A program made the translations under genes and the position numbers. The notes under the pieces are model-generated. The model searched no databases, had not been told where the DNA came from, and saw only the letters and a list, made by a program, of their open reading frames with translations. DNA of 62,904 bases, filler included, from Chrysochromulina tobinii (taxonomy: Eukaryota), in assembly GCA_001275005.1 (NCBI GenBank). It is 10 parts of 10 records of this genome, joined end to end, with 100 filler letters (N's around TTAATTAATTAA, not from the genome) between each part and the next. Parts side by side here need not be neighbours in the genome. Positions count along the whole stretch, not along the records: positions 16,743 to 22,940 come from JWZX01000393.1; 9 more parts are not named here. One strand, 5' to 3'. Shown here in pieces: positions 1-62,904 of the stretch; positions within the stretch are counted from its first letter, which is position 1, and each line of letters starts with the position of its first letter.

Positions 1-401
1 CGTCGGCGCCGAGACGGTGGAGTCTCGGATGCCAGTGAGGAGAAAAAGGTCAGTTCGTCGACTAAATCTGAGGCGTACAATGCCGTGCCCCCACGTAAGT
101 CGTAACCCCCACCGGCCGACACTCGCGGTGGCGCAGGGGGCAGCCCGAACATCGTACGAACATCGTACGAACATCGTTTTGAGAGGGCTTGTTCCGCATA
201 GGCCCGCATACGATCTTCTTACTTCTATGACAGCCATCATGTTGTCGCCCTGAACCTAAAAGATGTCCTAATTCATTGCTGAAAGACAGACGCGTTGCTC
301 ACGCAGACCGGCGCTCATCTGGATCTGCCAACTGCATCATCCAGCTCGAGCTCCTGTTTCCGAGTCTCCTGAGACTTAACTACGTTGCACGCCCCGACGA
401 G

Positions 402-1238
402 TCAGCCGGCAGAAAGTCGGATCTTGTCGCCACAGCGCCAGAGTTGGGCGCTGTTGCTCGGCGGCGCGCCCACATCTGGCGTCGCGACCCCTGTGGGCTC
501 GGCGGCGGTCGGCGGCGGTGTGATGGGAGTGAGTCGCACAACAACACGCCGTCCCATCTCGACGATCAGGCGAACGGCTACCAACCGAGCGGCCACGTAC
601 GCTGGCGGTGGCGGCGCGGGCAGCGAGGCGACGCCCGTGGCGGTACACCTCGCGGCCAGCTTGCTCACCGCCGCCTCCGCCAGCGCTGCAACCAGGATCA
701 TCTCCGTCTTTTCCTTAGCTGTCTCCTCGTGCTGCTCCCAAACGAAGCCGAGCGAGGTGTACAAGCCGAGCGCGGCCTTGTTTGCCTCGGAGCCGGCGAT
801 CTGCAAGTAGACATCCTTGGGCTTGCCCGACACGAGCGCAGCGCCCATCAGCTGGCGGCCCATTCCACACGAGCGATAGTCGGGCATCACCCACACGAAA
901 TCGATCGACAGGTCGGTAGTGCGCTTCTTCTGGTTGAAGCGGAGGGAGCGGCGGACGACGCCGACCGGCCGCCGGCCACCCTTGCGCGTCGGGACGGTGG
1001 CAACGAGCAAGTCGCGTGGGAAGAGCTGCTTGTCGCGCGATTCGAAGATCTTTGCGATGAAGTTCCTGTCGTGCTTCAGCTTCCGCAGGGCGCCGAGCAC
1101 GTCGCCAAGCTCCTCGATCGAGGCGCTCGGTCCAATCTCGAAACCGTCGGGCAGCGTGCGGCGCTCGGAGTTGCCTGCGGTCCACGCGATGTAGTCCGCG
1201 CGCCGAGCCGACATCTCGTGCTCGTTGCGCACGTTCAT
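402..1238 (-). CDS. GNAT-family N-acetyltransferase
   Basis: Motif A 'IDFVWVMPDYRSCGMGRQLM' (V..dyRg.GiG..L) and motif B 'NKAALGLYTSLGF' in the translated ORF. Confidence 0.8.
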   Translation of the reverse strand: MNVRNEHEMSARRADYIAWTAGNSERRTLPDGFEIGPSASIEELGDVLGALRKLKHDRNFIAKIFESRDKQLFPRDLLVATVPTRKGGRRPVGVVRRSLRFNQKKRTTDLSIDFVWVMPDYRSCGMGRQLMGAALVSGKPKDVYLQIAGSEANKAALGLYTSLGFVWEQHEETAKEKTEMILVAALAEAAVSKLAARCTATGVASLPAPPPPAYVAARLVAVRLIVEMGRRVVVRLTPITPPPTAAEPTGVATPDVGAPPSNSAQLWRCGDKIRLSAG

Positions 1239-1614
1239 ATGATATGATGGCTGCTTCTACGCCTCTGTCCGCCGAGACTGTCTGTCCTGTCTCTCACTCA
1301 CTCGCACGGCAAGCAACGCGCCTTGTGTCCAAACGCCGACGGTCAGACCTGCAGGTCAGACCTGGCCTTTGGAACGGACTTGATTTCATTATGAATTCAC
1401 ACCAACCCTCAAAGTTTCACAGGTGTGTCCCAGAAAGTCTGATTCACCCATGTGCTCGAATCACACTCATAAAAAATAAAAGAATCACACTCATAAAAAA
1501 GCCTTTCTTTTAAATTCCCCCCCTATCTCGCCGTCGCTCCCCATCGGAGAGGCAGAGGGCCGAGAGGGCCAGGGCCGAGTTGGTCATCCGGTCTCCGCGT
1601 CTCCCCCTCGGCGC

Positions 1615-3431
1615 TCAGCCATGCCCACATCCCTCAGCCGCGCCCACCATGGCGCCCACTCCCCGAGCCGCGCGCGAGCCCACTCCCGCGACGCTCTCGA
1701 CGACCTGCCTGCGCTTCTCGACGGAGTTGAGGAAGGCGCCGTGGTCGAGACCCTCCCAGAGGACCGCGCGCAGCTCTCGCCGCAGCCCGTGCTCCTGCTC
1801 GCGTGCATTGATGGCCGCCTGCGCGTCGGCATAGATCGTCTCGCCGTCCACGTACCGATCGTGCTGTGCGACGAAGAGGGTGACATGCTGCTCGGGCGAG
1901 CGTACCCCACGGTCGAGGTCGTCCGCATCCAGCCAGAGCACATTCTCCCACCAGAAGAAGTTGCGCATGAGCACACCCACGAGCCGCGGGTCCGAGTGGA
2001 TCAGATAGTCCTTGATCCGGCCAATCAACCGTCGCTTGGCGGAGATGCGTCGCTTGGCGGCGTTCTTCCCAAAGACGGCGGGCTCGTAGACAAAGCTCTT
2101 GCAAAGAGTGGACCGGTGCGCACCCACGCACACTGGGTCAACGAGCGTCGCAGAGCGCACGCACTCGCCCGCGTGCTTGAGCAAATGGGCCACCGCAAAG
2201 GTGCCGTACGAGTGCCCGATCACATCGGCTGTAAGTGATTTCCAAGTGCTGATCGCGGCCACGTCGTCGAGCATTGCGCGCACCATCAGCACGCTCACCG
2301 CCGGGTTGGCGCCATAGTCCACCGGCATGGTCAATCGAATGTGGGGCAACTCGACGGCGACGATCGTGCGCTCGCCGCCCGCATGGGCAGCGAGATCCGC
2401 CAAGAGCGGTGCGTAATTGACTGCGCGAGGGCGCGAGACGCGAAATACCAACGCGCAGCAAGTCAGTGCACGCGGCGGCGCGCGGGGCGGCGCGGCGGCG
2501 CGGCGAGCTGAACGGGCGCGGCACCGCCGCAGCTACAGTCGCATGGCGTGGAGCTCGTCAGGGGTGGAGTTCGTCAGGGTTCGTCAGGGTACGTCAGGGT
2601 TCGTCAGGGTGGAGTTCGTCAGGGTGGAGTACGTCAGGGTTGGAGCCCATGGAGCTTGTCAGGGGTGGAGTGCGGGCTCGATGGCTCAGGGGTCTGCAGC
2701 GCACCGCTGTACCCGAGCCCAATGCCATGGAACAGAACAATCGGAGGCGCTTCGGGCGCGTCCGGGCGGCTCGGCGGGCGATGCCAGTAGCGCAGTCGCT
2801 CGCCCGGGTGCTTGGCACTCTTCGCCGTGCGCGGCGCGAAGCCCAGCTCCCTTAGCATCCGCCATTGGCTCCATCGGCCAACTAGGAGCTGCGTGAGAAG
2901 GTAGAGGACCAGCGGTTTGTGCTTGGTGAAGGGAGCGAGCGGGTCGACGTTGGGGCGCATGCAGAAGAGGCCGCGCGTGCGCCCCTCATTCGGTGTGAGC
3001 GACGTCATTCGAGTCGAACCAAAGGGGCGGCCGCTGAGCTGCTCGAACGTGGCAATGTCCTCCTCCAACTCGGCGCGCTCGCCAGTCGAGCAAGCTTCCC
3101 AGGAGGCCCGGTTGAACCAGGCCCAAGCCAACCAGGTTTGCACAGCTTCGCGGTCGATTTCGTTCCATGGTGCGCCGTGGAACCATCCCGAGATGAAGCG
3201 CTGGCCACGTTCGGGCGTGGAGCCGTCCCCGAATTCAGTGCTCAAGATACGACTGACCTGCTTGCGGCGGAGCTCAGTAGTGAAGGCGGTCCCTGAAGGC
3301 GGACTCGTCTCGCTTGCAAAGAGTGGCGGCGGCACGCCGAGACGACTTTGCTGCGCGCGACTCCACACAAAGAAGGCCCCTTCCGCACAGAGGAAGCAAG
3401 CTGCAGCCCGTGCGGCGTTGCCATGAAGCAT
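1615..3431 (-). CDS. Alpha/beta-hydrolase fold protein, 2 exons (intron 2421..2704)
   Basis: 'PIVLFHGIGLG' oxyanion region in the 3431-2705 exon; GHSYG nucleophile elbow, 'TLVDPV' and C-terminal 'HGAF' in the 2420-1615 exon. Removing GTGCGC...CGCAG (2704..2421) joins the frames as ...GLGYS|VNYAPLL... Confidence 0.8.
2548..2670. repeat. Intronic tandem repeat (CGTCAGGGT core)
   Basis: Eight or so copies of GTCAGGG with variable GGAGT/TT/TA spacers, inside the hydrolase intron. Confidence 0.9.
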
Positions 3432-3797
3432 GTTGGTGAGCTATCGGAATCCGGACGAGAGGTAATCGCACGCGAGTGCGAGGTAACACGGGATCGGTTG
3501 GATTGCAATGAACTTGCCAATTCGATGAGCGAGCGAGCGAGCGTGCGTGCGAACGACGATGTCCTCGGGCCGGTGTGCAGAGGCGAGGCGACGACCCTGT
3601 GGGCTGGCGGAGATGAGATTGCGTTTTGATGAAACATGCAAAAATTCCTCATATTTGGAATTGTCTATTGTGAGATGGAAGCTGCATGATGATGATGAGA
3701 CGGGGGCGTTGAGGTACAAAAAAGCTGTTTCGCGATCACGGGAGACGCACGGGGAGACGAGGATTGCTTTATTACCCCTCTGCTGGCTGCTGCGCTT

Positions 3798-5667
3798 TCA
3801 TCGAACGAAGCAACGCGAATGGTCACCTCCAGCTATCGGCATGCTCGCATGCATGCTTGCAGCTTTGGCCTGTCGCGCCGCATCGCACGCCACGCCCAAT
3901 AGATAGTCGGGTGCCGTAAGCCGCACATCGAGGCTGCTGCTGCTGCTGCTGCTGCTGCCGCTGCTGCCGCTGCTACCGCTACCGGTGCCAGGCGAGCGGC
4001 ATACGAATGCGTCCCGGACATCGCGTAGGGCTTGTAGCTTGCCAAGCGCCTCGGCCTCGCTGATGGCCTCGAGCTGGTCGAGAACAGGGGCGAGGCGCTG
4101 GCGGACGGTTGTCTCGGAGACGAGGTAAGCGATCAAGCACCTGCTCAGAGGGATGGGATCTAATGAGATCTAATGGGATCTAATGAGATCTAATGAGCTC
4201 AGAGGGATGGGATCCTCATCAAAGCCCTGCATCAAAGGCCATCAGACTGGCGCTCAGAGGGTGGATCGCGCACCAATCCAGCCAGGATGTGTACGGCAGG
4301 AAGCGTGAGAGCCGCTGCCCCAGTCCATGCGACTCATCCATGGAAGCATTCAGGCGGGCCCGGTCGGGTGAGGGTCGCTTGGAATGCAGGGGCGGCACGA
4401 CAATGATGGGGATGCAGCCACCCGCGCCGCCGATGGCCACCGCCTCCGCAATCTTCTTGGTCGACCAAGTGTCCCCGGGTGCGACCAAGCAGAAGCGATG
4501 GGCCATCGCTCGGCCTAGGTACGCGTCGTCTTGCTGCCCGTGTGCAGCCATGTGGCTGCGTCCATCGGTGTGGCCTTGGGCTGCGATGAAGCGGCGCGAG
4601 CTTGTGGCATCTGCTTCCATATCAGGTAGCTCGGACGTAAAGTTCACCAGCTCCAAGTAGGGTTTGCAGCGCTGCCGGAAGCTGCGTAGTGCCGCGCTGT
4701 CGGAGCGCGTACGGAGGAGGCTCGCGTCACAAGAGCTCTCCCTGCCGCAGCCGAGGGCGTGGCAATGCGTCCCAAGGAAGCTGACCAGCCCACTCACATG
4801 GCCATTGTACACGCTCCCCTGAACTGAGCGGATGCGCTCGAGCTTCGCCTCACCCTCGAGGGCGAGCGCGCGTCGGCGCAGCTCGAGGTCGCTCAGCAGG
4901 CACGTCCGATACGAGCCGATGGTGCACAGGATCGTCCATGAGGTGGCGGTGACGCGCGGGTCGCGCCTCAACTGCTTCCAGATGAGGTATCGCGTCGGCT
5001 TTATAAAGAGTTTCGGCACGTGCCCCGCGAAGAAGAGCAGCTTACGCCGCGACCACGGCACGATGGGCGGCGGTTGCTCTGTAGCGCCGCCAGCGCCGCC
5101 AGCGCCCGCGCGCTCCGCGTCCCCGGCCGCGTCCCCGGCCGTTGCTCCGTTGCCATCGCCGACCAGCCACGCAGGCGATGCGACCACGAAGGGCGTCACC
5201 TGCACGGAGGGCGGGTCGGCGCTGCGCATCGCCTCGGCGAGAGTGACAATGTTGCGCGGCTTGAAGGAGCCCCGGGTGTCCGCCCACGGCACACCACACA
5301 TGTTTGCCTGGAGAACGACCAAGATTGCGCCGTCATCCCAGCTCGCATTGGCGGCGCCGTGCGGCCAGAGCGTTCGGTCGCTCAGCATCTTGTACCAATT
5401 CGTGCGGCGCATGAACGTCTTGCCCGCGACGCAAAAAAGCGAGAAGTTGGCCACTGCGACTACCAAATCTGCCTCGCTGCGAGTGTACGTTCTCCACGGC
5501 GAACGCTTGGCTGCCTCAGCGAGGTGCAGCTCCATGGCGTATTGGTGAGAAGGCCATGCCGCCGGCTGCCGGTGAGCCGCCAGCGGCTGATGCAGCTCGT
5601 GCACGTAGACCTTGCAGTGCTGCGCGGCGAGTACGTGGGTCGTGCTAGCCGCCCTCGACGTACGCAT
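3798..5667 (-). CDS. Exostosin-like GT47 glycosyltransferase, 2 exons (intron 4141..4273); start uncertain (ORF open to 5790)
   Basis: 'RRKLLFFAG', 'HRFCLVAPGDTWSTKKIAEAV...GCIPIIV' (GT47 FCL.P.GD...EA...GCIPV signature). Splicing 4273..4141 restores 'LPYTSWLDW|CLIAYLVSE'. Confidence 0.8.
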
Positions 5668-5825
5668 TTTCGTCAAGAGAAAAGCCTGGTATGTGCAGGA
5701 TGCATGCCAAAAAATCGCTGGCTTTTTAGTATTTCGATCACCCCTATTAAGGCCAAAAGTTTTCACACGCGGTCGCCAGTTTTCACACATCGAGATTTCG
5801 CGCGAGAGCCACTTTTCACACGTCC

Positions 5826-7094
5826 ATGCCTGTCAAAGGCAACGAGTACTACAAGACGCGCGTCGATGCACGACGATGGCAGTTATCGCTCGACCCGTTC
5901 GACCCGTCCACTCTCGCGCGTTGCACGCACGTCGCCAAGAGTTGGCTTGCGCTTTCGGACAATCCATCGGGCTCACCAATCCTCATGACGTATGCAACGA
6001 GCGTGGAGCCCCGATGGCTCCTCGGCCTTTCGGCGGCGAGTCACCGCGTGCCGCTAGTACTTGTTGGCCCGTCAATGCCCGCGTGGAAGTGGTATGAGGG
6101 CGGCGCGACGAGAAAGGTGCCCGGGGTGCTGCGAGCTCTCCAGGTTCTCCACGAGGTGCTGCCGCATGCTCCCGTTGCGCTCGTTGACAGCAGCGACCTG
6201 CTCATAGCGAATGAATTCATGCCGGAGCATGCGGAGCTCGTCCGCAACCTTGGCCCACAGTCCGTGATGGCTGGTGGAGAATGCAACAGCTGGCCAGTTT
6301 GCTACCGCAGCCTCTACGCTTCTCACCCCGAGTTCCAGCGATGCGTGGCGGCGCGGCACGCTCCGTGCTACCCTAATTTCGGCGTGCAGATCGCGCCCTC
6401 TCCGGGCACGCTGCGCGAGTACCTTCGCAGCCTGCTCTCCATGCTCGAGGCCACGCGCCGCCTGCCCACACCCGCTGAGCGCGGCTATGATCAGGCCGCG
6501 CTCCATCGGCTCTACCTCGGCCAAGGGGGAGTGGGCCAAGGGGGAGTGGCCAGCCCTCTGAACGACGAGGTGACCAAATATCGCACGAACCGCTCCGCAA
6601 GCGCTCCACTCGGCCCGCGGCTTCGAGTGGATGGCGAGTCGTCGCTCGTGCTTCAGCTGTGGAGTTGCAGTGCCGACGGTCCGAGCACACGTTCTCGTGG
6701 CGGCAAGGGAGGCTGGGAGTATTGCAGTGACGTGCGGCACGAGCCTCTTACGCGGATCTCGACGGTGACCGGCTCGGCACGCAGCGTGACGCTCCGGTAC
6801 AATGGAAGTGAAGGCGTGGTCACACGGCCATGGCTGCTCCACGCCAACGGCCGGCATTCCCACATGGGCGCTCCCGCTCTGCAACGGCTCCTCCGACACT
6901 ATGTGGGAGTGGCCCCGGGGCCGAGCTCGCTGCCGCCTGCGCAAGGCGAGCACGCTCGTGCAGCAGCGCTGCCGCTCATGCCGGACGATGTGCGATGGGG
7001 CCATCCGGTGCTCGTGCTCGAGTCGTATAGCGAGGGAGCGTGCTTCACGACCACGCTCGGCTGGCTTCTCAACAGGAGCAGCGCGGCATATTGA
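5826..7094 (+). CDS. Glycosyltransferase resembling the PLOD/procollagen galactosyltransferase GT domain
   Basis: 'VALVDSSDLLI', 'VMAGGECNSWP', 'YPNFGVQI', 'DQAALHRLY', 'LLHANG' match the D..D / .E..cWP / ylNsG / DQ / HgNG motif order of this family. Confidence 0.65.
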   Translation: MPVKGNEYYKTRVDARRWQLSLDPFDPSTLARCTHVAKSWLALSDNPSGSPILMTYATSVEPRWLLGLSAASHRVPLVLVGPSMPAWKWYEGGATRKVPGVLRALQVLHEVLPHAPVALVDSSDLLIANEFMPEHAELVRNLGPQSVMAGGECNSWPVCYRSLYASHPEFQRCVAARHAPCYPNFGVQIAPSPGTLREYLRSLLSMLEATRRLPTPAERGYDQAALHRLYLGQGGVGQGGVASPLNDEVTKYRTNRSASAPLGPRLRVDGESSLVLQLWSCSADGPSTRSRGGKGGWEYCSDVRHEPLTRISTVTGSARSVTLRYNGSEGVVTRPWLLHANGRHSHMGAPALQRLLRHYVGVAPGPSSLPPAQGEHARAAALPLMPDDVRWGHPVLVLESYSEGACFTTTLGWLLNRSSAAY

Positions 7095-7905
7095 CTCAAT
7101 AGGAGCTGAGTCAAAGTGCGCGCGCCGTGGTCGCTTCATCAACAAACCAGTCTAAAATACTCGTATTGCTCGAAACTGCCTGACTGACTGACTGAGTGGC
7201 CCCAAACGATACAAGCAGTGAATAAACTCCCACCTGGAAGCCACAAGCTTATTTATCGTCGAACGTCAACAACATACAGCGCCTGTGGCTGAGTGCTGCT
7301 CATCTGTCAATGGTGCCTCGCTCCGATTGGGCGACATTTCCCAGCGTTCCGTGACGAGAGGGGACGCCGGAGGCGTCACAGAAGCCAGTTCGCATGCAAT
7401 TTTGTTGAGGAGGATCGAGTAATTGGGTGCCCTATAGTCAGCTGCATGCAGCAGCAGACTGGGCCTCGATGCAGAGCGCCGCAGGTGTTGCAAAAGTGCG
7501 GCGCCGGGACGTCCTCGGGCTCGTTAATGTCGTCGGTCCATTGATTCATGGCATGGCTGCACCGTGGACTCAGTGACGTCGCTGCGTCGCATATGAGCCC
7601 TGGTGGTGTCTCCATGATTTCGTCGGCGCGCCATCGAGCCTCGTACCTCGGAGAGAAACAAAAGCCACCACTGGGTCGAGCCTCATCGACATCATCATCA
7701 ACGTGCGCCGACTGTCCCCTTTGCCGAGTGGTCACGAGCCACGGCGGCAAAGCGTCACGGTCTTGTTCATCCGCATGGTTTGGAGAATAGCCCGCGCTCA
7801 GCACCCCCGCGCGCGCTCTAGGGAAAACCAAATTTGGGGTATCCGAGCATCTTTCGTGAGGGGCCCAACCCGGCGCCCGACCTACAAGGTGATGTTTCGT
7901 GAATT

Positions 7906-9613
7906 TTGCGAGCGCTTCGTTTTGTTTTCTTGCAGTTCACAAACAGAGCGCGTGCGGATCCGTGTGTGCTTGCAACTGTAGAGTGCTTTGCAGCTGAGTG
8001 CTTGCAGCTGATGTGCCTGGGCTGTACCAATCCAACAGTGGCTTTCACCTGGTTCGGTGCCTTTCTTGTGAATGCGGCCTTCATCATCCTCATCTCGTGG
8101 GGCGCCGCAGTCTTCTGGCCCGTCGGGCTTGCATTCGCCCTCTTCTACACCGCGCTCCTCTTCGGGGCGGCTATTTACGTGAAGAGGAGTCGCAAGGACA
8201 TGCCCAGCTTTGTCACGGACATCCTCCTTCTGCTGGGCGTGATCGGCATCGGTGCAAGCGGATCACTGCTCTGCTTCAACTTGTTCGGATGTGGCGCGCC
8301 TCGATCGTACGGAGATGGCAGCGGCGGTGGTCTGATCCAGTGGAACTTCCCCGCTGGAGCTTCCAGTGATGCGGACATCTTGATTTGGGCGAACCAGCCA
8401 TCCTGGCAACAGGGGAATGGGGCTAGTTTCGTTGTCCATCCTGTGACGACCGCTCTCTTCTTTCGCGGACAAACGGCGCCTGGCGTCGCGGAAGCTCCAC
8501 AGGAGGTGCTCTGGATGGATCCGAGGCGGTCTGTCGCCCGCTCAGCTAGACGCGACGCTCACGTATCCGACACACCTCGTGATGATCGCGCAGCGGGTGT
8601 GCTTCGTCGCCGCTTCGGCAGTCCACTGTTACGCATCCGATGGCTCCAACTACACGACGATCAACTTCGCCAGTGCCAGCAACGCAAACCCGCGGGCGCT
8701 CAAAGCCAGCAACGGGAGCCTCTTCTTCAAGGCAGATGCTCCTTATGGCTATGCGGGCGAATTGGGCGTCGTGTACAGGTCAGACCCACCGTTCACCACG
8801 GCCACGCTACTGTCGGTACCGAACTCGGGCAGCGTGCCGCCGCCGTCACCCCCCGTGGCCCCAGGCACGGTGCCCGGCGGCGATGGGTGCGACAACGTGG
8901 TTGGCTTCCGAACGATGGCCATTGCTTTCCTTTTCATCACGTCGTTGCCGGTGCTACTCACCTCGGTGACGATCTGGTCTAAGCTTCGCATCCCCTCGAT
9001 GTCCTTCGCTACCTTCTGTGGCGTCTCTGCCGTCGTCATCAACGTCTACGCCCTCATCGACCCCGCCGGCTCCGTCGCGGACATCTTCATCCGTTGGTGG
9101 TTCTTTGCGTTCAGCACGGCCTGGCTCGTCGTGTACGTGGTGCTCAAGCTGCAGAATCGCATCGACTTGACGACGTTCCGGTGGGCGGTGGATGTTGGCT
9201 GCATCGCATACGTCGCCTCGATGCACGCCATCGTCCACGTGCCCTTCACGACCGACTGGTGGCGCTGGGTCATCTACCAATTCACGATGCTCTTGCCGAT
9301 GGTGATCCTCGCGCTCGTCTCGACGAACACGACGACCGGCCTGCCCACATTCCTCGTGGGCCTCGCCATCTTCGTCGATGCGTGGAAGATCACTATTGAG
9401 ATGAGGTCATTCATGACTTCCGACCCCACGTTCCAGACCTTCATCACGTTCGCCTTCCTCGGTGGGATTGGGTTCGTCATCATCTTCGCCGCTATGTCTT
9501 ACAACAAGTACAAGGACGCCATCACACAGGCAGTGGATCGCTTCGCCGCAACCTTTGTGCCAATGAGGAAGCCCTTCAAAACGCTTAATGAGGAAGCGAT
9601 CCAAATGAGTTAA
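7906..9613 (+). CDS. Multi-pass membrane protein, apparent 1-nt frameshift near 8520
   Basis: Hydrophobic helices in both the 7906.. and 8579..9613 ORFs. The second frame reads plausibly upstream to ~8525 (GGLSPAQLDATLTYPTHLVMIAQ). 5' end uncertain. Confidence 0.6.
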
Positions 9614-9850
9614 TGGTCCATTCATAACGTGTGCAAAGTGGGCCTGGGCCGCGCCGCCGTGCGATGCACAGATGTGACCGGGCTGTCGCATGCCGTGCTG
9701 TCGTGAATATGTCGTGCGTGAAGATATGCGGTCCTGTAACAGTCCGTCGGGTCGATGTGTCGAAGCACGAAGGAGGCCGTGAGGCGTACTTTGAAGTCTA
9801 TTCGCGGCAAGCAGTTCAAGTCGAGTCGACTTGACTTGCGTTGAGTTGAC

Positions 9851-10369
9851 TTGAAAGTGCGTGCATGCAACCGTACGCGGTCCGAAAAGTTCTCGTATTC
9901 TCGTGTGAGCAAAACCGCTCTGCGAGCCGACCTCAGCGGACTTGTGATGGCTGACGATGCGGCGACCCTGCATCGCGCCGTGGAAAAGATTCGCGTCACG
10001 CACGCAGCTGCCCTGGCCGCGCTAGCGGCGTTCGAGCGCGCAATGCCGCCGATTCCACCGCGGCCGACCATCCGCTTTGGCCGACTAGGGGACGCCGTCA
10101 TGGGGGACGTCACCACACTGCAGCCGTACTTCGTGCACGGCGCGGCAGACTCACAGAGCCCGCTGATCTTTTCTTCGGGGCCGGTTGAGCACGACTTCCT
10201 CACTAGCCATCGCGGCTACTCGCAGGACTGCCTCGATGACGACACGGCCACGCCCAAGGAACTCGTACTTAGCAAGCGCGCCGGCTGCCTGCACAATGTG
10301 GATGGCGTGTATGCTGCCATTCCATACCTGGCACCTCGCGCGCCCAGCGAGATGATTCGCTGCTATTGA
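9851..10369 (+). CDS. Hypothetical protein
   Basis: 172-aa ORF with protein-like composition; no recognised motif. Confidence 0.35.
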   Translation: MKVRACNRTRSEKFSYSRVSKTALRADLSGLVMADDAATLHRAVEKIRVTHAAALAALAAFERAMPPIPPRPTIRFGRLGDAVMGDVTTLQPYFVHGAADSQSPLIFSSGPVEHDFLTSHRGYSQDCLDDDTATPKELVLSKRAGCLHNVDGVYAAIPYLAPRAPSEMIRCY

Positions 10370-11145
10370 GCAGAGGGCGGCGATGGGAAACGACATCCGA
10401 GAAGCGTGGCGTGTGTATCCACTTCTGACTGCTGTGGCACCTGCACACGCACACGAATCACGATCTCTCGACGCACGTGCGCAGTGCGGGCCGATAAAAA
10501 GTGTACAAGTGTGCGACCCGGACCAAATACTCCCCCCACCGCACACCCTGCTTACATTTAGATGGTTTCGACGAAATTCGTTTTTGAGACAATGCATCGA
10601 ACGATGATACATGTCCGACCGACGGCTTACGGTCGACTTCTGATCCCGCCTCCCCGCTGGCAGTGCTGCGCCCGTGCACTCCTCACGTCAAGCTCTTCCG
10701 ATCTCACGTGTCACATGCGGTCGCCCCAGATCGGCTGTATCCAACCGCCGTCCGACCGCCCGAGCCTCAAGCTCCAAACCAAGCCATCCCCACGTGAACG
10801 CCCACACACTCTCTATCCCTCATGTACCTGCTTCCTCCGCGCGCTACTTATATTCGCGCGCCGCCCGCTCCCACTTCGCTAACGCAGGGTTCGCCTTCAT
10901 GCTCAGTTGCATTCATGGTGTGGTGATGTCGCCGTCTTGATCGGCGGCATGCATGGTCTAACCGTCACCAACCGTTCTCGGCTGCTCTCACCTTCCCAAG
11001 CCAACCGTCCTTGGCTCTCGATGCCTGTCACCACTCATCGGCGGTCTTCGCCAGTTTCACAGTCCGCCTATAACCATCCCTCTCCGCTGTGAATGTGTCC
11101 ACGGGGAATAAACGGAAGCTGCCTGAGTCGGAGAGCCGTGTCGGT

Positions 11146-13032
11146 CTAGTGTCGGTCCGGGGAGCCCAGGCGCGGTCGAGACGAAAGGCCACCTGCGACA
11201 GCCGCCCGAAGGTAGGCTGAGCGCTCGTGAGCCACTGCGTTTGTAAGGAGGCGCCACAGGTAATGACAGCCCACCTCGGGACCCACTGAACCCTCGCGGT
11301 CGCCGCCGCCCACACGGCTGCGTCCTGGCGATGAGTTCCTGGCAGCCGTGAGCGCCCCCTGCCTTGCCGTCATAAGTCGCTCCCACGCCGTCGTGGGCAT
11401 CCGCGTGGCACTCGTGCCCAGCGGGCCAGTCGAGGATGCATGCTCGGCGAGATGAGGGGGGCAAAGCTCGAGGATGGACGCAACATCGGCATCGCTCAGC
11501 TGGAGCGTCGGGCAAGCCTCGCGTAGCCTGGCAAGCAACTCGGAGAGGGCCACCGTGCGCTTTCCTTGCGTCTCCCATATTTGGAACACGCCCTGCAGCG
11601 CCCGCCTATGCCAGAGCATCGCCAGGATGAGGGGCGCTGGGAGCTCTGTGCCTCCGACTGAGACGCCAACCGCGGGGGTGGGCAGCATGACCACCGAGGC
11701 GACGAGCGGCTCGGGCACCATCACACCGGCACCCTTCAACGCATCGACCACCTGGTACCAGTTGGCGGCACTGCTGTTGCCTCCTGCGCCGTTCAAAGCG
11801 GCCGGGTACCGATATTGGATGGCCGCGGCGACGGCGGGTGCCGCGAGCTCAGCGCCCCCTCGAAGGGTGCGATCAAGGCTGCGACGACTGGCACTCGCCT
11901 CGCCGCCTCGCGGAGTCGCAGCATCGGCAGCACGCCTTGACTCCCAGTCCAAGCGTGCTTGGACTCGCGCTTGGACTCCGAGCGCCGCGCTCGGACTCGT
12001 GCCGACCATTCGAAACCTATCGCGCCTCATCCCATACGCATACTTCGATCCGTGCGAGCCTCGTGCTGAGCGCAACGAGAGGGCTCCGAGGGCCGAGTCG
12101 CCGACGTCGGCGTGGGCGAGCTCCCCGAGGTCCTCATACGCCGTCTCGAGGCTCATCGGGAGGCCCACGCCATCGAGGCAGCGCGCACCGCTCAGGATTG
12201 TGCGCACGAACACCGGCATATCGTCCAGCGTGAACGAGATCAGCTCCGCGTCGGCGGTGAGCCCGCGGGGCGCGGGCGGTGCCTCCGGCTCGGTCGGCAG
12301 GAGCGCTCGCATAAACTCATCGAGGGAGACCGTCTTGCTCTTATCGGCGTCGAGGCGCTCGAAGATCGCCTCGAACTGTTCGCGAGTCCTGCTCTCAAAG
12401 CGGCACGCTCCTTGCCGCACGACGCCGCCGAGCCCGAGGATGTTGCGCACGCTCTGGTTTGTGCGCACCGCCTTGATGACCTCGGTGCGGCTGAGCACAC
12501 CGTCTCCATTCTTGTCGATGAGCCTGAAGGCCTCTTCGATCATGCCAGGGGTGACCTCCGAATGGAAACGCTGCAGAGCCTCAGCCTCACGCGATGTGCG
12601 CCGAGCAGTACGCTCCTCATGTTCTCGGCGCGTGGACTCGAGTAGAGAGGTGAGTCCACGCTTCCACTCCGCGAGTCCGGACCCATGTCCGGCGCCAGGA
12701 AGGTACACGGGGTCACGGCGCGGCTGCTCCACGGTTGGCGTCCGCGGCGGCTTGTTTGGCGACTGCGGCGGCTCGACTCTTAGTGCTGCCGGTAAGTGTA
12801 GTCGCGGTGTGGCTTGTTCGTCGATCTCGTCGAGGAAACGGGCGAGTCGTGTGGCTTGTTCGTCGATCCTGTCGAGGTACACGGGCACCGACTCGCTCTC
12901 GAGCTGGTGCGACGAGGCCACCGCGGCTTTGTGTATGGGCTCTGGAGCGACTTTGCGCATCGGCTCTGGAGCGCGGTAAGGAATCAAGCCCGGCAACAGG
13001 CTTTTGGTTGGAGGCGGCGAGGCCATGTGCAT
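11146..13032 (-). CDS. EF-hand calcium-binding domain protein
   Basis: Two canonical EF loops 'DKNGDGVLSRTE' and 'DADKSKTVSLDE' within a 628-aa ORF. Confidence 0.75.
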   Translation of the reverse strand: MHMASPPPTKSLLPGLIPYRAPEPMRKVAPEPIHKAAVASSHQLESESVPVYLDRIDEQATRLARFLDEIDEQATPRLHLPAALRVEPPQSPNKPPRTPTVEQPRRDPVYLPGAGHGSGLAEWKRGLTSLLESTRREHEERTARRTSREAEALQRFHSEVTPGMIEEAFRLIDKNGDGVLSRTEVIKAVRTNQSVRNILGLGGVVRQGACRFESRTREQFEAIFERLDADKSKTVSLDEFMRALLPTEPEAPPAPRGLTADAELISFTLDDMPVFVRTILSGARCLDGVGLPMSLETAYEDLGELAHADVGDSALGALSLRSARGSHGSKYAYGMRRDRFRMVGTSPSAALGVQARVQARLDWESRRAADAATPRGGEASASRRSLDRTLRGGAELAAPAVAAAIQYRYPAALNGAGGNSSAANWYQVVDALKGAGVMVPEPLVASVVMLPTPAVGVSVGGTELPAPLILAMLWHRRALQGVFQIWETQGKRTVALSELLARLREACPTLQLSDADVASILELCPPHLAEHASSTGPLGTSATRMPTTAWERLMTARQGALTAARNSSPGRSRVGGGDREGSVGPEVGCHYLWRLLTNAVAHERSAYLRAAVAGGLSSRPRLGSPDRH

Positions 13033-13391
13033 GGGACACTCTCGGATTTCGACGTTTCATCGAGAACTTTGCCAATGCATGTATTGATCCAATCGCAGAC
13101 GACAACTCACACGCCTCTCTCCACATTCTGCCCACCCGCCGGCGCCGCCAACGACCGTCCACACGTGCGTGCGTGTGTGTGCTCTGTGCGAGCACCACCA
13201 GACCCTTGTTGTTGTTCGGTGTTCGGACCGCACCTACGCGCTACGGAGGCGGGTCACGACCTCACGTCCGGCCGCAGCGGCTCTCTCGCATCCTCCCTGA
13301 CCGGACGGGGGGGTCGTTTTGTTGGATGTAGTTATCCGAACCGGAATACGCTGCATGCCTTTCTAAGGTACCCGATGCCTCTCTCGCCGTC

Positions 13392-13895
13392 TCAAGTCGA
13401 ACCGTCGAGCTTACCCGTGAAGAGCGAGTCGTGCGGCGTGGGCCTCAGCTTCTTCATACGCGCGGCTATGCGATCGCGGGGCGGGATCGGCCCGCGCTCC
13501 GCCTTCTTCGGCGGGTCGGCCAAATAGCGGTGCGGCTTCGAGGGCCAAGCTTCCCGCGACGCCTCCGTCAGCTGCTCCTCCACCAAGTGGTAGCGCGTCT
13601 TCTGCTGTGCCTCACTGCTCGAGCCGTGCAAGTAGACGTAGGCCTTCTTGTAGTCGGGCTCCTGGAAGCGCACGCCGAGTTGGCGATTGATGCGCTTCTT
13701 GCCCTCGTAGATGGCCGTGTGCACGTGGCTCACTGGCATGTTGTACAGCCGGATGAGGTACTCCTTGATCTCAAACTTTGTCATCTTCGGCGAGACATGG
13801 AAGACCTCGACTTGCCGATCGAGCCAGTGCCGCGTGTGCAGGTTGGGGCTGCGCACGAGCTTGACAACCCAGTTAGGGAAGAGTTGGACCGGCAT
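13392..13895 (-). CDS. MRPL23: Mitochondrial ribosomal protein uL23m
   Basis: 'FHVSPKMTKFEIKEYLIRLYNMPVSHVHTAIYEGK...DYKKAYV' is the L23 signature; 'MPVQLFPNW' start resembles mitochondrial L23. Confidence 0.9.
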   Translation of the reverse strand: MPVQLFPNWVVKLVRSPNLHTRHWLDRQVEVFHVSPKMTKFEIKEYLIRLYNMPVSHVHTAIYEGKKRINRQLGVRFQEPDYKKAYVYLHGSSSEAQQKTRYHLVEEQLTEASREAWPSKPHRYLADPPKKAERGPIPPRDRIAARMKKLRPTPHDSLFTGKLDGST

Positions 13896-14584
13896 CCGCG
13901 CTGCTTGAGGTGTTTTGTGGACCCTCACCACGTGGTTCGTCTTCACATCAATCAGTCAGTCAGTCAGTTTCGTGGTTACAAATAGCTTGGAAAGGGGTGG
14001 GGGAGTACGTGCACGCGCTCACGCGTGCGTTGCCTTGGGCCGGTGTGTGGCCTTCGGTCGGCCGAAGATGAGCGTCTGGGGACACGCTGGTGCACGGAGC
14101 GCGCCTGCCAAAGTTGCATGCATTTCATTCACCACATCCCTTTTTTGGTACCTATTGGATGTTTCTGTTTCGAGTTTTCTGTTTCAGACGCGAGCGGGAC
14201 GTTCGAGCCGGAAGGAGCGGCTCCCTAACTTCGGCGTGCGGTGACTCTCCCTGGAATCGCCGCGGCTCTGCGGTCGGCGCATCGGGCCATGTTCATGAGG
14301 CTTCTGGCAAGCTGTGACAGGTGCTCCAGGCACTGAACGACCATTGAGTTGATGGACGCTCCAATTGTTGAGTGGCAAAGGCCGGACGAAACATCCAGCC
14401 GAGCTCGCCCGTGGCTGCGCAACCACAGCCAGCATCTGAGCCACGCACGTCTAGCTGCGGTAGCCGGCTTCCAGTAGCAAACCGTGAGTATAACTGTGGT
14501 ACTGTGAGGGACCTACCGTCCTAGTAACGTTCTCCCGCAGTACCGTTAGTGCAGTTAGAGTAGATAGCTCTTCTTACTTACACC

Positions 14585-14785
14585 CACCTAACCCCCTAAC
14601 CCCCTAACCCCGAACCCCTAACCCCTCTAACCTCCCTCTGGTCTAACCCTTTACATGTGGTTTCGACAGTTAAACCTAACCACACCCACCCGAACCGTAA
14701 AGTCGGTTTCGTAGCCGTAAGAGTAACCGTCATACCGCTCCACCTGTGGTTTCGGCGCAACCCCTAACCCCTCACCCCTAACCTT
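14585..14785. repeat. Degenerate telomere-like CCC(C)TAA repeats, interstitial
   Basis: Clusters 'cctaaccccctaaccccctaaccccgaacccctaacccctctaacc' and 'aacccctaacccctcacccctaacc'. Confidence 0.7.
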
Positions 14786-14934
14786 CATCCCGCCTAAGCC
14801 TGTGCAAGCGCGTCCCGCCTAAGCCTGTGGTGGGCTGCGGCGTACCTCGCGCCCATCCACGGTTTCGAGGGTTTCGTCAGTTCCGTCAATTGTAGTCAGG
14901 ATGTGACGAAACAGACGAAACTGACGAAACTGAT

Positions 14935-15232
14935 AAAAACGCAAAACGCAAAACGCAATACGCAAGACGCAAGACGCAATACGCAAGACGCAATGCGGGT
15001 CAAAGTGGGCTGGCCAGTACGCAATACGCAAGACGCAATACGCAATGGGGGTCAAAGTGGGCTGGCCAGTACGCAATACGCCACACGCAATACGCAATAC
15101 GCAAAGAGGGTCAAAGTGGGCTGGATGTGAAAATTGCAGTCATACGCAATACGCAATACGCAGTACGTAATGCGGGTCAAAAATACGCAATACGCAAAAT
15201 GCTGAAAATACGCAACAAAAAATTACGCTGCG
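14935..15232. repeat. Tandem ACGCAAT/ACGCAAG heptamers with three GGGTCAAAGTGGGCTGG blocks
   Basis: Directly visible heptamer array with a higher-order ~56-60 nt period. Confidence 0.9.
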
Positions 15233-15578
15233 TATGGCGTACCTCTCACTGATGGGGCAATTGCCGCGGGGCCCCGACCACCCGACGGGCGGGCGCTGAC
15301 CGCGCTGACCGCGCCCTCCCCTCCGGCAGTCCCCCCGCTAAAAGTCGCGCGATTCGCGTGAAGGTCCGGACCCGAATGCGAAAGCTGGCGCTCATCTAGA
15401 ACAATTCATGCATGCACCCTTCACTTCGAGGAGTTTTATGAATGCCAGTTATTTCTCTTAAAATTGTTTAGGGGCCTAACTTCGATGAACGCCGTGATCG
15501 GCAACAAGAAGATGTGCCCCGCCCCAGCCGAGAGCCTACTCGGCGAGCCGGCCGAGGGCGCGCTCCCCACGATCTCCA

Positions 15579-16642
15579 GTGGAGTCCCGCAAAAGACCGC
15601 GCGCGTCGATGTCGACCCCGCATCCGCCAAGGAGCTGTACCAGCACATCACTTACGCTCTTCGGCCGATTGGAGGCGCTGCCGCTCGTCAACGTCCGCCT
15701 GCACGGCTGTGCTACGCTTCCACTCGTGGTAAGTCTCTCACAAGCCCGGCCTCCATCCTACACTTCACGTGCTACGAGCGCACTCCTCCTGCTGCTCCTC
15801 GCGCTTCCCGGAAGTCGCGGCTCCAAGCTCCCCGTCGAGAAACCCAATCCTGGTGAGCGGATGAGCGCTCGTCATCAGCATACGCCGTGTGCGCTGGATT
15901 CCACTTGGAAGATTATCACTGTCCCAAGTGGGCTGATGCAGCACATGCTCGATGCTGGAGAGCTGGTGTCCAAGGGAGGTCCCATTATGGCGCCGGACTT
16001 GTCTACGGTATATCGAAGTGGAGACGAGCAGTTGTCCCACCTCTCAGTTGACCTCAAGCTCTTCAAGGAGCAGCTCGAGGGAAAAAAGGGGGTCGAGCAA
16101 CTCATCGCTTACGTTGAGGCGGATGTTCTCGACAACGTCGGGGAGCACGTTGGGAGGCGCCTCGAGCGCCGCAGGCTCCGTTGCCTCGGTGCTGGGGGTT
16201 GCGGCACCACCTGCACATGCGGAAGTTGTTGCTGCTCTTGCAGCGGTCATTGCCACCACCCGCACCATCCGCACCATCCTCACACACCGCAAACGCACTA
16301 CCCCCCGCCATTCATGCTACCATCACCGCCCTCCCAACCGCCTGCGTTGCCGACCCACTACGATCTCTACCGCCATCGCCGCCGCCTCCAAGCCAGTCCC
16401 CGTCCGCCCTCGCCGTCGCCGCCTCCACCGTCACCGTCACCGCCTCCACCGTCACAGCCGCCACCACCCTCAAAGCCGCCTCCACCCTCGTCCCCGCGGC
16501 CCCCGCTTGCACCGTCGCCAACGCCCCGCAATCCCCGAAAACCAGCGCCGTCGCCGCCTCCGCCGTCACCACCGCCGCCTTCCCCTCCGCCGATGCCTCC
16601 CCCGCCGCCTTCGCCACCGCCGTCACCGCCACCACCGCCACC
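15579..16642 (+). CDS. Secreted Pro-rich (SPPPP) protein, 3' truncated by contig end; exon structure uncertain
   Basis: Hydrophobic 'ALLLLLLALPG' segment, RRL motifs, Cys/His-rich stretch, extensin-like SPPPP tail. Confidence 0.5.
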
Positions 16643-16742
16643 NNNNNNNNNNNNNNNNNNNNNNNNNNNNNNNNNNNNNNNNNNNNTTAATTAATTAANN
16701 NNNNNNNNNNNNNNNNNNNNNNNNNNNNNNNNNNNNNNNNNN
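16643..16742. other. Artificial contig spacer (also 22941-23040, 33721-33820, 35535-35634, 44795-44894, 46344-46443, 49749-49848, 59509-59608, 61593-61692)
   Basis: Identical 100-nt N44-TTAATTAATTAA-N44 blocks with stops in all six frames. Confidence 0.98.
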
Positions 16743-19027
16743 GGCGGCGAGGGCGAGCGCGGCGGCGGCGAGGGCGGCGGCGGCGAGGGTGGGGGCGGCG
16801 GCGCGCGAGGCGGGGGCGGCGGAGCCTGTGGTGCGCCCGCTGGCACAGATGGCTGCGGCGGCGAGGGCGAGGGCGGCGGCGGCGAGGGCGGCGGCGGCGC
16901 TGCCCCGCACCACGTGCGCATCATCGAGATGAGCGGCGCTGGTGTGCTCGGCAGGCCGCCGCCGAGCCGCACGCCATCCAGCTGCGCCGGGCTGAGGGCA
17001 ACGTCCCACACCAGCAGGTCCTTCATCTGGCCCGTGAACATCGGGTCGTCCCAGTTGCTCTTGCCCACATACAGGTTGGAGCGGCTCACCGGCAGCGGGA
17101 AGAGCGTCGACGCGGTCGTTGCGACGCTCGCACCGTTCCAGTAGATCTGGGCGGGCCCGTAGGTGTCGGTAAGGCTTGCACGCGACTGCACGACAGCGAC
17201 GAGAGTCCACACGTTTGCGGGGAATGATGGCGGGCCTGCATTCAGAATGACGGACTTGACACCCCCATGAAACACTTCGTACTGAATTCCGGATTGAAAT
17301 GCCAGGAGGACATTGTCTGCACCTGCACCGTTGCCAAAATCGATGAGGCGGTCCCACGACTGGTCTGTCCGCGTGCGGTAGACCCACGCGCTGAGCGTGA
17401 AGCCAAGCCCCCCGCCGACGATTCCGGTGCGCGACGTGGCCGTCAAGTAGGAGGTCGCCGCCCCGGTGAAGGTGTATGCGCCGTCGACGGCGCACAGCGG
17501 CGGCGGCAGCGACGGCGGCAGCGACGGCGGCGACGGCGGCGGAGGCGACGGCGGCGGAGGCGACCTCCTACTTAGTTGGCATTCAACGCTCGCCATCCTG
17601 TCGAAGCTGAGGAGGATAGCCAGCCAGACTCTCCATCGAGCACATCCCGACTGCGACCTTCCTCGCCGACTCCCACGTGCTCCTTGCGTCCCGTCTCGCA
17701 TCGTGCTCGAACGCAGAGCTCTAAACAGCCCCACCAACCGTGCGACGAGGCCAGCCATTGCAAAGAAGACCATCGAGAGCAGGCAAGCGAATCGACCCAT
17801 CTCGCCTTGGAGAGCGGTGGCCTTCCATCCCGTGGCCGCAGAGTAGGCATGCGTGTGTAAGGTGGCGCCATGGGGTGGTGGCAGCGAACTCGGCGGGGGC
17901 GACGAGGGAGGGTGCATCGGCGGCGGCGGTGGCGAAGGCGGCGGAGGTGGCGAGGGCGGCGGCGGTGAGGCCCCTATGATGATTCTAAATGCGGCATCGG
18001 CGTCTGTAAGGCACCTTGCATCAACCGATCCAGACACGTTTGCCCAGATTGGGACAGGAAAAGCACCTGTACTGCTGATGCAACCATCACATTGGCGCGA
18101 ATCTGCTAAGACGGCCGGCAACCACATAGAATCATCAAACGAGTTCAGGTACCAGCCAGCTGGAGGAGTTCCTGTACGAGCCTTCCAATTCGTGTTGGTA
18201 ATGACCGAGCCCCACAAGGAATCAAAGCTTTGGCAGGCCAGCATCATGCTCGCACACTGCGTTCGGACAAATTGACCAAAGTTGGGAGATCCGTAGTCAC
18301 GGCCTAACACGGCAAGTACAGCACCAAAAGGTCGCGGTGCAACAAAGGAAACCTGCTTTGCCACTTGCCAGTCTCCTAAAGTGCCAGTCACAGAAGCTGT
18401 GATATCTACCTCGTTAAAATAGACAGCACGAACGTCGTTGTCCACAGTAAACCTGCATGTTACAGGTACTGAAGGTGGCGGCGAGGTCGTTTGGCATTCA
18501 ACGCTCGCCATCCTGTCGAAGCTGAAAAGGATAGCCAGCCAGACTCTCCATCGAGCACATTCCGGCTTCGACCTTCCTCGCCGACTCCCACGTGCTCCTC
18601 GCGTCCCGTCTTGCATCGTGCTCGAATGCAGTGCTCTAAAAAGCTCCACCAACCATACGATGAGGCCAGCCATCGCGAAGAAGACCATCGAGAGCAAGCA
18701 CGCGAATCGACCCATCTCGCCTTGGAGAGCGGTGGCCTTCCATCCAGTGGCTGCAGAGTTGGCATGCGTGTGTAAGGTGGCGCCTTGGGGCGGCGGCAGC
18801 GAAGTCGGCGGGGGCGACGAGGGGGTGTGCATCGGCGGCGGCGGTGGCGAAGGCCGCGGTGGCGAGGGTGCGGACGGTGGCGCCAGCGGCGGAGGGGCCG
18901 TTGACTTTGGCGAGGGCGGCGAGGGCGTGCTGGCCGAGATGCTGCCATGAGTGGGCGTCATCCTTGGAGGCGATGGAGGCGGTAGAGCCACAGGCGGCGG
19001 CGACGATTGCACGGCGCAGTGGTGCAA
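16743..19027 (-). CDS. Pro-rich modular surface protein with a lectin/beta-sandwich module and a LamG/concanavalin-A-like domain (3' truncated)
   Basis: 'FTVDNDVRAVYFNE...PPAGWYLNSFDDSMW' module; 'FTLSAWV...WDRLIDFGNG...LYVGKSNW.DPMFTGQMKDLLVWDVALS' LamG-like; SPPPP linkers. Confidence 0.7.
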
Positions 19028-19432
19028 CTACTGTACCGGGCTCCCGAGCGGGCTCGGCGTTATCATTTCTCTTCATTTCCAGTTACCGGTACAAATAAGT
19101 ATTTATAAGTATTAAACACGCCTATCGGCAGCGTACCGTACACGTGGCTTCACGTGGCGAGAGGCATATAAAGCGTGTACGGTGTGGTGTCAACAGCCAA
19201 GTGCCGGGACTGAACACTGATGCCGCATACCGGGGGGCTTCTTTGATGATAACATGAACGGGGCCGCCTCTCTCTCTTTTCACGCGTCACAGTGTGAATA
19301 ATCCAAAACGCAAAACGGCGGCGCGACGCGAAGAATCTGGGCAGCTCGGGAGTGACGAAACGCGCCGTAATGTGCGCCCCCAAGCCCCCAAGTTTCAGGA
19401 GGAGCGTCGTCTCCAGGGACTCACTCCAAGCG

Positions 19433-19906
19433 ATGTTCGCGGCTGCGACCGCGGCTGCGCGCGGGCTCGGTTCGTGCCTAGCGCGATCCGCCGCCGCCCC
19501 TCTGCTCCGGCCGCCACTACTGACGCAGCCGCGCCGCGACATGTCCATCCACCTCAAGACGCGGCTGAACGTCATTGACAACACCGGTGCCAAAGAGGTC
19601 GAGTGCATCGACTTCTATGCGCGCAAGCCGGCGCGGCTCGGCGACGCGATCCGCGTCGTCGTCAAATCGGCGAAGCACGACGGCCGCGTGTCCAAGAAGG
19701 ACATTGTCGGCGCCGTCGTCGTGCGGCAGAAAGCGAAAATGCAGCGGCCTGACGGGAGCGTCATCTTCTTCCAAGAGAATGCGTGCGTGCTCATGAAGCG
19801 TGACCTATCGGGGCCGATAGGCACGCGCGTGACGGGTCCGGTGGCGCGCGAGCTGCGTCAGGGTCGCTTTATGAAGGTCGTACTTATGGCGTCGCGCGTG
19901 GTATAG
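19433..19906 (+). CDS. MRPL14: Mitochondrial ribosomal protein uL14m with N-terminal transit peptide
   Basis: 'LKTRLNVIDNTGAKEVECI...AVVVRQK...RPDGSVIFFQENACVL...PIGTRVTGPVARELR' is the L14 signature. Confidence 0.92.
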   Translation: MFAAATAAARGLGSCLARSAAAPLLRPPLLTQPRRDMSIHLKTRLNVIDNTGAKEVECIDFYARKPARLGDAIRVVVKSAKHDGRVSKKDIVGAVVVRQKAKMQRPDGSVIFFQENACVLMKRDLSGPIGTRVTGPVARELRQGRFMKVVLMASRVV

Positions 19907-20253
19907 CGCGAGCCAGGTGCATGTCCCGCGCGAGAAGCCAGAAGGTGACCACGCGCAGAGATATTCTTGTAACTTACCAAGCTACCTACGCGCAGAGCCG
20001 GTCGTGTGCTGTCCGCTCCGTATGTGGGTGAACGCACGCGAGTACAGTGTGTATCGACTCCCAGTGTAAACTTGATCCTGATAGACTGAGGGCATCCCAT
20101 AAAACGCCCCGCGAGGCAGCGTTTTGCACTCTATGAAATGGGAGGCGCTCGTCAGCGGCGCAGGACTCGGACCAGTCGTGCCTCGTGGCCTTCGTCGTGG
20201 GCCGGCCAGAGGAGGCGGACGCATGCAGCCTTGCAGCCAACGGCCAGTGCCGC

Positions 20254-22808
20254 TCACGGCCCAAAGCTCCACTCCCATGGGCCGCTCACCAGCTTCCGAT
20301 GCCGGTTCGTATGCGGGATCACGTCCCAGAAGAAGTCGTACCTGTGGGGAGACGCGGGCGCTGTGGTGAGCACTTGCATGCGGGATCACGTCCCAGAAGA
20401 AGTCGTACCAGACGTGCCCAGCCGCCTTTGGATTGGGCGGCTTGGAGCAGCACCTGTGGGGAGAGGCGGGCGCTGTGGTGAGCGCTTGCATGCAGGGCAG
20501 GACGTCCGCGGCAGTCTCAGCGCTCATCAAGGGGGAGATCGCACCAGATCGAGACCCAATCTCGCATGCGCTGCTGCTCGAGCTCGCCCTCGTCGGCGGG
20601 CAGCGTCGCGTACCTGCGGAAGGTTAATCAAGTTTAATCAAGTTTAATCAAGAGTAATCAAGGTTAATCAAGGGTAATCAAGGGCAGCGTCGCGTACAGG
20701 TCGGGCATGCGCTCAAAGTGGAGCACACGCACTGATCGCATCTCGGCCGTCGAGAGTATTGCGAGCGCGTCGGCGCTCAGGCCCGCGGGCGGCTGCAGCA
20801 CGCGGCGCGAGGCGATGAGCTCCTTGGGGAATCAAGGGGAATCAAGGTTAATCAAGGGAGATCGCACCTGGAGCACGCGGCGCGAGGCGATGAGCTCTTT
20901 GGGGAATCAAGGGGAATCAAGGTTAATCAAGGGAGATCGCACCTGCAGGACGCGGCGTGAGGCGATGAGCTCTTTGGGCGCCCGCGGGTTGTCGAGGAAG
21001 GAATACTCGCGCAGCATCCCCTCGATCGTCCCATCCTGATGAGGGAGGCAATCAGAGGCCATCAGAGGTCATCAGAGGTCATCAGAGGTCAACAGAGGTC
21101 AACAGAGGTCATCAGAGGTCATCAGAGGCCATCAGAAGGAACATCAGAGGCCATCAGAAGGAACATCAGAGGCCATCAGAGGGTCATCAGAAGGACCATG
21201 CTCACCAGCGTGCGCGCCATATGCTCGAGGTCGAGCACATGGTCGGCGGGGCACGGATCGATTGGTAGCATGGTGTCCGATCCAGGGATGGTGCCGTTGT
21301 GTGGAGCCCAGAAGCGGTCGAGGCCACACACGAGCTTGGGCAGGATGAGGATGCGTTGCAGTCGACGAGCGAGCAGCAGCGCCGCGCGCACCTGTGGGGA
21401 GAGGGGGGGCGCCGTGGTGAGCACGTGCATGCAGCCGCCGAGAGAGCACTTGCATGCAGCCGCAGCGGCGGCTTTCTCAACGGCTTTCTCAACGGCTTTC
21501 TCGACAGCACCCACCTGCGTCAGCTGCGGATGCACGAGAGCGAAGTGCGACGAGACGTCCATCACACCCGCAGGCCGCACCTGTGGGGAGAGGAGGGCGT
21601 CGTGATGAGCACGTGCATGCGAGGAGACGTCCATCACACCCGCAGGCCGCACCAGGTGCCGCTGCACCGCCAGATCGAAGCTCAGAAAGCCTTGGAGCTC
21701 GCCGGCGCCAGATTGGATCTCGCTGCCAGATTGAAGCTCGCCGGCGCCAGATTGAATCTCGCCGCCAGATTGAAGCTCGCCGGCGCTCCGGGGAGCTCCG
21801 GCGCGACTGCTCAGGGCGGCGCTCAGCTGTGGGAAATCATGCGAGAACTGTGCCCGCGTGCGGCTGCTCAGGCGCGGCGCATAGTACGACGGCTCGTCAT
21901 ACCTGTGGGGAGAGGGCGCCGTGGTGAGCAAAAGAGGCATGCAGCGCGCGCCACGGACGACGGCTCATGATGTCATGCTCATCATGCACGTGCTCACCAC
22001 GGCGCCCCCTCCCCACATGATGGCAGGCTCATCATGCATGTGCTCACCACGGCGCCCCCTCCCCACATGATGGCAGGCTCATCATGCATGTGCTCACCAC
22101 ATCATCGCCTCGCGCAGCCGGTGCGTCTTGCCAATGGCGCCCGAGTACTGGAAGGTCGTGTGCACTGTGAACGGTTCGATCGGCGGAGGGACAATCAGCA
22201 TCCAATCAGCATCCAATCAGCATGCAATCAGCATGCAATCAGCATGCAATCAGCATGCAATCAGCATGCAATCTAGGCCGATGAAGGGCACCTGTGAACG
22301 GTTCGATCGGCGGGGTCATGCGCTGCGGCATGCGCTGCACGAAGTACGTGTGGCCCGAGCAGTAGGTGGCGACGGGTAGGATCCCGATCGTGATGGTGCC
22401 ATTGTACCCGAGAAAGAGGCGCTTCGAGCGCGCCGGCTCGGGCACCTGCATGCAACAAAAGGGTCACTCAGCATGCAAACGCTTGTACCCGAGGAAGAGG
22501 CGGCTGGGCGCGCGCCGGCTCGGGCACCTGCTCACGAAACTTGAGGCCGCCGATCTTGAGCACGTCCTTGAAGAGGTTCTGATCCCAAAGGTTGGGGTGG
22601 GCCGCGCACCTGATGAGCGAGGCAATCAGAGGTCATTAGAGGCCAGGGGCATATTGACGAGGTTCTGATCCCAAAGGTTGGGGTGGGCCGCGCACTCGGC
22701 TTGCCAATGGAGCATGGCTGGCAAGACGTCATGCCTGAGGTACATGTACCCGATGTTCCACGCGGAGGAGCTCGAGCGCCAAGGGTCCTCAAGCTCGGTC
22801 TCGGGAGA
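20254..22808 (-). CDS. XEG113: XEG113-like arabinosyltransferase (GT77), 5' truncated; at least 11 introns: 20342-20408, 20454-20544, 20614-20697, 20793-20942, 21036-21205, 21392-21514, 21581-21652, 21903-22097, 22165-22291, 22446-22527, 22610-22695, plus one ending at 22809
   Basis: Manual GT-AG splicing yields a continuous frame with motifs AWNIGYMYLR..WDQNLF..GILPVATYCSGHTYFVQ..FTVHTTFQYSGAIGKTHRLREAMMWYDEPSYY..FLSF..HFALVHPQLTQVRAAL..CGLDRFWAPHNG..CPADHVLD..REYSFLDNP..IWCC..GHVWYDFFWD, colinear with plant/green-algal XEG113 as I recall it. Confidence 0.88.
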
Positions 22809-22940
22809 CTGATGAGGGGCGTAATCGGACGCAATCAGAAGGTAATCATCAGAGCTCGGTCTCGGGAGACTGATGAGGGGCGTAATCGGACGCAATCAGA
22901 AGGTAATCATCAGAGCTCGGTCTCGGGAGACTGATGAGGG
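22792..22940. repeat. 61-nt tandem repeat (~2.5 copies) of intron acceptor plus first 17 nt of the exon
   Basis: AGCTCGGTCTCGGGAGACTGATGAGGGGCGTAATCGGACGCAATCAGAAGGTAATCATCAG repeated up to the contig end. Confidence 0.9.
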
Positions 22941-23206
22941 NNNNNNNNNNNNNNNNNNNNNNNNNNNNNNNNNNNNNNNNNNNNTTAATTAATTAANNNN
23001 NNNNNNNNNNNNNNNNNNNNNNNNNNNNNNNNNNNNNNNNCCCGCCGCCGCCGCACGGCCCGCCGCCGCCGCATGGGCCGCCGCCGCACGGGCTGCCGCC
23101 GCACGGCCCCTCCCCGCCGCATGGGCTGCCGCCGCCGCACGGCCCACCGCCGCATGGCCCGCCGCCTCTTCTACTCTCGAGAGAGGCAGGAAGGCGATCT
23201 CTGCCG

Positions 23207-24802
23207 ATGGCGCCGCCTCCGCAGCCATCCAATCACGGCACTGAGTTTCCGCGTGACTATGACTTTCCCAGCACGCCACCAGAGCAAATGGCCCGAGCGC
23301 GAGGGGTCGATCCGATGCAGTTGACGCTGCCGTCGATGCTGCCTCCTGTCCCTGGCCGGCCCCTTTGCAAGGACTTCCAAATCGGCCGATGCCGGCAGAT
23401 GTTCAGATGCCGCTACTCGCACGCCATGCCCGAGGCCCTCGTCGACAGACCCATCGGCGGCGACGTTGGCGAGCTGCGGACTGGCCCACCCGGGGGACCA
23501 CCCGGGGGACCCGGGGGACCGCCCGGTCCGCCTGGGCCGCCCGCCCCGCCCGCGGCATTCGGTGTCCTAGCGCCGCCATCGTTCTTCGTGAGCCCCGAGC
23601 CGATCATCATCCCGCTCACCACGACGCAGCGGTCGGGCATGTCACTCGACAAGCTGATCGAGATCCGTCGCACCTCGCGCGCCAAGATCGAGCTCAAGAC
23701 GGAGCGTCCGGGGGGAGCGGGCTTAAGCTCATCTTCGATCAAGATTAGCGGCTCGTTGCGCGCTGTCGAGCTCGCGATGCCGATGGTACAGTCCATGCTC
23801 GCCACTGCGGAGGAGACGTGGTCGCGCGCGCAGGCGCAGCTCGCCGGCGGCGCACGCTCGAGTCGCACAAGCGACGAAGACGCGGCCGACGAAACGGACG
23901 AAACTTTGGATCGGGCGGCTGGTACGGACGGTGTGGAAGAGGACGACGCGCCGACGGAGGAAGCGCATGCACCAGCGCAAGCACCAGCGAGGGACGCGCC
24001 GCACGCAGCGCCGGCACAGTCAAGGAGCGGGGCGTGGTTTTCAACGGTAGGCGAGGCGGTGACTTGGGGTCTTGAGGCAGCCCCGTACGATGGTGGAGCA
24101 ACGCAGGCGCTTGACGCCGCCGCACCGTCGGATGAGCGCTGGGGCGCTCGTAACGGCGTGGCTTCAATTGCTTGCAAGTTGGGAGCTATGAAATTGAGGC
24201 CACAGGAAGGCAGCGACCCCAGCGTGCCCGCCTCTGCAATCGCTGACGTGGCCTCCTCGCCCGCGTCGGCAGCGGCGACTATGTTGCCTCAACATCCGCG
24301 TCGGCGCAACATGCCATGCCCGTGCGGCAGCGGCAAGCTCTACCGGCATTGCTGCGAGAAGGCGATTTCGAGGGAGCTCCTATCGGGTCTGCATGTGAGT
24401 CGCCAGGAGCCCTCCGAGGGAGGAGGCACCGGCGCCGGTGGGCGCGGTACCGGCAGTTCCGGCGGCGGCCGGGCTGGCGATGCGTCCCTAGCGGAGATAG
24501 TCGCGGCGGCGCCGTTCCCTCCACGGGCCGCACGCTGGGGCATCGGCGCGCCCATCGTGGCAATGCGCGACCGCGAGGGCATGGGCGGTGCCGGCGCGAG
24601 CGCGTGCGTGGTGTGTAACACGGCACCCACAGACCACGCGTTCGTGCCGTGCGGCCACCTGTGCTTATGCGTTGACTGCGGCGGCAACTACCTCTCCGCG
24701 CCGCAGGACCATCCGTGGAGGCTCTCTGGCTGCCCGGTATGCTGCACAGCCTACCAGACGGTGATGCGCATCTACAAGGCAGGCGCGACCACCAGGACCT
24801 AG
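23207..24802 (+). CDS. CCCH zinc finger + KH-like + SEC-C motif + RING protein (probably 5' truncated)
   Basis: 'CKDFQIGRCRQMFRCRYSH' (CCCH); 'IRRTSRAKIEL...IKISGS' (KH-like); 'RNMPCPCGSGKLYRHCC' (SEC-C); 'CVVC...AFVPCGHLCLCVDC...CPVC' (RING-HC). Confidence 0.8.
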   Translation: MAPPPQPSNHGTEFPRDYDFPSTPPEQMARARGVDPMQLTLPSMLPPVPGRPLCKDFQIGRCRQMFRCRYSHAMPEALVDRPIGGDVGELRTGPPGGPPGGPGGPPGPPGPPAPPAAFGVLAPPSFFVSPEPIIIPLTTTQRSGMSLDKLIEIRRTSRAKIELKTERPGGAGLSSSSIKISGSLRAVELAMPMVQSMLATAEETWSRAQAQLAGGARSSRTSDEDAADETDETLDRAAGTDGVEEDDAPTEEAHAPAQAPARDAPHAAPAQSRSGAWFSTVGEAVTWGLEAAPYDGGATQALDAAAPSDERWGARNGVASIACKLGAMKLRPQEGSDPSVPASAIADVASSPASAAATMLPQHPRRRNMPCPCGSGKLYRHCCEKAISRELLSGLHVSRQEPSEGGGTGAGGRGTGSSGGGRAGDASLAEIVAAAPFPPRAARWGIGAPIVAMRDREGMGGAGASACVVCNTAPTDHAFVPCGHLCLCVDCGGNYLSAPQDHPWRLSGCPVCCTAYQTVMRIYKAGATTRT

Positions 24803-25646
24803 GGCCTGACTGAGGTTGCTGGGGCAGAATGGGCTAGTTTGAGGGGCGGCGCCAGCAAACACAGGCGAGGGCGCCTCTGCCGGCTTCACGCGCGGGATTG
24901 GGATTGGTGGCGGGGTTAGGATGGAGCAGGTTGGCGACCGACAACGCATGCCCTTGCCGGAAGCGAACACTGCCAGGTATGTGACCATGGGGCCAAGACA
25001 GACGATGGGAGAACAGGGTTACCCTACGGGGGTGGCTGGAGTGGCCGAGGAGCGTGGCAGGTGTTCAGCGGAGCGTTCGTGCTGCAGGCCGCAGGCGCGA
25101 CGGTGCCTCAGTCATTTTACGGTAGGTCACAAGAGGGTGATGTTGCAGGCGCGATGGCGCCTCTCTCCCATGTGGGCGCTCGGAAAGGATGGGGATCACG
25201 GAGGTCGGACCGGACCCGGGGACCGGACGCAGATGGGTATTGGATGCATGTGGAGAGCGCGTAGGGTGGAGGACGGACGCACACGACGTTTCCCATTTTG
25301 CGAACGAGTGGTGGCGGTGTGTGTAGTTCGTAGTGGTGGCGCGTGGCGGTGTCCAGACAGGTTGGCCGATGGCCATTTATGATTAGCTGAAACCTCAATC
25401 TTCCTCTAAGCACTCCTGTCGTGGACACTCCTGAGGAACCAAATGAAAAATAATCCAGTTTGCAACCAAAATAATCCAGAAAAAGTTATTTTCGTAGGGG
25501 CATCAATCTAGTCATCCGGACGTCCAGGAAAAGTTATTTTCGAGGGGCATCGAATGGGCGATTCTCGCGCCTTGAGGGCGTTTCTCGCGCGTTGAGGTGT
25601 GGAACGGACAAGTTACGCTTTCGCGCATCGAAATCGCGAGAAGACC

Positions 25647-26387
25647 ATGCTCAGGATCGTCGTCGCTGCGTCGCTCATTGCATCTGGCGATGCGCTCAAC
25701 GTGCCTGTCGCGGGCATGTCTCGTCGTGCGGCCTTTGCCAAGGCCGCCGCGCTGATCCCGCTCGTGCCTCTCGCCGCGTTCGCCGAGCTCAAGCAGGCGT
25801 CAGATGCGGATGTCTACGCACGCGCAGACGCGGGCAAGCTCAACGCAGCCCGCGTCATCGAGCGTGCCAAGGCAGGCAAGCTCGTCAATGGCGCAAGCGC
25901 CACCTGCGACGAGCTCGCCGACATCCTCGCGATCGACCGCCGTGCTTTCCAGTTCGAGAAGGACAAGCTGGCCTCGATGCCCAATGACTCCCCACAGAGG
26001 CAGACCGTCGCGAACGCCCAGAAGGCGATCGGGGTCCAGATCAAGAAGATTAAGGACCTCGAGAAGACCAAGTCGTGCCCGGGGCTGAAGCAGGCGTCAG
26101 ACGAGGAGGTCTACGAGCGTGCGGACGCGAACAAGCTCGGCTACGCCCGCGTCATCGAGCGTGCCAAGGCGGGCAAGCTCGTCGATGGCTCGAGCGCCAC
26201 CTGCTCCGAGCTGGAGAAGATTATCCGCGTCGACAAGGAGGCCGTCCTGTTCGAGAAGGACAAGCTCGAGGCCATGCCTAACGACCCCGCGCAGAAGAAG
26301 ATCGTCGCGGACGCCGAGAAGGCCATCGAGGCCCAGATCGTCAAGCTCAACAACAAGCGCAAGGAGAAAAAGTGCACAGTTAAGTAA
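25647..26387 (+). CDS. Predicted plastid/thylakoid-lumen protein with two internal ~100-aa repeats (paralog 1)
   Basis: Signal peptide, then 'MSRRAAFAKAAALIPLVPLAAFA' (twin-Arg, hydrophobic, AxA); repeat 'LKQASD..VY.RAD..KL..ARVIERAKAGKLV.G.SATC.EL'. Strong C/G third-position bias. Confidence 0.75.
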   Translation: MLRIVVAASLIASGDALNVPVAGMSRRAAFAKAAALIPLVPLAAFAELKQASDADVYARADAGKLNAARVIERAKAGKLVNGASATCDELADILAIDRRAFQFEKDKLASMPNDSPQRQTVANAQKAIGVQIKKIKDLEKTKSCPGLKQASDEEVYERADANKLGYARVIERAKAGKLVDGSSATCSELEKIIRVDKEAVLFEKDKLEAMPNDPAQKKIVADAEKAIEAQIVKLNNKRKEKKCTVK

Positions 26388-26689
26388 GTAACATTAACAT
26401 TAAGTAGTAAGTGAAAATCGCCTCGAAAAAAGCGTACACGTGGCGAGGGGGTTACCCCCAGGCATACTAAGAGTGCACGGTGTGAGGAGACTGAGGAGAA
26501 GAAGTGCAACTGTGAACTGACTCTGAGGCTGCCCCTGACATGGATTCCAGGATTGTGACCGCAAGTGATCCACAAGAACGATCACATCAGACGGAGAGTC
26601 GAGAAAGTCAGAGAGGCAGTGGAATATCGCTCGTCTTGACACATCTCATAATAACAACCCTTGCATCATTTTATTATTTTGATGTTGAA

Positions 26690-26900
26690 CAGCGACACTG
26701 ACTGCGGCCCCCCCCAAAATTGGCGGCCCCGCGGCCGCGCGCGCGCTTTCCCGCCTCCGGCTCCGCCTATCGCATTCTGCGCCGAGACGTGCAACTGGGG
26801 TCTGGGCTTCCGACGCCGATTGCGCGACGACGGCGGCATGGACGGCGGCCCCGGCTCGGAGTTCCGCCCGGCCCCGCCCCTCGGGCCGACGGCATGGAAT
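26690..26900 (+). pseudogene. Degenerate fragment of a Cys-rich repeat (C.ETCNW...DDGGPGSEF / TDCGP type)
   Basis: Pieces 'TDCGP', 'PPPAPP', 'FCAETCNW', 'DGGPGSEF' with disrupted frame between them. Confidence 0.35.
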
Positions 26901-27113
26901 GAGACCGTTGGACCTTCAGTACAAGATAAACGGGGGAGGGGACGCGATGCCGGTGGCAGCTCTGAGACACATTCGTCGGGGCAACGTCGGATTGATCCTC
27001 GCGCTTTGAGGGGCGACGTCGGGGTTTCGTTTGGGCGTTTCTCGCGCCTAGAGGGCGTTTCTCGCGCCTTGAGGTGTGGAAAGTTTCGCGCATCACTCTC
27101 GCAAGTGATCAAC

Positions 27114-27851
27114 ATGCTCTACAAGCTCATCGTCGCTGCCGCGCTCATTGCATCTGGCGATGCGCTCAACGTGCCTGTCGCGGGCATGTCTCGTCGTGCG
27201 GCCTTTGCCAAGGCCGCCGCGCTGATCCCGCTCGTGCCTCTCGCCGCGTTCGCCGAGCTCAAGCAGGCGTCAGATGCTGAGGTCTACGGACGCGCAGACG
27301 CGGGCAAGCTCAGCGCCGCCCGCGTCATCGAGCGTGCCAAGGCGGGCAAGCTCGTCGATGGCTCGAGCTCCAACTGCCAAGAACTCGCCGACATCATCGC
27401 GGTCGACCGCCGTGCTGTCCAGTTTGAGAAGGACAAGCTGTCCTCGATGCCCGATGACCCCGCGCAGAAGAAGGTCGTCTCGGACGCCGAGAAGGCGATC
27501 GAGGCCCAGATCAAGAAGCTGGAGGGCCTCGAGAAGTCCAAGTCATGCGCGGGGCTGAAGCAGGCGTCAGACGCGGAGGTCTACGAGCGTGCGGACGACA
27601 ACAAGCTCGGCTACGCCCGCGTCATCGAGCGTGCCAAGGCGGGCAAGCTCGTCGATGGCTCGGGCGCCACCTGCTCCGAGCTGGAGAAGATTATCCGCGT
27701 CGACAAGGAGGCCGTCCTGTTCGAGAAGGACAAGCTCGAGGCCATGCCCAACGACCCCGAGCAGAAGAAGATCGTCGCGGACGCCGAGAAGGCCATCGAG
27801 GCCCAGATTGTCAAGCTCAACAACAAGCGCAAGGAGAAGAAGTGCAACTGA
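27114..27851 (+). CDS. Predicted plastid/thylakoid-lumen protein with two internal repeats (paralog 2)
   Basis: Near-identical to 25647..26387, including a duplicated upstream motif TTCTCGCGCCTTGAGG. Confidence 0.75.
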   Translation: MLYKLIVAAALIASGDALNVPVAGMSRRAAFAKAAALIPLVPLAAFAELKQASDAEVYGRADAGKLSAARVIERAKAGKLVDGSSSNCQELADIIAVDRRAVQFEKDKLSSMPDDPAQKKVVSDAEKAIEAQIKKLEGLEKSKSCAGLKQASDAEVYERADDNKLGYARVIERAKAGKLVDGSGATCSELEKIIRVDKEAVLFEKDKLEAMPNDPEQKKIVADAEKAIEAQIVKLNNKRKEKKCN

Positions 27852-28077
27852 GGCGTGGGGCGCATGCTGCCCTCATATTACCCTCATATTTATTGTGACG
27901 AAACAGAGAGCGGAGTATCGCTCGTCGTGACACAGATCTCATATTGGTTGTGTCACTCAGCTGCCGGTCTCAACTGAGGGTTGCCGCATGCATCTAACAC
28001 TCGTTGGAGGGTGAGCGTTGGTCTGCGTTCCATGCCGGACTGTCCCGCATGATGGCCTGGTCAGGCGATAAGGGTTC

Positions 28078-28220
28078 AAAATTCTTATTTAGTATATAAT
28101 TATTTGGCACCAGGTCGCCATGCTACACCTTTACGGTCCTTCACAGTTTAGAAATCTTATTTAGTATATAATTATTTGGTGCCAGGTCGCCTACACCTTT
28201 ACGGTCCTTCACAGTTTAGT
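28078..28220. repeat. AT-rich ~70-nt tandem duplication
   Basis: 'tcttatttagtatataattatttgg...caggtcgcc...tacacctttacggtccttcacagtttag' occurs twice. Confidence 0.8.
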
Positions 28221-28972
28221 ACCACCAGAGGCCTCAGGCACGTGCCCCTGGCAACGACCTTCCGTTAGCTGGAAATGCGCCACCCGACGCCGTTCGAGAC
28301 GCCGTGCCGAGGAGCCGAGCGGCTCAGGGGAAAGGACAGCCAGTAAGAGTGCGCGCAATTCAGCTGCCGAACCCCTTCAATCGAGCTTCTTCAAGCTTCT
28401 TCAAGAGCACCTTGGCCTTTCGAGCAAAAGGGTTCGAGCATGTTCCGGGTTGCTCCGATCGAGCACCCGTTTCGCGGCGTCTTGGGAGCCCAGAATCGGC
28501 ACGAGATCGGGTTTCGCGCCAAACGTCTTACCAAACGTCTCCGAGAACTGGTGAGAAGGCTTGAGGTTGGTGCGCAGCTCGAAGCTCAGAGGCTGGAAAA
28601 AGTCAAGGGGGAAAAAGTCGATGTCCTGCCTCCAGTCCTGCCTCCAGTCCTGCGGTTGATCGCTCACTCACGTTGTGTACTTGTGTTGAACAGCAGGAGC
28701 ACACGCGTACTGCCGTTGTGCTGACACGCATCGTATACCAGGACGGCGCGTCGTTCTGATGTTATTCACAGCGCAGAGCACCCAGACATTGAGCGCGGGG
28801 GGACCGCGACGAAACTGATTGACTGACTGACCCTGACATAAAAGGCAGCCCCTCCTTTTCTTTTGTGAAAGGGGGCACTCACGCCGTGCGGCGCCGGGCC
28901 GACTCCCCTGTGGGGAAAACGGGGAGGACCTCATTAAAAGGGACCGCCCCAAACTCGTCTCACTCTTGGACC

Positions 28973-31900
28973 ATGTTATCTTTGTGCTGCCCGATCTCAT
29001 TGACGCGCGAGCCCGAGCCCGATGATTCCGTCGAGATGGGCACAGCGTCGGCCAAGAATGCCAGGAAGCTCGAGAGCCGTTCCCAGAAGGCGAGGCTCAA
29101 TCGTGCCCCCGACAGCTCAAGCGATCTCTGGGACGACATCTCCAACGACCTCAAGGAGCTGCAAACCCGAAGCCGCGGTGGTGTCATCGCGAGTACTGAC
29201 CTCAACGACGCTGCCATCGAAAAGCTGGCAAATGACAAGATCCAAGCAGCGGTCGCGGCTGCGGTGAAGGCGACGCGGGCGGAGGCGGCTGAGGCGCAGA
29301 AAGCGGCCATCGAGAAAGCGGTGGCCGCCGTCCGCGAGTCTGCTGTGTCCGATCCTCAAGGCGAGCTGGTGGCTGCGCTTGAGGCGGCCAAAAAGGAGGC
29401 GGCGCAGGCGCAGGCGCAGGCAGTGGCGGCCGCAGTGGCGGCGGCGCAGGAGGTGGCGCTCAAGTCGCAGCAAGCCGCCGTCGAGGCGGCAGCGGCGGCC
29501 GCTCGCAAGTCTGCTTTGGGCCTCGCGTTGGGCGATCAGCAGGGCGCGTTGGCGTTAGCGGCGGAGGCGGCCAAGATCGAGGCAAAGGCAGAGGCCGCGG
29601 CGGCGCAGGCGCAGGCAGTGGCGGCGGTCCGGGCGGAGGCGGCGGAGGCGCGGGACGCCGCCGTCGAGAAGGCGGCCGCCGCCGCTCGCGAGTCTGTGTT
29701 GGGCGATCAGCAGGGCGCGCTGGCGGCGGCGGTTGAGGCAGCCAAGGCGGAGGCTGCAGCGGCCGTCGAGGCAGCCAAGGCGGAGGCTGCAGCGGCCGTC
29801 GAGGCAGCCAAGGCGGAGGCCGCGGCGGCCACGGCCGAGGCCGCGGCGGCCGTCGAAGCAGCCAAGGCGGAATCGGCCCAGGCGCTCGAAGATCGAACAG
29901 CTTTAGAGATGGCTTTGGCGGAGGCAACAGCTCAGGCGACGGAGGCGGAGGCGGAGGCGGTGGCGGCAGCAGTGGAGAAGGTGCGGACAGAGGCGGCGCA
30001 GGCGCAGAAAGCGGCCGTCGAGGCGGCCGCCGCCGCTGCTCGCAAGTCCTTGTTGGGCGATCAGCAGGGCGAGCTGGCGGCGGCGATGGAGGCAACCAAG
30101 GCGGAGGCTGCAGCGGCCGTCGAGGCAGCCAAGGCGGAGGCTGCAGCGGCCGTCGAGGCAGCCAAGGCGGAGGCTGCAGCGGCCGTCGAGGCAGCCAAGG
30201 CGGAGGCGGCGGAAGCTCGGAGAGCCGTGGCGTCGGCGGTCGAGGCGGCCGCGAGGGCAGCAGCCAGGGCAAAAGAGGCGGCGGCCGACTTGACGTTCAG
30301 AGCGGAGGCGGCCGAAGCGGAGTTGGCGACGGCCAGTTTGCGCTGGGCCCAGGCGAAGGCCAAGACAGAGGCGGCCGAGGCAGAGGCGGCGGCGCGTCAG
30401 GCTGTCATTGAACAGATGCAATCGGCCCAGCTTGCATCGAGCGCGCTCGTGGCGGAAGCCATGGAGACGGCGTCCAATGCCGAGCAGCGCGCGGCTGTGG
30501 CCGAGGCGGCGTTGCATGCGCGCTCCACCGCGGCGGCGGGCGTTGGCGCGGCGGAGGCCCAGTTGGCCCAGGCTCAAGCGGAGACAGCGCAGGCTCGGGC
30601 AGAGGCAGCGCAGTTTGAGGCGGAGGCAGCGCAGTTTGAGGCAGAGGCAGCGCAGGCTCAGGCGGAGGTCGCTGAGCTGAGGCAGCAGCTGGAGGAGGCG
30701 GCGCAGGCCCAGGCGGCGAGAGCCGCCAGTGGCCCATCCTTAGCCGCAGAGGTTGCTGAGCTGAAGCAGCAGCTGGAGGAGGCGGCGCAGGCCCAGGCAG
30801 AGGCAGCTCAGGCTGGGGCGGAGATCTCAGAGCTGAGGCGGCAGCTGGAGGAGGCGGCGCAGCTAGGGCGGAAGGCTGGGGTGGAGATCTCTGAGCTGAA
30901 GCAGCAGCTGGAGGAGGCGGCGCAGCTAGGGCGGAAGGCTGGGGCGGAGATCTCTGAGCTGAGGCGGCAGCTGGAGGAGGCGGCGCAGGCTGGGGCGGAG
31001 GCGGTCAGCACGGAGGAAAGGTTGGCGACCGGGCGCGAGACTGCTGAGGCGACCGCTCGAGCCGAGGCGGAGGCGGCCGTTGCGAAGGCAGCTTTGGCGT
31101 CCGAGCGCGAGGCGCGTGCAGCCGCCGAGGAGCGTGCTGCCACCTTCAAAGAGCGCCTCGACACTGCCGAATGGAGCGTTGAAGAGGCTGAGGCAGAGGC
31201 CGCAGAGCTGAGGAAGCAGCTGGCAAAGGCAAAGGAAGCAGTTGGCACATCGCAGGCGGTGGCAAATTCGGCACAGGCCGAGGCAGAGGTCGCCGAGCTC
31301 AAGCAGCAGCTGGCGACGGCGACGTGGAACAGCGAGGAGGCTGAGGCAGAGGTTGCCGAGCTCAGGAGACAGCTGGCGACGGCGATGGCGCAGAGCACGT
31401 CGCAGGAGGCGGCGGAGCCGGCAAATGCCGAGGCCGAGGTCGCCGAGCTCAAGCAGCAGCTGCAGTCGGCGATGGCAGAGGCGGCGGCAGCGCAGGCGTC
31501 GCTCGCTGCGGCGCACGAGGTCGTAGCGAGCCAGGACGTTGCCTTTGAGGCCGCAGTGAAGCGGGCGGTGACGGTTGAGCGCGCTGTGAAGGAGACGGTG
31601 GAGGAGGCGAGGAGAGCAGCAGCGAGCGAGGCGCGAGCAGAGGCAGCGTCCCTCGCCGCTGTCGAGCTGGAGGCTGCTGTCTCCGCTGCGCGCGCCCAGG
31701 CAACCTTAGCGGCGGAAGCAAGAGCGAACGAGGCTGTTGCGACCGCGACGGCGAGAATGAATGACGCCGTCGCGAAGCTTGAGGCTATGCGCATGGTACA
31801 CGCGGCCGAGCTCGCGCGCAAGGAGGTTGCGTTCTTCTCCGAGCAGGAGAAGATGCTCTCGTCTAGGGAGGGCGTGAGCGCAGAGCTCGACGCGGCGCGT

Positions 31901-33678
31901 GCTCAAATTGCCGAGCTCACGGAGCTGACCGATCGGCAACATGAGGCGCTGATGGAAGCACGCGCGGCGGCGGCAGCGATTGAGGCGGCCAAGGCGGAGG
32001 CTGCAGCGGCCGTCGAGGCAGCCAAGGCGGAGGCCGCGGCGGCCATGGCCGAGGCCGCGGCAGAGAAGGCTTTGGCTGAGAAGGCTTTGGCTGAGGCGAA
32101 GACGGCGACCGAGAAGTCGGCGGCCGAGGCGAAGGCGGCGGCCGAGAAGTCGGCGGCCGAGGCGAAGGCGGCGGCCGAGGCCGCGGGCACCTTGTCACCG
32201 TGGGCGGCGGCGGCGGCGGGCGATCCTGACAGCTCAGCAGCCCTGGCGATGCTGCAGGGGCAACTCGTGATCGCTATGGCCGAGAAAGACACGAAGGCGG
32301 CCGAGTTGCTGCATACGCAGGAGATGCTTGCCCAAGTGAAGACAGAGCTGCTCAACATGACGATGGCGCTGGAGGAGACAGCGCAGGCTCAGGCTCAGGC
32401 GGAGGCAAAAGCCAAGTCTGCGAACCCGGGAAATATGATCAAGGGGCTTCTGAACAAAACCAAGCAGGAGGCCGAGGCAGTTGTGAACAAGACCAAACAG
32501 GAGGCCAAGGCGGCTGCGCAGCGGGCCGGCAGTGGCGTGGATGCGCTCGCGGCGCAAGCACGGCGTCTCAGCACGTTGTCTCAACATGACACAGGGCACG
32601 ACAACGAAGCGCTTGGCGACGAAGTAGTGGACGAGCACGAGCCAGCTGAGAAGGAAGATCGTGATGAGGCGCCAGCCGTCGTCTCGTTCGCCAAGCTCGC
32701 CACCCCGGGGGAGAAGCTCAAGGGACTCGGCGCGGGGCTATTCGAAAAGACCAAGCTGGGTGCGAATGCATTCGCGGCGCAAGCACGTCGTCTGAGTGCG
32801 ACGTCCCACCATGAATCGGTGCATGGGGACGAACAGGAAGACGACGAACAAGCTGCGATTCTTCGACGTGAGCTCGGTCTCCGAGGCACCCCCGCTGAGG
32901 TGGCCAAGCAGGCGGCGGAGGCTCTGGGCTTGACCGAGACGGCTGGTCTCTCGACGAACGCCCTCATGGAGCGCTGCCTAGCCGAACTGGAGGGTGACGA
33001 GGGTGACGGTCTAGAGGGTGATGAGGTCAACTGGCGCGATGAGGCGGCGCCGGCGGTGCCGCTGGACGACGATGTCGCCGATGAGGCGGTGCTGCCTGCG
33101 CCGCTGGACGACGTCGAACCCGACGAGGCGGTGCCGGACGCGCCGCTGGACGATGAGGTCGCCGAGGATGAGGTCGCCGAGGATGAGGTCGCCGAGGTCG
33201 ACGACCGGCTCCAATCGATCTTGTACCGTCGCCGTCAGAGCGCTGAGGCTGCCGCCAAGGAGGCCAAGGAGGCCAAGCTCGCGAAGCCAGCAGAGAAGAT
33301 GAAGGGGCTGTTCAGTATGACCAAGCAGGCAGCCGAAGCAGCTGCCAAGAAGACCAAACAGGCGACCGAGGCAGCTGTGAACAAGACGAAACAGGCGACC
33401 GAGGCAGCTGTGAACAAGACCAAGCAAGCGACCGAAGCAGTGGTGAATAAGACCAAGCAGGAAGCCGAGGCGGTTGCGCAGCGGGCCGGCAGGGCAGGCC
33501 GGTCACTTGGCAGCGGCGTAGATGCGCTCGCAGCGCAAGCACGTCGTGTCAGCGGCGTCAGCAGCATCGACGAGGGCTGGCCTACCAACAGGAGTGAAGC
33601 TGACTATGAGGGCGAAGAGGAAGAGGAGAAGCCTGACCTCTGGCCTGATGCGCCTGACCCATTTGCCTCACCCTTAAA

Positions 33679-33710
<32 letters not shown>

Positions 33711-33720
33711 GAACGCCGCC
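28973..33720 (+). CDS. Large Ala/Glu-rich coiled-coil protein, 3' truncated
   Basis: Uninterrupted ORF of >1500 aa with AAVEAAKAE, ELKQQLEEAAQ and NKTKQATEAAV repeats; N-terminal 'MLSLCC'. Confidence 0.75.
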
Positions 33721-33820
33721 NNNNNNNNNNNNNNNNNNNNNNNNNNNNNNNNNNNNNNNNNNNNTTAATTAATTAANNNNNNNNNNNNNNNNNNNNNNNN
33801 NNNNNNNNNNNNNNNNNNNN

Positions 33821-35445
33821 CACAGCAGCGGCGGGGGCAGCATGTGCAGCGGCATCGCGCCTGAGTAGATCGTCTGCAGCCGCAGCCGCGCGACGTCGTC
33901 GAGGAGCGTATTCGGACGCACCACCGAGGTCAAGTCGGCGATATGGACCGTGAGGGTACGGCTCTGCGCATCATATGAGATCGCGTCGTCGCGAAAGTCG
34001 GTCGAGTCACTGTCGATGGCGTAGACGCGAGGGCAGCGCGAGCGCAGGTCGACGCGCCCGTGCAGCCCATTGCAGCCCTCGTCGCTGTCATCCACCTGGC
34101 AAGCGGCTTCCTCCTCGGCCGCCGACGGCAGCCACGACAGCCACCCCACCTGCCGAGGCACAGCCGCCGCGCTGGCCGCCGCGCCGCTGGAGGCCGCGAG
34201 CATCGACGGCGCGATCTGCTTGTAGCCTTCGCGGCGCAGGCGCACCTCCTCGGCCCGCTCCGCGCCCTCGGCGAGCGCCTCGCGCGGGAATGGATCGAGC
34301 CACGCGCCGGACGAGTAGCCGAGCCGCGCGCTCGCGTCCGCCTCGCCCTCGACCCACTGACCCACCTCTATGAAGAGCTCGCGGGCGCCCGTGGCGTTGG
34401 CGGGCTGGTCGAAGCTGCCGGAGCACGCGCGCAACTTGCTTGCTCGTCTCACCCAGGCCGAGGGCCACCATCTCGATCTCCGCGAGCAGCGGCAACTTGG
34501 CGCTGCTGGCCAGACGCCGCCGCCGCCGCCGCCGCCGCTGTAGGTGCTGCCGCCGCTGCTGCCGCTGCTGCCGCTGCTGCCGCTGCTGCTGCTGCTGCTG
34601 CTGCCACGGCTGCCGGCCTCTGCAGTAGCTTCGCGGCCGCCCTCGCCGCCTGCAGGCGACGCGCCCTGCGCCTCCTCCTGCCGCATGCTCGCGTGGCGTG
34701 CGCGCATCGCCTCGATCAAGGACGCCTCGGCCTGCGAGCTCGAGGTAGAGCGAGGGAGCACCTTGAAGCCGCCGCGCGCCCAGCGCACGGGCACATCGGC
34801 AGCAGACGGCGCATCGCCGCTCCACTGCGCGAGCTCGATGGGCACGCGCTTGAAGAGCGTGCGCTCAGCCGCGAGGAGCTGGCCGGCCGCCAGCCGCTGC
34901 ACCAGTCGCTGCCGTGCGCTCGGGCCTTGCCGGTGCGGCGAGGTGAAGAGCTCTTGCGCGACGCGCGACGAGTCGACGCGCTCGCGCGCAGCGGCCTTCT
35001 CGGTGAGCAGGCGCTGCCACAGCGGCCGCAAATCGAGCATGTGCGGCGGCAGCTCAGCCAGAAGCCCGGCCGCTTCCGCCTGCAACGATGTCCACCCATC
35101 GGGCGTGCTCGGATACCCAGCGTCAGCGGCCCAGACGTCGACGAGCTGCCCGCCGTCCACCTTGATGCTGCGACCGCTGCTGAGCTCGACGATCAGCGCA
35201 TTGGAGCCCTCTGCGCGGCTTCGGAAGTTGCCGACCGCCAGGCCGCCCTCGTGCCACAGCTCGACGGCTGCGCCGGAACAGAGCAGGCTGTCGGTGGACG
35301 GCGTAACCGCATGGAGGAGGATGGCGCCACGCGCAGGGCGGAGAGGCGTCCGCGGGCAGAGGATGTTCGGCGGCGACCAGGCGGCCGCCACGAGCAGCCC
35401 GGTGGCGACGAAGAAGTTCATCATCGAACCAACCCCAAACCCCAT
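33821..35445 (-). CDS. Ribonuclease II/R (RNB domain) family protein, probably plastid-targeted, 3' truncated
   Basis: 'RVDLR...VYAIDSDSTDFRDDAIS...VHIAD...LLDDVARLRLQTIY...LHMLP' is the RNB catalytic motif (D..s..DDA); N-terminal signal peptide. Confidence 0.85.
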
Positions 35446-35658
35446 ATCCTCAAGCTCACCGCAGGTGTGGTTGTGTTCAGTTAGGTGTGAATGAGGGCTC
35501 CCGCAGGCGAGCCGACCTTTCGGTCCGGCCGAGCNNNNNNNNNNNNNNNNNNNNNNNNNNNNNNNNNNNNNNNNNNNNTTAATTAATTAANNNNNNNNNN
35601 NNNNNNNNNNNNNNNNNNNNNNNNNNNNNNNNNNAATGCCCATCGCGGGCTGCGTTGA

Positions 35659-35755
35659 GTGGGCTCCTTGCACAGAAGCAAAGTCTGTGCCGCCGTCGCG
35701 TGACTGTATGGGCTCCTTGCACAGAAGCAAAGTCTGTGCCGCCGTCGCGTGACTG
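35659..35755. repeat. ~50-nt tandem duplication
   Basis: 'tgggctccttgcacagaagcaaagtctgtgccgccgtcgcgtgactg' occurs twice. Confidence 0.85.
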
Positions 35756-35859
35756 AACTGAAAAATATAGTCAAATATAAGGAAGGGGCCGAGAAAGGGG
35801 CCGAGTAAGTGCCCATGCGTTCGCCACGCTCACGGACGCGCAGCTCACAGCTGCGACTG

Positions 35860-36124
35860 TGACACAACCGTGTTCATGTGTGAATAGTGGTGGGTGTCTG
35901 TAACCGATCATCATATGGTCGAGGTAGTCCAGTTGCCTTTCCGGGCAAGTATCCGGTCAGAGCCAGTCCTTGACTCTGCTCCGTGACTGGACGACAGCGA
36001 CCTCGATGGTGGTCCTTGTCTTTGTGCGTGTGCGCAGTGGCGCCAGTGCACAGCTCAGTGGAGCATACTAACAGTGAAACCAGTACGTCTTAGCATAACA
36101 GCATGTCAACTACTGGCTCTTCAA
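35860..36124 (+). repeat. 5' LTR
   Basis: Matches 38845-39109; I see one substitution (ctctgCtcc vs ctctgAtcc). Confidence 0.92.
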
Positions 36125-37422
36125 TGGTAGCGGACAACTGGTCTATCGACTTCAAACAACTGCGCACCGATTTTGACAAACCACAACACGGCGTTGATGA
36201 GGCCGCCCCAGGCATACCGTTCCGATTCTGGGATGACGACCCAAGCTGCTCGAGCACCTCGGCGCGGTACCCCTCTACACAGCAGGTCGCGGGCTCGTCG
36301 ACTGACGTGGACGGCCCACATGCCGAAGTTGCACCCTCGGCACCTGCTCCGTCACAACTCTCCGACCTCCCCGCCGAGCAACGTGCCGACGTGCAGCCGA
36401 GCACCGCTGTTGAGGCACTGTCCAATGTCACAACAGTCCAACTCGAGTGTCTCTCTGAGCGCATCACCATCGTGGAGCAGCTCTGTGAACAGCTCGGCGA
36501 GTCCGCGGACAAGATGCACGACTTTGACGAGCACGTGCGCTACGTCGTCAACACCTTCGATCGCACGCAGAAGGCCTTCGAACGCACGGATAAGCTGATC
36601 GGCGACGTTCAGGCCGAGGCGAGCCGCATGGCAGAAGTCCTCGTCGAGCTGCGGAGCGACCATCTCGCCGACCTCGACCGCCACGCTCACCTACAAGATG
36701 TCATCAAGCACTACGTCGACCCGCGCATTCTCGAGCTCGCGATGACACAGCGTGGGCAACACGCGGAGCTCGTCAAGCGCGTCAGCCATCTGGAGAAGGA
36801 CACCGTCGTGGAACTCAACGTCCTCCAGTCTCGCATTCATGCTCTCGAAGCTCGCCGTCACGTTCAGCCTACCGACCACGACACAGTCGACGCGCGGGCG
36901 ACCGACAATGAGATGATCAACGCGCAGCTCTCCGCTCTCAAGGATCGCCTTCTCGATGTCCATCAACACTCGGCTGAGCAATGGACCGCTCTTGATGCCC
37001 GCGTTCGCTCTTTCGAAGTGGATCGCTCCTCGCTCAAGCCGCAGCCAGTGCCTAGCATTGCCTTCAAGTGTATAGCCACGGCATCCAGCCTCGCGCGCCA
37101 CCTTGCTCGCTTCATCCTCGACGCGCGCGCGCCGGTCGCCAGCTTCTTGGCAGGCGCTGTGTTCGCCTTCTTATGGATGTTCTGGCTCCCGAGTGCTCGT
37201 CTTCACCCTGCACCAGCCGACGTCGGCTCCCTCAACATGCTGCACTGCGGACGTGTGAACATGCCGAATCCCCTCAAGCAAGGGTCAATCCTCAAGGCCG
37301 CCGCTGACACCCCGGGCGCCCATCCGATACCACGTCAAGCTGCACACTATGGGTCGCGACGACAAGTTCGACGAGCACGCTCTGCCAGGGTTCTACGTCG
37401 GCCCTTCCCCGGAGAACCCTGA
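36103..37422 (+). CDS. Retrotransposon ORF1 (coiled-coil, Gag-position protein) with a hydrophobic C-terminal segment
   Basis: 439-aa ORF starting in the 5' LTR; heptad-like helical region; no clear zinc knuckle. Confidence 0.55.
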   Translation: MSTTGSSMVADNWSIDFKQLRTDFDKPQHGVDEAAPGIPFRFWDDDPSCSSTSARYPSTQQVAGSSTDVDGPHAEVAPSAPAPSQLSDLPAEQRADVQPSTAVEALSNVTTVQLECLSERITIVEQLCEQLGESADKMHDFDEHVRYVVNTFDRTQKAFERTDKLIGDVQAEASRMAEVLVELRSDHLADLDRHAHLQDVIKHYVDPRILELAMTQRGQHAELVKRVSHLEKDTVVELNVLQSRIHALEARRHVQPTDHDTVDARATDNEMINAQLSALKDRLLDVHQHSAEQWTALDARVRSFEVDRSSLKPQPVPSIAFKCIATASSLARHLARFILDARAPVASFLAGAVFAFLWMFWLPSARLHPAPADVGSLNMLHCGRVNMPNPLKQGSILKAAADTPGAHPIPRQAAHYGSRRQVRRARSARVLRRPFPGEP

Positions 37423-38790
37423 AGAGAAATACGTCGCTCATGTCCACGACCGCGACCCTCCTCAAGGTGACTTCGAATGAGCACAACGAGCTCGACATCG
37501 GCCTCCTCGACGTCCCTGACGAAGACGACGGCCCGACCATCGACGCCGCGCTCTACCTCGCCAAGGGCAAGAAGTTCTCGATCGACAGGAAGGAAGTCGT
37601 CTATCACACCGAGAGCGGTGTGGTGCACGCCCTCGAACCCCGTGGGATCAAGGAGGCCCTCACCTCCTTGCAGCGCGATCAGTGGATGCTCGCGATCGAG
37701 AAGGAGATGGACAACCTTCGAGCCCACGACGCCTTCCACTACGTGCCCGTCAAGGAGGCTCTCGCCCAAGGCAAGAAGATCATGCGCATGACCTGGGTGT
37801 TCAAGATCAAGACGCACGACACCGGCGCGCTCGACAAGTTCAAGGCGCGCTTCTGCGTTGTCGGCACCTCCCAGGTCAAAGGTCAGGACTACTTCAGGAC
37901 CACCTTGCCCGAGTACCACTCCCAGGCAGTGTAGTCGCTTGTCGCGTAGCGAAACTCGAGGACCGTCCCGTTCGGCAAGGGCTCTTTGAGCACTTGAGCA
38001 GTCCTCGTCGGCGGAGGTGGAGGCTGGACGAGCGGCAGGGTCGAGTCGGGCGTGGGCGTGGGCCACGAGTCAAAGTACTCGCTGCTCAGATGGATGGGTT
38101 GTAGGAAGCGCGACTCGTCGATGACGAAGGAGCCACCGATGGAGATGTGGCGTGTGCCCGTCCATCCGACGGCACGTCGTCTTGACAGAAGAGGCAGAGT
38201 GGCATGTCTGCAATGTCTGCGGCCCGCCACGCACGTTGACGACGGCATCGGCGGTGCCTCCACTACCGCGGTCCTCGAGTGGATGTACGCCGAGATCATC
38301 AAGCACGGCTTCTCCTTTTCGCAACAAGGGGGGTGGCACACGATCCTCGGCTTCGGCGCCAAGCGCGACCTGGTCAACCGCACCGTCACCATCAGCGCGG
38401 GCGGGCACATCCGCGATCTGGTTCGCATGCACCTGATTGACGAGGTGGCCTCAACGCTCAACCCTCCAACGCCCACTGCACGGACCATCATGGACTTGCA
38501 ACCGGCAGGTGAGGAGACGGCCGCCGAAGCCTCGATGCACATCGCGTGGCGCGCCAACGCCCGCGCCCTTAAGGGGTCCTTGATCTACATTCAGCAGATC
38601 CATCCGGCCATTGCGCACGGAGTCAGCCGAGTGTGCGCGCACATGGCCACGCCGACGCACGAATCCTACGCCGCAGCCAAACGCATCCTCGCCTGGCTGT
38701 CTCACCGTGCGGATCTCGGGGTCACCTACGGCGCCTCGCACCTGACAAGTGCAGCGGATCTTACACCGCCCAAGGACGCCCTCCTCCCCA
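37320..38790 (+). pseudogene. Fragmented copia pol (SH3-like domain and partial reverse transcriptase)
   Basis: 'DKFDEHALPGFYVG' (post-integrase SH3-like), RT pieces in the 37440..37934 and 38052..38888 ORFs; no protease, integrase core or RNase H seen. Confidence 0.8.
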
Positions 38791-38844
38791 TGGGTGACTT
38801 CTACGCCTTAACACTCGCCGAGCGCAGTGTCTCGTCGGGGGGGG

Positions 38845-39109
38845 TGACACAACCGTGTTCATGTGTGAATAGTGGTGGGTGTCTGTAACCGATCATCATA
38901 TGGTCGAGGTAGTCCAGTTGCCTTTCCGGGCAAGTATCCGGTCAGAGCCAGTCCTTGACTCTGATCCGTGACTGGACGACAGCGACCTCGATGGTGGTCC
39001 TTGTCTTTGTGCGTGTGCGCAGTGGCGCCAGTGCACAGCTCAGTGGAGCATACTAACAGTGAAACCAGTACGTCTTAGCATAACAGCATGTCAACTACTG
39101 GCTCTTCAA
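38845..39109 (+). repeat. 3' LTR
   Basis: Copy of the 5' LTR preceded by GGGGGGGG. Confidence 0.92.
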
Positions 39110-39713
39110 GACTGCTCGACCGCGCGTGGGAGCGCTTTCCGCAGAGCGACGCGCAGCGCCGCACCTGGCTGCGGCCGAAAGGCCTGCACCCCGAGCCGAA
39201 CGAGATGCTGCACGTCCCCGGGCTCGACGTCTTCCTCGGCACGCCGGCACCTGACCGTGTCGACTGAGGACTTCCTTGAAACAAAGCGGGGAATTTAAAT
39301 TAAATTGCCGGTCTAGGAATTACCGGTGTAAGAAAAAAGAGACCCTCGCCTTCGCGGCCAGCCGTATGAATGTCCTTGGGCTCCTCGCGTGAGTGAAGGC
39401 GGCAGAGCCATCTGTCGTCGAGCCCGTCGGCAAAACTAATCTATCAACGAGCTCGCGCCATATGCACAGCTGTTCTGCATCAGGCCTTCCGGTGGTGTCA
39501 GGCATCGATTAGCCGACGGCGCGCCGTAAAGATCTCCAGGACTGAAAGCCAAGGCGACGCCACTTGGAACGTGCGGAGTCAAGGTCATCCCCCCCTCAAG
39601 ATCGGGCGCGGCAGCCATGGGCCAGGCACGCGTCCGGAGGTCTGTCGGCTCAAAACAAGTCATATTGCCAGACTGTGTAGGGCTGGAAATGTATCGTCGG
39701 CACGAAAAACGCG

Positions 39714-41960
39714 TCACATGAACTTGGGGTTGCCATAGCAGACCTTTGTGAGCATAGCCCCAACGCAGAAAAGGACACACATCGCATATGCGGTCCATGA
39801 AAGCGAGACTAGCAGGGCGTGCACGTTCTTGTCGTGCGGCAAATAGGCATAGCCCAATGCCATACCAAAAGGCACCATGTTGATGATGACCCACGCGACG
39901 GAGATATTAGCCAGCACGGTGTTGTCCCAGCCCCACTGCAGCGTGTCGAGCGTCTTGGAAACGCCTCCGGCAACGGCCACGATGAATCCGGCGACGAACA
40001 CGATCCAATGGAAGATCATGTCATGCCGTGTCGAATCTCGAGGGTCCTCGGACGGGCCAGTTGCCTCCGTTAGCTGTTCTTGCAACGCCTGCACCGCGTC
40101 TTCGTCATAGACGCCATTTTCATCCACCAAACCGTACATGACGGCGACTTCAGCATCAGTGAGTCCCGAACCCTTTTTCTGATCGAGAAGCTGCTCCTGT
40201 TTCGCCGGCTCTTTCTTCGCCGCCTTGGGGTCCCCTTTCTTCTCGGTCACCTTGAACACGATCTTCTTGCCGAAGCCCAGACGACCACGGACTGCTTTCC
40301 ACATCGCCTTGAGGAAGCACCACCACATGATGTAATTCACCTTGGACCCAAGGAAACCAGTGAAGCGCGAGAACCGACGTGGCATCATCTCAACGACTGC
40401 GATCAGGGTGATGAAGTAAGATATCCACAGGATGACGAGCACGGTGGTCAACTCTTTCACCGGGTGCGTTTTGGTGTACACAGAGACGACAGGCACAATC
40501 AGAAAGACGGGGAAGCAGATGATCGTCGAAAGGTAGCCCATGATCGAGTTGAAGTAGCACAACATCTGGATGGCGGGCAGCTGGCGGACCCACATGAAAG
40601 TCTCCACCTGGAAAAAGACCTGGAAGCAGCCCGTGCACCAGCGCGAACGCTGCTTAAAAATCTGCCGCAAGTCATCGGGCGCCTCGCCCGTCGTCAGCAC
40701 ATGCCCATGGTACCGGCAATGCCAGCCCGACGCGGTCAATTTGAGCGAGAGCAAGAAGTCCTCGGTGATCGACTCGGTCGGGAACCAGCCCACGGCAGCA
40801 AGAGGAGCGGCACGTACGGCGAAGTTGGTGCCGCAGCAGACAGTCGCGCGCCACGCGTCGAGGCCTGTCTGCACGCCGAAGAAGAAAGTACTGCGCGTTC
40901 GAGGCTGGGTGAGTAGCATTAGGGATGGCAAGGCAAACATTTGGGTGATCACGGCAAGCGCACGAGTTCTGATGGTTGAAGACGTCGCCAGCATGGTCGA
41001 CATTGAAAAAGTGCTGAGGCGTTTGAGCGATGGCAGTCTGCGGGTCGTCCTCGAAATAGGGCAGCACGTGCTGCAAAAAGTTGGGATGTGCCTTCATATC
41101 GGCGTCAAAGATTACTATGATGTCATTGTCGCGAGGCCGCTTTTTAGCGAAGATGTTGAATTTGAGTGCCGAATTAACGTTGCCCGCCTTGCCATGAATG
41201 GGCACACCCGGCCACTTGTTCCGCGCGAGGTAGATCAAACGCTCGTTACCCATCTCCATGCACTTCTTCTCGCGCTCGAGGTTCCGGCCGTCATCAAGCA
41301 TGTACACGTACACCTTGGCCCATTCGTGCTTGAGCTGCAGCGCCGCCTCACAAGTGGCGAACACAAGGTCCGATGGCTCGTTGTAGCATGGCACGCAGCA
41401 GTGCACTACGTATCGTGGCTTTATCCTGGGCACCACCTTAGGCGGCGCCTGGTTGTATGCCCACGGCTGCGGGAAGCGGATGACCGCAAGCATCATCACG
41501 CAAATCGCGCCGAACATCTCAGCGACGCAAATTGTGGTTTGGTAGTACATGCGGTACGGCACGTCCCACTCAATCGTGTACAACCATCGATACCAAAAGT
41601 AGGACGGTAGCAGCACAAAGTAGCAGACAACAAGCAGGCGGTAGATGACCTTGCCCAAGTCCTCAGTCTGCTCCTGCCCAAGATCCGTGGGCACCTGCTG
41701 TGAGGGCATGGCATCATCGTCGTCGTCATTCACCTCATCGTTAACCCCATCATCCTCGTCATCGTCCTCGTCCTCTTCCTGCAGCATTAAACAAGGCAAC
41801 ATGTCAGCATCAAAGCGCCAAACAGAGAGCAAAAGAGCCTGATGAAGGTGCCGTCTCAGCGCACATCGAATTCATCATCATCCTCGCTTGACTGCTCCCT
41901 AGTTGTGGACACGCGCTGCATGCCCTGGTGGGATCGATCTGTCCTGCTTGCGACTCGCAT
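39714..41960 (-). CDS. Cellulose-synthase-like processive GT2 (introns 40891..40963 and ~41780..41863)
   Basis: 'VPCYNEP', 'LDDG', 'KAGNVN', 'FDAD', 'QTPQHF', 'CCGTN', 'SITED', 'QRSRW' give the D,D,D,QxxRW set, followed by TM helices. Splicing GTGCGC...CGCAG (40963..40891) joins 'NHQNS|TFFFGVQ'. Confidence 0.9.
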
Positions 41961-42838
41961 CTCGCTGCACGGAAATGGGACGCCCTTCGAAAAATACCTT
42001 TTTCGGTAAAAAAGGCGAGTGTAACTTCGTCCATCCTTCTGAAAACGGGCTGGGAATTGCAGTGTACAGGCCTAGAGTGGCAGCCCAGGACCCACATCAC
42101 CCCGCCCCTCTAACAAGAGTAAATCATACCACAGCACCGCGCAGAAAGAGAGCGCGTGCCCCTATAAAATACATGGACGATTCGAAAACGATTCGATGGT
42201 CGAATTCGAGGGCGCTCATCTCATTGGGCACGGCGGAGGGGCGTTCTTCAGATGCAGCCATCCGCCTGGGCGCGAGACTGCAGGTTAACACGTACCAGGG
42301 CTCCAGTTCACAAGTTCTGCTCCATGCGACGAGGCCAACTCTCAATCAAGAAATTCACGGAAGAACGCTTTCTTGGAGACGCCTGGTGGGAAGTGGATGT
42401 TGATTGTCGTAGGAGCCCACTGACTTCCAACGCAGAACAGCCCGATGCGTGCGTGTCAGTGAATGCGAGTCTGAGCAACCCGCGCAGCGACATCAGTGGC
42501 TACATCGGCTAGTCATTTCCTGCCCCCGAGGAGCGAGGCGACTCCGCCAGTCCGCTTGCCCGCAACCGGGTGTGTGCTACCACCTCGCCCGCCAGCGGTC
42601 ATCGGAGTAGCTCTTGCTGGAGCACACGCGACGGCGACACCAAAGCCACTCGACTTGGCACCGCCCCTGGACGACAGCACAAGGCAAGGCGCAGCGAAGC
42701 GACAAGGGCACACATGGGGCGAGAAGAGGTGAGCTCCACAGATAGGGAGGGCCAGAGGATGGCAGGTGGTCGACAGCGGTGGATCACTCAAGCTCGGGCG
42801 ACGGAAACAGCGCTGGGAGTGATGTGCTGCGCGAGCCC

Positions 42839-44131
42839 TTACCTGGCGTTGATGCTAGGCGAAGGCGGCGCTGCCACCGTCCTGCTGGGCGATTGGGGCA
42901 GCCCAGGCCGTGAGGGGGTGGACACGGAGCATCCCCCCATCTCCACTGTCAGTCCCCCGTGAGGCGCTCCTTCCCCATCGCTTGAGACACCGTCTGCTGC
43001 CGCGCCGCCCGTCGCAGCCTGCAAGGGCGTCACCGTGCCTTTTGCTGCCATCTCCTTTTGGAACTGCCGACCTTTCTCGTGCATCTTCGCTTCCATCTCA
43101 GCAAGGAAGTTCTGTTGAGGGCCGATTACGGATCCGGGCCGACAAAGGCGGAGCCACGAGATAATCTCCGGCGTCGTCACGAAAAAATGCTTCATGAGGA
43201 ACAGAGAGATGAGCGTCCCTGTCCTGCCGAGGCCTGCCTTGCAGTGGACAGCAAGAGCGCCAGGTTCCGCTTCGACAATCTCGAGGAACCGCTTGAGGAT
43301 CTGCTCTGTGGGGTTGCCTCCGTCCGCAAAATACAGGTCGTAGTGATTGAATTGAGCGTCGAGGAATTTTTTGCGATCATACACTTTGTTGTTGAAGCGC
43401 ACTACGCCCGTGACGTTGTGCTTGCGGAAGTACTCGAAGTAAGTCTCGGGGGTGTTTGTCTTCACGCCATCAACATAGGCGATCGGTGTCTGTGTCGGAC
43501 CCGAGAAGGCGAGGAACTTGCCCGGCACGATCCAGTTGAAGTCGCCATTCTCGACACGCTCGTAGTGCTCGTACTCGTCAGGGTCAAAGTTATCATGATT
43601 GTACCATCCCAGCGAGATAGCTTTGTGCAGGCCAGTGAAGCAATGTAGGACCGTCAATGGGTAGCTCGGCGGCCCGAGAGAGGCATCGCGGTACGGCACG
43701 AGCGCGGGCTTGACGCTCGCAAATGGAGCCCAGGCTTCCTGTGGCGTGACACTGTGGCAGATGATCCGCCATGCGCCACAAAGCAGGATGGAGTTCGCGC
43801 GTGTATCCGTCTGTGGTCTGCACACATGATATATTTTCTTGTTGGCCACGTTCGGATCGGTCATCTTTGCTGTCATCATCCTACTGTACCTGCACAGCTG
43901 CGCAATGTTCAGTGGCCCGAAGTCGCCATAGTAAGGATCGTAGATAAGCACCTCATCGGTATTGAAGAAGTGTGAATCCTCAGTATCTGAGGGTACATGG
44001 CGGCTGCATGCCCAGAAACACTTGTCCTTGCCATCAGCCTGGTAGAACGCGATCGCACCCTGCAGCTGCTGCGCCATGGCCCAATTCTGAGCGACTTGTC
44101 CTTTGGCCCTGATTGTATTCTTTTTCGACAC
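42839..44131 (-). CDS. CDC14: CDC14 dual-specificity phosphatase (termini probably spliced)
   Basis: 'DFGPLNIAQL', 'YRDAS', 'YEHYERVENGDFNWIVPGKFLAFSGP', 'HCKAGLGRTG', 'RPGSVIGPQQ'. Confidence 0.95.
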   Translation of the reverse strand: MSKKNTIRAKGQVAQNWAMAQQLQGAIAFYQADGKDKCFWACSRHVPSDTEDSHFFNTDEVLIYDPYYGDFGPLNIAQLCRYSRMMTAKMTDPNVANKKIYHVCRPQTDTRANSILLCGAWRIICHSVTPQEAWAPFASVKPALVPYRDASLGPPSYPLTVLHCFTGLHKAISLGWYNHDNFDPDEYEHYERVENGDFNWIVPGKFLAFSGPTQTPIAYVDGVKTNTPETYFEYFRKHNVTGVVRFNNKVYDRKKFLDAQFNHYDLYFADGGNPTEQILKRFLEIVEAEPGALAVHCKAGLGRTGTLISLFLMKHFFVTTPEIISWLRLCRPGSVIGPQQNFLAEMEAKMHEKGRQFQKEMAAKGTVTPLQAATGGAAADGVSSDGEGAPHGGLTVEMGGCSVSTPSRPGLPQSPSRTVAAPPSPSINAR

Positions 44132-45374
44132 GTCACAGTACTGTACGAATCAAGGGCTCCTGGCCCTCACGTTCATCTGGTCAACTAAAAATTCAACTAA
44201 GATCAGTGTTGCGTACACTGTCGGGTACAGCTGAAAGCAAGTCGCAAACGGGTTACGGGTACAGCTGTTGACCGATATGGGGTTCACGTCCAATGCCGCG
44301 CACGATGCAATGCATCCGACAATAAGTGCTGGAGCCTGGACTTTGCTGCTGTTTTTTGCCACATGCTATCAAGTGCCGTCGATCGAAAACAAAAATCACC
44401 ATACCCACCCTTAGATACGTATCCTCGAATCGTCCCTTTCTTGGTGGTGAAGCCGGCGGTAGCACTCTAGATATACTGTGTGGGCCGTCGCGTCGTCGTA
44501 GGCAAGCAAGCAAGCAAACAAGCTTGCTTGCTTGCTTGCTTGCTTGCTTGTCGTAGGCGCCCCGCCGCCCATTTCGGCCACGCCTCCGTCCATTGCGATT
44601 GCGGCCCCCGTGCTTGGGGGTCCGGAGAGCGTGCGCGTTGTGTGTTTCACAGCAGCAGCAGCCCATTTCCTCGTAGCACTCTAGCTGGTGTGGGCCGTCG
44701 CTTCGAAGCGTGCTCAGCGTGCTCATCATGCTCATGGTGCTCAGCGAGCGAGCTCAGTGCGCTCTCATCATGCTCATCATGCTCATAATGCTCGNNNNNN
44801 NNNNNNNNNNNNNNNNNNNNNNNNNNNNNNNNNNNNNNTTAATTAATTAANNNNNNNNNNNNNNNNNNNNNNNNNNNNNNNNNNNNNNNNNNNNACCTCA
44901 TCGATGTGGAACTATGTTGAGACGCTGCCCATCTGAAGGTGAGCGCTGTGACGCTGCGAAACGTGCCTCGCACACGGTCGTTAGCGGACAGTATCCTGTC
45001 CCCATCTCCGAAGCTTGTGCTACGCCTGCAGGAACACGTGTGCCTCCTCCCCTCGGCGCAGCTGCTTCGGAAAAGTGATAGTACATTGTACAAATGTAAA
45101 TGTCATTGTACATTCTGACTTTGCAACATATGCCTTGTCTGTTGCGTTCATCAGACCGAACGTGGGGGGACAGGGGGCGCGGGGGGCAGGTACTTCGCTA
45201 CCGGTGCTGAAACGGTGCTGAAACGATGAGGAGAAACGAGTTTCGCACGTGGCGCGTGGCCCTTGTTGGGTGAATGGCGGCGGTGCCCCCTTTGTCCGTG
45301 GATCTCGTGAACATAGTCAGCCTCCACGTGAGGTCGGCGCGCACGTTAGCTGATATGGAGAGCGTTTCAACTGA

Positions 45375-46055
45375 ATGGCGTGCAGCCGTGACGAACGAAC
45401 CCCTCGAGTGGTGACAATCGTGAAGGCACTGGAATGGGAGACGCCAGTATACCGCGAGGTCTATCGCGACCAGCTCGCCTGCACTGTCCCGTCCGCCGCC
45501 GCACCCCCCCCTTCCGTTGATGAGCGCTTACGCAGCTTTGTGTTCACCATCGAGTTCTTCATCGGAGGTACGCCATTCTGGTCATGGACAGGCCATTTCC
45601 AATTAATGGAAGCGCCAATTCAGACCATTGGTTGTCGGCTGTGGACTGCAAACGACCGTCCGCGATGGGCGACCAACTATCTGATCAGTGATTTCCATCG
45701 ATCAAACTATGCTGCAAGAATAACTGTGCGAATCCTCGTCACCAAAAGGAAGGGCACGTGCATTAGTACGCGTGTGTTGACTGACATGATTACCGACATC
45801 TGGGGTGATACCGGATTCTTACTGAAGGAGAGGGATAACTCTTCTAGGACATTCGATTGTGATGGCGAAGCATTCACGCCCATGGCGTGCCGTACCGATG
45901 TACCGGGTGGGACAGCAGCGCTCATTGTGGCGAGAGCAAGTCCTGAGGTCTATGTTGATCAAGGTATATTCCAGTTTGACATCCATACTCCAGATGATGA
46001 GCTTTGGTCACCGGAGGCAGCTGTCGATTTCCTCGAAAGATTCGTGGCGTGGTAA
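45375..46055 (+). CDS. Hypothetical protein (lower GC than neighbours)
   Basis: 226-aa ATG ORF; no recognised motif. Confidence 0.4.
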   Translation: MACSRDERTPRVVTIVKALEWETPVYREVYRDQLACTVPSAAAPPPSVDERLRSFVFTIEFFIGGTPFWSWTGHFQLMEAPIQTIGCRLWTANDRPRWATNYLISDFHRSNYAARITVRILVTKRKGTCISTRVLTDMITDIWGDTGFLLKERDNSSRTFDCDGEAFTPMACRTDVPGGTAALIVARASPEVYVDQGIFQFDIHTPDDELWSPEAAVDFLERFVAW

Positions 46056-46443
46056 CCCCACGACGTCACGCTGCCTCCACCCTAGCTACCGCCCAGGCCA
46101 CCGCCTCCCTTGTTGCCGCAGCCCTTCCCTCCCTCGCGCGCGACAGTGACCTGCCGCCACCAGCTTCCTGTGTGACGAAAAATCTGTAGTACTTTTTGTC
46201 AAGTGTATTCCGTTCGGGCACGTGTATCAAATCACATGTAAACTATACAGTCCTTACTCTTGAAAGTTAAGTGCTTGCCGTTTGGGCACATGTGTATCAA
46301 ACCATCTGCAAACTATACAGTCCTTACCTTCACACTGAATCTCNNNNNNNNNNNNNNNNNNNNNNNNNNNNNNNNNNNNNNNNNNNNTTAATTAATTAAN
46401 NNNNNNNNNNNNNNNNNNNNNNNNNNNNNNNNNNNNNNNNNNN

Positions 46444-49400
46444 ATGGCGATGAGGCCGTTACTGGTGGCGATGGCTTCGGAGAGGCGGGCGAGGCGGCCG
46501 CCCTCTTGGCCGCCTCAGACTTGGCAGCTGCGGCATCCACAGACTCTTCTTTTGTACTATCAAACGGCGCAGCAATCGCGGCCGCGAGCCCGCCGAAAAA
46601 CGACGAATGCTTCTTGACCTTCTCGGCCGCCGCTTTTCCGACCACAACGTGCTCAGCCGCCGCGGGATCAGGTGCTGAAGGCGCGGCAGCAACCTGCTCG
46701 GCCGCTGCATCGAAGGACGGAATCTCAAGCTCCATCACCATGGGCTTCTCCGCCGCGCGCTGCATCTCGTCCTTGATGCGGGCCGTCACCGCAGGGCGAG
46801 TCATACCCTCCATCGACTCACCTGCGACGCTGATGACCTTGCTGCCGATCGCCACGCCTTGCTGCTCAGCCTGCGAGCCTGGAGTCACACTGAGGATGGT
46901 GACACACCCGTCCACATAACCAAACGCCATCCCCAGAGGGCCCGGACCGAAGGTGGCCGTGCGCCGCAAGGTCGTTGGCAAAGCAGGCACCGCTACAGAA
47001 GCAGTGGTCTCCACAGGCTCTTCCTTGGCACTCTTAGACGGCGAAGCAATCGCCGCCGCGAGCCCGCCGAAAAAGGACGAACGCTTCTTAACCTTCTCGG
47101 CCGCCGCCGGCTCAGCTGCAGACTGTTCGGACGCCGAAGGCACGGCCACCCCCTGCTCCATAAGCACTGTCTCATTCGCTGCCTGCTCGGACGCCCCTTT
47201 ACCGGCCTTGACAGCCTCTGGAGTTAAGGCTGCAGAACGAGCAGCTTCACCGACGGACGGATTCTCAAGCTCCAGCACCATGGGCTTCTCCGCCGCACGC
47301 TGCATCTCGTCCTTGATGCGGGCCGTCACCGCAGGGCGAGTCATACCCTCCATCGACTCACCTGCGACGCTGATGACCTTGCTGCCGATCGCCACGCCTT
47401 GCTGCTCAGCCTGCGAGCCTGGAGTCACATTGAGGATGGTGACGCAGCCGTCCACATGGCCAAACACCATCCCCAGAGGGCCCGGACCGAAGGTGGCCGT
47501 GCGCCGCTGCGGAGTAGAGGGTGCCACGGGGGGGGGCGCACTGAAGAGCGCGGCCGCCGCAGAGAGGGAGGCGTCGGAAACGCGAGTGGTCGGTGCTCCT
47601 CCAAAGGGGTTTGACGATCCGCCTGGTGGGTCGTCGAATGGCGATGAGGCCGTTACTGGTGGCGATGGCTTCGGAGAGGCGGGCGAGGCGGCCGCCCTCT
47701 TGGCCGCCTCAGACTTGGCAGCTGCAGCCTCTGCACGAGAGACTTCGTCGACGGACGGAATCTCGAGCTCCAGCACCATGGGCTTCTCCGCCGCACGCTG
47801 CATCTCGTCCTTGATGCGGGACATCACGGGAGCGCGAGTCATACCCTCCATCGTCTCACCTGCGACGCTGATGACCTTGCTGCCGATCGCCACGCCTTGC
47901 TGCTCAGCCTGCGAGCCTGGAGTCACACTGAGGATGGTTACGCAGCCGTCCACATAACCAAACGCCATCCCCAGAGGGCCCGGACCGAAGGTGGCCGTGC
48001 GCCGCAAGGTTGAAGTGAGCACCGTGGCGTCGAGATCGGCAAACAGCTCAGCAGGCGGCCCGGCGGGTGGAGTCGCTGGAACTGCCTCCTTCTTGTTCTC
48101 GAAGGGCGCCGCCATCACAGTGGCGGCGGCATTGGCGGCGGCAGTAAGGCCACCAAGAAGCGACAAGGGACGTTTCGTCCCCGTCTTCAAGGGCGCTACG
48201 TGGTTGGCCGGCGCCTTCACAGCCTTCTCCATGTTGGCGTAATCATCTCCCTCCTGGGCTTGGAGTATCGATGAAAGCGGGTTAGCGTCAGCCGGGATGG
48301 CGGCCTGCTCGGAAGCCGCAGGCGCAACGGAGTTCATGTCTTCAGTGGCGGTGGCGGGCTCGGCGTATGCTTCTGACTCAAGCTCCAAGGACATAGGTTT
48401 CTCCGCCGCGTGCTGCATCTCCTCCTTGATCAAAGCAACGACTTCGGCGTACGGGACGCCCTCCGTCGGCTTACCTGCCACGCTGACGACCTTGCTGCCG
48501 ACAACTACCCCTTGCGCCGCCCCCGACGAGCCCGGGGCTACGCTGTGGATGGTGCAACCGTCCACGTCGCCAAAGGTCAGCCCAAGTCGGCCGGGACCGA
48601 AGGTGACCGTACGCCGAGGAGATGCGGGCGCATCAACCGACCGGGCAGGCGACCCTGCAGGTGCTGCAGTTTCCGCAGGCACCTCGTAAGTGCTCTCAAA
48701 CGGCGAAGCGATCGCCGCCGCAAGTCCGCCGAAGAATGACGAATGCTTCTCGACCTTTTCGGCCGCCACTGTTTCGGCCTCTGCCAGCTCAGCCGCTGCC
48801 AGCTCAGCCGCTGCCTGCTCGGCCGCCGCCACATCGGCCGCTGCCTTCTCGGCAGCAACCTGCTCAGCGGCTGCCAGCTCGACCGCCGCCTTCTCGGCCG
48901 CTGCCTTCTCGGCCGCCGCCGCCTCAGCAGCTGTCATCTCGGCCGCCGCCTTCTCCGAAGCTGCTTTCTCAACCGCCGCCTGCTCAGACGTCGACTTTTC
49001 AGCCGCCGCCTGCTCGACCGCCGCCGCCTGCTCGACCGCCGCCGCCTGCTCGGCGGCCGCCTTCTTGGCCGCCTCTATCTCGGCAGCTGCGACTGCGGCA
49101 CGAGCAGCTTCGTCGACGGATGGAATCACGAGCTCCAGCACCATGGGCTTCTCCGCTGCGCGCTGCATCTCGTCCTTGATGCGGGACATCACGGGAGCGC
49201 GAGTCATACCCTCCACAACAATACCTGCGACGCTGATGACCTTGCTGCCGATCGCCACGCCTTGCTGCTCAGCCTGCGAGCCTGGAGTCACACTGAGGAT
49301 GGTGACACACCCGTCCACATAACCAAACACCATCCCCAGAGGGCCCGGACCGAAGGTGGCCGAGCGAAGAAGAGTCGACGGCGCAGAAAACGCCGCTGCC

Positions 49401-49748
49401 GGAGCTGCGGGCTCCGCAGGCTCCTCCACTGCGCTCTCGAACGGCGAAGCAATCGAAGCCACAAACAAAGAACGCTTCTCGACCTTCTCGACCGCCGCAG
49501 GCTCAGCTGCAGCCGGCTCGGCCGCAAAAAGCGCGGTAGCCGCCGCCTCCAAAACCACAGCCGCAGCCTGCTCGGCCCCCGCCTTCTTTGCAGCCTCTAT
49601 CTCGGCAGCTGCGCCTGCGGAACGAACAGCATCGTCGAAGGACGGATTCTCAAGCTCCATCACCATGGGCTTCTCCGCCGCACGCTGCATCTCGTCCTTG
49701 ATGCGGGCCGTCACCGCAGGGCGAGTCATACCCTCCATCGACTCACCT
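46444..49748 (-). CDS. Multi-PDZ-domain protein with Ala/Glu-rich linkers (both ends truncated)
   Basis: Five full copies plus one partial of 'TFGPGPLGM.FG.VDGCVTILSVTPGSQAEQQGVAIGSKVISVAG' (PDZ fold). Confidence 0.85.
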
Positions 49749-50543
49749 NNNNNNNNNNNNNNNNNNNNNNNNNNNNNNNNNNNNNNNNNNNNTTAATTAA
49801 TTAANNNNNNNNNNNNNNNNNNNNNNNNNNNNNNNNNNNNNNNNNNNNCCCCGCCCCGGCCAGAGCTGGTGCGGCCCCGCGTCCTTGCATATCGATGGGT
49901 TCTACGGGCGTGAGAGGAGGCGCGCGCCTCACCTGCGAGCCGTGAACTGCGTGAATGAGCTCGTGCGGTGCGTGAGCCGCGAGCGTGAGCGGCGTGAGTG
50001 AGCCGCGCTACGCGCGCGCTTGTCTAATACAAAAAAGTGGAGATGAACGTGCGTGTCTGAGTCTGTGGATGTGTCTGTGCAGTGCGTGTATGCATGAGTC
50101 TTGAGGATTTACTCATGAGTGATCGTTTAGGTGCTAGGAAACGGTTTTTCGTTTCGTACTGCTATGAAACCGGCGCTGTACACGCGCTGCTTCGGCCTTC
50201 CGCGCGGCGTCCTGTCCGGGCCGCGTCCGCGGGCCGCCGGCGGTCGCCGGTCCGGCGGTGTGCGGGTCCGCGCCACGGCCGCGCGACGTGGGAGGCACGT
50301 CGCACCAATCGCACCACGTCGCATCCGTGCCGGACGAAAACGTGGCGTCTCAACCGCTATCACGCGACGCGTCAAACTCCACAGTGAGATCTCGGGGGTG
50401 ACGCGTGCTCGTATGCGCGGTGATATGTGCGAAGCTAGTATGCGCGGCCCATGAGGAAGGTGGGCGTGCAGCATCGCGCCGGAGCGGCCAGAGAGACGCG
50501 CGCGCCCACAGCCTCGTCAGCCTCGTCAGCCTCGTCAGCCTCG

Positions 50544-51740
50544 TCAGTCCTCCTCGCACGGTTCCGCCTCGCACGCCGCACGAGCCTCCTCGCACAGCTC
50601 GAGCAGCTGTGGAATCCATTCGCGCTCGTCCGATGGGCACGCGTCGCTCTGCGCGAACTCGCAGGCCGCTGTCGCCTCTGCCAGGGCCTGGGCGGGCTCT
50701 CCGGCCTGCAAGGCGGCGACACATGTGAGGTACCACACCTCGAGGGCCTCATCGCGCTCGAGCCGGAGCGAGAGCATCAGCTCGAGCGCCTCGCCAGCCA
50801 AGCTGATGGCGCCCTCGCCCTCGCCGCCCTCGCCCTCGCCCTCGTCGTCGCTCCCATCTCCGCCGCCGCCGCCGCCACCGCCGCCACCGCCGCCGCCGCC
50901 GCCGCCGCTGCCGGCGGCGCCTCTGCTGGCTCCGTCGCCGTCGCCGTCGCCAAGCGCCTCGCCAACCTCCATGAGCAGCTTGGCGCAGCTCAGGCGAACG
51001 TCGAATGGAGGGAGAGCGTCCTCATCACTGTTCGCGATGATGTCCAGCGCGGCGAGCAGCAGCGGCCGAGACTCTACCGGCCGCTGCTGCGAGAGGCGGA
51101 CCGAGGCGAGGGTCACGTAGGGCTCGAGGAGCGTCTGGTGCGCGAGCGGACGTACGAGCTCCACAGCCTCGCTCGCGGCGGCATCGCATCGCTCCTCCGC
51201 CTCGGGCTCGTCACATGCGTCTGTCAAGAAGACCTCTGCGACCGAGCAGAGGGCCGTGGCGAGCTCGTGCGTCGCCCGGAGCCACGCATCGCTCGGCTCG
51301 CTGTCGGAGCTGGAGGATGAGCACGCTTCGCGCTGCTTGCGCAGCATCGCGATCCCGCGCTCGAGCCACGCAAGGGCGCCTGCGCCCTCCGAGAGCTGGC
51401 CGAGGTTCATGAATCGGTCGGCGCCGCCGTCCGGCTGCAGCTCGATGCTGCGCTTGAGTGCATGCATGGCCTGTTCTCGGTCGCCAACTTGCATGTAAGC
51501 ATCCGCGAGACCATCAACCGCCGCGAGGCACTGCGGCGAGCTCGCGAGAATCTGCAGGTACACGGTGATGGCAGCCTCCATGTCGAGAGTATCGACGTGC
51601 GCTTGCGCCGCGGCAAGGAGCGAGGCGAGCATCTCCTCCGAAGGCACCGCGTTCCGCGCCGAAATCGGCTGCGGTGCCTCCGCCGCGGCGATGGCTGCCT
51701 CCCCGCGACGTCGCGCCTTGGCCGCCTTCTTGGATGACAT
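50544..51740 (-). CDS. ACL4: TPR protein, Acl4-like assembly chaperone of ribosomal protein uL4
   Basis: 'FMNLGQLSEG..AL..LERGI', 'ALCSVAEVFLTDACDEPEAEERC', 'TLASVRLSQQR', 'LPPFDVR...AKLLMEV', 'EVWYL'. Confidence 0.75.
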   Translation of the reverse strand: MSSKKAAKARRRGEAAIAAAEAPQPISARNAVPSEEMLASLLAAAQAHVDTLDMEAAITVYLQILASSPQCLAAVDGLADAYMQVGDREQAMHALKRSIELQPDGGADRFMNLGQLSEGAGALAWLERGIAMLRKQREACSSSSSDSEPSDAWLRATHELATALCSVAEVFLTDACDEPEAEERCDAAASEAVELVRPLAHQTLLEPYVTLASVRLSQQRPVESRPLLLAALDIIANSDEDALPPFDVRLSCAKLLMEVGEALGDGDGDGASRGAAGSGGGGGGGGGGGGGGGGDGSDDEGEGEGGEGEGAISLAGEALELMLSLRLERDEALEVWYLTCVAALQAGEPAQALAEATAACEFAQSDACPSDEREWIPQLLELCEEARAACEAEPCEED

Positions 51741-53649
51741 AGGATACGTCGCAAAACAATGTTTAGAGTGCTACTAGCTTACTGACCGGTAAAAAGTGTG
51801 GAATCCGTGCACCTTTTGTCGCTCTGTCATTGAGATTCGTCGGTACCCCCCATAGGTCTTTCTGGATGGTTTGTTCGTGCGGTCACGATAGAATCGGGGT
51901 CACTCTTGAACGTAGTCGCGTTCGGGCGGTTCGGTCTTCGAACTTGACCGAAACAGCGAAAATGGGCGGTGTTTTTCTAACGGTTGGAGAAATAAAAGAA
52001 AAAAAGGAGAAGGGAAAGGAAGGAGAAGGAGAGAAGAGGGAGTCTTTAGAAGAAATGGCACTAATATAGCTCACAGGTACGACGCTCCGCGGGCTCATTC
52101 CTCGCGGGCGTGACAGTCATGGCGGCGGCCGGGCTGCGAGGAGGGCGGCGGGCGGCGAAGGCGGCGGCGGCGTCCGGCGAGGACGGCGGCGGCGAGGGCG
52201 GCGGCGGCGAGGGCGGCGGCGGCGAGGTCGGCGTCGAGGGCTTCGGCGGCCAATTAGAGGCCATTCAGAAGCCATCGGGTGCAATCGGATGCAATCAGCT
52301 GCAATCAGATGGCCAATAAGACGCAGTCAGATGCAATCATATGGCAGCGAGGGCGGCGGGGGGCGGCGGCGGTGAGTTCGACCTTCCAAAGCATACTGGC
52401 ATTGAGTGGACCGATTCCCTTTGGCTTCTGCAGGTGCGCGAGCAGGGCGTCCCCCGTTGACAAAGGGTTGGACAGGATGTAGTCGATGCCCTCCAGCAAT
52501 AATTTTGGCGTCATGCTGGCAGCAGCTTGGTTACGCGTCCTCGTGAGAGGAGGCCTCTGCGGATCGGAGGCAGCACACGGTGTGTGGGGTCACTTTGGTA
52601 GATGAGATGTGGGGGCGGCGGGTTGGCTTGGACACATTTGAGGGGCGGGGATGCAGAGATTGGCGTACCTTCCCCTCTGTTTGATCCGGTTTGCGCCATT
52701 GCTCGAGGAGGCGGGCAAGTTCACCTTTGGGCGAACGGTCACAGAGGTGAATCTCGGTAAGCCAGCCGAGCTCGTGTAGCTCGAGCAAGGAGCCAACACG
52801 CCAGAACGGCAACATGAGTCCAATTGCGATGGCATTTTTCTCAACCATTTCAGCTTGCAGCCCAGTTGCACTCCACGCCTCGCGCAACTGCCCCATCAAC
52901 TTGGACGAGAACTCGACGGCGAGCGAATCCAGATCAGGGAAGAGGTTTGGCAAATTTCGCTCGCCGAGTGGGCTAGGCATGGCTACTTGATGCGCCCGCA
53001 TCAAGTAGCCAGCTAACCTCAGTAGGGAGCATCGCCCAAGAAGATGTGCTCCGAGTTGGACTTGAGCGTGTAGTTTGTCGTCGGAAAGGATCGGCAGCGC
53101 TTTGCGCGATGCGCGCAACTCTTGAACCCGGATGCTCCTCGTGTTGTTGACGGACGCCATTTATCTGTGGCAACAGAGGATTGACGGCGGCGTGAGTGCT
53201 CAAACATTGCTCAGATGCAGCACGAGCAACGCAACAACCAACATCTGGGCGTGGGACAGCGATGGTGGCAGAAGGAGGCGGCAAAGGTGCAGGCGGTTCG
53301 CCCAAACGCGGCTCGTGGTGCGCCCTGGGCGGGGCCTGAGGTTGCCTTTGAGCGCGTACGTGCAGCTGCACAAGGTGTTGCTCGCAGGCTGGACGAGGCG
53401 TACCGCGTCGCAAACTTCGGGCAGGCCCTCGGGAGCAGTCGCGCGCCAAACTTGAAGGCGGGCCTCGCGAAAAGAGGACGGCGGGCACGTAGTGCCCTCG
53501 CACAACGCGAAAACAAGTTTACCGGTACGAAACCGAATTCTAACTACTAATACTAACAACACAGGGGGCCCCAATTGAATGGCCCAAAACCCAAAGTCTT
53601 TGAATGAAACAGTGGTAAACCTCATTGATTCACAGTTTGAATTCAAAAC

Positions 53650-53890
53650 TCCGCCGGCGCTATGCGCCGGCAACGTTTGAATACGAAGTGTCGCCGGCGC
53701 TACACGCTCCTCGTTTGAATACAAATTTTCGCCGGCGCTACGCGCCGGCCTAAATTTTCGCCGGCGCTGTGCGCCGGCAACGTTTGAATACGAAGTGTCG
53801 CCGGCGCTACACGCTCCTCGTTTGGATACAAATTTTCGCCGGCGCTACGCGCCGGCCTAAATTTTCGCCGGCGCTGTGCGCCGGCCTTTA
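53650..53890. repeat. ~107-nt tandem repeat (~2.2 copies) rich in the CGCCGGCG palindrome
   Basis: Directly visible; lies in an AT-rich intergenic region. Confidence 0.85.
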
Positions 53891-54509
53891 ATACCCGTAT
53901 AGGACGGAGAGTCTTTGAATAGGAGGCGTAGAGTCTTTGAATAGGAGGTGTAGCCAAGAATCTTTGAATACATCTAGGGCTGAAAAATTAATTAATTATG
54001 TCTTAGACACTTTCTATGCTTGATTCACACACTGTTCCGAGGGCCTACAATCGGAGGTTGATTCCAGGTTGATTCACAATTCAAGTGGTTTGGACCGTTT
54101 CGTGCAGGGAGGGGCTTTCTGGTAGTTCTCGCTGTGTCCTACTGTGTGAAATGCCCGGGCCTGGCCTGACCTCAGCAAGAAGAGCAAAAAGGATAACGGC
54201 CCCTGGTCCACTCCACGCGGCCCTTACGAACAGTACATAGTTACTACGCGATGACGGGCGCGGAGCCGTGCGGCCCCGCGTGCCGGCGTGCCGCGCGCCA
54301 AATTGTCGGAGAGTCGGACATGCCGCGGCGCGGGGTAACATCGTTGATTCGTAGTCATCATGTCTTCATGTGGCGATGCGATGTGCGATGTGGCCAGTCC
54401 TTGCTCACACCTGATGCCTTCTCCCTGTCGGTGCTGAGGGGTTTAATTGACAAGCAAGAGGACACGCCCGCAACGGCGCGTGCCTTTGTAAAAAAATTGC
54501 AATTGCCAA

Positions 54510-54974
54510 ATGACGATGAGCCCGATGGAGGACGCCGCCACCGCCGCGATCAGCCCGAAAATTTCGCGGATGACCGAGGCGGCGCACGCGTTGCTGCTTC
54601 AGGCTCGGGCCCTACTTGCGTCAGCGGGCGAGGCGGAAGCGTCCTCGCACCTCCTGGATGCGTGCATTGCCTCGCTCGATCTCGAGCTCAGGCCACCGCC
54701 TAGGCCACCAGTGGCGGCACTCTCCGCGATGCCGCACCCATCGCCGCAGCGCTCCCAGGAGACGCAAACGCAGAGCAGCCTCTGGTCGCAGCAGAATGCG
54801 GGCACACAGGCAGACGGCCCAAAATCTACTGACGCCTCCTCGCAGGTGGTGCCCTCCTCGGCATCGCAGGCGTCGCAGGCCGTCGTGATGCATACCGTCG
54901 CCACGACGCAATCGGGTGCGCCCTTCGATAGCTGCGAGCTCCAGTTGAGCGAGCCCGAAAGCGACAACGACTGA
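54510..54974 (+). CDS. Hypothetical protein
   Basis: 154-aa ATG ORF, S/Q-rich; no recognised motif. Confidence 0.35.
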   Translation: MTMSPMEDAATAAISPKISRMTEAAHALLLQARALLASAGEAEASSHLLDACIASLDLELRPPPRPPVAALSAMPHPSPQRSQETQTQSSLWSQQNAGTQADGPKSTDASSQVVPSSASQASQAVVMHTVATTQSGAPFDSCELQLSEPESDND

Positions 54975-55320
54975 CGACCGCCGCAGCAGCTGCAGCAGCC
55001 GCCGGTACTGTGGCATCAACGATGCGCTCGCCGCCGGCGAGGAGCCGGCGCAGCGTGCCCTTCCCATACAACCATTCGATGGCCCATGAAGGGTGATCAT
55101 GTGCCCGCACTCTGCTGAGTGTGGTGCTGGGGTGCTGACCTCTCGAGCACTCGAAACTCGATCGTCTTCTCTGCCGCGTCGCCGTCGATTGCGAGCCGCG
55201 ACGATGTGTGTTTGGTCGTGTTTTCAGACGAGACGTGTGTTCGGTTGAGCTTGAGAGCGGTCCTGCCACACGGCGCTGCTCACGACAAAGCGCCGTGCCA
55301 AGCGCGGCGACGGTCCCGCG

Positions 55321-57991
55321 ATGCTTTTGCGACTGCGGACACCATCAGCGCTATGGCGCGCCGCGCCGCACGCAACGCCAACCCGATGCGCCATACGAAC
55401 GCTGTCGACACGTGGTCAGCGGCACGGCGCCGACCGTCAACATCAAAAGAAGAAGAAGCCACAGCTCACGTTCAAGGATGTGGTTCTGCGCGTGCCAGAG
55501 CTGTGCACGGCGGAGCGCTTCGCGCAGGAGCTCCGCATGTCGACTCCCAAGCTGCAGGAGCTCGCCGAGGAGCTCGGCGAGCACATCGATGCGCCAAGCC
55601 GGCCGCTGACGGCGGAGGTGATGGAGCTGCTCGCGATGGAGGTGGGTGCGACGCTGCAGATCACGCCCGTCGACGTGAGCCGCCGGCCGTCGCCCAGCGA
55701 AAAGGAGCGCGCCTCGCTGCCAGTGCGCCCGCCGGTGGTCACGCTCATGGGCCACGTCGATCACGGTAAGACGTCTCTTCTCGACGCCTTCCGCAACAGC
55801 GACATCGCGAGCGGCGAGGCAGGCGGTATCACGCAGGGCATCTCGGCGTTCATCGTGGACGAGGGCACGGAGCAGGTGCGCGATGGCCTCAGATGGCCTC
55901 TGATCGCCTCTGATCGCCTCTGATCGCCTCTGATCGCCTCAGTCAGCCCTTGATTCCCTCTGACCGCCACGCGTGGATGGCGGTACCGAGCAGGCGATGA
56001 CGTTCATCGATACGCCCGGACACGAACTCTTCGCGGCAATGCGCCAGCGCGGCGCGCGCGCGACCGACATCATCATCCTGGTTGTCGCCGTGGACGCGGG
56101 CGTGCAGCCGACCACCGAGCAGGCCATCGAGTTCGCGCGCCAGATGGGCACACCACTCGTCGTCGCGATCAATAAGATGGACCGTCCCGATGCACAGAAG
56201 CTACTTCCAAAGATCACGCAGCAGCTTCTCGCGCGTGGCGTGGTGCCAGAAGACATGGGCGGCGAGGTGCCGCTCGTCGGTGTGTCGGCCACCAAACGGC
56301 TCCATTTGGATAGGCTGCGCGAGGCGGTGCTGCTGCAGGCCGAGCTGCTCGAGCTACGGGCCGAATCCCAGGGGCCCGCCGAGGGCGTGGTGCTCGAGGC
56401 CACGGTACAGAAAGGACTTGGCGTCGTCGCCAATGTGCTTGTGCAGCGTGGGGCTCTGAAGCCGTCAGATTTGGTGGTCGTCGGGACCACCTGGGGCAAG
56501 ATCAAGACGCTCACGCCCACAGACGTGCGTGCTACTTTTGCGTTGCCACTGAGTGCCGCTGAGTGCCACGGAGTGCTACTGAGGGCCACTGAGTGCCGCT
56601 GAGTGCCACGGAGTGCCACTGAGGGCCACTGAGTGCCGCTGAGTGCCACGGAGTGCCACTGAGGGCCACTGAGTGCCGCTGAGTGCCACGGATTGCCACT
56701 GAGGGCCACGGATTGCTTCCCTCATCAGGGCACACGCCGTCTGGACGAGGCGGGCCCTTCGACTCCGGTGCGCATCTCGGGTCTGCGCGAGCTGCCGCGC
56801 ACAGGCGACGAGCTCCTCGTGGTCGGCACGGAGGCGAAGGCGAAGCAGGTGAGCGAGTACCGACTCGCACGCCAAAGTCTCGAGAAGCAAGCGGAGCAAG
56901 ATGAGGCAGCACGGGTGCTTGCCGAGACGGCGGCGGCCAAGCTGGCAGCGGCCAAGGCGGCGGCTGCCATGGCTGCCCAGGCTGGAAACGCCGATGCCGC
57001 CGCGGCAGAGGCGGCCGCGGCCGAGGCAGCCGAGGCGGCCGCGGCTGAGGCGGCGGCAGCGGCGGCTCCGAAGCTTGTACCGGCCGTGCTGAAGGCGGAG
57101 AGTGCGGGTGCTCTCGAGGCCGTGCATGCATCGCTCAGCCAATTCCCACAGGACCGGGTAAAGCTCAAGGTGATCCGCGCCGACGTGGGCGCGGTCACCG
57201 AGGCCGATGTGCAGCTGGCCGAGGCGACGAGCTCCGCGATCATTGGTTTCAATGTGGGCATTCCCAGCAAGGTGAAACCAATGCATGCACGCTCACCTTG
57301 AAACCAATGCATGCCCAGCAGGGTGAGCGTGCATGACTGCGATGAATTGCCATTCATTGTCCACGACTGCCACTGAGGGCTCTGAGGGCCTCTGGCGACC
57401 ATCCATTTGACGACCATCCCTAATGGACTTCTACTGATGAGCCGTGATTGCATAAGCATGCCCTCTACTTGCCTCCCTCATCAGGTGAGCAGCTTGGCTG
57501 AGGAGCTCGGGGTGCCCGTGCTTCGTCACGCCATCATCTACGAGTTGAGTGACCGCGTCAAGGAGCTGCTTGAGAACGCCATCGAGCCGGTCCTCGAGGA
57601 GATCGTTCTCGGCGCCGCCCAGGTGCAGCAGCTCTTCACACTCACACTCAACCGCAAGGACCGGCGCTCAGGCATGCTCAAGCAGACCCAGGTCGCCGGG
57701 TTGCTCGTGAGTGAGGGAGAGGCGAGCGCGGTGGCCCGCGTGCGAGTCGAGCGCGGCGCGGGCAACGTGCTGCACGAGGGGCGCGTCGTCTCACTCAAGC
57801 ACTTCAAGAACGAGGTCAAGACGGTCCGACGCGGCCTGGAGTGCGGCATTGTGCTCGCCAACTACAGTGGGTGCGAGCCGGGTGACATCCTCACGTTCTA
57901 CGACATCGTGCCGAGGAAGCCGAGCCTCTATGAGGCCGCGGCGGGCAGCACCAGCAGTGGCAGTGGTGGAAAGCCCAAGGAGGATGGCTAG
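55321..57991 (+). CDS. MTIF2: Mitochondrial translation initiation factor IF2; introns 55876..55993, 56525..56728, 57272..57484
   Basis: '[27 protein letters not shown]', '[22 protein letters not shown]', 'AINKMD', '[16 protein letters not shown]'. GT-AG splicing gives a continuous frame; Arg-rich presequence. Confidence 0.93.
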
Positions 57992-58266
57992 AGAACAAGG
58001 TGCCGCCGCACACCACAGGCGCGAGGCTGGCCCAGCTCACGGTACGCCTTCGCGTCGGCCCGGCCCCAAATCTCGCTTAAATCAGCTGTCGATAGAGTAA
58101 AAGTAGCGTTTTTGTCTTTTGCCCCGTACGTGGCTACGACCTACGGCTACGTCGCCCGTCCCCGAGCCCGTCCACCGTACGCAAAAAACTTTTTCGTTTG
58201 ACGCACTTTCTTCACACAGTATCCGGATAGTTCTTCACAGGGCCAGGCCAAATACTCGCGGGTGCA

Positions 58267-59508
58267 ATGACACTTCCTCCCTGCAGCAGCGGCGGCTGCG
58301 GCCGCGGCACGTGCGACGAGCATCGTGGTGTGTGCGAGTGTCCCATGGGTTTTGAGGGTCCGCGCTGCGAGATCTGGCTGCTCCCAGGCTGCCGGCTGGG
58401 CGACCATCCGATACCGATCCGATCGTGGGTTCTGCATGCCTTCCATGACAACAAACGCCGCCGTGCTTGGACCGGACCGGGAAAGTATCACCCCATCGGA
58501 CCGGTGCCATGCAGCTGCTTGCTCCAGCTCGTGTCGACTCCCTATCTGCTCGAGCGGACGCGGCTACAGTTCATGCGCTCCTTCAACGTGCAATGCGTCG
58601 ATCTGCCTACGGGCCTGACTCTCGCGCAGTTTGTCGAGGAGCCGAACGTAGCCCAAGGCGCAAGCCCGTGGCGAGTCTTCTCGTTCGGGGCGGTACACGA
58701 CGCGCTGCGCCTCGGCGCGATGCCCTCACTCACTGGGCAGCCTCTAGAGGCCGGCCCACTCCCGCGTCTTGTGCAACGTCTCCAGCAGCTCCAGAAACAA
58801 GGGCTCCAACCGAGCCGCCGCCGGTTTGCGGGCTACCATGTCGAGACGCTACGTCCCACGCTCCCGCCGTGCCTACTTCCGCTCGATGCCGTACCAGCCA
58901 GGCACAAGCCACACCTTCCGCCCCTCGTACCATTGGCGCAGTGCGGCGCGGCGAGGTGCGGTGGCGTGGGGTGGTGCGAGGATGTTTTGGGCGCGCCCAC
59001 ATGCGGCTGCTTCTTGCCCGGCGGGCTTGAGGACAGGGTGGGCGGGCCTGCGTGCGGCGCGCTCGATCTGTGGCGCGCGGACAAGCAGGACAAGCAAGCC
59101 CCGGTGCACTGGGGCCCTCCATGTCTGCTCAACTGCTCTGGCCGAGGCCGGTGCGACTGGCAAGGCTTCTGCCGGTGCGACGAGGGGTTTTGGGGCATTG
59201 ACTGCGCGCTCGGCCGGGGGCGGCACGGGCCACGGCTGCGTCTCGAGACATTCGAGGACATCATTGGGGGCGCAAGGGCGCGAGGGCGCGGACGCCCCCA
59301 TACCCGTGCGGCTGTGGGGACTCCAAGGCACGCCCGTCACGACGCCACCCCACGGCCGCTCACACCGATCGAGTCCATCCTTGCCAACGCGCGCGCGCAG
59401 AGCCGTCCACGCGAAGGCTGGCTTGGGCGCATGCGTGGAGGCGGCCGCGGCGGCCGCGGCGGCGGCGGCGGCGTCGGCGGCGTCGGCGGCGGCGTCGGCG
59501 GCGGCGTC
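58267..59508 (+). CDS. EGF-like domain protein, likely the N-terminus of an exostosin-family GT (3' truncated)
   Basis: 'CGRGTCDEHRGVCECPMGFEGPRC' and 'CLLNCSGRGRCDWQGFCRCDEGFWGIDC' EGF-like modules. Confidence 0.65.
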
Positions 59509-59608
59509 NNNNNNNNNNNNNNNNNNNNNNNNNNNNNNNNNNNNNNNNNNNNTTAATTAATTAANNNNNNNNNNNNNNNNNNNNNNNNNNNNNNNNNNNN
59601 NNNNNNNN

Positions 59609-61592
59609 TCGCGTGAGAGTGGTCCAGCGCGGCAGTGTGGCGGGTTGCCGTGTTGGCGGCAGCGATGGCGGCGGCGCGGTGCGCGGCGATGGCACGGTCG
59701 ACGTCGGCGCGCGCGTCGATGGAGGGGAGGTCCGCGAGCTCGAGCGTCTCAGCAAGCACCACAGCGTCATCGACGAGCACGCTGGCAGCGGTGGCCGCGT
59801 CGTCGTCTTGAAGGGAGGTTTGAAGGAGCTCAAAGGAGACGCGGTAGGCGGTGCTGCTCGCGCGTTCCGCCTCGTCCCGGATGCGGTGGGTATGGGTGCG
59901 TAGGCTCGAGATGTGAGCCGGGCCGTTTGCCCGCAGCCCTTCCCTCCTCCTGACGGCGAGGGCGGCTTCGACACCGTCAATCGGGCGCCGAGACCTTCGT
60001 ATATGTACGCCCGGCAGCGGCGACCCTGGTACGGCGCAGCAGCGGCACGGAAGGCCCGCGGGCTTGGGGCAAGTCCACGTGGAGTACCGTAGCCAGTCAA
60101 GGGCGCGATGAAGAAGAGTCCGGCGTCGGCTAATGCATACGGCAGCGCGAAGCGTGGACGCAGATGCCTTGATCGCGGCGGCTACCATGGAGAGGGAGGC
60201 GATAAGGAGTGGCCGGGCGAGGGCAGAGGTGGGCCGGAACCAGTTCGTAGGTTCGCGTACAATGCCGAGTACGTGTGCGAGGGCGGCGGTCGCAGCCTCC
60301 GGAGTGGAGAAACTCGTGAGCGTGGCGCCGGTGAATGTACTGTAGGCGGCTGGGCGCCGTCCATGCTCGAGGGCGCGGCGTACAATCGTAGAAACAGCAT
60401 GATCCCGGGACACCGGCTCGCAGCGGTCGAGGGCCTTGCCGAGGGCGATGCAGGCTGGGGCGAGAAGCGAGCGCCGCCGAGAGACGACGCCGCCGAGTTC
60501 ACACTCCCACATCACGTGCGCGGCTGTCTGACGCCCCTTGCCGCAGGGGCACCCCATCTCGGCGAGCACGGCACCGAGGGAGAACGGGCCAGTGGAGCCG
60601 AACGAGCGGCTGCCCAGGAGCTGCCCTCTGTCGTCGCGGAGGGCCATCACGGTGCAGCGCAGCTGGTCGTTGAGCTTGGCCTGCCGAAGGAACTCGAAGT
60701 TGCCTTGGCTCGCAAACTGCGCCTTAGGGGCGGTGTACAGCGTGCGCACCACATGCAGATTGTGTGCCTGGAGCATGAGCTCGCGTTCAGAGCCCTTGGC
60801 GTAGTGACGGATAGAGCGGTGGCGGCAATGGGCGGGCGGGAGCGGCGCCGGATCGCCCCTTAGGTACTCTTTGGCGAGGGCGTCCACAGCTGCCTCAGGC
60901 AGGTGCCCACAGTGTGAGTGCGACCACCAGTAAGTGATCGCGTCAAGCCGTTGCTCGTGCGCCATCGCCCAGCCCTGCCAGTCGTCGCACAGCGCTCGAG
61001 AGCGCACCGAGAGGGTGGATCGACGGAAGTGCTCGCCCGCGAGGATGGGGGAGGTGGAGTCAAAGATGTAGAGCACGCGCTTGCCCGCGAGCACTGCCAG
61101 TGCGTCCACTCGGTGTGCGAGTTCGGCGTCGTAGTTGTCGCGAGTCCCGCCAATCAGGTCGTCGGTGGCAAGTGCGCCGCCGAGGCGCGTGCCATCGTGT
61201 AGCAGCGCCGCCCTCGAGACCCGGCGCTTGCGGGGATCCCACGAGCCGTCACCGGCGACCGCCGCGGTGTACACGAAGCCCTGCCGCTGCTCATCATCGA
61301 GTAGCTCGTCGAGGGTCGTGTTGGCTAGATGGACGCAGAAACCAGGCCCGCCCTGCCACGACAGCTCCTCCGCCGTGGGCTCCGCCGGCGGCAGAGGCCC
61401 GAGCCCAGCTAGATTGCGCTTCTCGTTCGTATTCTCAAGTCGCTTCGCCCGAGAGAGCTGCTCGCGGTCGAAGGCCTCGATGGCAATCGGGAGCGACGCC
61501 GCGTACAGCTGCACAATGACCGAAGCCTGAGCAACGTTGGACCCAGCTTGGCAGCAGAGCGAGCGGCCGTCGAGGCTAATACGCCAGCGCTG
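59609..61592 (-). mobile_element. Non-LTR (LINE-like) retrotransposon C-terminal fragment: RNase H-like domain and CCHC zinc finger
   Basis: 'AVAGDGS', 'DNYDAEL', 'YIFDS', 'WSHSHCGHLPEAAVDALAK' follow the RNase H D/E/D/H-D order; 'CPCG...QTAAHVMWEC' is the LINE C-terminal CCHC motif. Confidence 0.7.
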
Positions 61593-61703
61593 NNNNNNNN
61601 NNNNNNNNNNNNNNNNNNNNNNNNNNNNNNNNNNNNTTAATTAATTAANNNNNNNNNNNNNNNNNNNNNNNNNNNNNNNNNNNNNNNNNNNNTTCGCAGC
61701 GCA

Positions 61704-62904
61704 ATGACGCGCATGATGTCGGTCTCTCTCTCGAGAGTTAAGTGTTGCAGGGGCCCAATGGTTCGCACCCTCGTCCTTCTCTTCTTCATGGGCCAGCCTA
61801 GTCCGGCCATGGCGCTCCCCGGGGTCGCGAGAACGCCTTCGCGCGCGGTTACCGGGCTCCAGCGTGCGCATGCCAAATTTTTTGTGACTTCCGAGACTCG
61901 CCCACCTTTCATGGGGCTCTCGACGTTCGAGGCGGGCATCCCAGTGGCCATCTACCCGTCCTCGAATACGTGCGATGGACTCACCCCGCACGCTCTACTG
62001 ACCCGCGCGGCGTTTTTGGCCGTGTTGCCCGGCCTCCTGACGGTGGGATGGAAGGGGGCGGACCACTCGATCTTCTCGACCCTCGACATCCCCCAGTACC
62101 TCGAAGGGGCTCCGGAGTACAACTTGCTGAACATCTCTAACCTCTATCCGCGTCTGAACCTCTATTGCATTAACCAGTTGTCGGCATACGCATGCTTCGC
62201 GTTCTCGCATGGAGCAGCACCGAAAGCGGCAGAAAGGGAGTCTCCTCTCCTGCTGGGGGATTCCCTGTGCAAGGCTCCCTCGAAGATCTTTCCTTGGCGC
62301 ACTGCAGTGATGTCACTTCTCTTCCTCGCGCCGTGGTCGTCGACGGTACGCGTGGGCGCCTTCGTGTTCGCCAACCTTGGGTACGCAGAGGCCACCGTCT
62401 GCCCGCACTGCAAGGATACAATTCTGCCTGCGGCGCATCCGGCTACGGCCTGCCCACTCGTGACCGAGCTCAACAACAACGCTGCGATCTTCACCAACAA
62501 GAGACTGGGCTCCTCGCCGACGGTCGTCCATTCTTTGACGCACGAGTTGGCGATGCAGTTCACCCGGCCCGTCATTGATGCCATCGTCGGCCTCGCCTGC
62601 GCTCCGGTACACGGCCTATCCATCGACTTCACCGACGCGGCGTACACTCAGGCAAGCGCAGTGGTCAAGGCGGCTGTGTACGGACACTGCTCGTTCGCGG
62701 AAGCGTCAGCAATCCTTTCGGAGCGTCTCGATGCTGCTCCTGACATGCCCGCCATCGAGAAGATCCGCGGCGCGATGGATTCACTCAAGACGTCCAGTGA
62801 GGCGGCAGTGAACACAGCCACCGGCACACTCCTGTTCATCTGGGCAAGAATATCCAATGTGTTCACCAAGCGCCTGGATTTTACCTACAAGCTCGAAGCG
62901 GCCG
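61704..62904 (+). CDS. Open reading frame running off the window end, with a C-x2-C-x8-H-x4-C motif; possibly retroelement ORF1
   Basis: My translation finds no stop from 61704 to 62904 (absent from the ORF track because it has no stop); contains 'VCPHCKDTILPAAHPATACP'. Confidence 0.45.
   Translation, partial: MTRMMSVSLSRVKCCRGPMVRTLVLLFFMGQPSPAMALPGVARTPSRAVTGLQRAHAKFFVTSETRPPFMGLSTFEAGIPVAIYPSSNTCDGLTPHALLTRAAFLAVLPGLLTVGWKGADHSIFSTLDIPQYLEGAPEYNLLNISNLYPRLNLYCINQLSAYACFAFSHGAAPKAAERESPLLLGDSLCKAPSKIFPWRTAVMSLLFLAPWSSTVRVGAFVFANLGYAEATVCPHCKDTILPAAHPATACPLVTELNNNAAIFTNKRLGSSPTVVHSLTHELAMQFTRPVIDAIVGLACAPVHGLSIDFTDAAYTQASAVVKAAVYGHCSFAEASAILSERLDAAPDMPAIEKIRGAMDSLKTSSEAAVNTATGTLLFIWARISNVFTKRLDFTYKLEAA

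What the first reader, a model, noticed from the sequence alone, without database searches (positions are those of the whole stretch)
20254..22940. Candidate intron-generating system: introns built from long direct copies of the flanking exon plus repeat filler
Seen, read on the coding strand: intron 20342-20408 starts with a perfect 31-nt copy of the next exon (GTACGACTTCTTCTGGGACGTGATCCCGCAT); 20614-20697 with a 16-nt copy; 21581-21652 with ~34 nt; 22446-22527 with ~45 nt (diverged); 22610-22695 with 37 nt. In these the exon's own GT is the donor. The mirror type also occurs: 22165-22291 and 20793-20942 end with 22- and 36-nt copies of the preceding exon, whose AG is the acceptor. IF2 intron 55876-55993 on another contig is of the mirror type. 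Each insertion therefore looks like a variable-length target duplication giving one splice site plus inserted DNA giving the other, and it splices without a scar. Known: introner transposons co-opt short, fixed-length target duplications, and the tandem-duplication model of intron gain needs no filler. Inference: long variable duplications with modular filler fit neither well and suggest staggered-break repair or target-primed synthesis making introns in bulk. I cannot confirm this is undescribed.
Basis: partly seen in the sequence, partly recalled or inferred. Interest (0 to 1): 0.9.

Follow-up and report, generated by a model that had tools for sequence, protein, structure and literature searches.

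The report
Introns built from neighbouring introns' ends
In an alga of the genus Chrysochromulina, seven of eleven introns in one gene consist of a 16-45-base copy of the adjacent exon joined to a recurring piece of intron end, assembled transcripts lack them, and two appear to be missing in close relatives, which likely reflects DNA repair that duplicates a stretch of exon while copying in the end of an existing intron, a route to mass intron gain that would need no transposon.

Summary
Observation confirmed. Assembled RNA contigs fit removal of exactly eleven introns from a Chrysochromulina glycosyltransferase gene. Seven carry a 16-45 nt exon copy that supplies the GT or AG. The pattern is general: in related metagenome loci, 108 of 166 sites ending in one acceptor module follow a copy of the next exon (control 0.1%; median about 30 nt). 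It is recent: introns 22610-22695 and 21581-21652 are absent from some close relatives' gene calls, and distant haptophytes lack 21581-21652, 20793-20942, 20614-20697 and 20342-20408. New here: fillers are pieces of existing introns. One presence/absence insertion matches exactly an intron end 470 nt away in the empty allele, with 2-4 nt microhomologies; nearest modules are local 9-fold above chance, though usually not local. Best reading: microhomology-guided template switching duplicates exon and copies an intron end, and selection keeps spliceable products (inferred, 0.55). A retrotransposon-like route is the main rival. A published introner survey scores C. tobinii as zero families, and such pipelines require similarity at both intron ends. 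This scan noted the same footprint earlier on another piece of this genome (e1-2577349).

The parts
20254..22808 (-). Host gene, 3' part (12 exons to the stop at 20254): nucleotide-diphospho-sugar transferase (PF03407) family; the 5' part is cut by the contig end
   Evidence: Spliced frame open; exon hit PF03407 E 0.009, below cut-off; full-length homologue P0192 PF03407 E 1e-25; RNA contigs
22809..22940 (-). Intron cut by contig end; 61-nt unit (17-nt copy of next exon + filler ending CTCATCAG) x2.4
   Evidence: read-through present in the 15 listed strain proteins
22610..22695 (-). Intron 1, donor from exon copy (37 exact, 42 with 1 mismatch) + filler ending CTCATCAG; absent in 2 of 15 listed close relatives
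   Evidence: P0203, P0205
22446..22527 (-). Intron 2, about 45-nt diverged copy of next exon + short filler
   Evidence: spanned by DNA contigs
22165..22291 (-). Intron 3, mirror type: donor filler with 11-nt repeats, ends in 22-nt copy of preceding exon
21903..22097 (-). Intron 4: three inverted module copies supply the donor (GTGAGCAC), a decayed internal copy of the next exon, sense module at the 3' end; position probably shared with P0156
   Evidence: the decayed-copy reading is inference
21581..21652 (-). Intron 5, 35-nt copy (1 mismatch) + M1 module ending CCCCACAG; absent in close relative P0153
   Evidence: spanned by DNA contigs
21392..21514 (-). Intron 6, no long copy; old position shared with distant haptophytes, yet ends in the M1 module
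21036..21205 (-). Intron 7, all filler (10-nt repeats, ends CTCATCAG)
   Evidence: 170 nt skipped in RNA contigs of X12 and X17
20793..20942 (-). Intron 8, mirror type: two 75-nt units of donor filler + 33-36-nt copy of preceding exon
   Evidence: 150 nt skipped in RNA contig of X12
20614..20697 (-). Intron 9, perfect 16-nt copy + 10-nt-repeat filler whose best match among all held DNA is intron 8
20454..20544 (-). Intron 10, donor end like intron 8, acceptor module like intron 11, no long copy
20342..20408 (-). Intron 11, perfect 31-nt copy + 36-nt M1 module
55876..55993 (+). IF2 intron, mirror type with diverged 22-nt copy of preceding exon
   Evidence: strain proteins start inside the copy or just after it; not RNA-tested

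Best explanation
These are spliced introns of the form exon copy + piece of an intron end, likely made by host repair or replication synthesis that switches template at short microhomologies, duplicating about 12-55 nt of exon and copying in the end of an existing intron. Shown: the anatomy, the splicing, the excess over chance, empty versus filled sites, and one filler identical to a neighbouring intron end. Inferred: synthesis leaves the target, copies the last 30-60 nt of another intron through its AG, and re-enters at an upstream GT that resembles the template's own AG|GT junction; in the mirror case it copies an intron's GT end and re-enters upstream of an exon AG. Because 135 of 166 module-ended acceptors are followed by GT, each product is again a template whose junction matches donor-like sites, so the system would feed itself. 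In coding exons selection would keep only products that splice. Whether the template is DNA or nascent RNA is not decided. The direct repeats would also allow exact loss by recombination, so empty alleles may be ancestral or reverted.
For: Copies vary continuously (12-52 nt, median 30.5, n=90) and fillers start at variable points, unlike a fixed element. L084 has an 81-nt insertion (perfect 33-nt duplication + 48-nt filler) missing from L010 and L041; the 48-mer matches exactly only the intron end 470 nt downstream in L010/L041, with 2-nt and 4-nt microhomology at the two joints. In L074 one filler starts with part of the exon copy of an intron 1.7 kb away, joined at a 5-nt microhomology. The nearest module lies in the same locus for 24 of 113 sites (2.7 expected; maximum 10 in 200 permutations), and pairs within 3 edits are 9 of 219 within loci versus 26 of 13,464 between. 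Both mirror types occur. The same copy+filler units differ between L007 and L033 at existing donors and an acceptor, and across a stop codon with a module lacking its AG. Inverted module copies occur (5 of 37 non-acceptor copies, 3 events). Copy/exon mismatches are 37-40% synonymous, as expected for a constrained exon and a neutral copy that began identical. No terminal inverted repeat at the intron ends and no poly(A) tail is seen.
Against: Local templates are a minority: among the youngest introns with a local partner the nearest module was local in 5 of 14, and for older ones 5 of 21; module similarity does not fall with distance within loci (rho 0.05, p 0.43). Local likeness could partly be later gene conversion. 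Two or three module families dominate genome-wide, as a mobile family would. No polymerase, nuclease or repair gene was tested, and no whole genome was available to exclude an autonomous partner element. Introns in the fetched loci are predicted, not RNA-checked. Copy length may be shaped by minimum intron length (median intron 78 nt) rather than by the lesion.
Confidence: 0.55

Rival explanations
1. Target-primed reverse transcription: a non-LTR-type reverse transcriptase/endonuclease copies the 3' ends of excised introns or a short SINE-like element into staggered nicks, giving long variable target duplications and 5'-truncated inserts.
For: In the commoner type the insert has a fixed 3' end at AG and a variable 5' start; most fillers have no near-identical local parent; non-acceptor module copies are mostly sense (32 of 37, confounded by local tandem duplication). 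Non-LTR-derived introners are reported (5% of classified cases; PMC12130899 section 6).
Against: The mirror type keeps the 5' GT end and varies at the 3' end; inverted and both-side-truncated modules occur; no tail; one filler is an exact copy of a neighbour and another captured a neighbour's exon copy. No reverse transcriptase among 14 window ORFs scanned, which is a tiny sample.
Confidence: 0.25
2. Turnover of old introns: tandem duplication across an existing splice site followed by loss of the original part rebuilds an intron at the same position, so there is little real gain.
For: Boundary duplications are common and differ between assemblies (intron 8 and the terminal intron); intron 6 is at an old position yet ends in the module; plain 50-110-nt tandem duplications occur outside genes too.
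Against: Empty alleles exist for introns 1 and 5 and for L084; distant genomic read-throughs cross positions 5, 7, 8, 9, 10 and 11 uninterrupted; the L084 filler matches a different intron. It explains a subset, not the class.
Confidence: 0.12
3. A classical introner (non-autonomous DNA transposon with a short fixed duplication) whose copies were later scrambled by repeat expansion and local duplication.
For: Four introns here are all filler with 2-6 nt junction repeats; a marine Chrysochromulina MAG has introners with 4-bp duplications (PMC9860276 Fig. 2C). Such an element may have seeded the modules.
Against: The youngest events (perfect 20-44 nt copies, empty alleles) already have long duplications and half-intron fillers; C. 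tobinii scored 0 introner families (PMC12130899 supplement file 7).
Confidence: 0.05
4. Assembly artefact.
For: The fillers are highly repetitive, and listed DNA contigs break within introns 1, 3, 8 and 11.
Against: Three duplications are spanned by DNA contigs of two runs; intron 1 read-through recurs in 13 of 15 listed proteins from other assemblies, with independent substitutions; many copies have diverged from their exons.
Confidence: 0.02

Closest known systems
Introners that co-opt a target-site duplication (Symbiodinium, Polarella glacialis classes 4-6, 8, 10; Chrysochromulina sp. MAG family with 4-bp duplication)
   Same: One splice site from the duplicated target, the other from the insert; scarless; many related introns per genome (bioRxiv 10.1101/2020.10.14.339549 parts 1-2 of 4 read; PMC9860276 passages).
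   Different: Those duplications are fixed per family and 3-9 bp; here 12-52 nt and variable. Those elements are similar end to end; here only one end is shared, chimeric and of variable length, without terminal inverted repeats, and partly copied from neighbours.
[quoted passage not shown]
   Same: Direct repeats from a staggered break around inserted filler (PMC3443670, passages).
   Different: There the repeats are short, the filler is foreign or unidentified and the review counts 5 unambiguous events; here repeats are long, fillers are intron ends carrying a working splice site, and over 100 cases were seen in about 0.6 Mb.
Tandem genomic duplication model (AGGT duplication)
   Same: An exon copy becomes intron and supplies a splice site (PMC3443670, passages).
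   Different: That model needs AG|GT inside the duplication and no filler; here usually only GT or only AG comes from the copy.
Templated insertions of polymerase-theta-type end joining and microhomology-mediated template switching
   Same: Insertions copied from nearby sequence with microhomology at both joints and multiple switches (recalled; one review title seen in the reference list of PMC8469720).
   Different: Not known to me as a source of introns in bulk; templates here lie 0.5-1.7 kb away or further; no polymerase was tested.
Sister (stw)introns of Hypoxylaceae
   Same: Sequence-similar introns at new positions, sometimes two in one gene (PMC8469720, passages).
   Different: Whole symmetrical introns inserted with no splice-site duplication at the site; here half-introns with long duplications.

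Membership tests
Introner (Gozashti et al. definition) | Intron-to-intron similarity reaching both intron boundaries | tested here: not met
   In copy-bearing introns one end is locus-specific exon copy; criterion from PMC9860276 methods
Introner (Gozashti et al. definition) | Many sequence-related introns in unrelated genes | tested here: met
   166 unique M1 acceptor sites and 98 M2 sites
Introner (Gozashti et al. definition) | Insertion is spliced out without changing the mRNA | tested here: met
   RNA contig arithmetic for the window gene; not tested for the fetched loci
TIR DNA-transposon introner | Short fixed target-site duplication (3-9 bp) | tested here: not met
   12-52 nt, continuous distribution
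TIR DNA-transposon introner | Terminal inverted repeats at the insert ends | tested here: not met
   None at the ends of copy-bearing introns; inverted modules occur only inside intron 4
Non-LTR retrotransposon / SINE insertion | Variable target duplication with fixed 3' end and 5' truncation | tested here: inconclusive
   Met for the acceptor type, reversed in the mirror type
Non-LTR retrotransposon / SINE insertion | 3' poly(A) or simple-repeat tail | tested here: not met
   Inserts end in a pyrimidine tract and CAG/TAG
Non-LTR retrotransposon / SINE insertion | Autonomous partner sharing the 3' end | not testable with these tools
   No whole genome held; motifs absent from viral contigs
Repair-associated intron gain (DSBR) | Direct repeats flanking an insertion, above background | tested here: met
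   108 of 166 vs 0.1%; 42 of 98 vs 1.6%
Repair-associated intron gain (DSBR) | Empty site in relatives | tested here: met
   L084 vs L010/L041 in DNA; introns 1 and 5 from protein read-throughs
Repair-associated intron gain (DSBR) | Dependence on a repair pathway | not testable with these tools
   Needs mutants or induced breaks
Tandem genomic duplication | No filler; both splice sites from a duplicated AGGT | tested here: not met
   Filler of 27 nt or more in all 108; AG precedes the copy in 33 of 90
Templated insertion by template switching | Insert identical to a pre-existing sequence with microhomology at the joints | tested here: met
   Two cases, L084 and L074; not shown for most sites

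The most novel reading that the evidence does not exclude
Splice-site ends behave as self-propagating templates: with no transposon or element-encoded enzyme, host repair synthesis copies intron ends from place to place, duplicates the target so that the second splice site comes free, and has built thousands of introns in this lineage. This would be a second, non-transposon route to bursts of intron gain, still active and polymorphic in a culturable alga.
Probability: 0.4. Interest if true: 0.92.

Novelty: new variant of a known kind. Interest (0 to 1): 0.8.

Why it matters
The origin of new spliceosomal introns is a long-standing open question. [quoted passage not shown] This system appears to make introns in bulk with a different footprint, is excluded by design from pipelines that need similarity at both intron ends, and leaves a dated record: each intron carries a copy of its target and often a traceable parent. 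Segregating empty and filled alleles in a culturable genus make gain, loss and mechanism directly testable.

Tried and rejected
1) My early idea that the copies come from other coding alleles (all four differences in intron 8 are synonymous): rejected as a general rule. Synonymous share was 35 of 87 (one of three training sets out of frame) and 32 of 86, 26 of 72, 21 of 62 on the corrected rerun, matching 37-41% expected without it; mismatch spacing showed no mod-3 clustering (35 of 93). Intron 8 itself remains odd. 2) The first scoring (local alignment) gave only 42 of 166 above a control 99th percentile inflated by shared repeats; replaced by the anchored test. 3) The donor-side anchored test gave 48 of 115 vs 0.09%, but donor calls often fell on the GT of acceptor-type copies and only 12 end in AG; not used as a count of mirror introns. 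The exact-repeat scan found 19 mirror candidates among 456 repeats, 16 with filler words, two of these module-to-module matches (output partly cut). 4) Motif scans of viral contigs: 0 hits. Rfam on 20200-22940: 0 hits. 5) No whole genome held. 6) Depth over fillers is far above single copy, but summed contig depth is no copy number; not used. 7) Runs X18 and X20 share under 5% of words; no evidence drawn. 8) A link between the roughly 30-nt copy length and excision-repair patch size (recalled) was considered; minimum intron length explains the lower edge equally well. 9) Literature: ten full-text searches returned no description of this footprint; the library lacks most subscription papers.

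Full report
Source and gene. The window is a string of contigs joined by N spacers; no whole genome is held. Its rpl14 protein falls in a 90%-identity cluster with a named Chrysochromulina parva protein, so the organism is a Chrysochromulina or very close to it. The finding lies in a minus-strand gene whose full-length homologue P0192 matches PF03407, nucleotide-diphospho-sugar transferase.

Observation. RNA contig 18 of run X12 and contig 21 of X17 lie on the exons. All 13 piece-end record numbers compared fit an 11-intron model. Two introns are fixed singly; nine are fixed as sums plus GT-AG ends, an open frame and homologue continuity. These are assembled contigs, not raw reads. DNA contigs of X1 and X11 span three of the duplications without differences. 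Seven introns carry long copies (five donor-from-copy, two mirror); four are all filler with 2-6 nt junction repeats.

Generality. One scan of metagenome contigs with an 18-nt motif from the M1 acceptor module covered 4 of 64 parts of the collection and gave 127 loci. Loci were chosen by the module, not by any duplication. Of 302 module hits in 110 sequences (window included), 215 looked like acceptors, 207 had enough flank and 166 were unique. In 108 of 166 a copy of the next exon lies upstream (anchored score 12 or more), against 0.1% of mismatched controls; 95 start GT, 5 GC and 43 are perfect. Dropping 11 tandem units and 7 starting with neither GT nor GC leaves 90, with gapped copy length 12-52 nt, median 30.5, and intron median 78 nt. 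Copy starts are donor-like (GT[GA][CA]G 50% versus 11% of exonic GTs). A second module, ending CTCATCAG, gave 42 of 98 versus 1.6% in 94 loci after 14 redundant ones were dropped; that count includes tandem units. Mirror types are present but less well counted. None of these loci was RNA-checked. A genome total in the thousands is a rough extrapolation only.

Recency. In DNA, L084 has an 81-nt insertion absent from L010 and L041. For the window gene the evidence is protein gene-calls that read through introns. Of 15 listed members of the cluster covering intron 1 (17 members, 16 read), 13 run into intron 1, while P0203 and P0205 skip it but keep the introns on both sides. P0153 keeps introns 4, 6 and 7 but lacks intron 5. 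Assembly collapse or partly spliced RNA cannot be excluded, and empty sites could be reversions. Among the 21 proteins aligned (of 29 hits plus the query), P0155, P0166, P0167, P0169, P0170, P0171 and P0172 break at the position of intron 6, so they look genomic. All seven cross positions 7-9 unbroken, six cross 10, five cross 11, and P0155 and P0171 cross 5. P0156 appears to share position 4. So introns 5 and 7-11 look lineage-specific, while an old intron has acquired the module end. The IF2 introns appear shared by all close relatives inspected.

Where the filler comes from. The 48-nt filler of L084 matches exactly one site among all held DNA: the intron end 470 nt downstream on the same strand in the empty allele, with GC and GGTG microhomologies at the joints. 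In L074 one filler begins with the tail of the exon copy of an intron 1.7 kb upstream, joined at a 5-nt microhomology, within a more complex multi-unit insertion. Across sites, nearest modules are local 24 times in 113 against 2.7 expected. In the window, intron 9's filler matches intron 8 best; the other ten match distant loci as well or better. Against this: only 5 of 14 of the youngest introns with a local partner have a local nearest module, and similarity does not decay with distance. L007 versus L033 shows the same units added at existing donors (162 and 90 nt), at an acceptor (171 nt), and across a stop codon with a module lacking its AG. The process is therefore not tied to making introns. 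Inverted modules are rare but real; in intron 4 one supplies the donor. Mismatches between copy and exon fit a constrained exon and a neutral copy identical at birth.

Mechanism. Shown: duplication plus insertion of an intron end, splicing, empty sites and two traceable templates. Inferred: microhomology-guided template switching in repair or replication synthesis, re-entering at a GT (or after an AG) that resembles the template's own junction, with selection keeping what splices (0.55). DNA versus nascent-RNA template is open. Rivals: target-primed reverse transcription of intron ends or a short element (0.25); turnover of old introns by boundary duplication, real for a subset (0.12); a decayed classical introner, possibly the seed of the modules (0.05); artefact (0.02).

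Comparison. It works like an introner that co-opts its target duplication but fails the membership tests on both-end similarity, fixed short duplication and terminal repeats. What I saw of each paper: PMC9860276, passages and the first rows of a supplement search of one file cut when stored (C. tobinii in the genome list, a marine MAG listed with 827 elements); PMC12130899, passages, section 6 and a search of 12 of 14 supplements (C. tobinii 0 families; neither motif found); bioRxiv 10.1101/2020.10.14.339549, parts 1-2 of 4 (duplications of 3-8 nt; supplements closed and may bear on this); PMC3443670, PMC11282704, PMC12403724 and PMC8469720, passages; PMC4580454, passages (a single mention of introns, 59-Mb genome). 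Ten searches found no description of this footprint; the library omits most subscription journals, and the introner consensus sequences of the marine MAG were not available for comparison. Statements on polymerase-theta templated insertions are recalled.

Earlier scan notes. e1-2577349, on another piece of this genome, reported a 15-base duplication around a 66-base intron with over a hundred related introns and read it as a short mobile sequence. I agree on the footprint; my template evidence favours copying of intron ends over a discrete element. Searches by words and by sequence returned nothing.

Verdict. Real, spliced, widespread, apparently polymorphic, and not captured by the published introner surveys I could see. 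New variant of repair- or duplication-associated intron gain at introner scale; interest 0.8.

Noticed in passing
window 56525-56729 and about 57271-57484 (+): Two further IF2 introns made wholly of the same fillers and ending CTCATCAG; repeat number and content of the first differ between strain proteins.
   Followed up: partly
window 20793-20942 (-): All four differences among the exon and its two intronic copies are synonymous and the two fillers are identical; unexplained, possibly exchange with other alleles.
   Followed up: partly
window 21692-21786 (-): In-exon 39-nt coding repeat absent from distant homologues and 19 residues shorter in P0153: an in-frame duplication that was tolerated rather than spliced.
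   Followed up: partly
window 28082-28220, 35660-35755, 53652-53885, 14959-15162: Plain tandem duplications of about 50-110 nt outside obvious coding sequence; the genome seems prone to duplications of this size.
   Followed up: no
window 19857-20310: RNA contig 18 of the glycosyltransferase gene extends to 19857 and overlaps the 3' end of the convergent rpl14 gene (19541-19906).
   Followed up: no
window 39714-41871 (-): Family-2 glycosyltransferase / cellulose-synthase-like hits in two overlapping frames, suggesting an intron or frameshift.
   Followed up: no
window 42839-44149 (-), 11146-13056 (-), 4219-5832 (-), 50544-51770 (-): Dual-specificity phosphatase (DSPn + DSPc), EF-hand, exostosin GT47 and TPR proteins by Pfam; long ORFs without the modules, so the modules are clustered in few genes.
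   Followed up: no
window 25596-27851 (+): Two similar ORFs each with 297-nt internal repeats; no Pfam match for the one scanned.
   Followed up: no
window 14582-14637: Degenerate telomere-like CCCTAA repeats inside a contig.
   Followed up: no
L059 12940-13182 / L074 1-242: A 243-nt sequence 97.5% identical in two otherwise unrelated loci; possibly the end of a transposable element, not linked to the modules.
   Followed up: no
window 52265-52343 (-): A run of the 10-nt filler repeat next to a low-complexity GGC stretch, without a recognised intron.
   Followed up: no

What the first reader, a model, noticed from the sequence alone, without database searches (positions are those of the whole stretch)
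56525..57484. Second shared acceptor cassette A (GATTGCCTCCCTCATCAG) on unlinked contigs
Seen: IF2 introns end GATTGCTTCCCTCATCAG (56728) and CTTGCCTCCCTCATCAG (57484); XEG113-like introns end GATTGCCTCCCTCATCAG (21036), GATTGCCTCGCTCATCAG (22610) and GATTACGCCCCTCATCAG (22809). The same ~18-mer in unrelated genes goes beyond a normal spliceosomal consensus. Inference: a second dispersed family of intron ends.
Basis: partly seen in the sequence, partly recalled or inferred. Interest (0 to 1): 0.72.

Follow-up and report, generated by a model that had tools for sequence, protein, structure and literature searches.

The report
Introns that copy their own ends
In a freshwater haptophyte alga, many introns in unrelated genes end in the same 20 letters and often begin with a fresh copy of the neighbouring exon, likely because repair-type DNA copying pastes the end of an existing intron into a short duplication of a gene and so makes a new intron without a transposon.

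Summary
The motif is the 3' end (branch-point-like CTGAT, pyrimidine run, CAG) of spliced introns in Chrysochromulina tobinii or a near-identical strain. Of 195 non-redundant ends, mostly from metagenome loci, 86 have, upstream, an 11-55 nt copy of the exon that follows the AG (control 0). In 73 the copy starts with GT/GC and likely is the donor. The scan reported this footprint before, on another piece of this genome (e1-2577349). New here: four parent-daughter pairs in which one intron carries exon-derived sequence from another intron's gene, two within one locus; microhomology at the joins; copy and insert lengths that compensate; mirror-image introns whose acceptor comes from an upstream-exon copy; and an unrelated family B with the same anatomy. 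Best reading: microhomology-guided template switching duplicates a piece of exon and inserts an intron end, and selection keeps the products that splice (0.5). RNA-templated copying is the main rival (0.25). Gain at empty sites is inferred, not shown. A 2025 introner survey lists this species with 0 families.

The parts
56525..56728 (+). IF2 intron 2: GT start, 9-10 nt repeat array, family-A end; no exon copy visible
   Evidence: spliced in X13, X14, X15
56711..56728 (+). family-A 3' cassette, 1 mismatch
57272..57484 (+). IF2 intron 3: family-A end; holds an internal copy of the exon junction (about 57320-57335), read as nested events
   Evidence: spliced; sequence; nesting inferred
57467..57484 (+). 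family-A 3' cassette, 2 mismatches
55876..55993 (+). IF2 intron 1, mirror type: GT plus repeats, acceptor from a diverged 22-nt copy of the upstream exon (17 of 22 identical)
   Evidence: spliced in X13, X15
55321..57991 (+). host gene, translation initiation factor IF2, three phase-0 introns, 711 codons
21036..21205 (-). intron with 10-nt repeat array and a perfect family-A end; no exon copy
   Evidence: spliced in X13, X15, X17
22610..22695 (-). type example: about 37-42 nt copy of the downstream exon (gives GT) plus family-A end
   Evidence: splicing from contig piece lengths
22809..22940 (-). intron 3' part: tandem 61-nt units of exon start plus diverged family-A end; donor beyond the contig end
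22446..22527 (-). downstream-exon copy plus a CATGCAG-ending insert
22165..22291 (-). mirror type: GT, 11-nt repeats, truncated family-A end, then a perfect 22-nt upstream-exon copy giving AG
21581..21652 (-). downstream-exon copy (about 29-35 nt) plus family-B end
   Evidence: spliced
20793..20942 (-). mirror type, two units of donor piece plus upstream-exon copy
20614..20697 (-). 16-nt downstream-exon copy plus TTGATTAAC repeats and TTCCGCAG end
   Evidence: spliced
20342..20408 (-). 31-nt perfect downstream-exon copy plus family-B end
   Evidence: spliced

Best explanation
The shared 18-20 nt is the branch point and acceptor end of spliced introns, and it has been copied from intron to intron, most likely by microhomology-guided template switching during DNA repair or replication, with no element-encoded enzyme. 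Shown: the motif ends spliced introns; many of these start with a copy of the following exon; some carry exon-derived sequence from another intron's gene. Inferred: a nascent strand runs 10-55 nt past a GT/GC in an exon, jumps through a few matching bases into the 3' part of another intron (often nearby, same strand), copies to its AG, and rejoins behind the point it left. The first exon copy becomes the donor, the insert gives branch point and acceptor, and the mRNA is unchanged. Selection keeps products of about 60-100 nt that splice. Each new intron is a template for the next, and arrays of 10-11 nt CTGAT repeats give both landing sites and spare branch points, so a few ends (A, B) come to dominate.
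For: Exon copy anchored at the AG: 86 of 195, against 0 with another locus's exon and 4 of 194 with the same exon 60 nt on. 167 of 197 ends are followed by GT or GC. The 109 ends without a long copy show excess short matches: 43 of 5 nt or more, against about 17.5. Microhomology at the copy-insert join: mean 2.5 vs 0.9 nt, P = 2e-6, in the 41 of 72 introns that could be scored. Parent-daughter pairs: L026 5613 to 2745 (same gene, different phase and domain position), L049 2764 to 1515, L069 to L129, L105 to L048; the first, third and fourth share about 7-12 nt with the recipient at the entry point. Similar ends are enriched within a locus: 20 of 216 vs 458 of 18,699 pairs. Copy and insert lengths anticorrelate (rho -0.45, P = 7e-5, n = 73), median intron 82 nt. 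Terminal copies keep AG in 195 of 197, internal ones in 123 of 140. About 15 of 35 mirror-type candidates are convincing by eye; their inserts stop at variable points. Unrelated family B shows the same footprint: 32 of 72 vs 2 of 354. 32 of 73 copies are still perfect. None of 15 introns in the L026 gene is at a shared position in its three AAA repeats (donors chosen by hand, no RNA).
Against: No empty-site allele was found in the four allelic pairs aligned, so gain is not shown directly. 109 of 195 ends lack a long copy, as do 3 of the 5 ends named in the finding (56728, 21036, and 57484 with only a short internal one). The sharp stop at AG and the near-total sense orientation (517 vs 2 repeat words; 138 vs 9 neighbours) are what an RNA template would give; the DNA model has to put both down to selection and homology. 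There are only four pairs, and the L049 pair is diverged. No polymerase was identified.
Confidence: 0.5

Rival explanations
1. RNA-templated insertion: a reverse transcriptase copies excised intron or pre-mRNA from its 3' AG at a nick, truncates at a variable point, and a staggered second cut leaves a long, variable target-site duplication, as non-LTR elements do.
For: One sharp end at AG and one ragged end with microhomology; variable duplication length; sense orientation; local bias would fit repair from the gene's own transcript.
Against: Mirror-type introns with inserts that stop short of AG and rare inverted copies (window 21903-22097, L103) are not predicted. No poly(A) tail or shared 5' body was seen. 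In the two partial-copy pairs, parent and daughter exon starts match for 3 and 5 nt (chance 0.25 and 0.04), a weak hint that copying ran past the AG. A reverse transcriptase source was not searched for.
Confidence: 0.25
2. The intron positions are old. Their ends were homogenised by gene conversion, and the exon copies came from template switches between intron-bearing and intron-less alleles or cDNA (aborted intron loss).
For: Explains both polarities. In the wild RNA run X15 the exon matches the intronic copy at 20793-20808. No empty sites were seen.
Against: Differences between exon and copy are 15 synonymous to 17 non-synonymous, matching neutral decay (expected 0.43, P = 0.39), so the copies are not shown to come from other alleles. 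85% GT/GC after the AG would be high for old introns (general knowledge, no in-genome control). Ectopic pairs and unshared positions in AAA repeats.
Confidence: 0.12
3. A non-autonomous HUH (Replitron-like) element: read on the antisense strand, a fixed end sits next to an AC/GC dinucleotide, the far end is fuzzy and parent-derived, and the duplication is variable, as for Chlamydomonas Replitron-1.
For: The geometry resembles the four insertion rules in PMC10288648 section 9; a Replitron-like protein is listed for this species.
Against: That protein is a single-copy fragment. No terminal direct repeats were seen, the hairpin is not significant (z -0.4 to -1.6), and unrelated families share the footprint.
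Confidence: 0.08
4. Ordinary strong acceptor consensus of this species, or an assembly artefact.
For: The motif does contain a branch-point-like CTGAT, a pyrimidine run and CAG.
Against: Other spliced introns end differently. The exon copies, pairs and length compensation are unexplained by a consensus. The same structures recur in separate assemblies and diverged alleles, and RNA contigs skip exactly one copy plus the insert.
Confidence: 0.03

Closest known systems
Introner-like elements of Symbiodinium, Polarella glacialis (classes 4, 5, 6, 8, 10) and Aureococcus (bioRxiv 10.1101/2020.10.14.339549, Results section read)
   Same: [quoted passage not shown]
   Different: Those classes have fixed 4 or 8 nt duplications (3-8 nt over the classes described) and the Symbiodinium ones have inverted repeats. 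Here the duplication is 11-55 nt and variable, there is no fixed second end, and copies pick up exon sequence from earlier hosts.
Introners of marine Chrysochromulina MAGs (PMC9860276, passages and supplement rows seen)
   Same: Same genus; multi-copy introns that co-opt one splice site.
   Different: The figured family has a 4 bp TSD and carries the 5' site. C. tobinii was in the screened list but its name occurs only there in the part of the supplement held (file cut). PMC12130899 lists it with 0 families (files 13-14 not searched).
Intron gain by tandem genomic duplication, intron transposition and double-strand-break repair (review PMC3443670, passages seen)
   Same: A duplicated exon supplies a splice site; intron sequence reappears elsewhere; direct repeats flank the new intron.
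   Different: In the classical duplication model both sites come from a duplicated AGGT. Here one site comes from a templated intron fragment. The review's table counted 14 transposition and 5 repair events; this looks like thousands in one genome (estimate).
Alternative end joining with templated insertions and tandem duplications (review PMC7407515, passages seen)
   Same: Microhomology joins, templated inserts, duplications with ectopic filler.
   Different: The passages seen do not describe self-amplifying families of intron ends.
Replitron-1 of Chlamydomonas (PMC10288648, sections 8-9 read)
   Same: Orientation-specific, one fixed and one fuzzy parent-derived end, variable duplication.
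   Different: Replitrons are 0.9-3.6 kb with terminal direct repeats and a Rep gene, and are not intron-forming in the sections read.

Membership tests
Introner (Gozashti et al. criteria) | similar introns in at least 4 unrelated genes | tested here: met
   195 non-redundant ends; flanks of two trans pairs unrelated outside the intron
Introner (Gozashti et al. criteria) | correctly spliced | tested here: met
   RNA contig joints for window introns; not tested for metagenome loci
Introner (Gozashti et al. criteria) | similarity reaches both exon-intron boundaries | tested here: not met
   consensus falls to about 0.6 or less upstream of position -20; 5' ends are host-exon copies; whole-intron copies in two pairs only
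Introner (Gozashti et al. criteria) | similarity not driven by simple repeats | tested here: inconclusive
   the 20-nt end is unique sequence, the part upstream is 10-11 nt satellite
DNA-transposon (MITE-type) introner | fixed 3-9 bp target-site duplication | tested here: not met
   11-55 nt, continuous range
DNA-transposon (MITE-type) introner | terminal inverted repeats | tested here: not met
   only a 5-8 nt CTGAT(GA)/(TC)ATCAG pairing at no fixed left end; folding z -0.4 to -1.6
Tandem genomic duplication intron | both splice sites from the duplicated segment | tested here: not met
   one site comes from the insert in acceptor and mirror types
Non-LTR retroelement insertion (TPRT) | variable duplication, one truncated end with microhomology (features recalled) | tested here: met
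Non-LTR retroelement insertion (TPRT) | partner reverse transcriptase sharing the element's end | not tested
   no whole genome was available; loci were not scanned for RT domains
Replitron | short direct terminal repeats | tested here: not met
   no shared left terminus in the inserts inspected
Replitron | Rep HUH transposase acting on these ends | not testable with these tools
   paper lists one fragment in this species
Recent intron gain | intron absent in alleles or orthologues | tested here: inconclusive
   four allelic pairs aligned, all picked for having the motif, none with an empty site; unshared positions in AAA repeats
Structured RNA (Rfam) | match to a family at gathering score | tested here: not met
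   0 matches in the window

The most novel reading that the evidence does not exclude
An element-free chain reaction of intron gain: every intron's 3' end is a template, ordinary repair polymerases paste it into short exon duplications, and ends carrying branch-point satellites out-replicate the rest, so that thousands of introns in one genome, perhaps a fifth or more of them, descend from a few intron ends with no transposase, no master copy and no fixed boundaries, invisible to current introner searches.
Probability: 0.45. Interest if true: 0.9.

Novelty: new variant of a known kind. Interest (0 to 1): 0.77.

Why it matters
Where new spliceosomal introns come from is a long-open question, and recent surveys credit transposons (PMC12130899). 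This system keeps the record of single events: the pre-insertion exon can be read off the duplication, and source and copy can be paired. It would show intron-to-intron copying on a genome scale, by a route that the published pipelines filter out because they need similarity at both intron ends and drop satellite-driven families. The alga is cultured and wild alleles are in public data, so empty sites and fresh events can be looked for directly.

Tried and rejected
No whole genome was available, so there is no genome-wide count; copy number is extrapolated. The viral contig scan found 0 matches. The idea that exon copies come from other alleles because differences looked synonymous was rejected (15 of 32). 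L037/L084 looked like a presence-absence site, but the upstream exons are not homologous. A hairpin or hammerhead reading was rejected (the hammerhead core is recalled). An automatic gene model of L026 failed and was replaced by hand-set donors. The inverted-copy count (26 of 318) is mostly chance matches of the GC-rich B core and is not used as a number. Two of the 7 junction hits were satellite-only and were dropped; the control gave 4 of 256, which I read as satellite matches. Summed contig depth is not used as copy number. The coding-strand test (153 of 195 sense) rests on a small codon model. Literature searches that found no description of this system; the library lacks most subscription papers. 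From memory only, Read et al. 2013 reported 10-11 bp tandem repeats and many GC donors in Emiliania introns; that paper was not seen. The SI PDF of PMC9860276, the cut part of its table, files 13-14 of PMC12130899 and the bioRxiv supplements were not seen and could list related families.

Full report
Observation. The 18-mer with up to 3 mismatches occurs 6 times in the window against 0.04 expected. The window is a chain of contigs joined by linkers. One IF2 exon is 100% identical over 180 residues to a protein named from Chrysochromulina tobinii, so the organism is that haptophyte or a near-identical strain. RNA contigs skip all three IF2 introns with GT..AG ends (two or three RNA runs each) and the DNA run does not. 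In the minus-strand gene, joints are listed for 21036-21205 and six other introns. The 22610 and 22809 ends rest on contig piece lengths in the same call.

Extent. An exact 20-mer scan of metagenome contigs returned 136 stretches (131 loci) from 4 of 64 parts, with about 2,200 estimated; viral contigs gave 0. These loci plus the window hold 471 matches at up to 2 mismatches, 357 after removing overlaps and alleles: 197 terminal with enough flank, 140 followed by another copy within 130 nt, and 20 dropped as too near an end. Density is about 3.3 per 10 kb within 2 kb of a seed copy, 16 in 137 kb further out, and 4 in the 62 kb window. Scaled to the 59 Mb genome (PMC4580454, passages seen), that is a few thousand copies. 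This is a rough figure from biased samples. That paper gives 16,777 genes with about one intron each.

Anatomy. The fixed part is 20 nt: a branch-point-like CTGAT (consensus recalled), a pyrimidine run and CAG; upstream the consensus dissolves into 10-11 nt repeats that each hold CTGAT or a variant. AG is kept in 195 of 197 terminal and 123 of 140 internal copies. GT or GC follows in 167 of 197. In 86 of 195, the sequence right after the AG recurs upstream for 11-55 nt; controls give 0 and 4 of 194. In 73 the copy begins with GT/GC; 32 of these are perfect and overall divergence is 72 of 1,825 nt. Copy and insert lengths compensate (rho -0.45), and introns cluster around 82 nt. The 109 without a long copy show excess 5-8 nt matches and often nested structures.

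Source of the inserts. Four pairs show one intron carrying sequence that derives from another intron's own exon. In L026 the intron ending at 2745 is a whole copy of the one ending at 5613, in another phase and domain position. L049 has a diverged pair 1.25 kb apart. L129 switches from its own exon copy into the L069 intron through about 12 shared bases. L048 holds the whole L105 intron at a site sharing 12 nt with it. The flanks of the two trans pairs match only inside the intron. With 195 ends drawn from about 4,000, some 9-10 would have their parent in the sample; two visible distant pairs fit an every-copy-is-a-source model if a fifth to a third of copies reach the tagged part (rough inference). 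Joins show microhomology (2.5 vs 0.9 nt; 41 of 72 scorable), and similar ends cluster within loci.

Not specific to one sequence. A motif-free scan of 895 repeat-insert-repeat structures gave 121 acceptor-type and 35 mirror-type candidates. Both lists hold false positives; about 15 mirror cases are convincing by eye. Family B, an unrelated end, has the copy in 32 of 72 cases against 2 of 354 controls. Of 13 window introns scored, 5 start with a downstream-exon copy, 3 end in an upstream-exon copy and 5 show neither. This argues against an enzyme that recognises cassette A and for a general copying process filtered by splicing.

Mechanism. Best reading (0.5): template switching with microhomology, as in alternative end joining or replication restart, duplicates a piece of exon around a templated insert. 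Only products with a GT/GC at the return point, an AG at the exit and enough length survive in coding DNA. The satellites would raise both the chance of being copied and the chance that a truncated copy has a branch point. Splicing, duplication, ectopic copying and microhomology are shown; the strand switch, the enzyme, the selection and gain at empty sites are inferred. Against it stand the sharp AG end and sense orientation (517 vs 2), which favour an RNA template (0.25). Remodelling of old introns (0.12) is weakened by neutral divergence of the copies and by unshared positions of 15 introns over three AAA repeats, but no empty allele was found. A Replitron-like route (0.08) has the right geometry but only a fragment is reported in this species. 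That the family is real and spreads by intron-to-intron copying I put near 0.9.

Comparison. It works like the introners that bring an acceptor and borrow a donor from their target duplication, but fails their defining tests: no fixed short duplication, no inverted termini, no shared 5' end. The published pipeline requires similarity at both boundaries and removes satellite-driven families (PMC12130899, parts 1-3 of 7 read), and lists this species with 0 families. It combines parts of three textbook routes: tandem duplication, intron transposition and break repair. Nine paper searches found no description of it, within the limits of the library and of the supplements not seen.

Verdict. Real, spliced and high-copy, with readable single events; a new variant of intron-generating propagation; interest 0.77.

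Noticed in passing
window 21903-22097 (-): Intron starts inside reverse-complement copies of the family-B cassette, which supply a GTGAG donor, and ends in a sense family-B cassette; length fits the RNA contig pieces.
   Followed up: partly
window 20793-20978 (-): Three copies of an 11-codon exon piece differ only at synonymous sites, and wild RNA run X15 carries the variants of the intronic copy in its exon.
   Followed up: partly
window 20454-20544 and 20793-20942 (-): Two introns of one gene share the same 12-nt 5' start, suggesting local copying of donor ends as well.
   Followed up: no
L026 2300-6060 (+): Triple AAA (SpoVK/CbbX-like, label recalled) gene with 15 introns in 722 codons, 10 with family-A ends; far above the reported average of one intron per gene.
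   Followed up: yes
window 56881-57129 (+): Database protein P0001 lacks an alanine-rich stretch that RNA contigs of X15 cover in large part, so that gene model probably has a false intron.
   Followed up: partly
L103 300-531: Two family-A ends face outward about 210 nt apart, a rare inverted arrangement.
   Followed up: no
window 14582-14783 (+): Degenerate CCCTAA-like repeats resembling internal telomeric sequence; a similar repeat lies in an intron 3' end in L071.
   Followed up: no
window 53652-53887: 107-nt repeat of 2.2 copies with internal 29-nt units, just upstream of the IF2 region.
   Followed up: no
window 25556-27808: Two similar blocks about 1.47 kb apart, each with a 297-nt repeat.
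   Followed up: no
window 46830-49239 (-): A block of at least 57 nt recurs four times, each followed by CGTCGCAG and GT, possibly repeated exons.
   Followed up: no
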